A stretch of DNA of 59,093 nucleotides from Actinomycetota bacterium (GTDB taxonomy: Bacteria > Actinomycetota > Acidimicrobiia > IMCC26256 > VFJJ01): assembly GCA_009886115.1 (NCBI GenBank), contig VFJJ01000142.1:1-59093 (forward strand). The letters run 5' to 3'. Below are positions 1 to 59,093 of the stretch, in pieces. A program made the position numbers and the translations under genes. The notes under the pieces are model-generated. The model was given only the letters and a program-made list of their open reading frames with translations. It was not told the DNA's origin and made no database searches. Every line of letters begins with the position of its first letter. Positions within the stretch are counted from its first letter, which is position 1.

Positions 1-207
1 CCGGCGTCGTGTACGGAGGATGATCCGGAGGAGCACCGATCCGTCGATCCCGAGGTCTGCCGAGCCCGGCTGACCGCGGTGGTCATCGGTCGGTAACGGG
101 GACGAAACATGTCGCTGATCGACTGCGGCGATGAGCGTCTCGCGCACCAATGCCATCACGCTGTCGTCGACCGCCAGCACCGTGCTCGCGGCGCCCTCGG
201 CTGCCAC
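1..207 (-). CDS. Possible 5' part of a gene running off the left edge (weak receiver-like N-terminus)
   Basis: Open minus-strand frame from GTG at 207 to position 1: VAAEGAASTVLAVDDSVMALVRETL...; the TVLAVDD resemblance to REC beta1 is weak. Confidence 0.25.
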   Translation of the reverse strand, partial: MAAEGAASTVLAVDDSVMALVRETLIAAVDQRHVSSPLPTDDHRGQPGSADLGIDGSVLLRIILRTRRR

Positions 208-258
208 GCCTCGGTGGCCACCTCGATCTTCCTCTGACGAGCCCCACACCCCGCGTTC

Positions 259-299
259 TGTGTGCAGAAATCGTCGCCAGGCGACGATTTCTGCACACA
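259..299. repeat. REP-like intergenic palindrome, copy 1
   Basis: Perfect 20-bp arms tgtgtgcagaaatcgtcgcc / ggcgacgatttctgcacaca with a 1-nt spacer, 20 bp past the SDR stop; related copies near 15079, 29384 and 44728. Confidence 0.85.
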
Positions 300-319
300 T
301 TTGGTGGGGGTGGTGGCCC

Positions 320-1135
320 TCAGCCGCCGGCGGCCTTGGCGGCCTGGTCGCGGGCGTAGGCGATGGTGCCCTGGAGGTACTGGCCGACGTCGGGGAACTT
401 GTGGGCCACGACGTCGCCGAACCATGCGGGCACGTAGATCTCGAAGGTCCCCGTCTCGAGCTGGGTCATCACCGGCTCGACGATGTCGGCAACCGGGAGG
501 GGCTCGACGGGAGCGGTGAACGGGTCGTTGTCGGGGAGCTGGAACAAGGGGGTGTCGATCACGCCCGGGTTGACGAGATGCACCGAGACCCCGGTGCCGT
601 CGAGGTCGACCAGCATCCCTTCCGAGAACGCGGTGAGCGCCGCCTTGCTGGCCGAGTAGGCGGCCTCGGCCGGTGGGCTGAGACGGGCCGCGACCGACGA
701 GATGTTGAGGATGGCCGCCCCGCCCCGCTGCGGCGCCCGTTCGATCATGCGGGGAAGTAGCGCCAAGATGATGCGGACGGGCGACGAGTAGTTGATCGCC
801 ATCACGGTGTCGCACACGTCGCCGTCGAGCATCTGGACCTTGCGGCGCTTGGGGATCCCGGCGTTGTTCACGAGGATGTCGATGCCGCCGAGCTCGTCGT
901 CGGCCCGCAACGCGAAGTCGCCGACCGACGCCAGCGCGGCGAGGTCGACCGTCCAGCTCCGGTGCCCGCTCCCGTGGGCCGAGCAGCGCGCCAGCACCTC
1001 GGCCAGCTTGTCGGCCCGCCGGGCGCAGATGCCGACCGTGGCACCCCGGGCGGCGAACCCCTCGGCCAGCGCTGCGCCGATCCCCGACGACGCTCCCGTC
1101 ACCAACACCCGCTTGCCATCCAGTGTCATCGCCAT
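320..1135 (-). CDS. SDR family oxidoreductase
   Basis: TGASSGIG, NNAG, YSASK motifs. Confidence 0.93.
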   Translation of the reverse strand: MAMTLDGKRVLVTGASSGIGAALAEGFAARGATVGICARRADKLAEVLARCSAHGSGHRSWTVDLAALASVGDFALRADDELGGIDILVNNAGIPKRRKVQMLDGDVCDTVMAINYSSPVRIILALLPRMIERAPQRGGAAILNISSVAARLSPPAEAAYSASKAALTAFSEGMLVDLDGTGVSVHLVNPGVIDTPLFQLPDNDPFTAPVEPLPVADIVEPVMTQLETGTFEIYVPAWFGDVVAHKFPDVGQYLQGTIAYARDQAAKAAGG

Positions 1136-1221
1136 GGGCGTCGATGCTACGGAGTTGCTACGTTCCCGGCATCCCGGTTGCCCGCTGAGGCCCGGCTACC
1201 TCTCGCCAACCTCGGATGCGC

Positions 1222-2022
1222 ATGGCTCTCACACCGCAGGCGGCATCGCTCGAAGGGAAGGTGGCTGTCGTCACCGGAGCCGGCGTGGGGATCGGCCGAG
1301 CCATCGCCGAGACCTTCGCCAACTTCGGCGCCGACGTGGCCGTGTGCGACCGTGACCGGGCCAACCTCGACCTCACCGCTGCGGCGATCACAGCGGCGGG
1401 CCGGCAGGTGATCACCGGCGAGCTCGACGTGCGCGACAGGGAAGCGGTCGAGCTTCATGTGGCGCAAGTGGTCGAGCGTTTCGGGCGGATCGACGTGCTC
1501 GTGAACAACGCCGGGGGGACGTTCTTCTCGGCGTTCACCGACGTGAGCGCCCGGGGTCAGGAGTCACTCGTGCGCGAGAACTTCCACTCGGTGACGAATT
1601 TCGTGCGAGCCTGCGTGCCCCACATGCCCGAGGGAGGCTCGATCGTCAACGTCACCTCGATCGAGGCCCATCGGGCCGGGCCCGGATACGCCGTCTATTC
1701 CGCGATGAAGGCTGCGGTCACGAGCCTGACGCAAACCCTGGCTCTGGAGCTCGGGTCGCGATTCATCAGGGTCAACACCATCGCCCCCGATCACATCACC
1801 ACGCCGGGCGTCGGCGTGATGGGCCCGGCGAACGGCCTGCCCCGCCCGGGAACGGCCGACGACTGCGCTGGTGCCGCGGTCTTCCTGGCCAGCGATCTGA
1901 GCGCGTTCGTGACGGGATCGTCGGTGCATGTCGACGGCGGAAACCTGGCTGCCGGAGGCTGGCGCCGCAAGGGTGTTCTGACGTACGACGGCGTCGGGTT
2001 GGGCCCATCGTCACCCCAGTAG
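1222..2022 (+). CDS. SDR family oxidoreductase
   Basis: TGAGVGIG, NNAG, YSAMK, C-terminal VTG..VDGG. Confidence 0.93.
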   Translation: MALTPQAASLEGKVAVVTGAGVGIGRAIAETFANFGADVAVCDRDRANLDLTAAAITAAGRQVITGELDVRDREAVELHVAQVVERFGRIDVLVNNAGGTFFSAFTDVSARGQESLVRENFHSVTNFVRACVPHMPEGGSIVNVTSIEAHRAGPGYAVYSAMKAAVTSLTQTLALELGSRFIRVNTIAPDHITTPGVGVMGPANGLPRPGTADDCAGAAVFLASDLSAFVTGSSVHVDGGNLAAGGWRRKGVLTYDGVGLGPSSPQ

Positions 2023-2053
2023 TCAACACGTGAATACCGAGCGGAGTCAGACC

Positions 2054-2926
2054 ATGAGCGACAGCGAAACCAGGGGTACCAGCGGGGTGAAGTTCGGCGT
2101 GGCCCTGGGGGCCCTGAACCCGGCCTTCCACGTCGAGATCACCCTGCTGGCCGAGGAGCTCGGCTTCGAGTCGGTGTGGATGCCCGAGCACCTCGTGCTG
2201 CCCGTCGCGATGGCCGGTTCGCCGCACGAGGGCGAGGAGCATCCTCCCGTCCCCCCGACGACCCCGGTGTACGACTGCTTCGGATACCTGTGCTACCTGG
2301 CCGGGCGCACGTCGCGGATCCGGCTGGGCTCGCACGTGTACAACCTCGGGCTGCGCCATCCGTTCATCGCGGCACGGGCGATCACGACGCTCGACGTGAT
2401 GTCGGGGGGACGGGCCGAGATCGGCATCGGCGCGAGCTGGCTCGAGAGCGAATGGACGGCCGTCGGGCTCGACTTCGCGACCCGCGGTCGGCGGGTCGAC
2501 GAGAACCTGGCCGTGTGCAAGCGCCTCTGGACCGAGGAGGTGGTCGAGCACCACGGCGAGTTCTCCGACTTCGGCCCGGTCATGTTCGAGCCCAAGCCGA
2601 CCACGAAGCCTCATCCGGCCATCCACGTCGGCGGCGAGTCGGGCGCGGCGCTGCGCAGAGCCGCCCGAGACGGCGACGGTTGGATCGGGATGACCAACAC
2701 GCTCGAATCGGTGGCCGCGCCCGTCGCTCAGCTGCGGGCGTTGCGCGACCGGTACGGGACGGCCGGGAACCGCTTCGAGGTCACCGTGGGCGGCCCGGTC
2801 ACGTCGCACGACGATCTGGCTCGTTGGCGCGACGCGGGTGTCGACCGGCTGGTCGTGTCGCCCTGGAGGCGTTCCCGCGAGGCGGTCGAGGGCCTGAAGG
2901 CCTTCGCCGAGCTCGTCTACGGGTGA
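2054..2926 (+). CDS. LLM-class (probably F420-dependent) oxidoreductase
   Basis: AEELGFESVWMPEH, RIRLG, LRHPF, TLDVMSGGR, IHVGGES..ALRRAA; GGAG upstream of ATG 2054. Confidence 0.9.
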   Translation: MSDSETRGTSGVKFGVALGALNPAFHVEITLLAEELGFESVWMPEHLVLPVAMAGSPHEGEEHPPVPPTTPVYDCFGYLCYLAGRTSRIRLGSHVYNLGLRHPFIAARAITTLDVMSGGRAEIGIGASWLESEWTAVGLDFATRGRRVDENLAVCKRLWTEEVVEHHGEFSDFGPVMFEPKPTTKPHPAIHVGGESGAALRRAARDGDGWIGMTNTLESVAAPVAQLRALRDRYGTAGNRFEVTVGGPVTSHDDLARWRDAGVDRLVVSPWRRSREAVEGLKAFAELVYG

Positions 2927-2988
2927 CAGAGCCCCGACACACCGAGACCCCGACACACCGAGACCCCGACACGCCGAGACCCCGATGT
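2926..2988. repeat. 16-bp tandem repeat (accgagaccccgacac, about 4 copies)
   Basis: Exact units at 2941-2956 and 2957-2972 with degenerate flanking units. Confidence 0.85.
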
Positions 2989-3038
2989 GCCGACACGGAC
3001 TCCACGAGGCTTCCGAGGTTCGGGGATACGGTGACGGG

Positions 3039-3893
3039 GTGATCTCGGTGGTGGTTCCGGCGCGCAACGCAGCGGGTGTGATCGAGGGCCAGTTGGCTGC
3101 CCTTGCTGCGCAGGTCGTCGCCGAGCCGTGGGAGGTGATCGTCGCCGACAACGGCTCCACCGACGACACCGCCGCCGTGGTGGCGGCCTGGGCCGACCGG
3201 CTGCCGGTGCGGGTCGTCGACGCCTCCCTGCGTGCGGGGGTCAACTACGCCCGCAACACCGGGGCCGGTGCTGCGCTCGGCGACCGGGTGTTGTTCTGCG
3301 ATGCCGACGACGAGGTCGAGTCGGGCTGGGTGAGTGCGCTCGCCGGTGGGCTCCGGGACCACGATGGCGTGGGCGGGCGGATCGATCGGCGACGGTTCAC
3401 CGACGTCTCCCGCCAGCGCCAGGGCCTCGTCGTGTCTGACGGGCTCACGCCATGGCCCGGCTACCTGTCATTCGTCACCGGCGCGAACTGCGGCATCCGG
3501 GCCGAGGTGCTCGCGGCGCTCGGAGGCTTCGACGAGGAGTTCTCCAACGGGGGCGACGACGTCGAGATCTCGTGGCGCCTGCAACTCGCTGGGTACGGTC
3601 TGGGCTTCGTGCCCGAAGCGGTGGTGCACTACCGCGAGCGCACCCACGGACGGGCCGCGGCCAAGCAGTCCTACGGCTATGGCCGCCAGGATCCCCATCT
3701 CCACCGCCGGTTCGAGGCCCACGGGATGCCCGGCTCAGGGATCGTCCAAGGGCTCAGGAGCTGGGGCCATCTGCTCGTGCGGGCCCCGAGCTACGTCCGG
3801 ACACCGGCGGGACGGGCCCAGTGGATTCGGAGCGCCAGCCGGCGTGCGGGCCGTATCGCGGGCAGCGTCGCCCACCGGAACCTGTACCTCTGA
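3039..3893 (+). CDS. Glycosyltransferase family 2
   Basis: ISVVVPARN, VADNGSTDDT, ARNTG, FCDADD (DxD), GGFDE, DDVEISWR. Confidence 0.92.
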   Translation: MISVVVPARNAAGVIEGQLAALAAQVVAEPWEVIVADNGSTDDTAAVVAAWADRLPVRVVDASLRAGVNYARNTGAGAALGDRVLFCDADDEVESGWVSALAGGLRDHDGVGGRIDRRRFTDVSRQRQGLVVSDGLTPWPGYLSFVTGANCGIRAEVLAALGGFDEEFSNGGDDVEISWRLQLAGYGLGFVPEAVVHYRERTHGRAAAKQSYGYGRQDPHLHRRFEAHGMPGSGIVQGLRSWGHLLVRAPSYVRTPAGRAQWIRSASRRAGRIAGSVAHRNLYL

Positions 3894-3908
3894 CACGGTG
3901 GTTCGCGA

Positions 3909-5393
3909 TCAGACGAGAGCGGGTCGCGGGTGTCCGTCGATCGCCGCCAACTCGATGCCCAGCCGCGCAGCGATCGTGGGCGCCAGGTCGACGACGTCGA
4001 TCGGGGCCGAACGCGGACCGGGCTCGACCCCGGGCGCTCGCAGCAGCGCCAGGCCGGAGGGGCGATGATCGCCGGAACGGATCCCCTGGTACGACCCACG
4101 CAGCACGCCGACGAGCGGTGAGCGGGCGCTGGTGATCGGGCCATCGCGGCGCCAGTCGACGAGCAGGTCGGGAAGGTCGTCTCGCATCTCGCCCGGGTAC
4201 AGGTCGTCGACGCGCAACACCCTCCGCACGAGGGGTTGGCCGGTGTCGGCGTCCTCGAGCTCGAGGAACCGCTCGCTCAACCAGCTCAGGAGCTCTTCGC
4301 TCTCGGGTCCGGGAGCCACCCGGCCCCGAGGCTCCCGTCCGATCAGGTTGAGCCGCACCGCGCCGAAGAGCTCGTTGTTGGGGATGGGATACACGCGGCG
4401 GGAACCGTCGACGCTCGTGGTCCGCGACGGCGGGTCGCCGGGCCGTCGCCACCGTGAGGCCTCCCGGCGAATCCTGTCGACACGGCGCCGGGCGATCTCG
4501 GCCACGCGGCGGCTGATCGGGGCCCGTCCCGATGCCATGTCGAGGCGCCTCACGATCTCGGCGAAGAGATGATCGCCGTCGTGGTGGGGTCCGATGCCGT
4601 GGCTCAGGAGCACCAGCACCGGGGTGTCGGCGTCGACGGCGTCGATGAGCCGGCCCAGCTCGCGATCGAGTGCCTCGTAGGTGGACTCGAGTGGATCACC
4701 GACTCGAGCGACCAACCCGGGGTCGTGGTCGGGCCAGGTGGGATCGTGCAGGCCCCAGAACTGGTGCCCGGCACAGTGCGACTCGCCGTACACGACGAGG
4801 AACAGGTCCCACGGCTCCCGGGCGAGGAGCTCGAGGCACATGTCGGTCTTGACGACCATCCCCTGGGCCAGGCGATCGCGCAGCTCGGCGTGCTCGCCGC
4901 GCCGCATGTAGCTGTCGCAGCTCCCCTGCACCGGATGGGCGCCGTGGCGGCTCACCAGGTCGTCGCCCAGCGGGCCGGGCGACCACGCGCGAGGGAGCAT
5001 GCGATCGTGTGTGCCCCACTCGATGACCTGCAGGCCGTTGATGTCAGCGGTGAGCGAGCTCAGCGGTGCGTCGAACACGCACACTCGGCGACCCTGGCGT
5101 GACAGCGTGCTCCAGAACGGGGTCGGCGTGATGTCGTTGGGCGTCCGGCGGGCGATCTCGTAGGTGCCGTTCACGAACTGGCGGAAGCAGTAGAAGCCGT
5201 GGCGACCCGGCCAGCGCCCGGTGGCGAACGAGGGCCAGACCGCGCCGACGACGATGCCGTCGGGATTCGTGGTCGGCGCCCAGGCCGACTTCGTGAGCAG
5301 CCGAGCCAGGGACGGCATGCGGCCCTCCCCGGCCAGCCGCCGGGCGAGGCCGGCGTCCATGGCGTCGAGGCCGATCACGAGCATCCCGGTCAT
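3909..5393 (-). CDS. Alkaline phosphatase superfamily protein (type I phosphodiesterase / nucleotide pyrophosphatase-like)
   Basis: VIGLDAMD, WPSFATG..PGRHG, HCAGHQFW, LSHG, GDHRP, DLAPTI. Confidence 0.85.
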   Translation of the reverse strand: MTGMLVIGLDAMDAGLARRLAGEGRMPSLARLLTKSAWAPTTNPDGIVVGAVWPSFATGRWPGRHGFYCFRQFVNGTYEIARRTPNDITPTPFWSTLSRQGRRVCVFDAPLSSLTADINGLQVIEWGTHDRMLPRAWSPGPLGDDLVSRHGAHPVQGSCDSYMRRGEHAELRDRLAQGMVVKTDMCLELLAREPWDLFLVVYGESHCAGHQFWGLHDPTWPDHDPGLVARVGDPLESTYEALDRELGRLIDAVDADTPVLVLLSHGIGPHHDGDHLFAEIVRRLDMASGRAPISRRVAEIARRRVDRIRREASRWRRPGDPPSRTTSVDGSRRVYPIPNNELFGAVRLNLIGREPRGRVAPGPESEELLSWLSERFLELEDADTGQPLVRRVLRVDDLYPGEMRDDLPDLLVDWRRDGPITSARSPLVGVLRGSYQGIRSGDHRPSGLALLRAPGVEPGPRSAPIDVVDLAPTIAARLGIELAAIDGHPRPALV

Positions 5394-5478
5394 CCCTGTC
5401 CCCAGATGCCTGTCATCCCGACTCCCTTGTCATCGCGACGCACTGGCGTCCCGGCTCCGCGTCACGAGCGAGTCGCGG

Positions 5479-6438
5479 TCATCTCCGAGTTCCGACATCG
5501 CGATCGGGGTGGGGGCCGTGCCGTCGCCCACGAGCTCCCGGCGTGGTCGAGGCCCATCGCGCCACGGTCGCGCGGCCGATGTGCACGACCGTCCGCAACC
5601 TGGGGCGGGTTCGAAACGACCCCAGGAACAACGCCTGCGCGTGCACGGGATCGCCGGTGGTCAGCGCCATCAGCCCGGCCCGGCACAATCGGAAGGCCCG
5701 AGCCCGGGGATGGGCCGCGAACCAGACCGACTGCTCGTCCATGAAGGCCAGGCTCTCACGGACCCTGACGTCGAGGCCGTTTCCCGAACGCACACCCTGG
5801 TGCAGGCGCACGAGGTATCCGACCCGGTCGTCGGTCGTCACCGGGCTGCGCTGGGCCGTGCGCCACCACCATTCGACGTCCTCCAGCGCTCGCCAGCGCT
5901 CGTCGAAGCGGGACATCACCGTTCGCCGAACCATGGTGGCGCCGAGGCTCGGCGTGAAGCCGTCGAGGATGGTCTCCGCGACGTTGCCTTCAAGTCGGCG
6001 GTGCCGACCGGTCGGGTCGTGGAGGTAGCGCGTGCCGCACACGGCGATCGGACCTCGCCCCAACCCGTCGAGGCCGATGGCGAGACGGTCCGGGCTGAAC
6101 AGGTCGTCGTCGTCGAGAAAGGCGAGCACGTCGCCACGGGAGGCGTCGATCCCGGCGTTGCGAGCCCGAGCCGGGCCCGGATCGCCGTCGAGCCTCAGGA
6201 GCCTGATCCGGGGATCCTCGGGAACCCGTGCCGGGGGATCGGATGCGCTGTCGACGACGATGAGCTCCCAGCCGTCGACCGTCTGCGCCTGCACCGACTC
6301 GATCGCCAGTGCCAGCAGGGCGGGGCGATTGCGGGTGGGGAGGATCACGGTGATCCGGCACGCGTGTGCCTCGGGTGGCCCCATGCTGTTCCTCTGCCCG
6401 GTCACGCGTACATCCAAGCACGGCTGTGCGGCGGTCAT
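5479..6438 (-). CDS. Glycosyltransferase family 2
   Basis: ITVILPTRNR, ELIVVDSAS, ARNAG, FLDDDD, FDE..EDVEW; start codon uncertain. Confidence 0.9.
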   Translation of the reverse strand: MTAAQPCLDVRVTGQRNSMGPPEAHACRITVILPTRNRPALLALAIESVQAQTVDGWELIVVDSASDPPARVPEDPRIRLLRLDGDPGPARARNAGIDASRGDVLAFLDDDDLFSPDRLAIGLDGLGRGPIAVCGTRYLHDPTGRHRRLEGNVAETILDGFTPSLGATMVRRTVMSRFDERWRALEDVEWWWRTAQRSPVTTDDRVGYLVRLHQGVRSGNGLDVRVRESLAFMDEQSVWFAAHPRARAFRLCRAGLMALTTGDPVHAQALFLGSFRTRPRLRTVVHIGRATVARWASTTPGARGRRHGPHPDRDVGTRR

Positions 6439-7884
6439 CTACATCCCCACCCGCCAACGGGCGTGCAGGATCACGTTCGGGTCGTCGGTGACGGCGATCT
6501 CGGAGACTCGTCGGCCGTGATGCTCCCACTGGGCGGCGAGCGAGGCCGCCCGGCTCGCGGGCACCTCCACGAGGAGCTCGTGGGCATCGGAGGTCACCAG
6601 CAGATGCACGACCGTGTCGTTCCACTGGGCCGTCGTGTGCCCGATCGCCACGATGACGTCGGCGCCCGATCGGAGCGCCGCGGCAGCCGCCGGGGCGAAC
6701 GGATCGGCGGCCCGGGTGGTGACGGCGTCGAGCTGGAAGGACTCGGCCAGGGCCGCGGCGGCGGCGATGCGATGGCCGGTGGGCGCAACGACGAGGGACG
6801 CCGCGGCACCCTCCATGCGGGCGAAGGTGGCCGCGAAACCGGCGTCGGGCCCCAGGTCGATGACGTGGCGACCCGACCAGGAGACGTGGGTTCGTACTCG
6901 CTCCCAGGTGGTCTCCCAACCCCGGTGCCCGATCCCGTGCAACCCGACGAGCTCGAAGCCCCACGGCTCGCTGGCTTCGGAAGCGGATCGATCGGTCGCG
7001 CCGAGCTCCCACACGTTGCCGAGCTCGAGCAGGCCGGTGATCTGGCGATCGATCCACGCTTTGTGCTTGACGACGCTCCGTCGCTCGCCCCGCTCGAGGC
7101 GGCGCTGCCACCGTCGGGCGTAGATCCGAGCGAGCGGGCCCGTCGGATGCCGAGCCAGCACCACCGAGCGCACGAGGTTCCTGAACGCCACGGGTGTGCG
7201 GTTGGGCCCGACACCCAGCACGTCACAGGCCAGCGCTCGCAGCCGGGATGCGCGCTGCGCCCGTCCGAAGTCGAGGATGTTCGCGTGCCCGTCGGGGCCC
7301 ACGATGATGTTCCCCACGCTGATGTCGCCGTGGGCCACGCCGGCCAGGTTCGTCCGCACGATCGCGGCGAGCGCCCGGAGGAGTGACACCTCGTTGCCTC
7401 GACCCAGGCCCAGGAGCCGATCGATGGTCTCGCCCTCGATCACCGGGATCCGCAGCATCTCCCAGTCGCCGTCGACCATGGTGTGCGTCGTGGCCAGACC
7501 GGTGCCCCGGATGTGCTCGGCGAGATGACGAGCGACCGCGTGCTCCCTCGTGAGGCCGGCGCCGAGCTTCAGGTGGGCGGCGGGTGTGTGCCGGTAGACC
7601 TTGACGATCTGGCGACCGTCGCGAAAGACCCGTCGTTCGCCGTCGTGCCAGCTCACCGAGATCAGCTCGGCCTTGGGCAGGTGACGTTCCTGGAACCCGC
7701 GCCAGGCCAGGGTGCGCTCGAGGTATTCGGAACGGACGGTTCTGGCGTGCGCGCCCGCTGCCGGCTGCGACGGCTGCGATGAGCCCCTCCCCGGCGCCCT
7801 GTCACGCTCCAGATCGGGCTCCCGGACCAGCGTGGGGCTGGCGGTGACGGGTGCCGTACGGCCGGCTCGTTCCTTCTGGCGCAT
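6439..7884 (-). CDS. Protein-kinase-like (RIO/Kdo-type) domain fused to a SAM-methyltransferase-like domain
   Basis: N-half IVKVY, REH, HGDISVGN, ILDFG; C-half GRHVIDLGPDAG resembles class I MTase motif I. Confidence 0.72.
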   Translation of the reverse strand: MRQKERAGRTAPVTASPTLVREPDLERDRAPGRGSSQPSQPAAGAHARTVRSEYLERTLAWRGFQERHLPKAELISVSWHDGERRVFRDGRQIVKVYRHTPAAHLKLGAGLTREHAVARHLAEHIRGTGLATTHTMVDGDWEMLRIPVIEGETIDRLLGLGRGNEVSLLRALAAIVRTNLAGVAHGDISVGNIIVGPDGHANILDFGRAQRASRLRALACDVLGVGPNRTPVAFRNLVRSVVLARHPTGPLARIYARRWQRRLERGERRSVVKHKAWIDRQITGLLELGNVWELGATDRSASEASEPWGFELVGLHGIGHRGWETTWERVRTHVSWSGRHVIDLGPDAGFAATFARMEGAAASLVVAPTGHRIAAAAALAESFQLDAVTTRAADPFAPAAAAALRSGADVIVAIGHTTAQWNDTVVHLLVTSDAHELLVEVPASRAASLAAQWEHHGRRVSEIAVTDDPNVILHARWRVGM

Positions 7885-7971
7885 TCGGTGTCAATCGACC
7901 AGATCGCCCCATGACTTGAGCGATCGTGCCCCCGGCTCGGACCCCACAGCGCTCGTCAACGGTCCAGTTCG

Positions 7972-9687
7972 TCAGCCCCGAAGCACCGCTCCCGGGAGCG
8001 CTCCCGTGTGACGGCCGTCTCGCAGCATTGCGACGCCGTTGACGTACGTCGCGACGTAGCCTCTGGCGTCGACGACGAGGCGACCGGAATCGGCGGGGAG
8101 GTCGACGACCCACCGGGGATCGCCCGCCGCCAGGCGCGGGCGGTCGATGACGTTGATGTCGGCCCAGGAGCCCGGTCGAAGGGCACCGCGATCGCGAATC
8201 CCGTGGATCGTGGCCGGGATCGACGAGAGGCGGGCGACGGCCTGCTCGATGCTCAGCACGCCCGATGGCACCCATTCGCTCAGCAGCCGGGTCGGGTAGT
8301 CGGCCCCGACGAACGAGGCGAGATGGGCTCCGCCATCGGATGACCCGGCCATCACCAGCGGATGGCGGATGAGGATCTCGAGCGCCTCCTGACGGTCGCG
8401 AGACACCGGGGCGTTGAGTGTGAACACCGTCTCCAGGTTCTCGTCGAGCGACACGTCGAGATAGCAGTCGAAGGGGTCCTGGCCGCCCCGCTGGGCTGCG
8501 AGCTGCGGGACGGTCAGCCCCACCCAATGACCGTGCCGCTCGGGATCGGCGACCGACGCGCAACACACGATGTCCCACACGAACGAGAACGCCCGGCCGG
8601 TCGGATCGGCCAGCTCGGTGCGCATCTGCTCGCGCACGACGACATCGCGGAGCCGCTGCGAGCGCTCGGGCTCGGGCAGGCACAACGTGTCGCGCCAGGT
8701 CGGCATCTCGTCGTAGAGGAACGTGCTCCCGAGCGCGAAGAACACGCCCTGCTTGTTCGCGGCGAACATCGGGAAGATGCGGAGCCCGTCGCGTTGGGCC
8801 TCCTCGGCGAACGCCAGCGAGTCGCTCCAGCCGTTGGGGGCGTTGTGCATCCGCGTGAGCGTGTTGAGGTTCACCGGCTTGCCCGAGACCTCGGCCATGC
8901 GCCGGATGAGCGCTCGGTCGGAGGCGTCGTAGCCCACGAGGAACGTGCGGGGGATGAACTCGATCGCCCCGTGGTCGAACTCGGCGAGCACGGCCGCCAG
9001 GGCCACGATCTCGTCGGGCGCGGCCAGGTTCGACGGCACGGGTCGGCCGTCGTGCGCTTGATGGATGTCGAGTTGACTCGACGTGAAACCCATCGCTCCC
9101 TCGGCCATGGCGCTCCGCACGAGCGCGGCCATGGCCGTGGTCTCGTCGTCGGTCGCGACGCGCTCCTGGGCCTCGTCGCCCATCACCATGCGCCGCACGG
9201 CCGAGTGACCCACGTTGAATCCGGCGTTGACCCCGATACGCCCGTCGAGTCCGGCCATGAGATCGCCGACACCGCCACCCTCGAAGTCGACGCCGGCCTG
9301 CAGGGCTGCCGCGGGCATGCCCTCGACCCGGCTGAGCATCTGCAGCAACCACCCGACGTCGTCGGGTGTCGCCGGCGCGATCGTGAACCCGCAGTTGCCC
9401 GTGAGCAGCGTGGTGACGCCGTGCCACGAGGCCGGCGAGCACGTGGGCTCGAAGTGGAGCTGGGCGTCGTAGTGGGTGTGGATGTCGACGAAGCCGGGGG
9501 TGACGAGAAGGCCCTCGGCGTCGAGCACCTCGACCGCGGCCGCTCGCTCGGCTCCGGTGACCCGCCCGATCTTGGCGATGCGCCCGTCGCGCACGGCGAC
9601 ATCGGCGATGTACGACGGCAGGCCGGTGCCGTCGACGACCGTCCCGCGGGTGACGACGAGGTCGAACGGGGCCGGGCGGTCGCTCAC
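7972..9687 (-). CDS. N-acyl-D-amino-acid deacylase family amidohydrolase
   Basis: GTVVDGTG, PGFVDIHTHYD, HGVTT..GNCG, SDGGAH, ADINVID; GTG start overlaps the upstream TGA (GTGA). Confidence 0.9.
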   Translation of the reverse strand: MSDRPAPFDLVVTRGTVVDGTGLPSYIADVAVRDGRIAKIGRVTGAERAAAVEVLDAEGLLVTPGFVDIHTHYDAQLHFEPTCSPASWHGVTTLLTGNCGFTIAPATPDDVGWLLQMLSRVEGMPAAALQAGVDFEGGGVGDLMAGLDGRIGVNAGFNVGHSAVRRMVMGDEAQERVATDDETTAMAALVRSAMAEGAMGFTSSQLDIHQAHDGRPVPSNLAAPDEIVALAAVLAEFDHGAIEFIPRTFLVGYDASDRALIRRMAEVSGKPVNLNTLTRMHNAPNGWSDSLAFAEEAQRDGLRIFPMFAANKQGVFFALGSTFLYDEMPTWRDTLCLPEPERSQRLRDVVVREQMRTELADPTGRAFSFVWDIVCCASVADPERHGHWVGLTVPQLAAQRGGQDPFDCYLDVSLDENLETVFTLNAPVSRDRQEALEILIRHPLVMAGSSDGGAHLASFVGADYPTRLLSEWVPSGVLSIEQAVARLSSIPATIHGIRDRGALRPGSWADINVIDRPRLAAGDPRWVVDLPADSGRLVVDARGYVATYVNGVAMLRDGRHTGALPGAVLRG

Positions 9688-10814
9688 GGTTGCTCCATCC
9701 CGTACAACGCCAAGGCGTTGAGCCCGACGAGCCCTGCTCGAGACGTCGGCGTCATCGCCTCGGCGTGCTCGATGAGCTCGTCGACGACACCGGGGTACTT
9801 CGCGTCGCTGTGCGGGAAGTCGGACGCCCAGATCATGGTGTGCTGGCCGATGCGGTGGCCGAGGAGCGCAGCGGTGTGCTCGCCGGGGTCGAAGCTCACC
9901 CAGCACTGGCGGCGGAAGTACTCCGACGGCTTGAGCGTGAGGTCGGGGACCTGCCAACCGTACGACTCGATGAACTCGTCCATCCGGTCCATCCAGTGCG
10001 CCACCCATCCGCCTCCGCACTCGAGCACACCGATCTTCAGCTCCGGGTAGCGCTCGAGCACCCCGCCCCAGACCAGGTTCGACAGCGTCAGGTGCTGATC
10101 GAAGAACAGGATGGTCGCGTGGTGGGTGCCTGGGGCCATGAGGTCGGCCATGCGGCGACTGGTTCCGTCGACGTCCCACGGCCCGGCCGGATGGAACGCC
10201 AGCGGTAGCCCTTCCTCGATGAGCGCTTCGTAGACGGGGTGGAAGTCGGCGTGGTGGAGTTGCCGGCCCAGGAAGGGATTGGGTCGGCACCACCCGGCCT
10301 TCATGCCGAGGCGGGCGATGCGGTGCACCTCCTCGGCGGCTGCGGCGGGATCCTGCATGGGCAGCACGCCCGTGCCGATCAGACGCCCGGGATCGGCCTG
10401 GCACCAGTCGGCGAGCCAGTCGTTGTAGACCCGGCAATGGGCGACGGCGAGCTCGGGGTCTTCGATGCCTGCGAGCTTCAGGCTCAGCCCCCCGTACATC
10501 ACCGCAACGTCGATGCCCTCGGCGTCGAGCACCTTCAGACGCTCGTTGGCATCGAAACCGGCAGGGTTGAGGTCTTCGTAGTGCGTGCCTTGACCGAGGT
10601 TCACGTACGGGGTTCCGGCGTTGCCCAGCCCGGCGAGGCCCCTGTCGGTGAGCACCTTGTCCTCGACGAGGCACGTGTCGAAGCCGGTGTCGGCGTTCCA
10701 GCGCAAGCGCATCGCCCGGTCGCGCATCGAGGTCGGCAGGTTGTCCTCCCACAGCCGGGGGGGCTCGCAGAGATGCCCGTCGGCATCGACGACGTAGTGC
10801 CCGTGGTCGTTCAT
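9684..10814 (-). CDS. Amidohydrolase_2 family protein
   Basis: VDADGH, YNDWLADW, FHP, LECGGGW, ASDFPHSD. Confidence 0.9.
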   Translation of the reverse strand: MNDHGHYVVDADGHLCEPPRLWEDNLPTSMRDRAMRLRWNADTGFDTCLVEDKVLTDRGLAGLGNAGTPYVNLGQGTHYEDLNPAGFDANERLKVLDAEGIDVAVMYGGLSLKLAGIEDPELAVAHCRVYNDWLADWCQADPGRLIGTGVLPMQDPAAAAEEVHRIARLGMKAGWCRPNPFLGRQLHHADFHPVYEALIEEGLPLAFHPAGPWDVDGTSRRMADLMAPGTHHATILFFDQHLTLSNLVWGGVLERYPELKIGVLECGGGWVAHWMDRMDEFIESYGWQVPDLTLKPSEYFRRQCWVSFDPGEHTAALLGHRIGQHTMIWASDFPHSDAKYPGVVDELIEHAEAMTPTSRAGLVGLNALALYGMEQP

Positions 10815-10920
10815 GGCCCTCCCGGGAAGCTCACGCGTGTCCAGCCGTCAGGGTGCGCTCGCGACCGTCGAGCGTCAACCACGTGCTTGTTATCGGACGC
10901 GTGACGGCTACCGTGGGGCC

Positions 10921-11766
10921 GTGGCTTCGACCCCGTCGGTCAACACCCGACGTGCCTATCGTGCCGACTGGGCCGACTTCGTCGCGTGGTGCGCCTCGCA
11001 GCGCCGGCGGGCCCTGCCGGCGACCCCGGCCACCGTGGCGGCGTACGTCGCGTGGTCGGGAGAGCGCCACCGACCGTCGACGGTCCATCGGCGCCTGGCT
11101 GCGATCTCGTTCGAGCACGCCGCCGTGGGTGCGCCGTCGCCGTGTCGGCACGACGGCGTTCGCGCCGCCGACGCCCTGGTCGCCTGGCACGGGCGTGACC
11201 TGCGCTCGCCGGCGGCGCCGGCGACGGTCGACCACGTGCTCTCGATCGTGCGCTGCTTCGACGAATCGGCGGCCGGGAGGCGTGATCACGCGCTCGTGCT
11301 CGTGATGTTCGGGGCCGGCCTGCGCCGGGCCCAGGTCGCGGCGCTCGATCTCGCAGACGTGCGTGTCGGGAGACGATCACTCCGCATCGCAGTTCCCGCC
11401 CGTCCCGAGATCCTCGTTCCGGCGGGCTCGAGACCGGAGCTGTGCGCGGTCACGGCATGGCGGGCCTGGCTCCGATTGCGATCGGTGCCCACGCCCGTTC
11501 GGGACCCGGGACCGGTTCCGGCGTTCTGCCCGGTCGATCGGTTCGACCGCATCCAGCCGGGCCGACTCTCCGATCGCGGGGTGTCGCGGGTGGTCGCTCG
11601 TGCTGCTGTGGCCGCAGGAATCGATCCTCACCAGATCACGACAGGTTCGTTGCGAGCTGGGCTGGTGAGGGTGGCCAAGGCGAGGGGCGTCGCCGACGAC
11701 ACGATCATGCGTCAGACGGGGCATCGCCAGGCGCGGCGTGTTCGGGAGCTCTCCCGGAGTCGCTGA
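10921..11766 (+). CDS. Cre-like tyrosine recombinase homolog with degenerate catalytic residues
   Basis: NTRRAYRADW..F..WC N-domain, RRLAAIS, RDHAL..GLRR, SLRAG, IMRQTGH; catalytic K, H and Y not found. Confidence 0.82.
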   Translation: MASTPSVNTRRAYRADWADFVAWCASQRRRALPATPATVAAYVAWSGERHRPSTVHRRLAAISFEHAAVGAPSPCRHDGVRAADALVAWHGRDLRSPAAPATVDHVLSIVRCFDESAAGRRDHALVLVMFGAGLRRAQVAALDLADVRVGRRSLRIAVPARPEILVPAGSRPELCAVTAWRAWLRLRSVPTPVRDPGPVPAFCPVDRFDRIQPGRLSDRGVSRVVARAAVAAGIDPHQITTGSLRAGLVRVAKARGVADDTIMRQTGHRQARRVRELSRSR

Positions 11767-11778
11767 GCCCGGTCAACC

Positions 11779-13428
11779 TCAGGCGCTGCGGTTGGTGCCG
11801 CCGGGGTAGGCGCCCCCGCCGAACTGCTCGTCGAGCGCGTCGTAGTCGACCAGGAAACCCTTGCGGGGCAAGGCGTCGATGAACTCGACGGTGCGAGGCT
11901 TCTTGTACGAGGCGATCCGGGTGCGGCAGTGCTCGATGAGCTCCTCGGCCGTGACGGACGGGCTGCCGGCGACAGGGTTGCCGTCGTTGCCGTCGCTGCT
12001 GTCGCTGCCGTCGTTGCCGTCGTTGCCGTCGCGCAGCACGACGATGGCCTTCACCGACTGGGTCCACCGGTCGTCGGGCACGCCGATGATCGCCACGTCG
12101 GCGACTGCGGGATGGGTGCGCAGACAGCTCTCGACCTCGGCCGGGTAGATGTTCTCGGCGGCCGACTTGAGCATGCGGCCCTTGGGTCCGATGAACGAGA
12201 TCGAACCGTCGGCTTCCCGCCGGCCCAGGTCGTTGGTGCGGTACCAGCCGTTGCTGGTGCGCCGGGCGTTCTCGTCGGCCCGGTCCCAGTAGCCGTTCAT
12301 GACCGTGAGGCCGCGCACGGCGATCTCGCCGACGTCGCCGTGCCGGCACTCGGCACCGTCGTCGTCGAGGATGCGGATCGACGTGACCGGCGACGCTCGC
12401 CCATGGGTCCCGAGGGGCCTGCTGGCCGGATCGTCGGGGTCGTCGAACGCGGTGAACGTGGTCATGCCCATCACCTCGGTCTGACCGAATCCGCCCGGGC
12501 GCCGCCCCCACGGGCTCTCGTCGGGCGACGTCATCGCGACCCACTCGGGACGGCCGCCCAGGATCCGCAGCGACGAGAGGTCGTAGCGCCCGTCACGGTT
12601 CGCCTCGACGATCTGGTCGATCGTGGGGCCCAGGATGTAGGCGCCGGTGCAGCGCTCCCGGTCGATCAGCTCGCACAGCTCCTCGGCCACGACCCGCCTG
12701 ACGAACACGTTGGTGCCGGCCATGTGGAAGGTCGCCAGCGTGAACATGAAGCAGCCGATGTGGAAGAGCGGCCCCGAGCACAGGTAGCGGTACTGCGGGG
12801 TGATCTGCTGGGCCATGGCGATCACGAGGTCCTGGCTGATGATCGCCAGATGGCTGAGCTGGGCGCCGTTGGGCCGGCCCGAGAACGCGGCCGTGTAGAT
12901 CTGCAGGACGGGGAGCTCGGCGCCGACCTCCATCTCGGGATCGTCGGCGGCGCCCGAGGCGAGGAACGCCTCGTACGAATCTGCTGCCGAATCGGCGCCG
13001 GCCGGGTGCACGGCGGTGTCGTGGCGCAGCCAGCGGGCATCAGACGTACGGGCCAACGCCCGTCCGGCCCGTACGTCTTCGCCGACCTCCTCCTCCTGCC
13101 AGATCACGATGGCCGGCGCGGAGTCGTCGATGACGAAGGCCAGCTCCTCGGGGGTCTGGCGCCAGTTCACCGGGCACAAGACGGCGCCGATCTTGGCGCA
13201 GGCGAGCAGGGCCTCCATGATGCGGAAGGAGTTCTGGCCCAACCAGAGCACCCGGCCGCCGACGCCGACTCCATGGGCGACGAGGGCGTTGGCGAGGCGA
13301 CTCACACGATCGTCGAGCTCGAGATAGGTGAGCCTGGTGGAGCCGTCGACGACGGCAGTCTGGAGCGGCCACGAGCGACGGTGCTCGCGGATGATGTCGC
13401 CGAGCGTGAGGTTGCGGATGGAGTCCAT
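11779..13428 (-). CDS. Acyl-CoA synthetase (AMP-binding)
   Basis: YTAAFSGRPNG (variant P-loop), FGQTE, WYRTNDLG, ENIYPAEVE, YKKPR. Confidence 0.9.
   Translation of the reverse strand: MDSIRNLTLGDIIREHRRSWPLQTAVVDGSTRLTYLELDDRVSRLANALVAHGVGVGGRVLWLGQNSFRIMEALLACAKIGAVLCPVNWRQTPEELAFVIDDSAPAIVIWQEEEVGEDVRAGRALARTSDARWLRHDTAVHPAGADSAADSYEAFLASGAADDPEMEVGAELPVLQIYTAAFSGRPNGAQLSHLAIISQDLVIAMAQQITPQYRYLCSGPLFHIGCFMFTLATFHMAGTNVFVRRVVAEELCELIDRERCTGAYILGPTIDQIVEANRDGRYDLSSLRILGGRPEWVAMTSPDESPWGRRPGGFGQTEVMGMTTFTAFDDPDDPASRPLGTHGRASPVTSIRILDDDGAECRHGDVGEIAVRGLTVMNGYWDRADENARRTSNGWYRTNDLGRREADGSISFIGPKGRMLKSAAENIYPAEVESCLRTHPAVADVAIIGVPDDRWTQSVKAIVVLRDGNDGNDGSDSSDGNDGNPVAGSPSVTAEELIEHCRTRIASYKKPRTVEFIDALPRKGFLVDYDALDEQFGGGAYPGGTNRSA
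11977..12030. repeat. In-frame 9-bp tandem repeat x6 (DGN/DGS/DSS)
   Basis: gttgccgtc and variants, inside the ligase C-terminal domain. Confidence 0.85.
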
Positions 13429-13437
13429 CGCGGCGCC

Positions 13438-14250
13438 CTACTTCCCGTCCGACTGCGCGGTGTTCCCCAGCGAACCCGCGATGCGGGCCGTGAGGGGGGC
13501 TGGGACGAGCTTGGTCAGCACGGCCCCGATCTTGTTCTGCACGCCGGGGATGCTCACGGCCCGGTTGCGGTCGAGATCGGCCAACGCCCGGGTCACGACC
13601 TGCTGGGCCGTCTGCCACAGCGCTTCGGGCACATTGGTGCCGCTGTAGCCCGAGCGTTCCTGGAACTCGGTGCGGGTGTACCCGGGGCACACGGCCATGA
13701 CGCTCACGCCCGTCGTGCGGCACTCGCCGCGAAGCGACTGGCTGAACGAGTTCACGAAGGCCTTCGTGGCCGAGTAGGTGGCCAACTGGGGGACGGGCGA
13801 GTACCCGCCGAGTGACGACACGTTCACGATCGCCCCGAACCGGCGGCGCACCATGGGGCCGAGCGCGGCATGGGCCAGGCGGACCAGCGCCACGACGTTG
13901 AGCTCGATCATCAGCTCCTCACGATCGACCGGCAACTCGTGGAACGGTCCGCCGGTGCCGAAGCCGGCGTTGTTGACGAGCAGATCGACCGGAGCCTGCT
14001 CGGACGCCGGCGTGGCGAGGCGGACCTCGACGGTCGCCCGTTCGCCAGCGTGGGTGAGGTTGGCGGGGAGCACCTCGACCGAGCGGCCGTGCTCGCGGCG
14101 CAAATCGGCTGCCAGCGCTTCCAGCCGCGAAACGTCGCGAGCCACGAGCACCAGGTTGCAACCGCGGGCCGCGAGCTGCCGCGAGAACTCGTCGCCGATG
14201 CCTGCCGAGGCGCCGGTGACGAGTGCGGTGGGCCAGTGTCGTCGTGCCAT
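13438..14250 (-). CDS. SDR family oxidoreductase
   Basis: TGASAGIG, NNAGFG, YSATK. Confidence 0.93.
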   Translation of the reverse strand: MARRHWPTALVTGASAGIGDEFSRQLAARGCNLVLVARDVSRLEALAADLRREHGRSVEVLPANLTHAGERATVEVRLATPASEQAPVDLLVNNAGFGTGGPFHELPVDREELMIELNVVALVRLAHAALGPMVRRRFGAIVNVSSLGGYSPVPQLATYSATKAFVNSFSQSLRGECRTTGVSVMAVCPGYTRTEFQERSGYSGTNVPEALWQTAQQVVTRALADLDRNRAVSIPGVQNKIGAVLTKLVPAPLTARIAGSLGNTAQSDGK

Positions 14251-14286
14251 GGGCCGGAGTCTCGCGCCGGAGGGTACCGTGGCTCC

Positions 14287-15069
14287 ATGGGAACCGAGAT
14301 CGACGACGTGTCACCGGCCGAGAACTCCACTGCGGGTTGGCGTTGCGCCGTGTTGGGTGCCGGCGTGATGGGCAGCGGGATCGCGCAGTCGCTGGCCCAG
14401 GCGGGCTACGAGGCCGTCTGCTACGACGTGAGCACCGAGGCCCTCGAACGGGCCGTCGAGGGTGTGCGCACGGGCCGCTACGGCGTCGAGCGTGCGGTCG
14501 AGCGAGGCAAGCTCACCCGTGAGGCTGCCGACGCCGCGTTGGGCCGCCTGTCGTTCACCGGGTCGTTCGACGACGCCGTCTCCCGGGCCGACCTCGTCGT
14601 CGAGGCCGTGTTCGAGGACCTGCCGCTCAAGATCCGCGTGTTCCGCGAGCTCGACGAGGCGGCCCCCGCCGGAGCGATCCTGGCGTCGAACACCTCGGGT
14701 TTCCCGATCGGGGCCATCGCCGCGGCAACCGATCGGCCCGAGCAGGTGATCGGCTGGCACTGGGCGTCACCGCCGCAGGTGATGCGCCTGGCCGAGATCG
14801 TCCGCCACCCGGCCACGAGCGACGCCGTCGTCGAGGCCGTGAGCGAGGCGGCCCGTCGCTGCGGCAAGAACCCCATCGTGGTCAACGACCAGCCCATGGC
14901 CTGGGGCTTCGTGGCCAACCGTGTGTACGGGGCCATGTTGCGCGAGGCCGAACGGGTGATCGGCGAAGGGGTGGCCAGCCGGGAGCAGGTGAACCAGCTC
15001 ATGGTCGACTGCTTCAACTGGCCCGTGGGTCCCTACGGGATGGTCGCCGGCGCCAAGGGCGGCTGGTAG
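14287..15069 (+). CDS. 3-hydroxyacyl-CoA dehydrogenase family protein
   Basis: GAGVMGSGIA, EAVFE, ASNTSG, catalytic His...Glu (GWH...AEIV), GFVANR. Confidence 0.9.
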   Translation: MGTEIDDVSPAENSTAGWRCAVLGAGVMGSGIAQSLAQAGYEAVCYDVSTEALERAVEGVRTGRYGVERAVERGKLTREAADAALGRLSFTGSFDDAVSRADLVVEAVFEDLPLKIRVFRELDEAAPAGAILASNTSGFPIGAIAAATDRPEQVIGWHWASPPQVMRLAEIVRHPATSDAVVEAVSEAARRCGKNPIVVNDQPMAWGFVANRVYGAMLREAERVIGEGVASREQVNQLMVDCFNWPVGPYGMVAGAKGGW

Positions 15070-15078
15070 GCCGTTCTG

Positions 15079-15115
15079 TGCGCGGAAATGCTCACCCCGT
15101 GAGCATTTCCGCGCA
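15079..15115. repeat. REP-like intergenic palindrome, copy 2 (between convergent genes; possible terminator)
   Basis: 17-bp perfect arms tgcgcggaaatgctcac / gtgagcatttccgcgca with a 3-nt loop. Confidence 0.85.
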
Positions 15116-15145
15116 AATTTCGTGGTGGTGGGGGAGGTTGCGGGC

Positions 15146-15592
15146 TCAGGCGTCCTTCTTGCGGCGGACGATGAGGACGAACTTGGTCGTGAGGACCGGC
15201 GCCGCGGTGGTCTTGTTCTTCCAGGTGGTCGTCGAGACGTAGAACTCCATCACCCCGGTGGAGCCTTCCTTTTCGTACACCTCGTCGACGACGCCGTGGC
15301 CCTCGAGCACGTCGCCGACCCGGGGCCACGAGTGGTACTCGAACGACTGCTCGCCGTGGAGGATCAGCCCCCGCTTGCGCAGCTCGTTCATGTCGATGCC
15401 GCCGCCGACGGCCTCACCCGCGCTGTTCCAGTAGCTCATCACGAACGGGAACGTGGGCGGCACGGGAGCGTTGGCCGACTTGTACACCGGATCGTCGTCG
15501 AGGAGGGCCTGGGCGAAGACCTTCACCGGGCCGGCCTCGATGGTGACGACCTGCGAACCCAGGTCCAAGCCGATGTACTCGGTGAGCGCCAC
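15146..15592 (-). CDS. MaoC-family dehydratase N-terminal (hotdog) protein
   Basis: FAQALLDDDPVY, PPTF, LHGEQSFEY...GD.L. Confidence 0.85.
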   Translation of the reverse strand: MALTEYIGLDLGSQVVTIEAGPVKVFAQALLDDDPVYKSANAPVPPTFPFVMSYWNSAGEAVGGGIDMNELRKRGLILHGEQSFEYHSWPRVGDVLEGHGVVDEVYEKEGSTGVMEFYVSTTTWKNKTTAAPVLTTKFVLIVRRKKDA

Positions 15593-15637
15593 GGCTCTCC
15601 CCCTGCCTCGTGCCCCCGAACTCCGGGCCTCGGAACC

Positions 15638-15673
15638 CCAGGCCTCGTCGAGGCCTGGATGACGTGAACGTCA
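15638..15673. promoter_or_regulatory. Two adjacent palindromes (candidate operator or hairpin)
   Basis: ccaggcctcg-t-cgaggcctgg (15638-15658) and tgacgt-ga-acgtca (15660-15673) in the SDR-MaoC spacer. Confidence 0.3.
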
Positions 15674-15695
15674 GCTTGTCACCGCTCGACGGTGG

Positions 15696-16595
15696 TCACC
15701 ACTCGACGACGAACGGGGCGAGCCGGGGCGATCCGCCGGCGAACAGCGCCTCCTTGTTGGCTGCGATGTCGGCGACCGTCCACCGCGCTTCGCGGCGGAT
15801 CTGCGACGCGACCGTCCAGCCCTGGAGGAGCTGCACCGTGCCGCCGAACACCACGAACACCTGCCCGGTCACCTCGGCTGCGTCGTCGGAGGCCAACCAG
15901 GCCACCGTGGGGGCCACGTTGGCCGGCTCGTAGGGGTCGAAGCCGTCGGGGGCCGCCATGTCGAAGGCGGCCTCGGTCATGCGGGTGCGGGCCCGGGGGG
16001 CGATCGCGTTGCACGTGACCCCGTACCGCTCCATCTCGCGAGCGAAGGTGATCGCCATGGCGGCGATACCGGCCTTGGCGGTGCCGTAGTTGATCTGGCC
16101 GGCCGCGCCCATGGTGCCGGCCTCCGAGGTCGTGAAGATCATGCGCCCGTTGACATCGCGGCCCGCCTTGATCTCGGCGCGCCAGTACGAGCAGGCGTGA
16201 CGGGCCATGGCGAAATGGCCCTTGAGGTGGACGCGAATGACGGCGTCCCACTCGGCCTCCTCCATGTTGAAGCTCATCTTGTCGCGCAAGATGCCGGCGT
16301 TGTTCACGAGGATGTCGAGACGGCCGAAGTCGGCCACGGCCTGCGCCACGATGCGGGCCGACCCGGCCCAGTCGGCAACGTCGTCGGCGTTGGCCGACGC
16401 CCGTCCGCCCTCAGCCACGATCTCGGCGACGACCTGCTCGGCAGGCGACCGATCGCCACCGGAGCCGTCGCCGCTCACCCCCACGTCGTTGACGACCACC
16501 GCTGCGCCCTCGCGAGCCAGCAGGAGGGCCTCTTCGCGACCGATGCCCCGTCCGGCGCCGGTGACGATGGCGACCTTCCCGTCGAGCGCTCCCAT
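15696..16595 (-). CDS. SDR family oxidoreductase (3-hydroxyacyl-CoA dehydrogenase/MFE-like)
   Basis: TGAGRGIG, VVVND, NNAGILRD, VHLKGHF, NYGTAK. Confidence 0.93.
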   Translation of the reverse strand: MGALDGKVAIVTGAGRGIGREEALLLAREGAAVVVNDVGVSGDGSGGDRSPAEQVVAEIVAEGGRASANADDVADWAGSARIVAQAVADFGRLDILVNNAGILRDKMSFNMEEAEWDAVIRVHLKGHFAMARHACSYWRAEIKAGRDVNGRMIFTTSEAGTMGAAGQINYGTAKAGIAAMAITFAREMERYGVTCNAIAPRARTRMTEAAFDMAAPDGFDPYEPANVAPTVAWLASDDAAEVTGQVFVVFGGTVQLLQGWTVASQIRREARWTVADIAANKEALFAGGSPRLAPFVVEW

Positions 16596-16706
16596 GGTGA
16601 CCTCCGAGATGGAATCCGAGCCGGCAGCTTGGCTGTCGGCCTCCACCCAGGTCCAACGGAGGCACTGCGTGTTGGGATACCCGTGGCGCGCTGGCAGAAT
16701 GGGTCG

Positions 16707-17720
16707 ATGGGCAAGAAGCGGCGAACCCCGGCACGTCGACCCGCCAGCGGGGGTCGCGTCGCGCTCGCCGAGCGCTCCCGACGCGACGGCCCGCTCCCTC
16801 CGAGCGTGCTGCCGGGCGAGGTGAGCCCGATGCGGATGGTGCCGCTGTCCATCGCCAGGCCCGACTACGCCGCCACCGGTCACCCGTCGAGCCGATTCTC
16901 GGCCAACGTCGTCAAGAACGCCGACCAGATCAGCCGGATGCGCACCGCGTGCCTGGCCGCTCGCGAGGTGCTCGACGAGATCTGCGTGCTCGTGGCCCCC
17001 GGGGTCACCACCGAGACGATCGACGAGGCCTGTCATGAGGCCTACCTCGCCCGAGGTGGCTACCCCTCGACGCTCAACTACCACGGCTACCCCAAGTCGC
17101 TGTGCACCTCGGTGAACGAGGTGATCTGCCACGGGATCCCCGACAGCCGTGCGCTGCGTGAGGGCGACATCGTCAACCTCGACGTGACGATCTTCCTCGA
17201 CGGGATGCACGGCGACTGCTCGGCCACGTACCTCGTCGGCGAGGTCGACGCCGTTTCGCGTCGGCTCGTCGAGGTCACGCACGAGTCGCTCTGGCGGGGG
17301 ATCGGCGCCATCGTCCCGGGCCAGCCGATCAACGTGGTCGGCCGGGCGATCCAGCGCTGTGCGGAGGCCGCCGACTTCGGCGTCGTGCGGGCCTTCGTGG
17401 GCCACGGCATCGGCGAGGTCTTCCACATGGAGCCCTCGGTCCCCCATTTCTACGATCCCGATGCCCGAGCCACCATGCGCCCGGGCATGACCTTCACCAT
17501 CGAGCCCATGATCACGATGGGCGCCTGGCGCCACGACACCTGGAAGGACGGGTGGACGGCCGTCACGGTCGACCGTCGGCGCACTGCCCAGTTCGAGCAC
17601 ACCGTGCTGGTCACCGACGACGGCGTCGACGTGCTCACCGCGGGCCCCGACGAGGTCGCGAGCTGGCGCGACCGGCTGGCGGCCGCCGAGCAGCTCGCGG
17701 GAGGCTCCGCACCGCGCTGA
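16707..17720 (+). CDS. map: Type I methionine aminopeptidase
   Basis: CTSVNEVICHGIP, NLDVT, HGDCS, GHGIG, FTIEPMI, AQFEHT. Confidence 0.95.
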   Translation: MGKKRRTPARRPASGGRVALAERSRRDGPLPPSVLPGEVSPMRMVPLSIARPDYAATGHPSSRFSANVVKNADQISRMRTACLAAREVLDEICVLVAPGVTTETIDEACHEAYLARGGYPSTLNYHGYPKSLCTSVNEVICHGIPDSRALREGDIVNLDVTIFLDGMHGDCSATYLVGEVDAVSRRLVEVTHESLWRGIGAIVPGQPINVVGRAIQRCAEAADFGVVRAFVGHGIGEVFHMEPSVPHFYDPDARATMRPGMTFTIEPMITMGAWRHDTWKDGWTAVTVDRRRTAQFEHTVLVTDDGVDVLTAGPDEVASWRDRLAAAEQLAGGSAPR

Positions 17721-17810
17721 GCCGGCAACGGCTGACGGGCTGACGGGGTGTCGAGCTGTTGGCTCCGGACGGCGATGGAGCGACGAACGGGAACGGGGAC
17801 GGGGACGGTC

Positions 17811-19211
17811 ATGGTGAGCCGGGAGCTGACGGTCGGGATCGACATCGGCACCACGTCGGTGAAGGCCGTCGCCGCCGACCCCGATGGCGTGATCGTGGCC
17901 CGGGCCCGGGTCGTGCACCCGATCGAGGTCCCGGCCCCCGACCGGTTCCAGCACGACGCCGATCTCGCTTGGCGCCGCAACGTGCTGGAGGCCATGGCCC
18001 AGATCCGCGCCGAGGTGGGCGACGACGAGTCGATCAGGGCGGTCAACGTGGCGTCGATGGTGCCGTCACTGACAGCGGTCGACGGCGCCGGCGTCCCCAT
18101 CGCACCGGGCCTGCTCTACGGCGATGGCCGCGGCCGGGTCGAGGACTCGAGCGACCCCGACGATCGATCACCAGCGCGCCACGGGGAGTCGACCCAGTTC
18201 CTCCGGTGGCTGCACACCGAACACCCCGACGCCGCGGGCTTCTGGCCGGCGGTCGCCGTCGCCAACGCCGCGCTCGCCGGCGGGGGCCTCGAACACGGCG
18301 TGGTGGGGCGAGGGGGCGTTGCTCCGATGTTCCCGCTGTTCGACTTCGCGACCGGCGGCTGGAACACGGCGGTGCTCGACGACGTGGGCGTGAGCCCAGG
18401 GCAGCTGCCCGGGTTCTCGTCGGAGGCGACCGGACGGGTGGGAACCGTCGCCGGTCTGGCCCACATCGTGATCGGGCCGGGGACGGTCGACGCGACGGGC
18501 GAGCAGATCGTCAGCGGCGCCACCGAGGCGGGCGACGTCCTCGTGATCTGCGGCACCACGCTCATCACCTGGGGCGTGCTCGCCGCGATGGGCCAGGCGC
18601 CCGGGCTGTGGACGATCCCCCACAGCACGCCCGACCGGTTCCTCGTGGGCGGCCCGTCGAACGCCGGCGGCCTGTTCATCAACTGGGCCTTGAGTGCGCT
18701 GGCCGCGGTCGCCGACGGGGTGAGGCCCGAGCATCCCGAACGCGTACCGGTGTGGATGCCCTACGTGCGGGGCGAGCGCACACCGTTGCACGATCCCGAT
18801 CGCCGCTCCGAGATCCTGGGCCTCGACCTTTCGCACGGCGCGGTGGCGCTCCGGCGAGCCGTGTTCGAGGCCGCCGGGTTCGTGGTGCGCCACCATCTCG
18901 ATCTCGGAGCCGCTGCGGGACTGAATCCTCGGCGGATCGTGGCGACGGGCGGCGGCACCCGGGTCGGCGACTGGCTGCAGGCCCTGGCCGACTGCACCGG
19001 GGTGCCCGTCGACGTCGTCGCCGTGGCCGAGGGCGGCGCGCTCGGCGCGGCGTTCGGCGCTCGTATGGCCGCCGGCCTCGAGTCGAGCGAGGCCGACGGC
19101 GCCCGCTGGGCCCGGATCTCGCACCGGGTCGAGCCCGACCCCGCGTGGCGGGCCGCCTGCGACGCCCGGTACCTCGCGTTCCGCGAAGCTGCCGGTGGCC
19201 CCGCCGCGTAA
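17811..19211 (+). CDS. FGGY-family carbohydrate kinase (xylulokinase-like)
   Basis: GIDIGTTSVK, CGTT, PYVRGERTP, RAVFEA, TGGG. Confidence 0.88.
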   Translation: MVSRELTVGIDIGTTSVKAVAADPDGVIVARARVVHPIEVPAPDRFQHDADLAWRRNVLEAMAQIRAEVGDDESIRAVNVASMVPSLTAVDGAGVPIAPGLLYGDGRGRVEDSSDPDDRSPARHGESTQFLRWLHTEHPDAAGFWPAVAVANAALAGGGLEHGVVGRGGVAPMFPLFDFATGGWNTAVLDDVGVSPGQLPGFSSEATGRVGTVAGLAHIVIGPGTVDATGEQIVSGATEAGDVLVICGTTLITWGVLAAMGQAPGLWTIPHSTPDRFLVGGPSNAGGLFINWALSALAAVADGVRPEHPERVPVWMPYVRGERTPLHDPDRRSEILGLDLSHGAVALRRAVFEAAGFVVRHHLDLGAAAGLNPRRIVATGGGTRVGDWLQALADCTGVPVDVVAVAEGGALGAAFGARMAAGLESSEADGARWARISHRVEPDPAWRAACDARYLAFREAAGGPAA

Positions 19212-19224
19212 GGTGGCCAGGGTG

Positions 19225-20388
19225 ATGCGACGACTGCTCGCGCTGACCGCGCTCATCTCGTTGGCCGTGTCGGCCGCGTCCTGCGACGACGACGACGACG
19301 GCTCGGCCGTTGTTCCTGCGACTGCCGTTGGCGCCGACACTGCGGGAGCCGACACTGCGGGAGCCGACACTGCGGGCGCCGACACTGCGGGGGCGACCGC
19401 GGCGACGACGGTGGGAGTGGCGAGCGCTCCCGTCGACGCGACCGCGGGACCGGCGGCCCCGGCGACCACCACGTCGGATCCCGACGCCGGCCCGATCGGC
19501 GCACCGCCGACCAGCCGGCCGGCATCGGTGCCCGTGGTGGGGATCGCCACCGAGATCTTCGTCGACGATGCGCGTCCCACCACCGCCGTCGAGGGGGTCA
19601 CCGAGGCCGCCGACACCCGAACCCTGCCGACGACCGTGTGGTATCCCGCCCTGGCCCCGGAGCGCACCGACACGCCCGTGGCGGACGCCGAGCCCGACAC
19701 CGGGCGCGGCCCCTACCCGCTCATCGAGCTCTCGCACGGGCTCACCGGTTTCGCGTCCCAGTTCGCGACCCTCGCTCCCGTGCTGGTCGCCGCGGGCTAC
19801 GTCGTCGTCTCCCCGGATTTCCCCGAGACGACCGGGGGCGTGGGCTTCGGGGCCGCATCGAGCCTCAGGTTCCAGCCCGACGACGTGAGCTTCACGATCG
19901 ACTCGATCCTGGCCCTCGACGACGACCCCGGCTCGCGCTGGCACGACCTCGTCGACCCGGGCCGCATCGGCATCGGCGGCCATTCGTTCGGCGCCATGAC
20001 CACGATGCTCACGCTCTACAACACGGCGTACACCGAGCCGAGAGTCGATGCCGCCGTCGCCATCTCGGGCGCGGCGCTCCCCGTCGAGGGCGGCGACTTC
20101 GTCTACGAAGGCCGTCCGCCGCTGTTGCTCGTCCATGGTGACGGCGATCCGATCGTTCCCTATGCCGGCAGCACCGACATCTACGCCCGCGCCGACGCTC
20201 CCACGTACCTGCTCACCCTGAAGGGCCAGAACCACGGCAGCTTCTTCGACGCCGACGATCCCGATTTCGAGGCGTTCGCGACCACCGTGGTGACCTTCTT
20301 CGACGTGTACGTCAAGGGCGACACCACGATCGAGGTTCCAACGGCGATCGACGACGAGACCATGAGCCTCGTCGGACGGGCCGCGTAG
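19225..20388 (+). CDS. Secreted lipoprotein alpha/beta hydrolase
   Basis: Signal plus AASC lipobox, Ala/Thr tether, SHG, GHSFG nucleophile, HGDGD, C-terminal His. Confidence 0.85.
   Translation: MRRLLALTALISLAVSAASCDDDDDGSAVVPATAVGADTAGADTAGADTAGADTAGATAATTVGVASAPVDATAGPAAPATTTSDPDAGPIGAPPTSRPASVPVVGIATEIFVDDARPTTAVEGVTEAADTRTLPTTVWYPALAPERTDTPVADAEPDTGRGPYPLIELSHGLTGFASQFATLAPVLVAAGYVVVSPDFPETTGGVGFGAASSLRFQPDDVSFTIDSILALDDDPGSRWHDLVDPGRIGIGGHSFGAMTTMLTLYNTAYTEPRVDAAVAISGAALPVEGGDFVYEGRPPLLLVHGDGDPIVPYAGSTDIYARADAPTYLLTLKGQNHGSFFDADDPDFEAFATTVVTFFDVYVKGDTTIEVPTAIDDETMSLVGRAA
19333..19392. repeat. In-frame 15-bp tandem repeat x4 (ADTAG)
   Basis: gccgacactgcggg(a/c/g) x4. Confidence 0.9.
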
Positions 20389-20390
20389 CG

Positions 20391-21212
20391 ATGCGCTGGA
20401 GCCGGGCCTCGGGCACCCGGGCCGACGAGGCTCGTCCGGGCTGGGAGCCTCCCGGCGGATCGCCGACAGGGCTGACGGCGCAGGAGCGGTACGTCCTCGA
20501 CCTCAACGGGTACGTCGTGCTCCGAGGGGTGCTCGATGCCGGACAGGTCGCGTACCTCAACGAGGTGATCGACGACCGTGCCCTCCCGTCGCCCACGTCG
20601 ACCATCCAAAGCCAGCGCTTCACCGGGATGCTCATGTGGGACAAGGCATTTCGCGACCTCCTGAGCCATCCCCGGGTGCTGTCGGTGATGGCCGAGATGG
20701 TCGGCGACCGGCTGCGTCTCGACCACTGCTACGGGATCGTCATGGCTCCGGGCACCGACGGGTTGGGTCTGCACGGCGGCGGCACCCCGTTCGACCCTGC
20801 GCAGTACGCCACCTTCAGCGGCGGGCGGATGCACCACGGGTTGTCTGTGGCCATGTACTCGCTGGTCGACGTGGGGCCCGACGAGGGCGGATTCTGCTGC
20901 ATCCCCGGCAGTCACAAGGCGAACTACGGCGTGCCGAACGGGATCGACCGTGCGCCCGAGCACCTCGCCGTCGTGAGGCAGGTGCCCCATCGGGCCGGTG
21001 ACGTGATCGTGTTCACCGAGGCGCTCACGCACGGCACGTCCACCTGGCTGGCACCGCATCAGCGCCGCCACGTGCTCTACAAGTACAGCCCCGGCAACTC
21101 CACCTGGGGCGTGCCCGAGGAACCCTCGCCCGAGCTTGCGGCGCTCCTCGACGACCAGCAGCGCCAGCTCCTGGCCCTCCCGTCGGTCGCCGCCCGCCAC
21201 CGTGTGGTGTGA
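20391..21212 (+). CDS. PhyH-family Fe(II)/2-oxoglutarate enzyme with HxG motif
   Basis: NGYVVLRGVL, HPRVL, LHGGG, GGF..IPGSHK, AGDVIVFTEALTHG, RR. Confidence 0.87.
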   Translation: MRWSRASGTRADEARPGWEPPGGSPTGLTAQERYVLDLNGYVVLRGVLDAGQVAYLNEVIDDRALPSPTSTIQSQRFTGMLMWDKAFRDLLSHPRVLSVMAEMVGDRLRLDHCYGIVMAPGTDGLGLHGGGTPFDPAQYATFSGGRMHHGLSVAMYSLVDVGPDEGGFCCIPGSHKANYGVPNGIDRAPEHLAVVRQVPHRAGDVIVFTEALTHGTSTWLAPHQRRHVLYKYSPGNSTWGVPEEPSPELAALLDDQQRQLLALPSVAARHRVV

Positions 21213-21227
21213 GAGCCGACGCTGCGC

Positions 21228-21956
21228 TCAGGTGGCGACGAAGAGCGTGCCGATGGCCGCGGCCACCGTGCGGAGCTGAGCCGTCCTGTCGTCGGCCACC
21301 TGGAACACGCTGACGATCCAGGTGGCGTCGCCGTCCTTCACGAACAGGGTTGACTGTGGGGCCGACCAGGCGGCCTCGTCACCCACCCCGTCGACGGTTT
21401 CGGTGGCCTCGGTCTGTTGGGCGAAGTAGTCGCCCGGCGCCCGGGTCACGCTCACCGCCTGCCCGGCGTTCTCGCGGTAGTACACGCAGTTCGGGTCGGC
21501 GTAGGACGGGTTCGACTCGGCCAGCCCGATGGTGACGCCGATCTCCTGCGAGATGACCGCCTTGTCGACGGCCGGACACAGATCCTGCCCGGTGAGGTCG
21601 CGGGTGGGCGCGGGCGCCTGCCCGTTGGGGTCGCCCGTCGAGGCCGTGTCGGTGGAACCGACCGGCGTCCCGTCGGCCAGGGTGGCACCGGGAGCCACCC
21701 TGTCGACGGCGACATCGGCCGCTGTTGCACCGGCCGCCGATCCGTTCGGGCTCGACTGGCCGGCCTGGTCGGTGGAGCCGCCGGCCGGCGTGACCCCGGC
21801 CGGGCCGGCGCCTTCGGTGGGGGCGCCGCTGTCATCGTCGTCGGCGCAGGCGGCGAGCCCGAGCACGAGCACCAGCGCGCCCGCGAGCCCTGCGACGCGG
21901 TGGACGCGGCCCCGGCGATGGCGGGAAGGAACATGGACGTCGGGGGATGAGACCAT
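21228..21956 (-). CDS. Hypothetical lipoprotein
   Basis: Hydrophobic signal plus LAAC-ADDDD, low-complexity tether, C-terminal Cys-containing domain with VDGVGDEAAW. Confidence 0.75.
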   Translation of the reverse strand: MVSSPDVHVPSRHRRGRVHRVAGLAGALVLVLGLAACADDDDSGAPTEGAGPAGVTPAGGSTDQAGQSSPNGSAAGATAADVAVDRVAPGATLADGTPVGSTDTASTGDPNGQAPAPTRDLTGQDLCPAVDKAVISQEIGVTIGLAESNPSYADPNCVYYRENAGQAVSVTRAPGDYFAQQTEATETVDGVGDEAAWSAPQSTLFVKDGDATWIVSVFQVADDRTAQLRTVAAAIGTLFVAT

Positions 21957-22031
21957 CGCCCCACGCTACCTGCCCCGAACCGGGGTCCTGACCGCGCCCG
22001 CCCCGGTGTGGATTCCCGTAACCTCGACGCC

Positions 22032-23342
22032 ATGAAGCTCGACGATGCATCCGACGCGCCAGCCACCGACACAGCTGCATCCGACGCGCCAGCCACTGAC
22101 ACGGCAGCCACTGACACGGCCGGCGACCCCGGCGACTACCTCGACCTCGACCCCATGGCCCAGTTCTCGGGCGTGGCCGGCGACGTGCGCGACCCGTACC
22201 CCGCGCTGTGGGACAAGCGCCAGCACCATCCCGTGGAGCGGATCGAGACCACGAACTGGAAGGGCGAACCCATCGTCCAGTACACGGTGTACCCGTTCGA
22301 CCTCGTGTCGCAGGTGATGCGCGACAACGAGACGTTCGTGAGTGCCGCCATTCGCGAGACGATGGGCCTGGTGATGGGCGACACGCTCCTCGTGGGCCTC
22401 GACGAGCCCGAGCACCGACGACAGCGGGCGCTCGTGGCGCCGGCCTTCCGGGCCAAGGCCATGGCCCGGTGGGAGACCACGCTCATGAGCACGGTCATCG
22501 ACGAGCTCATCGACCGCTTCGCAGCACGCGGCCACGCCGAGCTGGTGCGCGAGCTCACGTTCCAGTTCCCGGTGCAGGTCATCGCGGAGATCCTCGGCAT
22601 CCCCCGCAGCGACTACCCGCGCTTTCACCGTTGGGCCATGGCCATCATCAACCTGGTCGCCGATCCCGGTGCGGGCTTCGCTGCTGCGCTCGACCTGCGC
22701 GAGTACCTGAAGCCGCTCATCGACGACCGCCGGGCCGAGCCCCGCGACGACGTGATCAGCGATCTCGTCACCGTCGAGCTCCCCGACGCCGAAGGCCAGC
22801 CAGAACGGCTGAGCGACGAGGAGATCAACTCGTTCCTGTGCCTCCTGCTCCCGGCCGGGGCCGAGACCACCTACCGGGCCTCGGGCAACCTGCTGTTCGG
22901 TCTGCTCAGCCATCCCGACCAGCTCGACGCGGTCCGGGCCGACCGGGCGCTCCTGCCCCAGGCCGTGGAGGAGGGGCTGCGCTGGGAGAACCCGCTCACG
23001 ATCACCATGCGGCGGGCGGCTCGCGACACCGAGCTCGGCGGCGTGCCCGTCGAGGCCGGGGCCGACGTGATCGCGCATCTCGGCGCAGCCAACCATGATC
23101 CCCAGCACTGGGATCGACCCGACGACTTCGACATCCACCGTCCCCAACGCCAGGCCGCGGTGTTCGGCTTCGGTCCCCACATGTGTCTGGGCATGCACCT
23201 CGCCCGGCTCGAGATCCGCTTGGCCGTGACCCACCTGCTCGATCGGTTCCCCGACCTCCGCCTCGACGTGGGCTCCGGCGGCGACCCGCACATCCATGGG
23301 GACAGGTTCCGCTCGCCGACGGCGTTGCCGGTGCTGTTGTGA
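22032..23342 (+). CDS. Cytochrome P450
   Basis: AGAETT I-helix, EGLR (ExxR), FGFGPHMCLG heme motif; 30-bp duplication at 22046-22105 in the N-terminus. Confidence 0.96.
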   Translation: MKLDDASDAPATDTAASDAPATDTAATDTAGDPGDYLDLDPMAQFSGVAGDVRDPYPALWDKRQHHPVERIETTNWKGEPIVQYTVYPFDLVSQVMRDNETFVSAAIRETMGLVMGDTLLVGLDEPEHRRQRALVAPAFRAKAMARWETTLMSTVIDELIDRFAARGHAELVRELTFQFPVQVIAEILGIPRSDYPRFHRWAMAIINLVADPGAGFAAALDLREYLKPLIDDRRAEPRDDVISDLVTVELPDAEGQPERLSDEEINSFLCLLLPAGAETTYRASGNLLFGLLSHPDQLDAVRADRALLPQAVEEGLRWENPLTITMRRAARDTELGGVPVEAGADVIAHLGAANHDPQHWDRPDDFDIHRPQRQAAVFGFGPHMCLGMHLARLEIRLAVTHLLDRFPDLRLDVGSGGDPHIHGDRFRSPTALPVLL

Positions 23343-23391
23343 ATCTCTGAGTCCCCGCCCGAGCATCCTGGCCCAGGAGAGACGTGCGACC

Positions 23392-23601
23392 GTGAACATC
23401 GAGATCACCATCGATCCCGTGTCCTGCATGGGATCGGGCAACTGCTCGTACTGGGCGCCGGCGACGTTCGATCTCGGCGACGACGGGATCGCGTTCGTCG
23501 TCGACCCCTCTGGTGATCCGCTGGAGAAGGTCGTCCTGGCGGTGCAGGGCTGTCCGACCCGGGCCATCACCGTCACGCGCGACGGGCTGGTCCTGGGCTG
23601 A
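23392..23601 (+). CDS. Ferredoxin ([3Fe-4S]-type P450 partner)
   Basis: CMGSGNC...CP; AGGAG upstream; directly after the P450. Confidence 0.9.
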   Translation: MNIEITIDPVSCMGSGNCSYWAPATFDLGDDGIAFVVDPSGDPLEKVVLAVQGCPTRAITVTRDGLVLG

Positions 23602-23776
23602 GCACAGAACGTCGCGCCGTCTGCCACCAGTTCGGCGTCACGCTTCGCTACGCTGCTGCGGGCGGAACCAGAGCGAACCAGAGCATCGAGCACCACAGCA
23701 GCACAACCACGGAGCCGGGGTCACACACAGTCGAACGCGTACCGCGATCGCGCTACGCCCGTCGAGGAGCGTCCCC

Positions 23777-24301
23777 ATGCTGCATTCGGTCAATCGGTCA
23801 TCGACGCGTACCACTGCACACCTGGCGCTGCGCATCGCTGTCGGGCTGATCGTCGTGGTCGTGCTCGCCTCCTGCGGCGGCGACGACGACGACGACACCA
23901 CCAGCACGACCGCGTTCTCGCCGCCCCCGCTCGAGACGACCACCACCGCGTCGCTGACCCCGGTGACTGCGTCGGTCTCGGTGACGTCGCTCACGGCCGA
24001 CTCCGGCGCCACCAGCCCCACGCCGACCGCGGGTCCCGAGGGCACCTACACGGTCGCGTCCGGCGACACCCTCTCGCAGATCGCCGACCGGTTCCAGACC
24101 TCGACGCAGGCGTTCATGGACGCCAACGGCATCACCGACCCCGACAAGATCTTCGTGGGCCAGGAACTCGTCGTCCCGCCCCCCACCACGCCCACGATCC
24201 CCGCAGCCACCACGGCGACCACGGCCGCGGCAACCACGACCGTCGCACCGACGCCCGAGTCGTTGGCGGTCACCACCCAACCGGGCACGGGCACCGACTG
24301 A
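23777..24301 (+). CDS. LysM-domain lipoprotein
   Basis: LASC lipobox; YTVASGDTLSQIADRF...NGITDPDKIFVGQELVVP. Confidence 0.9.
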   Translation: MLHSVNRSSTRTTAHLALRIAVGLIVVVVLASCGGDDDDDTTSTTAFSPPPLETTTTASLTPVTASVSVTSLTADSGATSPTPTAGPEGTYTVASGDTLSQIADRFQTSTQAFMDANGITDPDKIFVGQELVVPPPTTPTIPAATTATTAAATTTVAPTPESLAVTTQPGTGTD

Positions 24302-24365
24302 CCTGGCGTCAGTTGGGTGGCTCCCTGCCCGGTGGCCGGGGGGGACCGGTCGGCGTGGGCGGCGG

Positions 24366-26048
24366 TCAGCCCGTCGGGGCGCCGCCGCGTCGCATGCCGT
24401 CGCGTAGCTCGAACTTCTTGATCTTGCCCGAGGGCGTGCGCGGGAACTCGTCGACGACGCGTACCTCCTCGGGCCACTTCTGTCGCGGTACCCCGGCCCG
24501 GTCGAAGAACGCCCTGACCCCGGCGAGATCGGGAGCCGTCGCGCCGGGGATCGGACGCACGAACGCGCAGGCATGCTCGCCGTAGCGCTCGTCGGGGGCC
24601 GCCACGACCGCGACCTCGGCCACGCCGGGCATGCGCTGGAGGACGTCCTCGATCTCGGCCGGGCTCAGGTTGAGACCCCCCCTGATCACGATGTCGCGCA
24701 AGCGATCGGTGATGGTGAGCCACCCCTCGTCGTCGACGACGGCCACGTCGCCCGTGCTGTACCACCCGTCACCCCGGGCGAATGCCTCGGCCGTGAGCGA
24801 CGGGTCGGTGTAACCGGCGAAGAGCTCGGGTCCGCGGGCGAGGATCTCGCCCGGGGTGCCGGCCGGCATGTCGCGTCCGTCCTCGTCGACGATGCGGATC
24901 TCGACGCCGGGCATGGCCCGGCCATCGGTGGAGAGACGCTTGTCGACCGGCTCGTCGTGCGATGCGCCCGTCGTCGACGGCAGCTCGGTGGAGCCGTACG
25001 AGCGCACGATCGAGATGCCCAGCCCGGTGGCCCGCTCGGCGACGGCGCGCGGTATGGGCGAGCCGCCCAGGCCGACGGAGCGCATCCGCTCGATGTGACG
25101 GGCTCCGAAGCCGGGCGCGTCGAGCAGCGAGGTGAGCAGGTAGGTGGAACCGCTCCCGGCACTCAGGTCGGCCTCGATCATGGCGTCGAGGATCGTCGGC
25201 GGGTCCCACTGGTCGATGAGGAACACCCCGTGGCCCTTGAGCAGGCACAGCAACAGGCCGCCGAGCATCCCCATGAAGTGGCTCACCGGCGCCCCCGTGA
25301 GCTGCGGACGGCCGCCCGTGCCGTTCATGGCCGAGAGCTGGCGGAGCTCGGCCAGCAGCGAGCGATGCGTGTGGATGACCCCCTTGGGGTTGGCGGTGGT
25401 TCCCGAGGTGTAGGCGATCAACGCGGGGGAGTCGGCGGTGATCGTGTGCGTGCGCGCGATCGGGGGCCCGCTGGCGTGGTCTTCGTCGAGCAGGCTCGCG
25501 AACTCGACGGCCCCGGTGGGCAGTGGGCGGGTGTCGGGAGCGCCTTCGGTGTCGGGCGCCCGGACGACGGCGACGAGCTCGAGGTCGGGGAGGTCGCGCC
25601 ACAGCCCGTCGATCATGGCCAGATGGTCGAGATGCCCGAAGCGGGACATGGTGAGATGGGCCCGCGACCGCGACTGGCGGAGCACGTGGCCGAGCTCCCG
25701 TGGGCCGTAGAAGTGCACGACCGGCACGAGCGTTGCGCCGGTCATCGCCGTGCCCCAGAAGGCGATCGCCGCCTCGACCCAGTTGGCGATCTGGAAGCTC
25801 ACGACATCGCCCGGACCGATGTCGCGAGCCGCCAGCGAGGCAGCCAGGCGCTTGGCTCCTGATGCGACGACGTCGAGCGGGCTGTGCCAGGGACGCGCGC
25901 GCGACCAGATCCGCACGTCCACCGACGATCCGAGCTCGTCGAGGCGGCGGGCGATGACACCGCCGAGGCGGTCGTCGGTCCACCAGCCCTGTTCGAGATA
26001 GCGGTCACGCAGGGCCGGCGCGGTCTCGCGGAGCTGCCAAGGAGCCAT
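24366..26048 (-). CDS. Acyl-CoA ligase (cyclohexanecarboxylate-CoA ligase-like)
   Basis: YTSGTTANPKG, YGSTE, WYSTGD, QKWPE, PRTPSGKIKK. Confidence 0.92.
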   Translation of the reverse strand: MAPWQLRETAPALRDRYLEQGWWTDDRLGGVIARRLDELGSSVDVRIWSRARPWHSPLDVVASGAKRLAASLAARDIGPGDVVSFQIANWVEAAIAFWGTAMTGATLVPVVHFYGPRELGHVLRQSRSRAHLTMSRFGHLDHLAMIDGLWRDLPDLELVAVVRAPDTEGAPDTRPLPTGAVEFASLLDEDHASGPPIARTHTITADSPALIAYTSGTTANPKGVIHTHRSLLAELRQLSAMNGTGGRPQLTGAPVSHFMGMLGGLLLCLLKGHGVFLIDQWDPPTILDAMIEADLSAGSGSTYLLTSLLDAPGFGARHIERMRSVGLGGSPIPRAVAERATGLGISIVRSYGSTELPSTTGASHDEPVDKRLSTDGRAMPGVEIRIVDEDGRDMPAGTPGEILARGPELFAGYTDPSLTAEAFARGDGWYSTGDVAVVDDEGWLTITDRLRDIVIRGGLNLSPAEIEDVLQRMPGVAEVAVVAAPDERYGEHACAFVRPIPGATAPDLAGVRAFFDRAGVPRQKWPEEVRVVDEFPRTPSGKIKKFELRDGMRRGGAPTG

Positions 26049-26230
26049 GCCCCGACGGTACGCCAGAGTTGACACCTCGGGCAGCGAGCAGTGAGCATCG
26101 CCGCTGGCGAGCGTTGAACGACGGGCCCCGGGCGACGAACGCGCTGGTCGATCGACACGGATGGCGCCGGGGCTGGTGCTCGTCGGGCGTCTCCAGCGGC
26201 GGGTCTGGGAGCGGGTCAGGGAGCGGGCAC

Positions 26231-26656
26231 ATGGGCGAGCGGAAGTTGACGGGGATGGACGTGCACGTGGGCGATACCGGCCCTCCGGTCGTGCACACGC
26301 TCACGCGTACCGACCTGGTCATGTACGCGGGCGCCTCGGGCGACTTCAACCCGATGCACTCCGACGACGTCGCGGCTCGTGCTGGGGGCCTGCCGGGCGT
26401 GTTCGGGCACGGGATGTTCTCGGCCGCTCTGCTCGCCCGGGCGATCACCGACTACGTGGGTGTCGGCAACCTCACGAGCTACCAGGTCCGCTTCACCCGC
26501 CAGACCTGGCCCGGCGAGGTGCTCACGAGCTCGGTCACGGTGGTCGGGGCACGGGCCGTCGACGGTGCGCATCTCGTCGACCTCGAGTGCCGGCTGAGCA
26601 ACGAGGCGGGGGAGGTCAAGGTCGAGGGGCGAGCCGTCGCCGCTCTGGCGCCGTGA
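26231..26656 (+). CDS. MaoC family (R)-enoyl-CoA hydratase
   Basis: YAGASGDFNPMH hydratase-2 motif, FGHGM. Confidence 0.9.
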   Translation: MGERKLTGMDVHVGDTGPPVVHTLTRTDLVMYAGASGDFNPMHSDDVAARAGGLPGVFGHGMFSAALLARAITDYVGVGNLTSYQVRFTRQTWPGEVLTSSVTVVGARAVDGAHLVDLECRLSNEAGEVKVEGRAVAALAP

Positions 26657-26815
26657 TCCTCGGGGTCCGCCGACGCTCGCCGCCGGCTGACGCTCGCCGC
26701 TGCTTCGTCACTGGCTTCGTCGCTGGCGATCAGCGCCGGGATACCGTGCCCCGAATGCGCGCTGCGCACCTGCGGTACCCGTCTCGTCCACCGCCCGTCA
26801 GACTGCGAGTCAGCC

Positions 26816-27232
26816 ATGGCATCAGGACTCCGCTTCGACCTCCCGACGATCGACGACGAGACCCGGCCGTTCTGGGACGGCTGCAGCCAAGGCATGCTCC
26901 GGATCAAGCGCTGCCTGGCCTGTCGCAAGGTCTTCCACTACCCCCGCCCGTTCTGTCCCACCTGTTGGAGCGACGACGTGGAGTGGTTCACGGCATCGGG
27001 ACGGGGCACCGTCTACACCTACTCCATCGTCCACGTGAACGATCTGCCGCCGTGGGCCGAGCGGGTGCCGTACATCGCGGCGATCGTCGAGCTCGAGGAG
27101 GGGCCGCGCATCATGACCAACGTGATCGAGTGCGCCTTCGACGACGTGCGCTGCGGGCTCCCGGTCGAGGTGAGCTTCAAGGAGCACGCAGACGAGCTCT
27201 TCATCCCGGTGTTCAAGCCGGCGACGAGCTGA
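26816..27232 (+). CDS. DUF35 Zn-ribbon/OB-fold protein
   Basis: PFWDG, C..C, YPRPFCPTC, SGRGTVYTYS, VELEEGPR. Confidence 0.92.
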   Translation: MASGLRFDLPTIDDETRPFWDGCSQGMLRIKRCLACRKVFHYPRPFCPTCWSDDVEWFTASGRGTVYTYSIVHVNDLPPWAERVPYIAAIVELEEGPRIMTNVIECAFDDVRCGLPVEVSFKEHADELFIPVFKPATS

Positions 27233-27262
27233 GGATCTGAGGATGCTGAGCATGCTGAGCAT
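27228..27262. repeat. 9-bp tandem repeat (gctgagsat, about 4 copies)
   Basis: gctgaggat ctgaggat gctgagcat gctgagcat. Confidence 0.75.
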
Positions 27263-27295
27263 GGCTCGTCTGTGGGCGCGTCGAGCGGGGGGCTC

Positions 27296-27724
27296 ATGAG
27301 CGACTGGAGCTTCCGCTGGGAGGCCCACCTCCACGACGTGTTCCCTCGCCTCTCGGACGACCTCTCGGCGTTGCTGGCCCGCATCGACGACCTCCCGGTG
27401 ATCGACCCCAAGACCCGCGAGCTCATTCGCCTGGTGTGCTCGGTGGCGACCCGGGGCCCGGCCGGGATCGAGCGTCACGCCATGCTGGCCCGCGAGTTCG
27501 GTGCCGGGTGGGACGAGGTGCTCGGTGCCATCGTATTGACCATGCCGGCGCTCGGCCTCCAGACCGTCGTCGATGCCATCGTCCCTGCCCGCAAGGGTTT
27601 CGACGCTGCGCCACTCGACGATCCGAGCGACGACGAGCCCGAGCCCGGTGCTCCGACCGATGCCGTCGACACGCCCGATGCCATCGATGCCGTCGACGCC
27701 GCCGATCCGATCGGAGCACCATGA
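27296..27724 (+). CDS. Carboxymuconolactone decarboxylase/AhpD-like protein
   Basis: IDPKTRELI, H...A...GA..DEV pattern; no CxxC. Confidence 0.78.
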   Translation: MSDWSFRWEAHLHDVFPRLSDDLSALLARIDDLPVIDPKTRELIRLVCSVATRGPAGIERHAMLAREFGAGWDEVLGAIVLTMPALGLQTVVDAIVPARKGFDAAPLDDPSDDEPEPGAPTDAVDTPDAIDAVDAADPIGAP

Positions 27725-28146
27725 GCGAGTCGGGGTCGCCGCGCGATCACCGCATCCTGCCCAAGGTCACAGCGACCAACGAGCACTACTGGCGCGGTGG
27801 TGAGCACGGCACGCTCGTGCTCCTGCGCTGTCGCAGCTGCGGGTACCGGCTCCATCCCCCGACGCCCGTGTGCCCGCAGTGCCTGGGCCGTGATCTGGCG
27901 CCCGAGGCCGTCTCGGGACGGGCGACCGTCGCCACGTTCACGATCAACCACCAGCCCTGGTACCCGGGGCTCGAGGTGCCGTTCGTGCTGGCGATCGTCG
28001 AGCTCGACGAGCAGCCCGACGTGCGCATCACCACGAACATCGTCAACTGCCCGATCCCCGATGTGCGCATCGGGATGCGGGTGCAGGTCGTGTTCAGGGC
28101 CTACGACGACGTCTGGATCCCCTTCTTCGAACCCGAGGTGGCCTGA
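27721..28146 (+). CDS. DUF35 Zn-ribbon/OB-fold protein
   Basis: CRSC, HPP.PVCPQC, SGRATV, VELDEQ; ATGA overlap with the upstream gene. Confidence 0.9.
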   Translation: MSESGSPRDHRILPKVTATNEHYWRGGEHGTLVLLRCRSCGYRLHPPTPVCPQCLGRDLAPEAVSGRATVATFTINHQPWYPGLEVPFVLAIVELDEQPDVRITTNIVNCPIPDVRIGMRVQVVFRAYDDVWIPFFEPEVA

Positions 28147-29372
28147 TGGCCGGACCGTTCCAGGGCCGTGTCGCGATCACGGGCATCGGCCAGTCGGACG
28201 TGGGTCGGCGCCTGGGCCGAGATCCGCTCGAGCTCACGCTCGACGCGTGCCTAGCCGCCATCGCCGATGCCGGTCTGACCCCGGCCGACATCGACGGCAT
28301 CGCCACCTACCCGGGAGCGATGGACAACCCGCCGGGGTTCAGCGGAGCTGGCGTCACCGACGTTCACGACGCGCTCCGTCTGAAGCTCAACTGGTACTAC
28401 GGCGGGATCGAGTCGCCCGGCCAGACCGGCTCCACGATCAACGGGATGATGGCCGTGGCGACCGGGCTGGCGTCGCACGTGCTGTGCTTTCGCACCGTCT
28501 TCGAGGGCTCGGCCCAGGGCGCCCAGGGCCGCTCCGCGGTGATGACCGGCGGCGCGGCCGACGGGGGCAGTGGGGGCGGTTATCGGGCCGGGGGCTTCCA
28601 GCAGTGGGTGCTGCCGTACGGAGCGCCGTCGGCCGCCCCGTGGATCGCCATGTTCGCCCAGCGGCACTTCCACGAGTTCGGCACGACCAGGGAGCAGATG
28701 GCCCAGATCGCGCTCAACGCTCGAAAGAACGCCGCGTCGAACCCCAAGGCCATCTACGGCACGCCGCTCACGCTCGACGACTACCTGAGCGCCCGGATGA
28801 TCTCCGAGCCCTTCTGCCTCTTCGACTGCGACGTTCCGTGCGACGGGGCCACGGCGGTGATCGTGTCGCGCACCGACCTGGCCCGATCGCTACGCAAGCC
28901 GCCGATCATCGTCGAGTCGGCCGGGACGGCCATTCGCGGGCGCCCGTCGTGGGACCAGTGGGACGATCTCACCACCATGTCGGTGCGCGATGCGGGCTTG
29001 AGCCTTTGGGAGCGCACCCATCTGCGCCCGTCCGACGTCGAGGTCGCCGAGCTGTACGACGGGTTCAGCTTCATCGCCATGTCGTGGCTCGAGGCGCTGG
29101 GGTTCTGCGGCCGGGGTGAGAGCGGCCCGTTCATCGAGGGCGGTCACCGCATCGCGCTCGACGGCGAGCTTCCGCTGAACACCAACGGCGGGCAGCTCTC
29201 GTCGGGCCGTCTGCACGGCTACGGCTTCCTCCACGAGGCGTGCGTGCAGCTCTGGGGCGAAGGCGCCGGTCGCCAGGTGCTCTCCTCCGGTGGCGCCCGT
29301 CCCGAGCTCGCCGTCGCCGCAGCGGGGGGTGGCCCCACCGCCAGCTGCCTCCTGCTCTCGTGCGCCCGCTGA
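28146..29372 (+). CDS. Thiolase-superfamily protein (SCP2/Ltp type)
   Basis: AITGIGQS, NPKA, DCDVPCDG, ELYDGFS, NTNGGQLSSGRLHG; TGATG coupling to DUF35. Confidence 0.92.
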   Translation: MAGPFQGRVAITGIGQSDVGRRLGRDPLELTLDACLAAIADAGLTPADIDGIATYPGAMDNPPGFSGAGVTDVHDALRLKLNWYYGGIESPGQTGSTINGMMAVATGLASHVLCFRTVFEGSAQGAQGRSAVMTGGAADGGSGGGYRAGGFQQWVLPYGAPSAAPWIAMFAQRHFHEFGTTREQMAQIALNARKNAASNPKAIYGTPLTLDDYLSARMISEPFCLFDCDVPCDGATAVIVSRTDLARSLRKPPIIVESAGTAIRGRPSWDQWDDLTTMSVRDAGLSLWERTHLRPSDVEVAELYDGFSFIAMSWLEALGFCGRGESGPFIEGGHRIALDGELPLNTNGGQLSSGRLHGYGFLHEACVQLWGEGAGRQVLSSGGARPELAVAAAGGGPTASCLLLSCAR

Positions 29373-29383
29373 CCGCCGCCATC

Positions 29384-29424
29384 TGTGTGCAGAAAACGTC
29401 GCCAGGCGACGTTTTCTGCACAAA
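29384..29424. repeat. REP-like intergenic palindrome, copy 3
   Basis: tgtgtgcagaaaacgtcgcc-a-ggcgacgttttctgcacaaa; near-identical to 259-299 with a compensatory swap. Confidence 0.85.
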
Positions 29425-29436
29425 TTTGGGCGTGGG

Positions 29437-29610
29437 GTGACCGCCGACGCGTTCGAGGTCGTCGGCTCCCTCGAATCCGTGCTCGGCTACACGACGATCG
29501 AGGTGGTCGGCAAGCCCTTCGGCGTGCGGCAGCTCGCCAACGCGATCAGGGCCGCTCTCGATGCCGGCTCAGGCGTGAAGACGGCTGGCGACAGCCGGGA
29601 CCACCTCTGA
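29437..29610 (+). pseudogene. Possible remnant of a receiver-domain C-terminal half
   Basis: VTAD...VVGKPFGVRQLANAIRAAL fits the REC beta4-Thr and KPF-alpha5 pattern; no N-half or phospho-Asp. Confidence 0.4.
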
Positions 29611-30462
29611 GGCGAATCGTTCGATGGTCTCCACCGAGCCGAAGTCGGTGAACTGCAGCACGAACGCCTCGACGCCGGCCCGCACGTCGGCCGCGAGTTG
29701 GTCGGCGATCTCGGTCGGCGTGCCCACGATGAGCCCTCCCCAGTTCCCGAAGCGGCGCTCGGCGATACCGACCACCTCGTCGCGATCGGCCTTCCCCGCT
29801 GCGAGCCCGATCACCCGCTGCATCGAGATCCGGGCCCGGCCCGCCTGGGGCCTCAGCGCGTCGAGCTGGTCGATGCCGTAGCTCGGGACGTTCCACCAGT
29901 CGGCGAATCGCCCGACGAGGGGCATGGTGAGCTTGGCGCCGATCCCGCCGATCATCACGGGGATGCGGCCGTTGACGGGCACCGGTCGTTGCTGGGCCTG
30001 ACGGAGTTGGGTGAACTCGCCCTCGTAGTCGACGGGCTCCCCGGTGAACAACGCCTCGAGGATCTCGAGCGTCTCACGCAGACGTCGACTGCGCACGGCT
30101 GGAGGCTCGTCGTGGATGCCGAAGGTCGCGAGCTCGGCCGGGAACGACCCCCAGCCGATACCGAGGACGAACCGACCACCGCTCAGGTGGTCGATGGTGA
30201 CGGCCATCTTGGCCAGCAGCGCCGGATGGCGGAACTGGTTGCAGGCCACGGCATGTCCGATGGTGATGCGGGAGGTCTGCACCGCCAGCGCGGCGGCCAT
30301 CGTGAACCCCTCCAGGCAGTCGCCGCTCGAGAGCATGGGCGGCTGCAGATGGTCCATGAGCCAGATCGCATCGAACCCGGCCCGTTCGGCGGCGAGCGTG
30401 CGCTCGGCGAGGACCGTCGGGGACATCCGCATCTGTGGCAGGAACAGCCCGTATTCGGTCAT
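29569..30462 (-). CDS. LLM-class flavin-dependent oxidoreductase
   Basis: AERAGFDAIWLMDH, FRHPALLAKMAVTIDHLSGGRF.LGIGWG. Confidence 0.92.
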   Translation of the reverse strand: MTEYGLFLPQMRMSPTVLAERTLAAERAGFDAIWLMDHLQPPMLSSGDCLEGFTMAAALAVQTSRITIGHAVACNQFRHPALLAKMAVTIDHLSGGRFVLGIGWGSFPAELATFGIHDEPPAVRSRRLRETLEILEALFTGEPVDYEGEFTQLRQAQQRPVPVNGRIPVMIGGIGAKLTMPLVGRFADWWNVPSYGIDQLDALRPQAGRARISMQRVIGLAAGKADRDEVVGIAERRFGNWGGLIVGTPTEIADQLAADVRAGVEAFVLQFTDFGSVETIERFASEVVPAVASRLHA

Positions 30463-30521
30463 GGCCGGGACGCTATCCGGCCGAGGCCGGTCGCCGATTC
30501 TTCGCGCTTTCGCGCAAGCGT

Positions 30522-30554
30522 GGGCAGGACGGGCAGGACGGGCAGGACGGGCAG
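30522..30554. repeat. 9-bp tandem repeat (gggcaggac, 3 copies plus a partial)
   Basis: Read directly in the LLM-HelD spacer. Confidence 0.85.
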
Positions 30555-30565
30555 TCGGCTCGGCG

Positions 30566-32986
30566 TCAATCGAGGGGGCGGGGAAGCGGCGTCTCGTGGA
30601 CGAGGGCCAGGGTCCGGGTGGCCCTCGTGAGCGTGACGAAGAGCGCCCGGAGCCCGGCCAGGCCGTCGGACGGGTTGCCGGCGTCGACCTCGCGCACCAG
30701 TGCCGCCGGCTCGACCAGCACGACGGCGTCGAACTCCAGGCCCTTGACCTCGTCGGGCGAGAGCACGGCCACCGGGGCATCGAGGGCATCGGCCGAGGCG
30801 CCGACGGCTCCGACGTCGGCGAGCTCGTCGGTGATCGCCTCGCGCAGCTCGGCCGGGGCCACCACGGCGACGGTGCCCATCGGGTTGCCCTCGTCGCCAC
30901 CGGGATCAGCCAGCAAGCGGCGGACGATGCTCGAGGTGGCCGCGATGGCGTCGGTCGTGGCCACGATCCGGGGGAACTCACCCGTGGATCGGACGGCCAC
31001 CGTCGCAGCGACGTGGGGGGCGGCCACGGCCAGCACCCGGTTCGCGAAGTCGACGATCTCGGAGGGCGTCCGGTAGTTGACCGACAGCAAGACCGTGCGC
31101 CCCTGCCGACGTTGCGGCAGGAACGAGGCCACCTGGTCCCACGAGCGACACGCCCCGGGCCTCGACGCCTGACCGAAGTCACCAACGAGCGTGAAGGACC
31201 CCGACGGGCATCGCCGGGCGAGCATGCGCCATTGCATCGGCGTGAGGTCCTGCGCCTCGTCGACGATGACGTGGCCGAACTCTCGGGGCTCGTCGGGATT
31301 GATCGTCGTGCCGTCGTCATCGTTGGGACGTCGCGGCTTCGGGGCCTTGAACAGCCGAGCTGACGACCGGGGTCCGAGTGGGACGGTCAGCTCGTCGAGC
31401 AGCACCGTGTCGGCTTCGCTCCAGAGGGCATCGGCCCAGGTCTCGTCGGCCCGGCGGTCGCGCCGCAGCATCGCCTGCTCGGCCTCGCTCAGGATGCCGT
31501 CGGCTGCACGCCTCATCAGCGTGGGCAGGCTGAAGAGCGCGTACAGGAGCTCGGCCGGCTCCAGGTCGGGCCACATGCGAAAGAGCGCTTCACGGACCTC
31601 GGGAGTTCGCAACACCTCGTGGGCGAACTCGTCGCGGTACCAGCCCGGGACCTCGCCGCTCGCCATGGCCGTGAGGGCCTCGCGGTACGACCCGGGGATC
31701 GGCTCGTGCGATCGGCGGGCTGCGGCGATCGAGACGACATTGTCGACCGGTCCCGATCCAGGGCCGGCGTTCGCGCCGGCGCTCGCGGCCGCGCTCGGCG
31801 GGTCCTTCGGGGGGAGCGGTTCGTCGGGGAAGAGCTCGTCGGCGAAGGGATCGTCGTCGCCGGTGCGCCCGGCGAGTCCCAGGCGGACCTCGCGGGCCGC
31901 GGCGGCGCGGTGCTGGTCGAGCAGCGTGTCGACGATCCGCTGCGCGACCGCCGAGCGTCGTTCGTTGTGCGAGCCCTTCATCTTCCTGACCCGGTTGACG
32001 ATCCGGGCCGAGTCATCGACGCTGAGGCGCAGGGAATGACCTCGCCAACGCAGCACCATCGCCCTGGGCAGGGGCCGTTGGCGGTCGGCGAGCGCCCGGC
32101 TCAGCACCCGAGCCATGCGGGCGTCGCCCTTGAGCGCGGTGACCTGGGGCACGTCGGTGCGTGACGCCACCGATGGCCGTCGGATCGGACGGCCGGTCGA
32201 TGCCATCCCCGAGGGTGTCGAGAGCACCACGCCGTCCTCGCCGAGCGACGGGAGCACGTTGGAGATGTAGCGCAGGAACATGCGATTGGGCCCCACCACC
32301 AGGACGCCCGTCCCGGCCAGCGCCTGGCGATGGGTGTACAGCAGATACGCGGCCCGGTGCAGCGCCACGGCCGTCTTGCCCGTTCCGGGCCCACCCTGGA
32401 CGACCAGCACACCCGGGAGGGGGGCTCTGATCGCCTCATCCTGCTCGGCTTGGATCGTACCGACGATGTCGCCCATCCGACCGGTTCGTGACCGGGCCAG
32501 GGAAGCGAGCAGTGCGCCTTCGCCGACGAGGTGCAGGCCGGCCGCGTCGGATGCGTCGAAGTCGAAGACCTCGTCGTCGACGCCGATGAGCGTGCGGCTC
32601 CGGGCGTGGAAGTGCCGACGCCGGGCCACGCCCATGGGATCGACCGCGGTGGCCCGGTAGAACGGCGCCGAGGCGGGAGCTCGCCAGTCGAGGACGAACG
32701 GCTCCTGATCGGGCGTGGTGACCGCGACCCGTCCGACGTAGTGCAGGCGCCCGTCGCGGTGGTCGAGACGTCCGAAGCAGAGCTGGGCGTCGCCGAAGGT
32801 GAGCTGGGCGAGGCGTTGGTGCGCATGGGCGACCGCGACATCGCGTTCGTACATCGACTGCATGTGTGAGCCAACGCCCTGGTGCTGTTCGACCATGGCC
32901 ACGGCGGCGCGTCGGGCGTCTTCGAGGTAGGCGTAGGCCTGATCGAGGCGCTGCTGCTCGGCCTCGAGCTCGGGATGGTTGACCAC
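30566..32986 (-). CDS. helD: RNA polymerase recycling helicase-like motor HelD (actinobacterial type)
   Basis: LCFGRLD, DWRAP, IQAEQDEAIR, QGGPGTGKTAVALHRAAYLLY, VDEAQD, GDFGQ, NYRTP, KGLEFD. Confidence 0.9.
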   Translation of the reverse strand: MVNHPELEAEQQRLDQAYAYLEDARRAAVAMVEQHQGVGSHMQSMYERDVAVAHAHQRLAQLTFGDAQLCFGRLDHRDGRLHYVGRVAVTTPDQEPFVLDWRAPASAPFYRATAVDPMGVARRRHFHARSRTLIGVDDEVFDFDASDAAGLHLVGEGALLASLARSRTGRMGDIVGTIQAEQDEAIRAPLPGVLVVQGGPGTGKTAVALHRAAYLLYTHRQALAGTGVLVVGPNRMFLRYISNVLPSLGEDGVVLSTPSGMASTGRPIRRPSVASRTDVPQVTALKGDARMARVLSRALADRQRPLPRAMVLRWRGHSLRLSVDDSARIVNRVRKMKGSHNERRSAVAQRIVDTLLDQHRAAAAREVRLGLAGRTGDDDPFADELFPDEPLPPKDPPSAAASAGANAGPGSGPVDNVVSIAAARRSHEPIPGSYREALTAMASGEVPGWYRDEFAHEVLRTPEVREALFRMWPDLEPAELLYALFSLPTLMRRAADGILSEAEQAMLRRDRRADETWADALWSEADTVLLDELTVPLGPRSSARLFKAPKPRRPNDDDGTTINPDEPREFGHVIVDEAQDLTPMQWRMLARRCPSGSFTLVGDFGQASRPGACRSWDQVASFLPQRRQGRTVLLSVNYRTPSEIVDFANRVLAVAAPHVAATVAVRSTGEFPRIVATTDAIAATSSIVRRLLADPGGDEGNPMGTVAVVAPAELREAITDELADVGAVGASADALDAPVAVLSPDEVKGLEFDAVVLVEPAALVREVDAGNPSDGLAGLRALFVTLTRATRTLALVHETPLPRPLD

Positions 32987-33174
32987 GGGTCGATGGCTCC
33001 TGGGGGAACGGCGGCCGTCCATCGTGGCACGTCCGAGCGTGGCGGGCGCAACGAGGCTCGGGCGGACCCATCCCGTCGGCACGCGAAGGCGCCGGGAAGG
33101 GTGCCATGATGGCGCGATGCGGCAGGTCGCCCGACGAGCGGACGAGCCCGTCGGCTCTGGAGGAGGGTGCTCGG

Positions 33175-34836
33175 ATGAGCGCTGACATCGTGATCAAGGG
33201 CGGCACGGTCGTCGACGGCACGGGGGCCCCGGGCTACCGGGCCGACGTGGCGATCACCGGTGAACGGATCACCGGCATCGGCGACAACCTCACGGGAACC
33301 CGGGAGCTCGATGCGTCCGGTCAGATCGTCGCCCCCGGGTTCATCGACATCCACACCCACTACGACGCCCAGGTCTTCTGGGACCCGGCGCTCACCCCTT
33401 CGTGCTTCCACGGGGTCACGACGGTCGTCGCGGGGAACTGCGGGTTCTCGATCGCCCCGACCCGGCCCGAGCACCGCGACCTCATCGCCCGGACCCTCGA
33501 GAACGTCGAGGACATGAACGTCGCGTCGCTCGCCGCCGGGATCCCGTGGGATTTCGAGACCTTCCCCGAGTACCTGGCCTCGGTGCGTCGGCGCGGCACC
33601 GTCCTCAACTACGGCGCCTATGTCGGCCACACCGCCCTGCGCCTGTTCGTGATGGGCTTCGACGCCTACGAGCGGGCGGCCACGGCCGAGGAGGTCGAGA
33701 GCCTCTGTCGCGTCGTGGGTGAGTCGATGGATGCCGGGGCCTGCGGCATCGCAACCACGTTCGCGATCACCCACCGGGGTGTCGACGGCCTCCCCGTCCC
33801 CAGCCGCCACGCCGAGCTCTCGGAGTTCGAGGCCATGTGCCGGGTGCTGGCCGACAAGGGCAAGGGCGTCATCGAGGTGACGCCCGGCCAGCAACTGAGC
33901 ATCGCCGCTATCTACGACTTCCAGCGCCGTATCGGTCGGCCGGTCACCTACACGGCCCTGTTGACCTTCCCGGGGTTTCGCGACCACGCCGAGCTCAACG
34001 TGAGGGAATGGGCCACGGGCGCCGAGGTCTGGCCCCAGGTCTCGCCGCGGCCGCTGATGTTCTCGATGACCATGGCCGATCCCTTCACGCTCAACACCTC
34101 GCCGGTGTTCGCCGAGCTCATGGGGCGCCCACGAGCAGAGCGGGTCGCGGCCTACGCCGACCAGACCTGGCGCGATCGGGCGCTGGCGAGCCTGCAGCCG
34201 GGCGTCGCCATGGCCCCACGCTGGCACACCTACACGGTCATGGAGTCGGCGACGCGGCCCGAGCTCGAGGGCCGCATGGTCGAGGACCTCGCCGGCGAGT
34301 GGAGCTGCAGCCCCCTCGACGTGGTGTGCCGCATCGCCGTCGACGACGCACTCGAGACGCGGGTGCGTTCCACGGTCGCCAACGACGACATGGACGGCAT
34401 CGACTACCTGCTCAACCAGGAGCACTGCACGCTCGGGCTCTCCGACGCCGGCGCGCACGTCAGCCAGCTCTGCGACGCGCCCCAGGCCACCGACTTGTTG
34501 GGTAACTGGGTGCGAGACCGGGGGGCGTTGTCGGTCGAGTCGGCCGTCCGCAAGCTCTCGGGCCAGCAGGCCGACATCTTCGGCTTCGCCGACCGGGGCT
34601 ATCTGCGATCGGGTGCCTTTGCCGACGTCGCCGTGTTCGACCTCGAGACGGTGGCACCCGGCCCGCTGCGCCGGGTGCGTGACTTCCCGGCCGACGCCGA
34701 TCGGCTCACCGCCGACCAGCCCAGCGGCATGGTGCACGTGCTCGTGAACGGCACGCCCATCCAGGTCGACGGGCACTCGATGATCGAGCAGGTCGCTGCC
34801 GAGCGGCGTCCCGGTCACGTCGTCAGCCCGGCCTGA
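33175..34836 (+). CDS. N-acyl-D-amino-acid deacylase family amidohydrolase
   Basis: GTVVDGTG, PGFIDIHTHYDAQ, GNCG, SDAGAH; strong GGAGGAGG RBS. Confidence 0.92.
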   Translation: MSADIVIKGGTVVDGTGAPGYRADVAITGERITGIGDNLTGTRELDASGQIVAPGFIDIHTHYDAQVFWDPALTPSCFHGVTTVVAGNCGFSIAPTRPEHRDLIARTLENVEDMNVASLAAGIPWDFETFPEYLASVRRRGTVLNYGAYVGHTALRLFVMGFDAYERAATAEEVESLCRVVGESMDAGACGIATTFAITHRGVDGLPVPSRHAELSEFEAMCRVLADKGKGVIEVTPGQQLSIAAIYDFQRRIGRPVTYTALLTFPGFRDHAELNVREWATGAEVWPQVSPRPLMFSMTMADPFTLNTSPVFAELMGRPRAERVAAYADQTWRDRALASLQPGVAMAPRWHTYTVMESATRPELEGRMVEDLAGEWSCSPLDVVCRIAVDDALETRVRSTVANDDMDGIDYLLNQEHCTLGLSDAGAHVSQLCDAPQATDLLGNWVRDRGALSVESAVRKLSGQQADIFGFADRGYLRSGAFADVAVFDLETVAPGPLRRVRDFPADADRLTADQPSGMVHVLVNGTPIQVDGHSMIEQVAAERRPGHVVSPA

Positions 34837-34885
34837 GCGAGCTCCGCCCACCCGCGCCGCGCGTGCCGACGGTCATGGAGCCGGG

Positions 34886-35836
34886 GTGAGGGTCGTCGTA
34901 CACCTTGCTGGCAACGGGATCGAGCGCGTCCGGCACGCGCTCGACGGGGCCGGGGTGTCCATGACCGAGGTCGAGCTGATCCCGGTCGATCCCGACGGGC
35001 CGGTGCCGGCGGGGATCGAGGCCGACGCGCTCCTCACGACGGCGATCGGTGGCGCCAACCTGGCCGAGGTCCTCGACGCGTCGGGCGTCGGCTGGGTCCA
35101 CGCTGTGGGCACCGGGGTCGACGGCTTCCCGCTCGAGCTGGTCGGCGATCGGGTCCTCACGTGCTCACGGGGCGCGTCGGCCGTGCCGATCGCCGAGTGG
35201 GTGTTGGCGGTCATGCTGGCCTTCGAGCAGCGACTCCCCGAGATGTGGCTCGCCGAGCCGCCTCGCCGCTGGCACTTCGCCGATCTCGGAGGGTTACGCG
35301 GGAAGACGTTGGGGCTCGTGGGTCTGGGCGGAATCGGCGCCGCCGTCGCCGAGCGGGCCCGGCCCTTCGGCTTGCGGATCGTCGCCCTGCGCCGCACGTC
35401 GGCGCCTAGCCCCGTCGCCGGTGTCGAGATCGCCGCCGATCTCGACGCCGTCCTCTCGGTCGCCGACCACCTGGTGCTCGCGGCCCCGGCCACGGGAGCC
35501 ACGCACCACCTGATCGACGGCGCCGCTCTGGCCCGGGTGAAGCCTGGCGTGCACCTCGTCAACATCGCCCGGGGCGCACTCGTCGACCAGGACGCGTTGC
35601 GGCTGGCTCTCGACGATGGTCGCGTCGCGATGGCGTCGCTCGACACGGTGACCCCCGAGCCCCTTCCGGCTGGGCACTGGATGTTCAGCCATCCTCGGGT
35701 GCGGGTGTCGGCCCACGTCTCGTGGTGCTCCCCCGAGATGCTCAGCGGGCTGTACCACGGCTTCGTCGCGAACCTCGGCCACCGGATCGCCGGCCGTCCC
35801 TTGGAGGGGATCGTCGACGTCGCCGCCGGGTACTGA
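34886..35836 (+). CDS. D-2-hydroxyacid dehydrogenase family protein
   Basis: GLVGLGGIG, VNIARG, D...PEPLP, SAH. Confidence 0.9.
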   Translation: MRVVVHLAGNGIERVRHALDGAGVSMTEVELIPVDPDGPVPAGIEADALLTTAIGGANLAEVLDASGVGWVHAVGTGVDGFPLELVGDRVLTCSRGASAVPIAEWVLAVMLAFEQRLPEMWLAEPPRRWHFADLGGLRGKTLGLVGLGGIGAAVAERARPFGLRIVALRRTSAPSPVAGVEIAADLDAVLSVADHLVLAAPATGATHHLIDGAALARVKPGVHLVNIARGALVDQDALRLALDDGRVAMASLDTVTPEPLPAGHWMFSHPRVRVSAHVSWCSPEMLSGLYHGFVANLGHRIAGRPLEGIVDVAAGY

Positions 35837-35921
35837 GCTGCGGTTCGCGGGCTGCGGCCGGTGACCCGCCGGGATGAGCGCGGGTCGGCGCCGCGATCTC
35901 GGATCGTTAGGCTGATCGGCG

Positions 35922-37106
35922 ATGAGCGAACCGTCGGCCCCGCCGGGCTACCACCCTGATCCCTGGTCGCCCGAGAACCTGCGGTGGTGGGACGGCGAGC
36001 GCTGGAGCGAGTCGACGATCCCGAAGCTCCCGGCCCTCCCCGGTGTCGCGGGTGAATCCTCCGTCCCACCGGCGCCGACCGTTCCTGGGGTCTCGGTCCC
36101 GGCCCCGCCCGAGACGGTCGGCGACGTCCTTCCGGCGTTCCCCCGGGCGGTCGCTGCCGATCCGGTCGGCGAGACGGCGCCCGCGGGATTGGCCTGGTCC
36201 GACGACCTCGCCCCGGCGCCATCACCCGGGGGTTCTCCGCGGTCGCGGCTGCGGGCGCCCCTGGTCGTCGCGGTCGTCGCGGTGGTCGTGCTCGTGTTCG
36301 GCGGTGTCGCGGTGCTCGCGCTGGGGGGCGACGACGACTCGACGGCGCTCGAGCCGGCGTCGTCGACCGCGTCGTCGATTTCGCCTTCGACCCCGTCGTC
36401 GTCATCGGGCGGGGCCGACGGCACATCAGGGCCGGCGTCAGCTCCCGCGACCAGCAGCCCCGGTTCGCCGTCACCGACGTCTGTCGTGTCACCGGCGAGC
36501 GGGTCCTCCGGGCCTTCCGGTTCCTCCGGGTCCTCCACGCCAGCTCCGACGGCCGGTTCCACCGCTCCGGGGGCGACCGCTGCGACCCCAGCTCCCACGG
36601 CGACGGGTCCCGTGCCGTCGGATCCCGCGCCTGCGCCGCCCCCGGTCGTGGGTCTCGGCGGGGCGTTCGGCGATCCCCTCGGGAATTTCCGTCTCGTCAC
36701 CGGACCGGCGTGGGAGCTCATCGTCGAGAGCGGTGAACTGGCCTCGAGCTGGTTCGTCGGTCCGTCCGTCGGGGGCCTGCGCGAGAACGTCAACGTGGTC
36801 ACCGAGACGCTGACGTCACCCGGCGTCACGGTCGAGGTCTACCTCGATGCGGCGATCGCGCAGCTCGACCGCGGCCAGCCCGATCTCGACGTGGTCGACC
36901 GGAGGAGCGTCACGCTCGTCTCGGGGGCCGTGGGGGGACGGGTCGAGTACGGCGGCTCCATCAACGACGTCGACGTCCGCATCGTGCAGATCGTGGCCAT
37001 CGGCTCGGGCAAGGCCGTCGTGGCCACCTTCACCGCCACACCGTCGCGATTCGACTCGACCCTCACCCAGGTCGAGCCGTTCCTCCTCACGCTCGAGGTG
37101 GTGTGA
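35922..37106 (+). CDS. DUF2510-domain membrane protein
   Basis: PGYHPDPW...LRWWDGERWS N-terminus, one TM segment, Ser/Pro/Thr linker, C-terminal domain resembling PsbP/DcrB (ENVNV). Confidence 0.82.
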   Translation: MSEPSAPPGYHPDPWSPENLRWWDGERWSESTIPKLPALPGVAGESSVPPAPTVPGVSVPAPPETVGDVLPAFPRAVAADPVGETAPAGLAWSDDLAPAPSPGGSPRSRLRAPLVVAVVAVVVLVFGGVAVLALGGDDDSTALEPASSTASSISPSTPSSSSGGADGTSGPASAPATSSPGSPSPTSVVSPASGSSGPSGSSGSSTPAPTAGSTAPGATAATPAPTATGPVPSDPAPAPPPVVGLGGAFGDPLGNFRLVTGPAWELIVESGELASSWFVGPSVGGLRENVNVVTETLTSPGVTVEVYLDAAIAQLDRGQPDLDVVDRRSVTLVSGAVGGRVEYGGSINDVDVRIVQIVAIGSGKAVVATFTATPSRFDSTLTQVEPFLLTLEVV

Positions 37107-38299
37107 GCGCCGGCCTCCGCGACCGCGCGGCCATCGTCGGTATCGGCCAGACCGCCTTCGGCCGCAACCTCGGACGGTCGGAGCTCGACCTCGCCTGCGA
37201 GGCCATCATGGCCGCCTGCGCCGACGCCGGGGTTCCCGTGGGCTCGATCGACGGGCTCGTGTCGTACGACATCGAGCAGGTCGCGGCCTGGCACCTCGGC
37301 TCGACGCTCGGCCTCGACGGTCTCCGCTTCTTTTGCGGGACGCCGTCGGGCGGTGGCGGTGTGGCATCGACGGTGGGGCTGGCGACCATGGCGGTGGCGA
37401 CGGGCGCTGCCGAGCACGTCATCTGCTTCCGATCGCGGAATCGATCGAAGGCCGCGTCGTACGGCCCGGGGCACAACCAGGGAGGGCGTCCCTGGGAGAA
37501 GACCACCTCCGGTCTCGCCGATCTCCGCCAGTTCCACCATCCGTTCGGGATCGCCGCTCCGGTCCAGGAGATGGCTCTGATCGCCCGGCGTCACATGGGC
37601 GTCTTCGGCACCCGAGCCGAGCACTTCGGCATGCAAGCCGTGGCCCAGCGTCATCACGCCTCACTCAACCCGGCCGCCATCATGCGGGCCCCGCTCACCC
37701 TCGACGACTGGGCGAGCTCGCGGATGATCGCCGACCCCATCCGGCTCCCCGACTGCTCGCTCGAGAACGACGGCGCCGTCGCCGTGCTCGTCACCTCGGC
37801 CGAACGGGCCCGTGACCTGCGCCAGCCACCGGCCTACGTGCTCGGCGCCGCCCAGGGATATCACACCATCCACACCGAGCTGGCCGACACGTTCGCCCGG
37901 AGCGGCCTCTTCGGCGGACCGTCGACGATCGGTGGTCGGGCCATCGCCGAGCGACTCTTCGGCATGGCCGGGGTCGGCCCCGGCGACGTCGACGCGGCGA
38001 TGATCTTCGATCACTTCACCATGGCCGTCCCGCTCACGTTGGAGCAGTACGGCTTCTGTCCCATGGGCGAAGGCGGGCCGTTCATCGCCACCGGAGCGAC
38101 CCGTTGGCCCGAGGGGCGGCTCCCCGTCAACACCCACGGCGGCTCGAATGGTGAGGCCTTCGTGCACGGCTTCAACCATCTTCCCGAGGCGGTCAGACAG
38201 GTCAGGGGGACAGCCGTCAATCAGGTCGAGGGTTGCGAGATCGTGTTCGTCAACGGGGCCATCACCGACACCCACGGCGCGGTGTTGCTGCGATGCTGA
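37103..38299 (+). CDS. Ltp2-like thiolase-superfamily protein
   Basis: AAIVGIGQT, GGGG at the nucleophile elbow, DCSLENDG, FDHFT, NTHGG..GEAFVHG, VRQVRGTAVNQV. Confidence 0.92.
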   Translation: MSAGLRDRAAIVGIGQTAFGRNLGRSELDLACEAIMAACADAGVPVGSIDGLVSYDIEQVAAWHLGSTLGLDGLRFFCGTPSGGGGVASTVGLATMAVATGAAEHVICFRSRNRSKAASYGPGHNQGGRPWEKTTSGLADLRQFHHPFGIAAPVQEMALIARRHMGVFGTRAEHFGMQAVAQRHHASLNPAAIMRAPLTLDDWASSRMIADPIRLPDCSLENDGAVAVLVTSAERARDLRQPPAYVLGAAQGYHTIHTELADTFARSGLFGGPSTIGGRAIAERLFGMAGVGPGDVDAAMIFDHFTMAVPLTLEQYGFCPMGEGGPFIATGATRWPEGRLPVNTHGGSNGEAFVHGFNHLPEAVRQVRGTAVNQVEGCEIVFVNGAITDTHGAVLLRC

Positions 38300-38375
38300 T
38301 CGCAATGATTCCGGTCGGGCTGGTCGCCCCGGTTCCCTGTCCCCGTGGGGTGTGCAAGGTCCCGGTAGTCACATC

Positions 38376-38807
38376 ATGACTACCAAGCGGGTGTTTCCGT
38401 CCGAATTTCCGCGGCCCCTGCCCGGTACGGAGTTCTGGCCCTTCTGGGAGGCGTGTCGCCGCCGCGAGCTGCGCATCCAGCGCTGCCTCGAGTGCGGCGA
38501 GTTGCGGCACCATCCGCGGCCGTACTGCCCGGGCTGTCGGAGCCGCCGGTTCGAATGGGCGCTCATGAGCGGCCGCGCTCGTGTGGTGTCTTGGACGATC
38601 TGCCATCCGCCGGTGCTGCCTGCCTTCGCCGACCGGGTGCCGTATCAGGCGATCGTCGTCGAGCTCGAGGAGGGGCCGTTCCTCGTGAGCAACCTGATCG
38701 GCTGCGAGCTCGACGACCTGGCGTTCGATCTCCCGGTTCAGGTGTGCTTCGTCGACATCGACGACGAGCTCACCGTCCCCCAATTCGAAGTGATCCCCCG
38801 CCCCTGA
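38376..38807 (+). CDS. DUF35 Zn-ribbon/OB-fold protein
   Basis: PFWEA, CLEC, HPRPYCPGC, SGR, VELEEGP. Confidence 0.92.
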   Translation: MTTKRVFPSEFPRPLPGTEFWPFWEACRRRELRIQRCLECGELRHHPRPYCPGCRSRRFEWALMSGRARVVSWTICHPPVLPAFADRVPYQAIVVELEEGPFLVSNLIGCELDDLAFDLPVQVCFVDIDDELTVPQFEVIPRP

Positions 38808-39627
38808 GCCGGTCGCCCACGTAGTTGACGGCCAGGATCGTGATCGACAACACGGCTGCCGGGAACAGGGAGACATGGGGTGCATCGCGCAGCCGGCCCT
38901 GACCGCCGGCGATGATCCCGCCCCACGAGATCGTGTCGACCGGGACGCCGACACCGAGGAAGCTCAGCGCGCCCTCGATGATGATCACGATCCCGAAGGC
39001 CAAGAGGGCGAAGACGATCAGCGGGCCGATGACGTTGGGAAGGATCTCCTGACGCACGATCCGACCCGAACCGGCGCCGAGGCAGCGGGCGGCGGTCACG
39101 TACTCGCGCTCGACCGCCCCGAGCGTTCCGGCCCGGGCGATCCGGGCGAACAACGGCACCATCAAGACGCCGATGACCGCCGTCACGGTCGTGACGCTCT
39201 GGCCGCGAATCGAGGTCACGGCCACCGCGAGCACCAGCGCGGGGAAGGCGAGCATCGAGTCGAGCACCGTCACGATCAGGGTGTCGACCCGCCGCCGGAA
39301 GTAGCCGGCGATGAGCCCCAGCACGCCACCGATCGACATGCCGATCGTCACCGAGACGACCCCCACGATCAGCGAGACGCGGGTGCCGTGCAGCACCCGG
39401 GCCAGGATGTCGCGCCCGTTGCCGTCGAAGCCGAACGGGTGTCGCCACCCCGGCCCCTCGAGGCGGCGTAGGAGATGTCCACGGCCGGGATCGGTGGGCC
39501 ACATTGGGGCCAGCACGGCGACGACGACGAGCAGCGTCAGCCAACCCAGGGCCGCGCGGAACAGCACGCCCCGATCGGAGCTCGTACGAGGCTCTTGCGG
39601 GCGCGGCTCAGCCCGGCGGCGGAACAC
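38770..39627 (-). CDS. Peptide/nickel ABC transporter permease (DppC/OppC-like)
   Basis: HPFGFDGNGRDILAR, EYVTAARCLGA, ILPN, LSFLGVG, WG. Confidence 0.93.
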   Translation of the reverse strand: MFRRRAEPRPQEPRTSSDRGVLFRAALGWLTLLVVVAVLAPMWPTDPGRGHLLRRLEGPGWRHPFGFDGNGRDILARVLHGTRVSLIVGVVSVTIGMSIGGVLGLIAGYFRRRVDTLIVTVLDSMLAFPALVLAVAVTSIRGQSVTTVTAVIGVLMVPLFARIARAGTLGAVEREYVTAARCLGAGSGRIVRQEILPNVIGPLIVFALLAFGIVIIIEGALSFLGVGVPVDTISWGGIIAGGQGRLRDAPHVSLFPAAVLSITILAVNYVGDRLRGGGSLRIGGR

Positions 39628-40561
39628 GGCGGATCCTCGGGTCGATCGCCGAGTAGAGCGCGTCGACGAGCAGGTTGACGATCACGAAGGCGACCGCCAC
39701 GAAGAGCGTGACGCCCTGCACCACAGTGAAGTCGCGCGCCGGGATGGCGTCGAGCATGAGCTTGCCCATTCCAGGCAACGAGAACAGGCGCTCGACGACG
39801 ACCGAGCCACCGAGCAGCGTGCCGAAGTTGAGACCCACCAAGGTGACCAGGGTGAGCGACGACGGGCGTAAGGCGTGGCGGAGGATCACCCGTCGGCGGG
39901 GAAGGCCTCGACCCCGAGCGGCCGCGATGAAGTCCTGATCCATCGTCTCGAGCAGGTCGGCCCTGAGGACCCGGGTGTAGATCGCAGCCTGGCCGAGCGC
40001 CAGCGTGAACGCCGGCAACACCAACGAGTGCAGGTTGCCCGAGATGTCGTCTCCCAGGCGCGTGTACTCCGACGCCGGGAACACGTCGAGCTTCACCGCG
40101 AGGAGCAGGATCAAGACGATGCCGATCACGAACCCGGGGATCGAGACGACGACGAACGACGCCCCGCTGGCAACCCGGTCGAAGAGCGAGCCCGGCCGAG
40201 CGGCGCCCATGGCGGCCACGGGGATGGCGATCGAGAGCGCCAGGATCTGCGCCAGGAGCACCAGCTCGAGGGTGACGGGCACCCGCTCGCGCACCATGTC
40301 GGCGACGGGCCGGTTCTTGTCGTACGACCATCCGAGATCGCCGTGCGCGACATCGTTCACCCAACGCCCGTAGCGCGTGAGGAAAGGATCGTCGAGGCGA
40401 AGGTCGGACCGCACCTGGGCCAGCCGCTCGGGATCGGCTGTCGGCCCGAGGATCGCCACCTCGGGTCCGCCCGGCAGGAGATCGAGCAGGAGGTACGAGC
40501 CCAACGACACCAAGGCCAAGACGCCGACCAGCGAGAGGATGCGCCGACGCCAGAAGGCCAT
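39608..40561 (-). CDS. Peptide/nickel ABC transporter permease (DppB/OppB-like)
   Basis: GDLGWSY, TLEL, FIAAARGRG, HALR, VERLFSLPGMG, DPRIR. Confidence 0.94.
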   Translation of the reverse strand: MAFWRRRILSLVGVLALVSLGSYLLLDLLPGGPEVAILGPTADPERLAQVRSDLRLDDPFLTRYGRWVNDVAHGDLGWSYDKNRPVADMVRERVPVTLELVLLAQILALSIAIPVAAMGAARPGSLFDRVASGASFVVVSIPGFVIGIVLILLLAVKLDVFPASEYTRLGDDISGNLHSLVLPAFTLALGQAAIYTRVLRADLLETMDQDFIAAARGRGLPRRRVILRHALRPSSLTLVTLVGLNFGTLLGGSVVVERLFSLPGMGKLMLDAIPARDFTVVQGVTLFVAVAFVIVNLLVDALYSAIDPRIRRVPPPG

Positions 40562-40570
40562 GGGCCAAGA

Positions 40571-42268
40571 TCAGCCCGGCACCGTACGGAACATGTCGCG
40601 GGCCGGGAACTGCAGCCCGTGGATGGTTCCTGGGTCGATCCCGGCGACCCCGTCGATACAGGCCAAGCCGGTGATGAGGAACGTCCCGAACGTGACTGGC
40701 ACGTCGGTGGCGATGGTGCGGATCGCCTCGGCGTAGAGCTCTCGGCGCTCGTCGCTATCGGGGTTGACCCGGCCTTCGTCGAGGGCGGCGTCGACCGTGG
40801 GGCTCGAGTACTTCTCGAAGTTCAAAGAGCCGGTCGAGTGGAAGTAGTTGTAGAGGAGCACGTCGGGGTCGGCGAAGTCCTGCAACTGCCAGATCGACAT
40901 GTCGTAGTTGCCGGTGATGACGTTGACGATGAGCGTCGTCTGGTCGAGGGCTGTGTCGAGCGTGACGTCGAAGCCCACGTCTTCCCACATCTGCTCGAGC
41001 GCGATCGCCAGCTCGAGCAACGAATCGGACGAGGGCGTCTGATACGTGAACGTCGGCGACGAACCGGTCTCCTCGGTGTACTCGTCGACGAGCCGGCGGG
41101 CGTTCTCGGGATCGAACGTGGGATACCCCGTCTCTGCGACGTGCCAGGGCGAGCCCGGGGGGAAGGGCCCGTTGGCGATGACACCCGTCCCGCCGGCCAG
41201 GGCCTCGACCAGGGTCTCGCTGTCGGTGGCCTCCACCAGGGCCCGCCGCATGCGGGGATCGTCGAAGGGAGCTCGAGCGTTGTTGAAGAGGTTCATGAGC
41301 GGGATGCCCACGACCTCGACGAACCTGACCTCGCCTTCCTCGCCGAGCCTCCGAAGCGCGGTGATGTCGGCCTGGCCCACGTTGAAGCAGTCGACCTCCT
41401 CGGCCTCGAAGGCGGCCCGCCGGCCGGCGTCGTCGCTGATGGCCCGCATGACGATCTCGTCGAGCAACGGCGGATGGTCGAGATCCCAGAACTCGGGGTT
41501 GGGAACGAGCGTAAGGCTCACCTCGCGGTCCCACTCGGCGAGGAGATAGGGCCCGGTCGCCACGAGGTTGTTGGGCAGGTCGTCGCCGAGCTCGGCCGCC
41601 GATGCCGGCGAGATCATGACGCCCGGAGGCGCGGCCAGCACTGCGGGCAACGCCACCCAGGGCGCGTCGAGACGGAGGATGGCCGTGGTGGCGTCGACCA
41701 CCTCGATCTCGATGATCGGCGCGACCAGGGTCGCCGTGACGAGCGACGTGCGGTGCCGCTCGATGTTGAACCTCACCGCCTCGGCGTCGAGTGGGGTGCC
41801 GTCGTGGAACACGATCCCGTCCCGCAGGACGAGCGTCCAGCTCAGGCGATCGGCTGATTCGGTGAGCGATTCGGCGAGGTGGGGGAGGAGCTCGTCGGTG
41901 GCGGGGTCACGCCGCATCAGGGTGTCGGCGACGGCGTTGAAGACGGTCATCGCGGCGGAGTTCACGGCGCCGGTGGGGTCGAGGGTGTTGGGCTCGGAGC
42001 TCAGACCCAGGGTGATCGACCCACCGTCGGCCACCTCGGGCGGCGCGGTGGTGGGCGACTCGGTCGCCGGCGTGGTGGTGTCGCCACCGGGCGCCGCGGT
42101 GGCAGTGGTCGTCTCGGTCGGCTCACCGCCCGACGCCGCCGTGGTGACGCTCGAACCCCCCGAGGGTGAGGCCTGGCCCGTCGTGTCGTCGTCGCTGCTG
42201 CAGGCCGCGATGGTGCTCAGCATCACGATCAGGACCAGGGCCAGGGTCGTGGTGTGGCGACGGCTCAC
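40571..42268 (-). CDS. ABC substrate-binding lipoprotein (family 5, DppA/OppA-like)
   Basis: AACSSDDD lipobox, TLDP, LAES, FHDGTPLDAEAV, TGPY, PFDDPRMRRAL; GAGGAGG RBS before GTG 42268. Confidence 0.92.
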   Translation of the reverse strand: MSRRHTTTLALVLIVMLSTIAACSSDDDTTGQASPSGGSSVTTAASGGEPTETTTATAAPGGDTTTPATESPTTAPPEVADGGSITLGLSSEPNTLDPTGAVNSAAMTVFNAVADTLMRRDPATDELLPHLAESLTESADRLSWTLVLRDGIVFHDGTPLDAEAVRFNIERHRTSLVTATLVAPIIEIEVVDATTAILRLDAPWVALPAVLAAPPGVMISPASAAELGDDLPNNLVATGPYLLAEWDREVSLTLVPNPEFWDLDHPPLLDEIVMRAISDDAGRRAAFEAEEVDCFNVGQADITALRRLGEEGEVRFVEVVGIPLMNLFNNARAPFDDPRMRRALVEATDSETLVEALAGGTGVIANGPFPPGSPWHVAETGYPTFDPENARRLVDEYTEETGSSPTFTYQTPSSDSLLELAIALEQMWEDVGFDVTLDTALDQTTLIVNVITGNYDMSIWQLQDFADPDVLLYNYFHSTGSLNFEKYSSPTVDAALDEGRVNPDSDERRELYAEAIRTIATDVPVTFGTFLITGLACIDGVAGIDPGTIHGLQFPARDMFRTVPG

Positions 42269-42294
42269 GTGCTTGTCCTCCTCGTTCACTCGGG

Positions 42295-42813
42295 TCACTG
42301 CTCGGGGATGAACAGTCCGACGATCGTCTCGGTGACGACCGGAGCTCCGTGGATCGTGCGCCAGTGGGTCTCGTAGTGGGTCACCTGCATCGCTCCCCGC
42401 TTGCTGTGCTTGACGTAGGCCTCCGAGGTACGCCGCCGTCCTTCGAGCACGTCGCCGACGAGCGGCGTGCGGTGGTACTCGAAGTGCTGCTCTCCGTGGA
42501 GGTAGATGCCCTTCACATCGGCCAACGCGATGGTGGGGTTCTCGTCGCTGTCGGGCGCACCGCTCGCGGAACCGCCCGAGTCGGGGCCGGGCTGGAGGTC
42601 GGGCCAGGCCCCGCCGTGCTCCATGACGAAGGTGTACGTCGGTGGGCACGGGATGGCCGTGAAGCCCGCAGCGTGGGCCGCCTCGTCGGAGCGGTACACC
42701 GGGTTGCGGTCCTTGACGGCCTTGTTGAAGACGCTCACACCGGTGCGCTCGATCTGCACCCGGACGGGAGCGCTCCAGGGCTTCCAGGTCAGCTCGGGCA
42801 CATCGGCGTCCAT
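42295..42813 (-). CDS. MaoC-family dehydratase N-terminal (hotdog) protein
   Basis: FNKAVKDRNPVY, PPTY, LHGEQHFEYHR..VGDVL. Confidence 0.85.
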   Translation of the reverse strand: MDADVPELTWKPWSAPVRVQIERTGVSVFNKAVKDRNPVYRSDEAAHAAGFTAIPCPPTYTFVMEHGGAWPDLQPGPDSGGSASGAPDSDENPTIALADVKGIYLHGEQHFEYHRTPLVGDVLEGRRRTSEAYVKHSKRGAMQVTHYETHWRTIHGAPVVTETIVGLFIPEQ

Positions 42814-42928
42814 TGGTCGTCCCCTGTTCTGGTTTCCCGGTTGGCTGCGGACGGATCGTAGCGACCCGACCGCATACGTACATCGCAGCGGTCCGCTGGC
42901 GGTCCGCTGGCGGATGGCCCCGCGGCGT

Positions 42929-43330
42929 TCAGCCCGTGGCCAGGAGCTCGAGGAGGTTGCCGTCGGGATCCCTGAAGTACACCGACTCGCCGCGGACGCC
43001 GTCGGCCGAGGTGCGGGCCACCGGCCCTTCGATGATCTCGACGTCGACGCCCCGCAACAGGGCGATGACCGTCCCGACCGGACCGTGCCAGCGAAAGCAC
43101 AGGTCGGCCGAGCCGGCGGTCGGACGGGTCGCGTGCGGCGACACCGGCGCGGACGCCGGGTGCACGTTCACGCGACTGGCGCCGATCACCAACGACACCA
43201 CGGGACTGGCGCCGGCTCGCCACTCCTTCTCGTAGAGCACCTGGGCACCCAACACCGAGCGGTACCACGAGAACGTGGTCTCGATGTCGGCCACGGTGAT
43301 GGCCACGTGGTCGAGGCCCCGGATGGTCAT
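42929..43330 (-). CDS. VOC/glyoxalase family protein
   Basis: LDHVAITVAD, GSADLCF, SVYFRDPDGNLLEL. Confidence 0.9.
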   Translation of the reverse strand: MTIRGLDHVAITVADIETTFSWYRSVLGAQVLYEKEWRAGASPVVSLVIGASRVNVHPASAPVSPHATRPTAGSADLCFRWHGPVGTVIALLRGVDVEIIEGPVARTSADGVRGESVYFRDPDGNLLELLATG

Positions 43331-44127
43331 CGGTCGGTCCCCGAGTCGGCTGCCGGCTCGTGCTGGTCCCAGATCGTGCGTCGTCCGGCCATCCCGCCTC
43401 CGTCGATCACGAACTCCGATCCGGTGATGAAGCTCGACGCGTCGGACGCCAGGAACACGATCAGGTCGGCCACCTCGTCGACCTGACCCGAACGGGCCAG
43501 GGGCAGGTGCGCGAACCGGGCGTCGCCCAGGCCGGCGTCGTCGGGCCCGAGCATGGCCGTGGCGATGGGCCCGGGGTGCACCGAGTTGACCCGAACGGCT
43601 GGACCCAGCTCCACCGCCGCCACCTTCGTCATCCCACGCACCGCCCACTTCGAGGCGCCGTACGAGAGATGTCCCGAGTACCCCGTGAGCCCCGCCGTCG
43701 ACGAGATGTTGACGATCGAGCCGCCGGCCCGCCCCGGCCGGTCGAGCATCACGGGAGCGACCGTGCGCATGCCGATGAACGTGCCCACGAGGTTCACCGC
43801 GAGGACCTTCTCGAGCCCGGCCACCGTCTCGTCGAGGATCGACACGAAGCGGTGGATGGCCGCATTGTTGACCAGCACGTCGACGGTCCCGAAGCGTTCG
43901 ACCGTGAGATCGACGACCCGGCGCCAGTCGTCCTCGATCGACACGTCGTGATGCACGAAGACAGCTCGGTCGGCCGGCAGCGTGCCTGCGACCGCAGCGC
44001 CGTCGGCATCGAGCACGTCGGTGAACACGACGCATGCGCCTTCGGCCACGAAACGCCGCGCCTCGGCCTCCCCTTGACCCCGCGCTCCCCCGGTGACGAT
44101 GGCCACCTTGCCCTCGAGTGCTCCCAT
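43327..44127 (-). CDS. SDR oxidoreductase (3alpha,20beta-hydroxysteroid dehydrogenase-like)
   Basis: TGGARGQG, NNAA, YGASKWAVRGMTK, RVNSVHPG, TGSEFVIDGG. Confidence 0.93.
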   Translation of the reverse strand: MGALEGKVAIVTGGARGQGEAEARRFVAEGACVVFTDVLDADGAAVAGTLPADRAVFVHHDVSIEDDWRRVVDLTVERFGTVDVLVNNAAIHRFVSILDETVAGLEKVLAVNLVGTFIGMRTVAPVMLDRPGRAGGSIVNISSTAGLTGYSGHLSYGASKWAVRGMTKVAAVELGPAVRVNSVHPGPIATAMLGPDDAGLGDARFAHLPLARSGQVDEVADLIVFLASDASSFITGSEFVIDGGGMAGRRTIWDQHEPAADSGTDR

Positions 44128-44213
44128 GGCAGTCGACCCTCTCGGCCCGCCGGTTGGCTCAAGGTGCGTGCGGGCGGCGCAGCCTACCGGGACCTTCGCC
44201 TAGATTCGCCGGC

Positions 44214-44684
44214 ATGACTCCTGGATACATCGCCATCACGACACTGATCTACACCTACGCCGAGCGCATCGACCTGGGCGACTTCGACGGCGTGGCCGAC
44301 CTCTTCAGCGATGCCACCATCACCGTCGAAGGCACCGATACCCAGATGTCGGGCAAGGCGCCGGTGCTCGCCATGTACCAGGCGACGACCCGCCTGTATC
44401 CCGACAACGGCACGCCGCACACCAAGCACGTCACGACCAACCTCATCATCGACATCGACGAGGGCGCGGGGACGGGTAGGTGCCGTTCGTACTTCACGGT
44501 GTTCCAGGGCGTCGACGACTTCCCGGCCCAGCCGGTGATCGCCGGGCGCTATCACGACCGTTTCGAGCGTGTCGACGGGGGGTGGCGCTTCGCCCACCGC
44601 CACATGTTCTGCGACCTGTTCGGTGATCTCTCCCGGCACATGCTCATCCCCATCGGGCCCGGCGGCGAGCTCCCCACGCTGTGA
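44214..44684 (+). CDS. SnoaL-like / NTF2 family protein
   Basis: YAERIDLGD, TKHVTTN, RSYFTV, GRYHDRF..W.F. Confidence 0.88.
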   Translation: MTPGYIAITTLIYTYAERIDLGDFDGVADLFSDATITVEGTDTQMSGKAPVLAMYQATTRLYPDNGTPHTKHVTTNLIIDIDEGAGTGRCRSYFTVFQGVDDFPAQPVIAGRYHDRFERVDGGWRFAHRHMFCDLFGDLSRHMLIPIGPGGELPTL

Positions 44685-44727
44685 CCCCACGGCGGTGACC
44701 CACCCCACCCCCACCCCCTACCCCACG

Positions 44728-44774
44728 AAATGAGCGCGGAAATGCGCACCCGGTGAGCATTTCCGCGCACATTT
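44728..44774. repeat. REP-like intergenic palindrome, copy 4
   Basis: aaatgagcgcggaaatgcgcacc-c-ggtgagcatttccgcgcacattt (2 mismatches); close to 15079-15115. Confidence 0.82.
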
Positions 44775-44817
44775 GGGGAGATGGCGGAGCACCGGCACGA
44801 GCACAGGGGCCGAGGTG

Positions 44818-46626
44818 ATGGACACGAGGGCGATCGGCGACCTCGCGCTCCTCTCCGACTGCCATGGGGCGGCGATCGTCGACCGCGCCGGCTCGATCGT
44901 GTGGCTGTGCCTGCCCCGCTTCGACAGCCCGGCGGTGTTCGGCCGTCTGCTCGATCCCGCGGCCGGCGAGTGGTCGATCACCCCGAGCGACGAGTTCGAG
45001 GTGACGCGTCGGTATCTCGACGCCACGATGGTGCTGGAGACGACGTTCCGCACGGCCACCGGCTCGGTGGTGCTCACCGATGCGCTGGCGCTCGGCGACG
45101 GAGACCGCGGGCACGACATCGGCTCGGGATCGCCCCACGTCGTGCTCCGCCAGGTGCGTGGCCTCTCGGGCTCGGTGACGATGCTCATGCGGTGCGCTCC
45201 CCGCCCCGAGTACGGGCTCGTGCGTCCCCTCGTGGCCCTGGTCGAGCACGGAGCGAACGTCATGGGTGGGCCCGACGTGCTCACGTTGTCGGCGTCGGTC
45301 CCGCTCGGGGTGGAGCGCTCCACGGTGACGGCTGCGTTCACGATCGACGCGGGATCGTCGACGAGCTTCGCGCTCCATCGCCGGTCACGATCGCAGAGCC
45401 CGGCGTCGGTGATGTCGTCGGGCGAGATCAGCCGTCGTCTCGATGACACGATCGAAGGTTGGCGGTCGTGGTCCGGCGATCACCAGAGCTACCAAGGGCC
45501 CTGGCGCGATCTCGTCCACCACAGCGGTCGCGTGCTCCAGGCCCTCACGTATCAACCGACGGGCGCCATCGTGGCCGCCGCGACCACGTCACTTCCCGAG
45601 GCCATCGGCGGCAACCGGAACTGGGACTACCGGTACACCTGGGTTCGTGATGCCAGCTTCACCCTCGACGCGCTCTGGGTCGCCGCCTGCCCCCACGAGG
45701 CCAACGGGTTCTTCTCGTTCATCTCCCGTTCGGCTGCGGCCGGCCTCGACGACGGTTCCGATCTCCAGATCATGTTCGGGGTGGGTGGCGAGCACGACCT
45801 CGCCGAACGGGAGCTGGCGCATCTCGCCGGGTGGCGCGATTCCCGGCCGGTGCGCGTCGGAAACGGCGCCTGGAACCAGAAGCAGCTCGACGTGTACGGC
45901 GAGCTGCTCGCCGCTGCGGCTCGCCTGCCGCACGTGATCGATCGACTCGACGAACCGACACGTCACTTCCTCGTGTGCTGTGCCGACGCGGCTGCCGCGC
46001 GCTGGACGGAAACCGACCAGGGGATCTGGGAGGTACGAACGGGGCCCGCGCACTTCACGTACTCCAAGCTCATGTGCTGGGTGGCGCTCGACCGGGCGAT
46101 CTCGATGGCCGCGGCGCTGCGTGCCGAGAGCCACGTGGCGCGGTGGGAGCTCGTGCGGTCAGAGATCGCCGAGGCGATCGAGCGCGATGGCTGGAGCGAC
46201 CGGGCCGGTGCCTACACGCAGTCGTTCGGATCGCACGTGCTCGACGCCTCGGTGCTCATGATGCCCATCGTGGGCTTCATCGACCCGCGTCACCCGCGCA
46301 TGCTGGCCACCCTCGAAGCCATCGAACGCAGCCTCACCGACGTGCGCGGCCTGGTGTACCGGTATCTCGAGCCCGATGGCCTCGAAGGCGACGAAGGCTC
46401 GTTCTTGTTGTGCACCTTCTGGTTGGCGCAGGCTCGGGCTCTGGCCGGCGAGGTCGAGCACGCCACCGAGATCTTCGAGCGGGCAGTCAGGTACGTGAAC
46501 GACGTGGGGCTGCTGGCCGAGGAGGTCGACGCCCGCACGGGCGAGCTCCTCGGCAACTTCCCTCAGGCGTTCAGCCACATCGGGCTCGTCAACGCAGCCT
46601 GGGCGATCTCCCAAGCCCGGGGCTGA
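44818..46626 (+). CDS. Glycoside hydrolase family 15 (trehalase/glucoamylase-like)
   Basis: WLCLPRFDSP, AATTSLPE..GG.RNWDYRYTWVRD, QLDVYGE, GIWEVR, LLAEE, GNFPQAFSH. Confidence 0.95.
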   Translation: MDTRAIGDLALLSDCHGAAIVDRAGSIVWLCLPRFDSPAVFGRLLDPAAGEWSITPSDEFEVTRRYLDATMVLETTFRTATGSVVLTDALALGDGDRGHDIGSGSPHVVLRQVRGLSGSVTMLMRCAPRPEYGLVRPLVALVEHGANVMGGPDVLTLSASVPLGVERSTVTAAFTIDAGSSTSFALHRRSRSQSPASVMSSGEISRRLDDTIEGWRSWSGDHQSYQGPWRDLVHHSGRVLQALTYQPTGAIVAAATTSLPEAIGGNRNWDYRYTWVRDASFTLDALWVAACPHEANGFFSFISRSAAAGLDDGSDLQIMFGVGGEHDLAERELAHLAGWRDSRPVRVGNGAWNQKQLDVYGELLAAAARLPHVIDRLDEPTRHFLVCCADAAAARWTETDQGIWEVRTGPAHFTYSKLMCWVALDRAISMAAALRAESHVARWELVRSEIAEAIERDGWSDRAGAYTQSFGSHVLDASVLMMPIVGFIDPRHPRMLATLEAIERSLTDVRGLVYRYLEPDGLEGDEGSFLLCTFWLAQARALAGEVEHATEIFERAVRYVNDVGLLAEEVDARTGELLGNFPQAFSHIGLVNAAWAISQARG

Positions 46627-46659
46627 CGTTTTCCTCGATTGCCTGACGGACGGCCCTGG

Positions 46660-47568
46660 TCACACCTCGCCACCCTCCGGCGTGTGCTCGACGTCGAAGG
46701 ACGGCCCGCCGCCGCGCGCCGCGGCCTCGGCAGCCTTGCGGGCCCACTCGGCCTTGAGATCCTCGGTGGTACGCAGCACCCCGTCGACCTTCAGCTCGCC
46801 GGTGACGTGCACCTCGCCCATGACCTCGTCCATGTAGGCCGGGCCCTCGTTGGTGGGGATGAACCATCCGGTTGGGCACATGGTGAGGATCTCGACGAAC
46901 GAGAACCCCTGTCTGGCGATCTGGGTCTCGAAGGCCTTCTTGAGATAGCGCTTGGCTCGGGCGACACCGGCCGGGTTGTGCACCGACGCCCGGGCGCAAT
47001 ACACGGTCCCCTGGAGCGGGGCGAGCATGTCACCGATGAGGATGGGATACCCGTGGTAATCGGGGTCGCGCCCTTCGAGGCTGTTCTTGGTGCGCTGCCC
47101 GAGGACGGTGGTCGCGGTCATGTGTCCACCGGTCTCACCGAAGACCCCGTTGTTGACGAGGATGCACGTGATGTGCTCGCCCCGCGCTGCGGTGTGGATC
47201 ACCTCCTGCAACCCCTCGTTGACCATGTCGCCGTCGCCCTGGAGCGTGAACACCACGGTGTCGGGCTTCATGCGCTTGACGCCGGTGGCGAGCGACGGCG
47301 CTCGGCCGTGCAGGGCCTGCACCGTGTCGATCGCCAGCGACATCGAGAACGTCGTGTAACACCCGATCCCGGCGACCACGATCACGTTGTTGCCCTGACC
47401 GAGATCCTCGATGGCCTCGCAGAAGCAGCGCACGGCCAACGGCTCGCCGCACCCCGGGCACATGTCGTGCTCGTCGGTGAGCAACAGGCGCGGTCGGTCG
47501 TCGACGATACGGCGCGATGGCTCCGACGGGGCCACGTCGGTGCGGAGATACACGGGGGTGACGGTCAT
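46660..47568 (-). CDS. 2-oxoacid:ferredoxin oxidoreductase beta subunit (TPP-binding)
   Basis: CPGCG, GIGC, HGRA..ATG.K, GDGD, NN..FG.TGG, CPTGW. Confidence 0.92.
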   Translation of the reverse strand: MTVTPVYLRTDVAPSEPSRRIVDDRPRLLLTDEHDMCPGCGEPLAVRCFCEAIEDLGQGNNVIVVAGIGCYTTFSMSLAIDTVQALHGRAPSLATGVKRMKPDTVVFTLQGDGDMVNEGLQEVIHTAARGEHITCILVNNGVFGETGGHMTATTVLGQRTKNSLEGRDPDYHGYPILIGDMLAPLQGTVYCARASVHNPAGVARAKRYLKKAFETQIARQGFSFVEILTMCPTGWFIPTNEGPAYMDEVMGEVHVTGELKVDGVLRTTEDLKAEWARKAAEAAARGGGPSFDVEHTPEGGEV

Positions 47569-47618
47569 CGTCGGCTCCTCGATCGTTTGCCCACACTCTT
47601 GCGTACGTGCGCGCCCAC

Positions 47619-48701
47619 TCACGCGCTCACAGGTTCGAGCGCCGACAGGATGCGCTCTCGTACCACGGCCGGATCGAGCAATGCTCCCATTCCGAAGCCC
47701 GAACCATCGGTGGAGATACCGCCGATCGCCACCACGGGGCAGCGTCCCAGCACAGAGAGACGAACGTCGTCGATCATCTGGCCGGCGTTGTTCTCGAGCA
47801 CGGCAACCGTCCGGACGTGAGACCCCGACGCAGCCGCGGCCACCGCGGGCTCGGGGAACGGCCACAAGGTGATGGGCCGTACGTAACCCACCCGATGGCC
47901 CTCGGCGCGGAGCTCCTTCACGACGTAGCGCACGAACTTGGCCAGCGTGCCGAAGGCGACCACGATCACCTCGGCGTCGTCGCAGAACGCCGTCTCGGAA
48001 CGTTGCTCCTGCTCGCGCATGACGGCCCACTTCTCGGCCAGCCGAAGCCAGTGAGCTTGCGGGCCCACATGGGGCCGGCCGACCTTGTCGAAGCCGAGGG
48101 AGCTGACGAGCTTGGCGTCGAGCGTGCCCGAGGACGACCCGTCGACCGCCCACGGCTTGTCGGGCACGGGGCCGTAGTCGATCTCGGTGACCTCGACGGC
48201 CTCGTAGGTGTGGGTGAGGAGGTAATCGCCCATGAACAAGACGGGGTTGCGCCACTTCTCGGCGAGCCAGAACGCGAGCTGGCAGTGCTCGACCGCCTCG
48301 GTCACGTCCATCGGGGCCAAAACGATCTGGCGATAGTCGCCATGGCCACCGCCGCGTGTGGACTGGTAGTAGTCGTACTGGCCGCGAGCGATGTTGAACA
48401 ACACGATGGGCAGCTCCGCCATGGTGATCTCGGAAAAGCTCTCCTGCATGAGCGAGAGGCCCTGGCCCGTGCTCCCGGTAGCTGCCCGATTCCCGGTGGC
48501 GACAGCACCCCAGGCCATTCCCACCGCCTCGAGCTCCGACTCGGCGTTGATGCACACCCCGCCGACCTTGGGCAGCTTCACCGCGAAGTGCTCGAGCACC
48601 TCGGTGAACGGGGTCATCGGATACCCGGCAAAGAACCGGCAGCCGGCGACGACCGCCGCCTCGGCGATGGCCTCCGACCCTTCCATCAACCGCTTGCTCA
48701 C
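47619..48701 (-). CDS. 2-oxoacid:ferredoxin oxidoreductase alpha subunit (VOR-like)
   Basis: GSEAIAEAA, YPMTP, AESE, GLSLMQE, GGGHGDY, RPITLWPFP, ENNAGQM. Confidence 0.92.
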   Translation of the reverse strand: MSKRLMEGSEAIAEAAVVAGCRFFAGYPMTPFTEVLEHFAVKLPKVGGVCINAESELEAVGMAWGAVATGNRAATGSTGQGLSLMQESFSEITMAELPIVLFNIARGQYDYYQSTRGGGHGDYRQIVLAPMDVTEAVEHCQLAFWLAEKWRNPVLFMGDYLLTHTYEAVEVTEIDYGPVPDKPWAVDGSSSGTLDAKLVSSLGFDKVGRPHVGPQAHWLRLAEKWAVMREQEQRSETAFCDDAEVIVVAFGTLAKFVRYVVKELRAEGHRVGYVRPITLWPFPEPAVAAAASGSHVRTVAVLENNAGQMIDDVRLSVLGRCPVVAIGGISTDGSGFGMGALLDPAVVRERILSALEPVSA

Positions 48702-49057
48702 GATCGGTCTCCCTTGGGGCCATTGGAGGCCTTGGGGCCATTGGAGGCATTGGCCTTGGCCGCAGGGCCCGTCACGGAGCCAGCGTCGGGGTCATCGTTC
48801 ACCTCGACGGCATGCTCGAGGGGCGTCGTGTACTTGAAGACCTCGAAACAGAAGTCGGGGCAGACCATGACGCAGGCCGCGCACCCGGTGCATCCGGCGC
48901 GCAGCATGGGATAGCGAAATCCCTTGCTGTTGACCGCGCTCGACATGTCGAGGACCTTGGGCGGGCACACCGGGATGCAGAGGTCGCAGCCCTTGCAGCG
49001 CTCGATGGCGATGGTGACGGTTCCTCTGGTCTTGACCGTGACCATGTGGGTGCTCAT
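48698..49057 (-). CDS. 2-oxoacid oxidoreductase delta subunit (2x[4Fe-4S])
   Basis: CKGCDLCIPVCP and CTGCAACVMVCP; 18-bp duplication (ASNGPK x2) at 48712-48747. Confidence 0.92.
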   Translation of the reverse strand: MSTHMVTVKTRGTVTIAIERCKGCDLCIPVCPPKVLDMSSAVNSKGFRYPMLRAGCTGCAACVMVCPDFCFEVFKYTTPLEHAVEVNDDPDAGSVTGPAAKANASNGPKASNGPKGDRS

Positions 49058-49638
49058 ACCGGCGCTCCCGTGCTCTGCCAGGCTGGTGCCGCCAAGGCCT
49101 CGACCGACTCGTGACCCAGGCGGATGGCCCGCTCGTTCATCTCGATGTGCTGCTGGCGGTACGACGGGATCGAGCCGCGCATCGCCTCCACCGCCGACTC
49201 CAGGCCGACGAGCCCGGTGATGGCCACGTAGGCCCCGGTCATGACCATCGATGCCGCGAGGAGGTTGCCGACCGTCGTGGCGGCCAGCGTGGTGACGGGC
49301 ACCTCGAAGACCCGATACCGATCGCGGTCGATCTCGGCCTCGAAGAGCGTCGAGTTCACGAGCAGAACGGCCCCGTCGCGGAGCTTGGCTCGGGTGGGTT
49401 CCCAGAACTCGTGGTGCATGGCGATCGCCGACCAGGTCTTGGCGATGATCGGGGGAGCGTCGAGTGTCCCGTCGGAGACCACGACGGTGGAGTCGGTGTT
49501 CCCCCCGCGCATCATCCCGCCGTACACGCCGAAGAACATGACCCCGCGGCCCTCCAACGTGGCGGCCCGGGCGATCACCTGGGCGGCGAGCTGCACGCCC
49601 TGGCCGCCGATCCCGGTCAGCATCAACTCACGTTCCAC
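49054..49638 (-). CDS. 2-oxoacid oxidoreductase gamma subunit
   Basis: TGIGGQGV, YGGMMRGG, N..AI..G; GTG start at 49638 overlaps the TetR end. Confidence 0.9.
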   Translation of the reverse strand: MERELMLTGIGGQGVQLAAQVIARAATLEGRGVMFFGVYGGMMRGGNTDSTVVVSDGTLDAPPIIAKTWSAIAMHHEFWEPTRAKLRDGAVLLVNSTLFEAEIDRDRYRVFEVPVTTLAATTVGNLLAASMVMTGAYVAITGLVGLESAVEAMRGSIPSYRQQHIEMNERAIRLGHESVEALAAPAWQSTGAPV

Positions 49639-50368
49639 CAGGCGCTCCCTGTCTCGTGCTCGGGTCGTTGACCGTTGCGCCCAGTCCTCGCAGGACGAAG
49701 GCGACCACGTGCTCGGTGTCGCGGCGCGACGGCGTCGTGCGCTCGACGAGGTGTCGATGCATGCGTCCCATGGCCAGTTGGTACGCGGCATCGGCACCGC
49801 GGCGTACGTCGGTGTCGGCTGGGAGTTGCCCGGCGGTCACGGCATCGGCGACGGCGGTGAGCAGCAGCTCGGTGAGCGCCTCGATCGAAGCATGCTGCTC
49901 GGTCGGGAAGGCGTCGGTCAGACGATCGCCGCTCAGAGCGAAGGGCCGGGTTCGAGCGGCAGCCTCGGGATCGACCGCCTGGGCGAGGACGCCTTCGACC
50001 CACCGCCGGATGCGACCGAGCGGGTGCGGCGCGCCGTCCATCCGGTGAGCCAGGTACGACACGAGCCGCCGCCGGCCGTCGTCGAGGATGGCCACGAGCA
50101 GCTCGTCCTTGGAGCGGAAGTGGCGGTAGAACGCCTGGTTGGAGAGGCGGGCCTCGGCGACGATCTCGCTCACCTTGGGATCGACGCTGCCCGTGCGCGA
50201 CACCACCCGGTACGTGGCGTCGACGAGGCGTTGCACCTCGTCGACCGATACGGAGTACCGCGCGGCCACCGAGCGTTGAGCGACGTCGAGGACGATCGGG
50301 CGGGCCTGATCGTCGTCTGTCCAAGGAGCGTCCGTCCTTGGAGTGATTGAGGGAACGGCATTCCGCAT
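49628..50368 (-). CDS. TetR/AcrR family transcriptional regulator
   Basis: VSEIVAEARLSNQAFYRHFRSKDELL HTH; start codon uncertain. Confidence 0.9.
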   Translation of the reverse strand: MRNAVPSITPRTDAPWTDDDQARPIVLDVAQRSVAARYSVSVDEVQRLVDATYRVVSRTGSVDPKVSEIVAEARLSNQAFYRHFRSKDELLVAILDDGRRRLVSYLAHRMDGAPHPLGRIRRWVEGVLAQAVDPEAAARTRPFALSGDRLTDAFPTEQHASIEALTELLLTAVADAVTAGQLPADTDVRRGADAAYQLAMGRMHRHLVERTTPSRRDTEHVVAFVLRGLGATVNDPSTRQGAPGGT

Positions 50369-50385
50369 TCTCGGAATACTATTTC
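50353..50385. promoter_or_regulatory. Candidate TetR operator in the divergent promoter
   Basis: AT-rich patch with palindrome attccg-cattct-cggaat (50360-50377) and overlapping GAAT/ATTC half-sites. Confidence 0.5.
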
Positions 50386-50449
50386 GGGCGCTGGGTTCGC
50401 GCAATCACGTAGCTTCAGAGACAGCGAGATCGTCGACGGGAGCCCGGCC

Positions 50450-51808
50450 ATGAGCGATCAGAACTCGGCGCGCGAGATCTCCCGTGAGAGCGACCTCGGT
50501 GACGACCGCTTCTTCGACCCCGACATCGAGACCGCCTCTCGTTCGGCCTTGGCGGCGTTGCACGAGGAGAAGCTCCTCGAGCTCGTCCCCTACGCCTACG
50601 AGCGCTCGCCGTTCTACCGCAAGCACTGGAGCGAGGCCGGCGTCCACCCCCGCGACATCTTGACCGTCGACGACTTCCGTGAGCGCATCCCCTTCATGGA
50701 CAAGGACGCCATCCGAGCGTTCCGTGACGCGCATGGCGATCCGTACGGCGGGCTGCTGTGCATCCCCGAGTCCGAGCTCACTGCCATCAACTCCACGTCG
50801 GGCACCACGGGCGACCCGACGCTGGTTCCCGAGCGATGGGCGGCGGGAGGCTCCGGCCCGGCGTTGGCGCGCGACTTCTGGGAGCTGGGGGTGCGCCCGG
50901 GCGACCATGTCGCCATCCCGATGTTCACGTTCCGCGGACCGATCTACAACTTCCCGCACGTCCTCGGCGCCGTGCCCCTGATCTTCGACCACTCCCCGGC
51001 GGAGCTCCCGCGAATCTGCGAGCTCGTGCGTCGGTATCGGCCCACGAGCTGGTACACGATGAGCGGGCCATTCCTGCTGGCGCTGGCCGAGCTGGAGCAG
51101 TCCACCGACGTCGACCTCCGCGACGTGTTCTCGAGCTTCTCGTCGATCGTCTTCGCAGGCGAGCCCTTGGGAGTGAGGGCCAAGGCCAACGCCGAGCGCT
51201 GGGGCATGCCGCTGTTCCACCACTCCGCGGCCGGTGACGTGGGCGCGGCGTTCGAGTGTCGCGAGCACGACGGCCTGCACGTGTGGGAGGACGTCGGCTT
51301 CTACGAGTGCATCGAGCCCGACGCCACCGGTCCGGGCGACGCCACGCCGGTTGCCGACGGGGCTGTCGGCGAGCTCGTGGCCACCTCGCTGGGCAGCGAC
51401 GTGTTCCCGCTCATCCGCTACCGGTCCGACGATCTCGACCGCTTCACCCGGCAGCGATGTGCCTGTGGTCGTACCCATGCCCGGCTGTGGACCTTGGGGC
51501 GCAAGGGTGACGAGGTGATCGTCGACGGTCGCTCGGTGCTCCCGGTCGACGTGTGGGGTGCCGTCGAGGCGCTCGACGAGACCGCGGCCGGCCTGTTCCA
51601 GATCATCCGCACGCAGCGCCAGGTCGACGTGCTGCGTCTCCGGGTCGGATACGCCGGCGCTCCCAGCGACCTGGGCGCGTTGGCCGGGCTCATCGCCGAC
51701 TCGGTCGAGGCCGGTGTCGGCGTCCGTCCGCAGGTCGAGCTGGTCGCCAACGCCGAGCTGCTGAAGCTGGGCCCGCCCCACAAGATCCCCCGCGTGGCCA
51801 AGCGGTAG
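50450..51808 (+). CDS. Phenylacetate-CoA ligase (PaaK-like) family protein
   Basis: AYERSPFYR, TSGTTGDPT, AGEP, GLHVWED, GELVATSL, PLIRYR, C.CGRTH.R. Confidence 0.9.
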   Translation: MSDQNSAREISRESDLGDDRFFDPDIETASRSALAALHEEKLLELVPYAYERSPFYRKHWSEAGVHPRDILTVDDFRERIPFMDKDAIRAFRDAHGDPYGGLLCIPESELTAINSTSGTTGDPTLVPERWAAGGSGPALARDFWELGVRPGDHVAIPMFTFRGPIYNFPHVLGAVPLIFDHSPAELPRICELVRRYRPTSWYTMSGPFLLALAELEQSTDVDLRDVFSSFSSIVFAGEPLGVRAKANAERWGMPLFHHSAAGDVGAAFECREHDGLHVWEDVGFYECIEPDATGPGDATPVADGAVGELVATSLGSDVFPLIRYRSDDLDRFTRQRCACGRTHARLWTLGRKGDEVIVDGRSVLPVDVWGAVEALDETAAGLFQIIRTQRQVDVLRLRVGYAGAPSDLGALAGLIADSVEAGVGVRPQVELVANAELLKLGPPHKIPRVAKR

Positions 51809-51853
51809 CCCGTCGCCCACGGCCCGCGCCCCGCCCGCCAGCCCCGTCCCGAG

Positions 51854-51888
51854 AGCCCGACAGCGCAGCCCGACAGCGCAGCCCGACA
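51854..51888. repeat. 13-bp tandem repeat (agcccgacagcgc, 2 copies plus a partial)
   Basis: Read directly in the spacer between the ligase and the next gene. Confidence 0.8.
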
Positions 51889-51911
51889 ACCGGAGACCCG
51901 AGAGGAACCAG

Positions 51912-52577
51912 ATGGCCCGCACCATTGCACCGCCCGAGCTGTGGGGAGTCGGCCAGTTCCGCGTCGGCGCCGGGTCGGTCACCTGGGAGCTGTCGCAGGC
52001 CGAGATCATGCGCGATGCCCAGTCGGCCACCGGCGTCCTCTCGGCGATCGGCTTGGCGCCCGGAGGCCGGGTCCTCGTCACCTCGTTGCTCTCGGAGGCC
52101 CCACACGTGTGGCCGCTCACGCTCGGGGTCCTGATGAACGGCGCGCAGCTCTCGTCGGCCGACGCCACCCCGTTCGATGCGTACCGCACGGCGATGTTCC
52201 TCCGCACGCTCCGCTACGACATGGCCCTGGGCGTGAGCGACGCCGTGGTCGACGGGCTCGAGCAGATGGGAGTTGATCTGGCGACCGCCTTCGCCGATGT
52301 GGCCGTGATCGTCGCCCGAGGAGTCGCCTACGACCGGCTGGAGAGCGCGGGCCTGCGGCCGACACGGATGCTGCTGCTCGGACCGGCCACCGCCATCGCC
52401 CGGGCCCCTGGCGGGCCGGCCGAGGTCGATCCCGAGCTGTGGGCCCTCGACACGGTCGACGGCCAAGTCGTCGTCACCAGCCTCACCGAACGTCGACAGG
52501 CGTTCGCGCGTCAGCCGACGGGCGTCGCGGGCACAGTCGACGGCTCCCGCGTGATCCTCGCTCGAGGCTCATCCTGA
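51912..52577 (+). CDS. Hypothetical protein, possibly a truncated non-catalytic PaaK-like subunit
   Basis: GAGG RBS; GLAPGGRVLV and GQVVVTSL echo GVRPGDHV and GELVATSL of the upstream ligase; no P-loop. Confidence 0.7.
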   Translation: MARTIAPPELWGVGQFRVGAGSVTWELSQAEIMRDAQSATGVLSAIGLAPGGRVLVTSLLSEAPHVWPLTLGVLMNGAQLSSADATPFDAYRTAMFLRTLRYDMALGVSDAVVDGLEQMGVDLATAFADVAVIVARGVAYDRLESAGLRPTRMLLLGPATAIARAPGGPAEVDPELWALDTVDGQVVVTSLTERRQAFARQPTGVAGTVDGSRVILARGSS

Positions 52578-53685
52578 GCCGCCCCGGCGGGGCCTGAGCT
52601 GTGCCAACGCCCGTTCCTCAACCTTGCCGCGAGGTGGCGACAGCTCCGGCGACGAGTTCTTGTTCCCGCGCGGGCTGGTTGGTCGTCGGCGCCGATCTTC
52701 GAGGTGGTCGCGGATGTCGACGTGGCCGAAGTGTTCAGCCCATCCGGCCGCAGTGGCGTTGTGATCGTCGTCGATGATGGATGGGTCAGCGCCGAGCGCG
52801 ATGAGAGCGTGGACGATCTCCATCGTGCCGAGCATGGCCGCTTCGTGAAGTGCGGTGGTGTGGTTCTTCGCGTTGACATGCCATCCAAGCTCGCCGAGTT
52901 GGCGGATGGTGTCGACTGGCTTGGCGAGTTCGCAGGCGACACGTATGAGGTCGGGTATGTGCTCTCGAGCGGTGGCTGGTTCGGTGAGGCGGTCTCCGAA
53001 GCGCCGGTACCACGGACCATCCGACGGATTGCCGAAGCCGCGCTCGAAGAGAGCCTCCAGCCAATCGATGTCGTCGTCGGGCCGGGCGTTCCCGATGCCA
53101 GCGTTGTAGATGGCCTGCCCGTCGTTGGGGTCGGCCCCAGCCTCGAGCAGCACCCGGAGCAACTTGACGTGATCGACATGCGCTCGGCTTCCTTGCTCGC
53201 CACGGCCGATCGCACCGGTGATCGCGGTGAACGGTGGCAGCAGGCCATCCCAGAGAAATCCGCTGTTCGGACGGCGCCAAACTGCAGCAACACTCGAGGG
53301 GTTTCCGTGAAGTCGTGCACTGGGTCGCCCGTGACGAGTCGCGAGTAGGTCGCATACAGCATGGGAGGCCAATCGAAGGGCCCACCCGAACGACTGGCCG
53401 CAGCACCATCTTCGGACACGAGCCGTGCGACCACCGCGTGATCGCCGGCCGCAGCCGCGGCGAAGACAGACGACGAGACAAGCGCCGGGTTCGATCGCCA
53501 CAGTTCGAACGCAGCCGCGGGACGACTCGCTGAGTCGTCGCCATGGTTCATGCACGCCAACCGAACCAGCTCGTCACCGTCGCGCGCGGTCGCGCCGCCG
53601 AGCTGTTCATGCGGCGACCGGCTCAGCGGTCGCATCGCTTCGACACACCGCACGAGGTTGGGCCAGCTTGCGAACCCATGAGCCC
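52569..53685 (-). pseudogene. Ankyrin-repeat protein pseudogene
   Basis: GFASWP, GGPFDWPPMLYATYSR, GADPND, TALHEAA..GADP; 5'-truncated, 1-bp frameshift near 53271, probable internal deletion. Confidence 0.8.
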
Positions 53686-53805
53686 GCAGCGCATGCACAT
53701 CCGCAGGTGGACCCACTGGCTGCCGATGCGCAGGCAGTCTTCGCAGCCGTCACTCGTTGGGGTCACCTCGGTCACGGTGTCGAGGTGGGTGCAGGTGTCA
53801 GCCAT
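53683..53805 (-). pseudogene. UBP-type zinc finger, N-terminal fragment
   Basis: MADTCTHLD...GCEDCL..G..WVHLRMCMRCG, ending before the expected HVGCCD. Confidence 0.8.
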
Positions 53806-54247
53806 GGCGGGGGCCTCCGTTCGGTCGTTCGAGCGCGTCGCGGTCCCACGCTGCTGTCGTAGCCGCGGCGTCATAGGTGCTTTGCAGGAAGTCGAGCAGT
53901 GCGGCGTTGGGGTCGGCGAAAGTGCGGACGAGCTCGTAGGGGAACGGGATGGCATCGGGGATCTCGACAGGCATCGGCCAGATCTCGGTGGCCACGCCGA
54001 GGTCGTCGAGGATGCCCATGACCGCGGCGTAGAAGTTGGCCACCGGACGGGGTTCGAGGTCGAGGGACCGGGTGGCGCCGGCGACGGTGGTCACATCGAG
54101 TCGATGGTCGAGGAAGTCGAAGTCGATCTGGAACGCCGGTCCGGTCGGATGTGGCATCAGCGACGTGGTCAGTCCGCGGGCCGAGACGTACAGGGGCAGT
54201 TTCCACCAGTGGTTGGTGAGTGGCTCGTTGGCAAGCCGGACCTTGCC
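53798..54247 (-). pseudogene. DUF5996-like protein remnant
   Basis: GKVRLA...NHWW..LYVSARGLTTS, FQIDFDFLDHRL, PVEIPDAIPF joined directly to C-terminal PYE.VR..DP..LL.FLQSTY..AA..WDR. Confidence 0.78.
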
Positions 54248-54501
54248 GCGATCACGAACCCGTTGGCCGCCTCGAGCCTTTCCCGGAAACGCTGGGCGCC
54301 CGGAGGCAGTCCGCCGGATTCCTCGACGTCGCCGTCGAAGGACGGCGCGTCGAAGTCAGCCATGGAAGCCAGGTCGACCGTGGCGCCGTTGGCCTCGATC
54401 ATCTTGGCGGCCAGCTCAGCCAGGCGGGCATTGAGCGAGCCTGCGCGCAGCGACGCCGCAAACACGAGAAACCGCAGCGGCTCGCGGCCTTCGACCGTCA
54501 C
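54248..54501 (-). pseudogene. NADPH-dependent FMN reductase, N-terminal fragment
   Basis: GGAGG RBS, LVFAASLRAGSLN..LA, P.FDGDVE, GFVIA then breaks before the expected PEYN motif. Confidence 0.8.
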
Positions 54502-54807
54502 GATGTCACCCTCCGCGTCTGCATCGATCGCTCCTGCTCGTCCGGCTACCTGTAAACGGCTCGTTCTCCCAACCGAGGGCGACGAGCACGACGCAGGTGG
54601 GGTAGGACAGGCCTGAGCGAGGCAACGTGGCTGGGTGTGTTCGGCAATCTGGTGCAGCGCGCCTCGTCGGAAGGTCGGATCTCGAGCGGGTGCTGTCGTC
54701 GAGGCAGGTGAGGCGCCCGGGGTTCGCGGCTGCTGGAGTCGGAGAAACGGCACGGAAGGCCCGAATCGACTCCGGCGGGGTTCCCGAAAACCACGCTCCG
54801 CGCGAAG

Positions 54808-55893
54808 ATGCCTCAGATCGACGCCTTCCGCACCTCGTCCTCGAACCCAGAGTGGAGATCCCATGGCGCCGTCGGCGACACCATGATCTCCGACCTGCTC
54901 AGCACCCTCCATCGGCTGTGGACCGGTCCGGTCGATTCCAGCAGCGACGTCCTGGCCGAGTGCCTGAGCGCCGGGCGGGCTGCGCTGTCGATGTCGACGG
55001 GCTTCGTGGCCGAGATCATCGACGACGAGATCTGCGTCCGGGCCGTCGACTCCGATGACCCGTCGCTCGGGCTCGGCGACTGCCTTGCACTGGCCCATTC
55101 CCCCTGCGCCGAGCTCGTCCGGACCGGCCGTTCGGTCGTCACCGACGGCTTGTCGAGCGCCGCCTCCGACGGCGCGCTGGACCTATCGCAGGCGGATACC
55201 GCAACGATGCTCGGCCGGGCCTCCGCACACTCGTCGGTCTGGATCCCGGTCCACGTCGGGGGACGGCTCTTCGGCGCCCTCGTGTTCGCTGATCGGGATC
55301 GGATCGACCCGTTCTCCGATGTCGACCGCGCCTTCGTCGAGCTCCTGGCCTGTCGGGCCGGGTCGGCCCTCGAGAGCGAGTGGCTGTCGGAAGCGGCACT
55401 CCACGATCAGCTGACCGGCCTGCCGAACGGGCGTCTGCTCATCGATCGACTCCGCCAGGCATTGGCCCGTCGAGGCCGCCAGTCGGGTGTGCTCGCCGTC
55501 TTGTTCGTCGATCTCGACCAGTTCAAGCGGGTGAACGACACGTGGCGGCACGAGGGTGGCGACATCGTCCTGCGTGAGACGGCGCGGCGGATCGCTCGGG
55601 CCGTGCGACCGGGCGACACCGTGGCCCGTCCGCACGGCGACGAGTTCGTCGTCGTCTGCGAGGACATCCCCGACACGGCGCGGGCCGAGGCGTTGGCCCT
55701 CAGGATCGTCGCTGGCGTCTCGGAGCCCGTGCTGATCGGCCACGACAGCGTGACGGTCACGTGCTCGGTCGGGATCGCGCTGATCGGAGACGATCCGGCA
55801 ACGGCCGAGAGCGTCCTCGACCGGGCCGACGCCGCGATGTTCCGAGCCAAGGCTGCAGGCCGCAACGGGATCGAGCTCAGCATCGGCCTGTGA
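54808..55893 (+). CDS. GAF-GGDEF diguanylate cyclase-like protein (HGDEF variant)
   Basis: GAF (PC..V, PVHVGGRLFGAL), HDQLTGLPN, DLDQFKRVND, RPGD I-site, ARPHGDEF, ADAAMFRAK..GRN. Confidence 0.9.
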   Translation: MPQIDAFRTSSSNPEWRSHGAVGDTMISDLLSTLHRLWTGPVDSSSDVLAECLSAGRAALSMSTGFVAEIIDDEICVRAVDSDDPSLGLGDCLALAHSPCAELVRTGRSVVTDGLSSAASDGALDLSQADTATMLGRASAHSSVWIPVHVGGRLFGALVFADRDRIDPFSDVDRAFVELLACRAGSALESEWLSEAALHDQLTGLPNGRLLIDRLRQALARRGRQSGVLAVLFVDLDQFKRVNDTWRHEGGDIVLRETARRIARAVRPGDTVARPHGDEFVVVCEDIPDTARAEALALRIVAGVSEPVLIGHDSVTVTCSVGIALIGDDPATAESVLDRADAAMFRAKAAGRNGIELSIGL

Positions 55894-55968
55894 CGAGCGC
55901 GGCAGTGCGCCCCGGTGGGATGCGGGTCGGCCGCCGGTCGGCCGCCGGTCATCGGTCGGTCAGCGGCG

Positions 55969-57468
55969 TCAACCGGCGACGATGCGTTCGACGATGAGGG
56001 TTCGCTGGATCTGACCCGTTGCCGCTGTGCGCGGGAAGGCGTCGACGATCTCCAGTCGGCGCGGGTGCTTGTACGACGCCAGGTGGGGCGCGCAATGAGC
56101 CCGCAGCTCCTCGAGCGTCGGCGTTGTGTGACCGGCTCGGGCCACGACGACGGCGCACACGACCTCGCCCCACGTCGCGTCGGGGATGCCGACCACAGCG
56201 ACGTCGGCGACCGCGGGGTGCGAGGCCAGCACGCTCTCGATCTCGGGGGGCGCGACCCACTCGCCGGCGCTGCGGATCAGATCGCGCGCCCGTCCGACGA
56301 TCGACAGGTAGCCCTCGTCGTCGAAGACCCCCCGGTCGCCGGTCTGGTACCAGCCGTCGACGAGCGCGGCGGCCGTCGCCTCCTCGTTGTCGAAGTACCC
56401 GTCGAACAGGAACACGTTGCGGATCTGCACCTCGCCGGTCTCGGAGAGCCTGACCTCGACGCCCGGCTGAGGGAGCCCGCAGCTGCCCGGCTTGCGTTCG
56501 AGATCGGTGTGGGCGAGCTGGGTACCTGAGCCGGCCTCGGTGCTGCCGTAGAACACGCGGGTTCGGGTGTGGGGCAGCGCGTCGCGCATCGCGCTCAGCA
56601 GTTCGGGCGGCGTGGCCGAGGTCCCCGTGTCGGCGAAGACCAGTGACGACAAGGCCTGGCGGCGCTCGGCCGGAGCGTCGTTGAGGGCGTCGAGGATCCG
56701 TCGCCACACCGCGGGGATGCAGTAGAGCCGCTCGGGACGGGTGTCGCGGCAGGCGTCGAGGAGGTTGTCGGCGGTGGGGTCGGGCACGAACGTGATCGGC
56801 GAGCGGGTCTGCCAGCAACCGAGCGCGATCGACCAGCCCGACATGTGGAACAGCGGGAACATGCAGACCGTCCCGGCCCGCTCGTCGAGGATGGCGCCAC
56901 CGAACGACCGGAGCCAGTTGGCCCGGTGCGACAGGATCACCCCCTTGGGGCGCCCGGTGCTGCCGCTCGTGAAGAAGATCACGTGCGGATCGCCGGAGCG
57001 CAGGCGGGGTTCGAGCACGTCGGAGTCGGCGCTGCCGAGGCTGGCATCGCACAGCGAGGCGCCAGGCCCGGAAGCTCCGGCGCCCATACAGGCCAAGGCA
57101 ATCCCGAGCGTGGTCGCCATCGATTCGCCCTCGGCGGCGTGAACTGCGTCGACCACGAGCAGCCGGGGCCGTGCATACTCGACGATCGCTCGGGCCTCAT
57201 CCCCCGAGAGCCGGGCGTTGACTGGGGCGTAGACGGCGCCGAGCTTGGCGCAGGCTGCGAACAGCGGGAGGGCGTCGAGCGACGTCTCGTTCCAGACGAC
57301 AACCCGATCGCCGAGCCCGATCCCCATACCCCGCAAGGCACTGGCGTGACGGTTCGCGTCGCGGTCGAGCTCCGAGAACGTGAGGACACGCTCTCCCAGA
57401 CGCGCGGCCTCTCGCGTGGGCGCCGCTCGCGCCGCGTTGCGGAACACGTCGCCGATCAGGGTCTCCAT
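55969..57468 (-). CDS. Acyl-CoA synthetase (AMP-binding)
   Basis: FTSGSTGRPKG, FYGSTE, WYQTGD, YKHPR; GAGGAG RBS. Confidence 0.92.
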   Translation of the reverse strand: METLIGDVFRNAARAAPTREAARLGERVLTFSELDRDANRHASALRGMGIGLGDRVVVWNETSLDALPLFAACAKLGAVYAPVNARLSGDEARAIVEYARPRLLVVDAVHAAEGESMATTLGIALACMGAGASGPGASLCDASLGSADSDVLEPRLRSGDPHVIFFTSGSTGRPKGVILSHRANWLRSFGGAILDERAGTVCMFPLFHMSGWSIALGCWQTRSPITFVPDPTADNLLDACRDTRPERLYCIPAVWRRILDALNDAPAERRQALSSLVFADTGTSATPPELLSAMRDALPHTRTRVFYGSTEAGSGTQLAHTDLERKPGSCGLPQPGVEVRLSETGEVQIRNVFLFDGYFDNEEATAAALVDGWYQTGDRGVFDDEGYLSIVGRARDLIRSAGEWVAPPEIESVLASHPAVADVAVVGIPDATWGEVVCAVVVARAGHTTPTLEELRAHCAPHLASYKHPRRLEIVDAFPRTAATGQIQRTLIVERIVAG

Positions 57469-57569
57469 CGAATCTCGCTCCTCGCCGGTCGGCCGGTCGG
57501 CCAGTCGGCCGCGAGAACCCAGCGTGTCATCTCAGCAGCCGAGGGCGCTCGTGTAGCAAGATCGGGAAC

Positions 57570-59093
57570 ATGACCGCACTGCCCAAGGCCGGCCCGTTCG
57601 CCCAGGCGCGACTGCGACCCGACGCCGCCGCGTTGATCAACGGCGAGGTCACGATCAGCTACGCCCGGTTCGACGACGATGCTCGTCGAGCCTCGTTCGC
57701 CTTGCACGCCTTGGGTGTACGGCGCGGTGACCGTGTCGCCATCATGCTGCGGAACTGTCCCGAGTGGTTCGTGGCTGCACATGCCTGCGGGCGTCTCGGG
57801 GCGACGGTCGTCCCGATCAACTGGCACTTCAAGGCCTACGAGGCGGGCTGGCTCGTGACCGACTCCGAGTCGAAGGTTGTGGTGACAGCGGTGGAGTTCG
57901 AGCCGGCGCTGGTCGACTGCCCCGACGTGCCTCGGCTGCTGGTCGGCTCCACCTGGGAGCAGGAGCTGACTGGGGCACCCGCCGCTGGGGAGGTCGATCC
58001 GCCCGAGACGATGGGCGACGCATGGCCGGCGTCGATGTCGTACACCTCGGGCACGACCGGTCGGCCCAAGGGCGTGGCGATCCACCGGGGCGACTTCCGC
58101 ATCAACGCCGAGGGCGTCGCTGGTGCCGGAGACCGGTGGGGGCTGGGTCCGGGTGCGAGGCATCTCCTGGTGGGTCCGGCCTACCACGCCGGTCCGGGGT
58201 TCTGGGCCCAGATGCACCTGGCGTTCGGCGGGACGATCGTCATCATGGACAGGTGGGACCCGATCCGCTGGCTGGCCTTGGTCGAGCAGCACCGCATCAC
58301 CAACTCGCACATGGTCCCGGCGAACTTCATCCGGCTCCTCGAGGTGCCAGAGGCCGAGCGCTCCCGGTACGACCTGTCGTCGCTCACGATGATCGTGCAC
58401 GCGGCGGCCCCCTGCCCCGTCCCGGTGAAGCGGGCCATCATGGACTGGGTCGGCGCCGACAAGGTCTTCGAGTACTACGGAGCCTCAGAGGGTGGCGGCA
58501 CGACCATCACCCCGCAGGAGTGGCTCGAGCACCCGGGCAGCGTCGGACGCCCCATGGACGGCACCGAGGTCCGAGCCGTCGACGACGACGGACGGGTGCT
58601 GCCGGCTGGTGAGGTGGGCACGATCTACGTGCGCCTCGCCACCGGGGGCTTCGACTACCACAACGATCCCGACAAGACGGCGGCGGCGCGCCGGTCGATC
58701 GACGGCGTCGACGGCTGGTTCACGGTCGGCGACATCGGCCATCTCGATGCCGACGGCTACCTCTACATCACCGATCGCAAGAGCGACATGGTGATCTCGG
58801 GCGGCGTGAACATCTACCCCCGCGAGATCGAGGACTGCCTCTACCGACACCCCTCGGTCGCCGACTGCGTCGTGTTCGGCGCACCCGAGCCCGCCTGGGG
58901 CGAGCAGATCGTGGCTGTCGTCCAGCCCCGGGCGGGAACCCATCCAACGTCCGACGAGCTCATCGCCTGGGTGCGCTCGCAGCTCGCCGACTACAAGCGC
59001 CCCCGCATCGTGGAGCTCGTCGACGAGCTCGCCCGCGACGACAACGGCAAGATCAGAAAGCCCGTCTTCCGCCGCGAGTGGCTCGTTGCCCAC
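57570..59093 (+). CDS. Acyl-CoA synthetase (AMP-binding), stop codon beyond the window edge
   Basis: Missing from the ORF track; my translation from ATG 57570 gives YTSGTTGRPKG, EYYGASE, WFTVGDIG, SGGVNIYPREIE, YKRPR, GKIRK. Confidence 0.92.
   Translation, partial: MTALPKAGPFAQARLRPDAAALINGEVTISYARFDDDARRASFALHALGVRRGDRVAIMLRNCPEWFVAAHACGRLGATVVPINWHFKAYEAGWLVTDSESKVVVTAVEFEPALVDCPDVPRLLVGSTWEQELTGAPAAGEVDPPETMGDAWPASMSYTSGTTGRPKGVAIHRGDFRINAEGVAGAGDRWGLGPGARHLLVGPAYHAGPGFWAQMHLAFGGTIVIMDRWDPIRWLALVEQHRITNSHMVPANFIRLLEVPEAERSRYDLSSLTMIVHAAAPCPVPVKRAIMDWVGADKVFEYYGASEGGGTTITPQEWLEHPGSVGRPMDGTEVRAVDDDGRVLPAGEVGTIYVRLATGGFDYHNDPDKTAAARRSIDGVDGWFTVGDIGHLDADGYLYITDRKSDMVISGGVNIYPREIEDCLYRHPSVADCVVFGAPEPAWGEQIVAVVQPRAGTHPTSDELIAWVRSQLADYKRPRIVELVDELARDDNGKIRKPVFRREWLVAH

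Follow-up and report, generated by a model that had tools for sequence, protein, structure and literature searches.

A Cre-like protein with an incomplete active site, a single retained recombination-site arm and a divergent amidohydrolase operon: a candidate exapted regulator in Acidimicrobiia

Strand cleavage by tyrosine recombinases needs the catalytic residues R-K-H-R-H/W plus a nucleophilic tyrosine. Some of these enzymes are encoded directly beside their own sites, as are XerS at difSL and the integron integrase IntI at attI, and in integrons divergent promoters are located at the attI site. One paper (PMC2951348) reportedly gives an example of an integrase that represses its own promoter. 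Integrases are likewise said to repress their own synthesis in the discussion of PMC10516654, according to which MrpR (YopR) of phage SPbeta has the tyrosine-recombinase fold but no longer works as a recombinase and serves as a repressor. MrpR and SroF are presented as DNA-binding master repressors of SPbeta-like phages that have lost catalytic residues (PMC10516654; bioRxiv 10.1101/2025.11.27.690993), the tyrosine of MrpR being kept, in the former account, for stability and not for catalysis. Crypton-derived genes (DUF3504) and ALOG domains are described as parts of tyrosine recombinases that were domesticated to serve as DNA-binding regulators (PMC3212892, PMC3537659, PMC13465315); these are eukaryotic, belong to another branch of the superfamily and are not known to retain a cognate site. 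The phage repressors and the eukaryotic Crypton-derived genes thus document the exaptation of recombinases as regulators, but are not known to show how protein and DNA site change together.

We analysed a window of 59,093 nucleotides (contig VFJJ01000142.1 of assembly GCA_009886115.1, an Actinomycetota bacterium), in which a plus-strand gene at 10921..11766 encodes a Cre-like protein of 281 aa. By sequence and by its two-domain clamp fold, this protein belongs to the tyrosine recombinase superfamily. A first-pass annotation of the sequence had proposed alignment to integrase models and structure prediction as checks, and both agree with this assignment: the Pfam domains Phage_integrase (PF00589; 33.1 bits against a cut-off of 27.1) and Phage_int_SAM_1 (PF02899; 23.7 against 22.3) score above their cut-offs, and the predicted structure is a two-domain Cre-like clamp that is confident over the whole protein (pLDDT 95.3, pTM 0.85). 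The best PDB matches of the predicted model in Foldseek are Cre-DNA complexes (TM 0.73-0.76), and a profile of the clade described below matches Cre with an E value of 1.4e-18. Cre/loxP of phage P1 is therefore the closest solved relative by profile and fold, and the likeness extends to the DNA, as intact family members carry lox-like sites with two inverted arms of about 14 bp around 7 bp. In contrast to Cre, to which it is about 20% identical, the window protein lacks the Lys hairpin, His-II, the nucleophilic Tyr and the C-terminal tail; unlike loxP, its site is one-armed and occurs once in the genome, and the gene is inherited vertically and stands among metabolic genes. XerS and IntI are catalytically complete and act on two-arm sites, neither of which holds for the window protein and its site. 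The NCBIfam equivalog cut-offs for XerC (39.8 against 335) and XerD (38.8 against 330) are missed by a wide margin, and the protein scores far under the cut-offs of the NCBIfam integron models.

The open frame on the plus strand spans 10813..11766 without a stop or frameshift and counts 317 aa from its ATG, with TGA at 11764-11766 as the stop codon. Translation of the 281-aa protein likely starts at GTG 10921, because the ortholog from the same genus has an in-frame TAG three codons ahead of its aligned GTG, the nearest metagenomic homolog is itself 281 aa long with the aligned Val as its first residue, and a TAnnnT hexamer stands 6 nt 5' of GTG 10921. The in-frame 5' extension at 10813..10920, which contains the regulatory spacer, is probably not translated; conservation of the spacer is at the DNA level, and its motif lies in differing frames among loci. 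The intact frame of about 281 aa reported in the first-pass annotation thus stands, as does its length, whereas the start given there (10815) is only approximate. An indel error hiding a Tyr-bearing C terminus had also been considered in that annotation. In a comparison based on assembled contigs only, an independent DNA contig (run X5) covers 10600-11900 with 9 substitutions and no gaps, X6 contigs are identical to the window over 11578-11763, and the same-genus ortholog ends in VRELTR, which together exclude such an artefact; no tyrosine is restored by the independent contigs. RNA-library contigs lie on both genes (X7 on 10612-10812 and 10966-11248, and a short X8 piece on 11384-11420), which does not prove transcription. 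The intervening 10813-10965, including the spacer, has no RNA-library contig cover and is uninformative either way.

Alignment to intact relatives confirmed that all three catalytic positions are changed, as had been proposed from the sequence of the window. A shortened beta-hairpin, LRIAVPARPEILVP (residues 154-167; 11380..11421), replaces the hairpin that carries the catalytic Lys, with VPARPE (residues 158-163) standing where intact relatives have the loop RRSKTDQEGxGR; the Cre counterpart is GRTKTLVS. HSLR of intact relatives reads G242-S-L-R245 (11644..11655), with Gly in place of His-II and Arg-II retained, and RRYIR reads RELSR, which places L277 (11749..11751) at the position of the nucleophilic Tyr, 4 residues from the protein end. 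Arg-I (R135), Arg-II (R245) and His-III (H268) are still present. With the Lys hairpin deleted and G242 and L277 at two further positions, the protein does not have the full R-K-H-R-H/W-Y set. The intact relatives also have a 17-aa tail past the Tyr, mostly ending in ..NAAxxxGL.

The window gene is one of 25 related loci (the genome-contig locus set plus the window, overlapping duplicate loci L010-L015 not being counted), and all 24 titled ones are Actinomycetota MAGs, mostly titled Acidimicrobiia. In a tree from which the truncated or aberrant rows L033, L046, L060, L065 and L075, plus L082, were left out, 33 hairpin-less rows are separated by a branch with SH-aLRT 100 from 54 intact rows drawn from many phyla, which points to a single origin of the hairpin-less proteins as one monophyletic clade. 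The hairpin xRxSKTDQEGxGR and the tail are absent in all 25 loci, which places the clade outside the RRSKTDQ-hairpin Cre-like subfamily. The earlier description of a targeted loss of three residues stands for the Lys hairpin and His-II, which are missing in 25/25 genomic members, but is overstated for the Tyr, which is kept in 22 and lost in three (the window, L017 and L081) as well as in the metagenomic P0003, P0004 and P0012; Tyr loss is restricted to the window genus and a few other lineages. Three members (L024, L027 and L064) have lost Arg-I besides the Lys hairpin and His-II. That lineages lost Tyr or Arg-I yet stayed in the conserved gene cassette suggests a function independent of the active site.

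Most clade members keep both Arg residues and His-III (Arg-I in 22/25, Arg-II and His-III in nearly all), and the turn of the shortened hairpin contains an Arg, R161 in the window protein, in 25/25. Together with the frequent Tyr, this makes residual chemistry possible in those members, and the protein could be a residual or partner-dependent recombinase, either a non-cleaving partner of another tyrosine recombinase that occupies the left half, much as XerC and XerD share dif, or an enzyme in which the hairpin Arg replaces Lys in Tyr-bearing members. The 11 other Phage_integrase matches in the genome are consistent with this reading, which we nevertheless regard as improbable. The window protein and its same-genus ortholog are Tyr-less yet under purifying selection in the same synteny, the further catalytic losses differ between lineages, and the tail conserved in intact relatives is absent. 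The genome also encodes canonical, full-motif XerD-like (320 bits) and XerC-like (269 bits) recombinases in genes of their own.

The gene is not a decaying copy but is under purifying selection. Against the same-genus ortholog its dN/dS is 0.24, compared with 0.035-0.28 for 12 flanking genes, and values across 11 further clade pairs are 0.10-0.36; the frame is intact in 25/25 loci, at identities down to 38% and even where dS exceeds 1. The check proposed from the window alone, whether the Lys, His and Tyr losses are conserved under purifying selection and in synteny, is thereby borne out for Lys and His, the synteny being 25/25. A functionless relic, in which a dead integrase gene is retained only for the amidohydrolase promoter DNA and another factor binds the motif, would fit the fact that this is the fastest-evolving gene of the region (64% identity against 72-96% for all 12 flanking genes, dS 1.16 against 0.24-0.72), that GC3 falls to 0.73 in its C-terminal, catalytic half, and that it has no recognisable ligand-sensing domain. 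The selection data, from 12 pairs in all, and a structural model that is confident throughout have already largely shown this reading to be wrong, and we give it very little credence.

As first annotated, the gene is divergent from an amidohydrolase pair across a 106-bp spacer. The first gene of the pair, Amidohydro_2 (9684..10814, minus strand), has its ATG at 10814 and is followed by a D-aminoacylase-like Amidohydro_3 gene (7972..9672, minus strand, start approximate). Because antisense frames confounded all-frame ORF clustering in this GC-rich DNA, neighbourhood gene calls were made by Pfam on selected ORFs. A divergent Amidohydro_2-Amidohydro_3 neighbour was found in 25/25 clade loci and in 0/56 intact-type loci; Amidohydro_3 is visible behind Amidohydro_2 in 24 of the 25, the contig of the remaining locus ending too early to show it. 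Nine of 41 genomes in the order have an Amidohydro_2 ortholog; the clade gene stands beside it in eight of these and is absent from every genome that lacks the ortholog. The restriction of this cassette to 8/41 genomes argues further against a recombinase role. In the ninth genome (L104) the operon is present with neither the clade gene nor the motif adjoining it, which counts against the relic reading, as the motif is absent together with the gene. NCBIfam has no family for the Amidohydro_2 protein, and its matches to the Amidohydro_3 protein are all to general amidohydrolase models and below threshold. The absence of phage or ICE genes noted in the first-pass annotation was upheld, in that no mobile-element family was matched among 50 window ORFs scanned and no tRNA was found in the window.

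The intact relatives, whose genes are probably mobile, have a TCCGATAA-N7-TTATCGGA palindrome with arms of about 14 bp just upstream of their own genes. It is exact in L032, L035, L037 and L047 and has at most 2 mismatches in 9 more intact-type loci. The pattern GATAA-N6-8-TTATC is found in the 450 bp ahead of the gene in 25/56 intact-type loci, with 7 matches in the other 465 kb, and in 0/24 clade loci. The window spacer contains a single retained arm of such a site, TTATCGGACGCGTGAC at 10890..10905 on the plus strand with the core TTATCGGA at 10890-10897, which we propose as the binding site of one monomer. Ahead of it, GTGCTTG (10883..10889) occupies the place of the ancestral central spacer, as judged from the geometry of the TCCGATAA-N7-TTATCGGA sites; the consensus of these 7 bases over the clade loci is GTGCCAG, and there is one strain variant (10883 G>A). 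The 14 bases at 10869..10882 would represent the decayed left arm, in which 4/14 bases of the mirror arm are retained and only GGTC still mirrors the right arm. The clade site is thus one-armed, where a recombinase target would have two inverted arms flanking a spacer of 6-8 bp, and a partner site.

Across the clade, the block that holds GTTATCGGAC in the window is conserved in 25/25 loci, the core reading TTATCGGA in 20, TTATCGCA in four and TTATCAAA in one. CAG follows 3 nt past the core in 19/25 loci, and GTCAA stands 11 nt ahead of it in 23/25. Compared with the same-genus ortholog, the arm region is identical at 30/33 positions while the rest of the spacer has diverged; the outer arm has diverged in the window genus, with CGTG or CCTG instead of CCAG. 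A half-site at 10889-10898 had been suggested as a speculation in the first-pass annotation, and its conservation in 25/25 loci and its match to one palindrome arm of the intact relatives make it the best-supported part of that reading. In the window itself, TTATCGGA with at most one mismatch was observed 10 times against 15.4 expected, so that a lone GTTATCGGAC in one window is unremarkable and the significance stems from cross-genome conservation. TTATCGGA occurs three times in the 5.4-Mb genome, and AGTTATCGGA once in the complete 3.6-Mb chromosome of a relative. A further GTTATCGGAC in the genome, near position 11324 of contig C37, was taken as chance, since the flanking blocks are absent and it lies upstream of an unrelated long ORF. 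With no second arm in the complete chromosome of the relative and no flanked copy in the window genome, there is no partner site for recombination, and with its few remaining mirror-arm bases the left block reads as a -35 element; the 7-bp spacing kept between the conserved left block and the right arm is what a recombinase reading would have in its favour here.

The conserved block could also be a structured RNA or hairpin instead of a protein-binding site. Short complementary runs stand on either side of the motif in some loci (GCGTC..GACGC in the window and AAGGGT..ACCCTT in one relative), but a covarying hairpin around the motif was dropped as a candidate after a consensus fold of 25 segments gave 0 pairs. 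A search of 10600-11100 against Rfam at E values up to 10 returned two chance-level rows elsewhere and none on the motif, and the block matches the arms of the relatives' DNA palindromes. We consider an RNA element extremely improbable.

A scan of 10600-12000 for sigma-70 promoters (E. coli-type consensus) and terminators returned 0 sites, and the promoter assignments therefore derive entirely from cross-genome conservation and spacing. Within the left block, GTCAAC at 10874-10879 reads TTGAC(G) on the minus strand and is the putative -35 of the amidohydrolase promoter, GTCAA keeping its fixed distance in the 23 loci mentioned above. The corresponding -10 would be CACCCT (10850..10855, minus strand) at a fixed spacing of 17 nt; it is a weak -10 hexamer, with the A at position 2 conserved in 25/25 loci and the T at position 6 in 22/25. 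On the plus strand, TACCGT at 10909..10914, the hexamer 6 nt ahead of GTG 10921, is the candidate -10 of the Cre-like gene's own promoter, which would yield a leaderless mRNA; TAnnnT is found 7-18 nt past the core in 15/25 loci, with ATG or GTG 4-9 nt later in 13/25. The arm at 10890-10905 would thus lie between two divergent promoters, at about -16 to -31 of its own and at about -47 to -62 of the amidohydrolase promoter. Binding at the former position, which overlaps the gene's own promoter, would repress the Cre-like gene, and binding at the latter would activate or repress the amidohydrolase promoter.

Overlap of the arm with the gene's own promoter would equally suit a decoy or inhibitor that binds the arms of incoming intact-family elements or forms dead complexes with their integrases, its own site being only autoregulatory. 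The arm sequence is common to intact, multi-phylum and presumably mobile relatives, and intact-type copies are found in the same order (L016). Such a role, which we think unlikely, leaves the 25/25 amidohydrolase linkage and the phyletic co-occurrence unexplained. Neither the Cre-like protein nor either amidohydrolase matched a PADLOC family, and no intact subfamily member was found in the window genome, where the query protein matched only its own gene.

We favour, as the probable reading, exaptation of a recombinase that would now bind the single arm left to it and regulate both itself and the amidohydrolase operon. In the proposed history, an Acidimicrobiia ancestor would have acquired a Cre-like integrase with a palindromic site (arm, 7-bp spacer, arm) upstream of the integrase gene, and one copy would have become fixed next to the Amidohydro_2-Amidohydro_3 operon. 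After fixation the Lys hairpin, His-II and the C-terminal tail would have disappeared from the protein, while the left arm decayed into the -35 of the operon promoter and the right arm stayed nearly unchanged, to be clamped at 10890-10905 by a single monomer. That a recombinase should bind arms lying over its own promoter is a likely pre-adaptation, although self-repressing integrases, unlike the clade, remain active recombinases of mobile elements. Some other factor could be what conserves the arm. The more specific proposal that a cellular transcription factor and its operator arose jointly, out of a Cre-like recombinase and the lox-like site of that enzyme, with a monomeric clamp controlling two divergent promoters, is tentative, at slightly short of an even chance. 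Selection, synteny, fold and the conserved arm support the repurposing suggested in the first-pass annotation, for which binding and regulation are the predicted parts. Among the three roles named there, local regulator fits best, a nucleoid protein is a poor fit to a site that is unique in the genome, and a recombinase inhibitor is unlikely.

The window protein resembles MrpR and SroF in combining the tyrosine-recombinase fold with a disabled active site. MrpR (8A0A) is missing from the 21 PDB sequences that the clade profile matches at E <= 0.001, so that the likeness is one of kind and not of family membership. As described in its source, MrpR is phage-encoded, acts at many sites with a repeated element, keeps lysogeny and lacks both Arg residues; the window protein is chromosomal, keeps both and would act at a single site on two hydrolase genes. 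Also unlike MrpR, its candidate operator can be traced to an ancestral recombination site. The window clade looks like an independent, cellular case of a recombinase-fold regulator. No earlier description of the clade was found in open-access papers and bioRxiv. If the proposal of a jointly derived factor and operator is true, bacteria would here have their first local regulator of a metabolic operon to descend from a recombinase, with all intermediates readable in living relatives. Both the protein and its DNA site are traceable, from two-arm palindromes in intact relatives to one arm in a vertically inherited clade, which opens the protein-site question to direct testing on 60 bp of DNA and a protein of 281 aa. 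The clade would also offer a natural single-arm, non-cleaving Cre-like DNA binder, as binding is predicted. The database source names of the clade genes are XerD, integrase or site-specific recombinase, and genes so named would falsely signal a mobile element in Acidimicrobiia genomes.

The recombinase-like reading frame (10813..11766, plus strand) is open for 317 codons, and its real start is most likely the GTG at 10921, which gives a product of 281 aa. This assignment is based on an in-frame TAG three codons before the aligned GTG in the same-genus ortholog, on the closest metagenomic homolog, which is also 281 aa long and begins at the aligned Val, and on a TAnnnT hexamer (TACCGT, 10909-10914) located 6 nt before the GTG. 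Pfam models identify a Phage_integrase domain (33.1 bits, cut-off 27.1) and an N-terminal SAM-like core-binding domain (23.7 bits, cut-off 22.3); the NCBIfam Xer models all fall below their cut-offs (39-48 bits vs 279-335). An AlphaFold2 model based on an alignment of 124 sequences (pLDDT 95.3, pTM 0.85) has Cre-DNA complexes as its top PDB matches (TM 0.73-0.76, approximately 20% identity), and a profile of the clade, that is, the hairpin-less relatives of this protein, matches Cre (E 1.4e-18) ahead of XerD (E 1.4e-11), so the label "Cre-like" in the first-pass annotation was correct. The window genome encodes separate XerD-like and XerC-like proteins with full motifs, and a dimer-resolution role for this protein is therefore not needed.

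Alignment to intact relatives, which feature an RRSKTDQ-type Lys hairpin, revealed that Arg-I (R135), Arg-II (R245) and His-III (H268) are kept. The hairpin xRRSKTDQEGxGR is replaced by VPARPE, which is nine residues shorter and has no Lys, the His-II of HSLR is G242, and the Tyr of RRYIR is L277. The protein terminates four residues past L277; intact relatives carry a 17-residue tail beyond the Tyr, mostly ending in ..NAAxxxGL. The annotation's description of an intact frame with an altered Lys loop, HxxR His and Tyr is thus confirmed. An assembly error does not account for this C-terminus: a DNA contig from an independent study covers 10600-11900 with nine substitutions and no gaps, contigs from a further sequencing run match 11578-11763 exactly, and the same-genus ortholog likewise ends in VRELTR, which excludes an indel as the cause of the missing Tyr-bearing end. 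In addition, only 12 nt separate the stop codon from the end of a convergent acyl-CoA ligase gene, which leaves no room for a longer C-terminus.

A clade-profile search of one-genome-per-species contigs provided 80 loci, 24 of which encode a hairpin-less protein (25 with the window); the titles of these 24 are all Actinomycetota MAGs, mostly Acidimicrobiia, with one labelled Bifidobacteriaceae. The annotation had proposed testing whether the loss of Lys, His and Tyr is conserved, which proved true for the hairpin Lys and His-II (absent in 25/25 loci) but not for the Tyr, which is kept in 22/25 and missing from the window, L017 and the long-branched L081. Three of eight metagenomic clade members (P0003, P0004 and P0012) also lack the Tyr, and Arg-I is additionally lost in three related loci (L024, L027 and L064). 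The Tyr that most members keep could reflect a residual or partner-dependent recombinase, a reading considered improbable. A quick maximum-likelihood tree was built on 87 rows after exclusion of six truncated or aberrant ones. A branch supported at SH-aLRT 100 separates the 33 hairpin-less rows from the 54 intact rows, which represent Planctomycetota, Pseudomonadota, Acidobacteriota, Bacillota and further phyla. When 1.84 billion representatives were searched exhaustively with a profile, 4,445 proteins had E values up to 1e-30, and the clade accounts for eight clusters among the best 150 of these. Within a large and presumably mobile family scattered over phyla, the clade thus represents a small, lineage-restricted offshoot.

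The window and a same-genus genome are collinear over 15 genes, where the recombinase-like protein shares 64% identity and the flanking proteins 72-96%. Nei-Gojobori estimates for this pair gave a dN/dS of 0.24 for the recombinase-like gene, compared with 0.035-0.28 for 12 flanking genes, and a dS of 1.16 compared with 0.24-0.72, which is two to three times that of the flanking genes. Across 11 further clade pairs, dN/dS is 0.10-0.36 for the recombinase-like gene and 0.04-0.28 for the adjacent Amidohydro_2 gene, and the Tyr-less pair shows no relaxation of selection compared with the Tyr-bearing pairs. A relic without function is very unlikely given this purifying selection. GC3 is 0.89 over the first half of the gene and drops to 0.73 over its C-terminal half. 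The same-genus collinear region also contains an inserted small ribbon-helix-helix (CopG-type) gene (L010:1651-1947), for which no counterpart was called in the window.

Comparison of 25 motif-aligned spacers revealed a common block, AGGnTC - N17 - GTCAAC - N5 - GCCAG - TTATCGGA - CnCCAG, whose core is TTATCGGA in 20 loci, TTATCGCA in four and TTATCAAA in one; GTCAA lies 11 nt before the core in 23/25 loci and CAG 3 nt after it in 19/25. The window and its same-genus ortholog agree at 30/33 positions of the block, and the rest of the spacer aligns poorly. The reading frame of the motif within the upstream extension differs between loci, which indicates that the DNA and not a protein is conserved; that the block acts as an RNA structure is barely credible. 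A subclade of five loci titled Acidimicrobiaceae (L034, L038, L043, L044 and L058) has its own hairpin variant, RDxxGxVV-R, and all five carry GTCAAG; four contain TTATCGCA, with L038 retaining TTATCGGA, which may represent a joint change of protein and site. On the minus strand, the left part of the block reads TTGAC(G/C) - N17 - nAnCCT (A in 25/25, T in 22/25), and the Amidohydro_2 start comes next. In the plus orientation, TAnnnT occurs 7-18 nt past the core in 15/25 loci, with an ATG or GTG 4-9 nt further on in 13/25, a geometry typical of leaderless mRNA. These elements could constitute divergent promoters; a promoter consensus scan of 10600-12000 called nothing.

Intact relatives have a palindrome immediately upstream of their genes, with arms extending to approximately 14 bp, such as CTGACCTCCGATAA gcttcga TTATCGGAGGTCAG in L032 and TTCTGGCGCGCGATAA tggaatg TTATCGCGCGCCAGAA in L016. 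The form TCCGATAA-N7-TTATCGGA is exact in L032 (4718-4740), L035 (4748-4770), L037 (2317-2339) and L047 (1409-1431), among other lox-like sites with 7-bp spacers, and is found with at most two mismatches in nine more loci. GATAA-N6-8-TTATC is found in the 450 bp preceding the gene in 25/56 intact-type loci, seven times in the remaining 465 kb, and in none of the 24 clade loci. Judged by this match, the clade motif TTATCGGA-CnCCAG appears to be one complete arm of the ancestral site, with the seven bases preceding the core apparently occupying the place of the former central spacer. GGTC is all that is left of the mirror arm; the block around it can now be read as the -35 of the amidohydrolase promoter. 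The retained half-site, offered in the annotation as speculation, has become its best-supported part. The arm is essentially unique and has no partner site for recombination: the 5.4-Mb genome contains TTATCGGA three times, and the complete 3.6-Mb chromosome of a Tyr-bearing relative contains AGTTATCGGA once. The sole other GTTATCGGAC of the window genome (contig C37, near 11324) has no flanking blocks and lies in an AT-richer spacer, upstream of a long ORF beginning with a globin-like segment. The spacer gcatcca is common to L035, L037 and L047, whose MAGs are of Planctomycetota and Alphaproteobacteria, and this suggests an element that has recently moved between phyla; the distance from site to gene is 2.7 kb in L037 and 3.6 kb in L047. 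Beside the intact relative in L035 are genes for a SIR2_2-domain protein and a MazG_C and 5-hmdU DNA kinase pair (1337-4498 and 6356-8350), which resemble defence or DNA-modification cargo.

Amidohydro_2 is divergent from the recombinase-like gene in 25/25 clade loci and is followed by Amidohydro_3 in 24, the remaining one being cut by a contig end; homologs of either are absent from all 56 intact-type loci. An Amidohydro_2 ortholog (at least 60% identity) is present in 9/41 genomes of the order and adjoins the clade gene in eight of these. None of the genomes without the ortholog contains a clade gene, the match in G037 being of intact type. In the ninth genome (L104; 62% and 56% identity for Amidohydro_2 and Amidohydro_3), the operon directly follows another gene on the same strand, and both the recombinase-like gene and, in adjacent DNA, the motif are absent. 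Outer neighbours vary, often an SDR and elsewhere TetR, cupredoxin or acyl-CoA ligase. As the annotation had stated for phage and ICE genes, no mobile-element family was found among 50 window ORFs scanned, and the window has no tRNA. A decoy against related integrases is improbable, as such a role would leave this operon linkage unexplained.

We consider it reasonably probable that the protein binds DNA site-specifically without catalysis and controls both its own gene and the operon. This reading accords with the retained clamp fold and its phosphate-holding Arg, Arg and His, with the loss of Lys, His-II and tail everywhere and of Tyr or Arg-I in scattered lineages, with purifying selection throughout, with one conserved arm between two divergent promoter-like elements, and with strict linkage to one operon. 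The arm (10890-10905) would span approximately -16 to -31 relative to the gene's own start and -47 to -62 relative to the inferred amidohydrolase start near 10843. The repurposing proposed in the annotation is thereby supported. The case is computational only but unusually complete, and a small protein plus 60 bp of DNA would suffice to test it.

Parallels in eukaryotes are the Crypton-derived and ALOG domains. The most similar case in kind is MrpR (YopR) from phage SPbeta, a repressor that binds a repeated element; its recombinase fold keeps only three of the seven catalytic residues, and the retained Tyr affects stability (PMC10516654). SroF of SPbeta-related phages also binds DNA through an integrase-like fold (bioRxiv 10.1101/2025.11.27.690993). 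Unlike MrpR, the window protein is cellular, has a single site, is tied to metabolic genes and has a putative operator traceable to an ancestral site; the clade profile did not match the MrpR structure in the PDB, which points to an independent exaptation. No comparable case appears in the consulted sections of a review of exapted mobile-element genes (PMC8987985) or of a classification of tyrosine recombinases (PMC8138268), and no description of the hairpin-less clade was found in open-access papers and bioRxiv.

Taken as a whole, the window holds genes for lipid- or steroid-type catabolism, including two sets of ChsH2-type OB/zinc-ribbon, thiolase-like and MaoC genes (26069-29372 and 37103-38807). 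Together with a P450 and four genes for acyl-CoA ligases, these sets suggest a neighbourhood for sterol or branched-lipid side-chain degradation. The convergent acyl-CoA ligase (minus strand, 11779-13428) contains an Asp/Gly/Asn/Ser run (..DGNDGNDGSDSSDGNDGN..) at 11960-12050, which is encoded by near-repeats of GCCGTCGTT and falls within the match to the AMP-binding C-terminal domain model.
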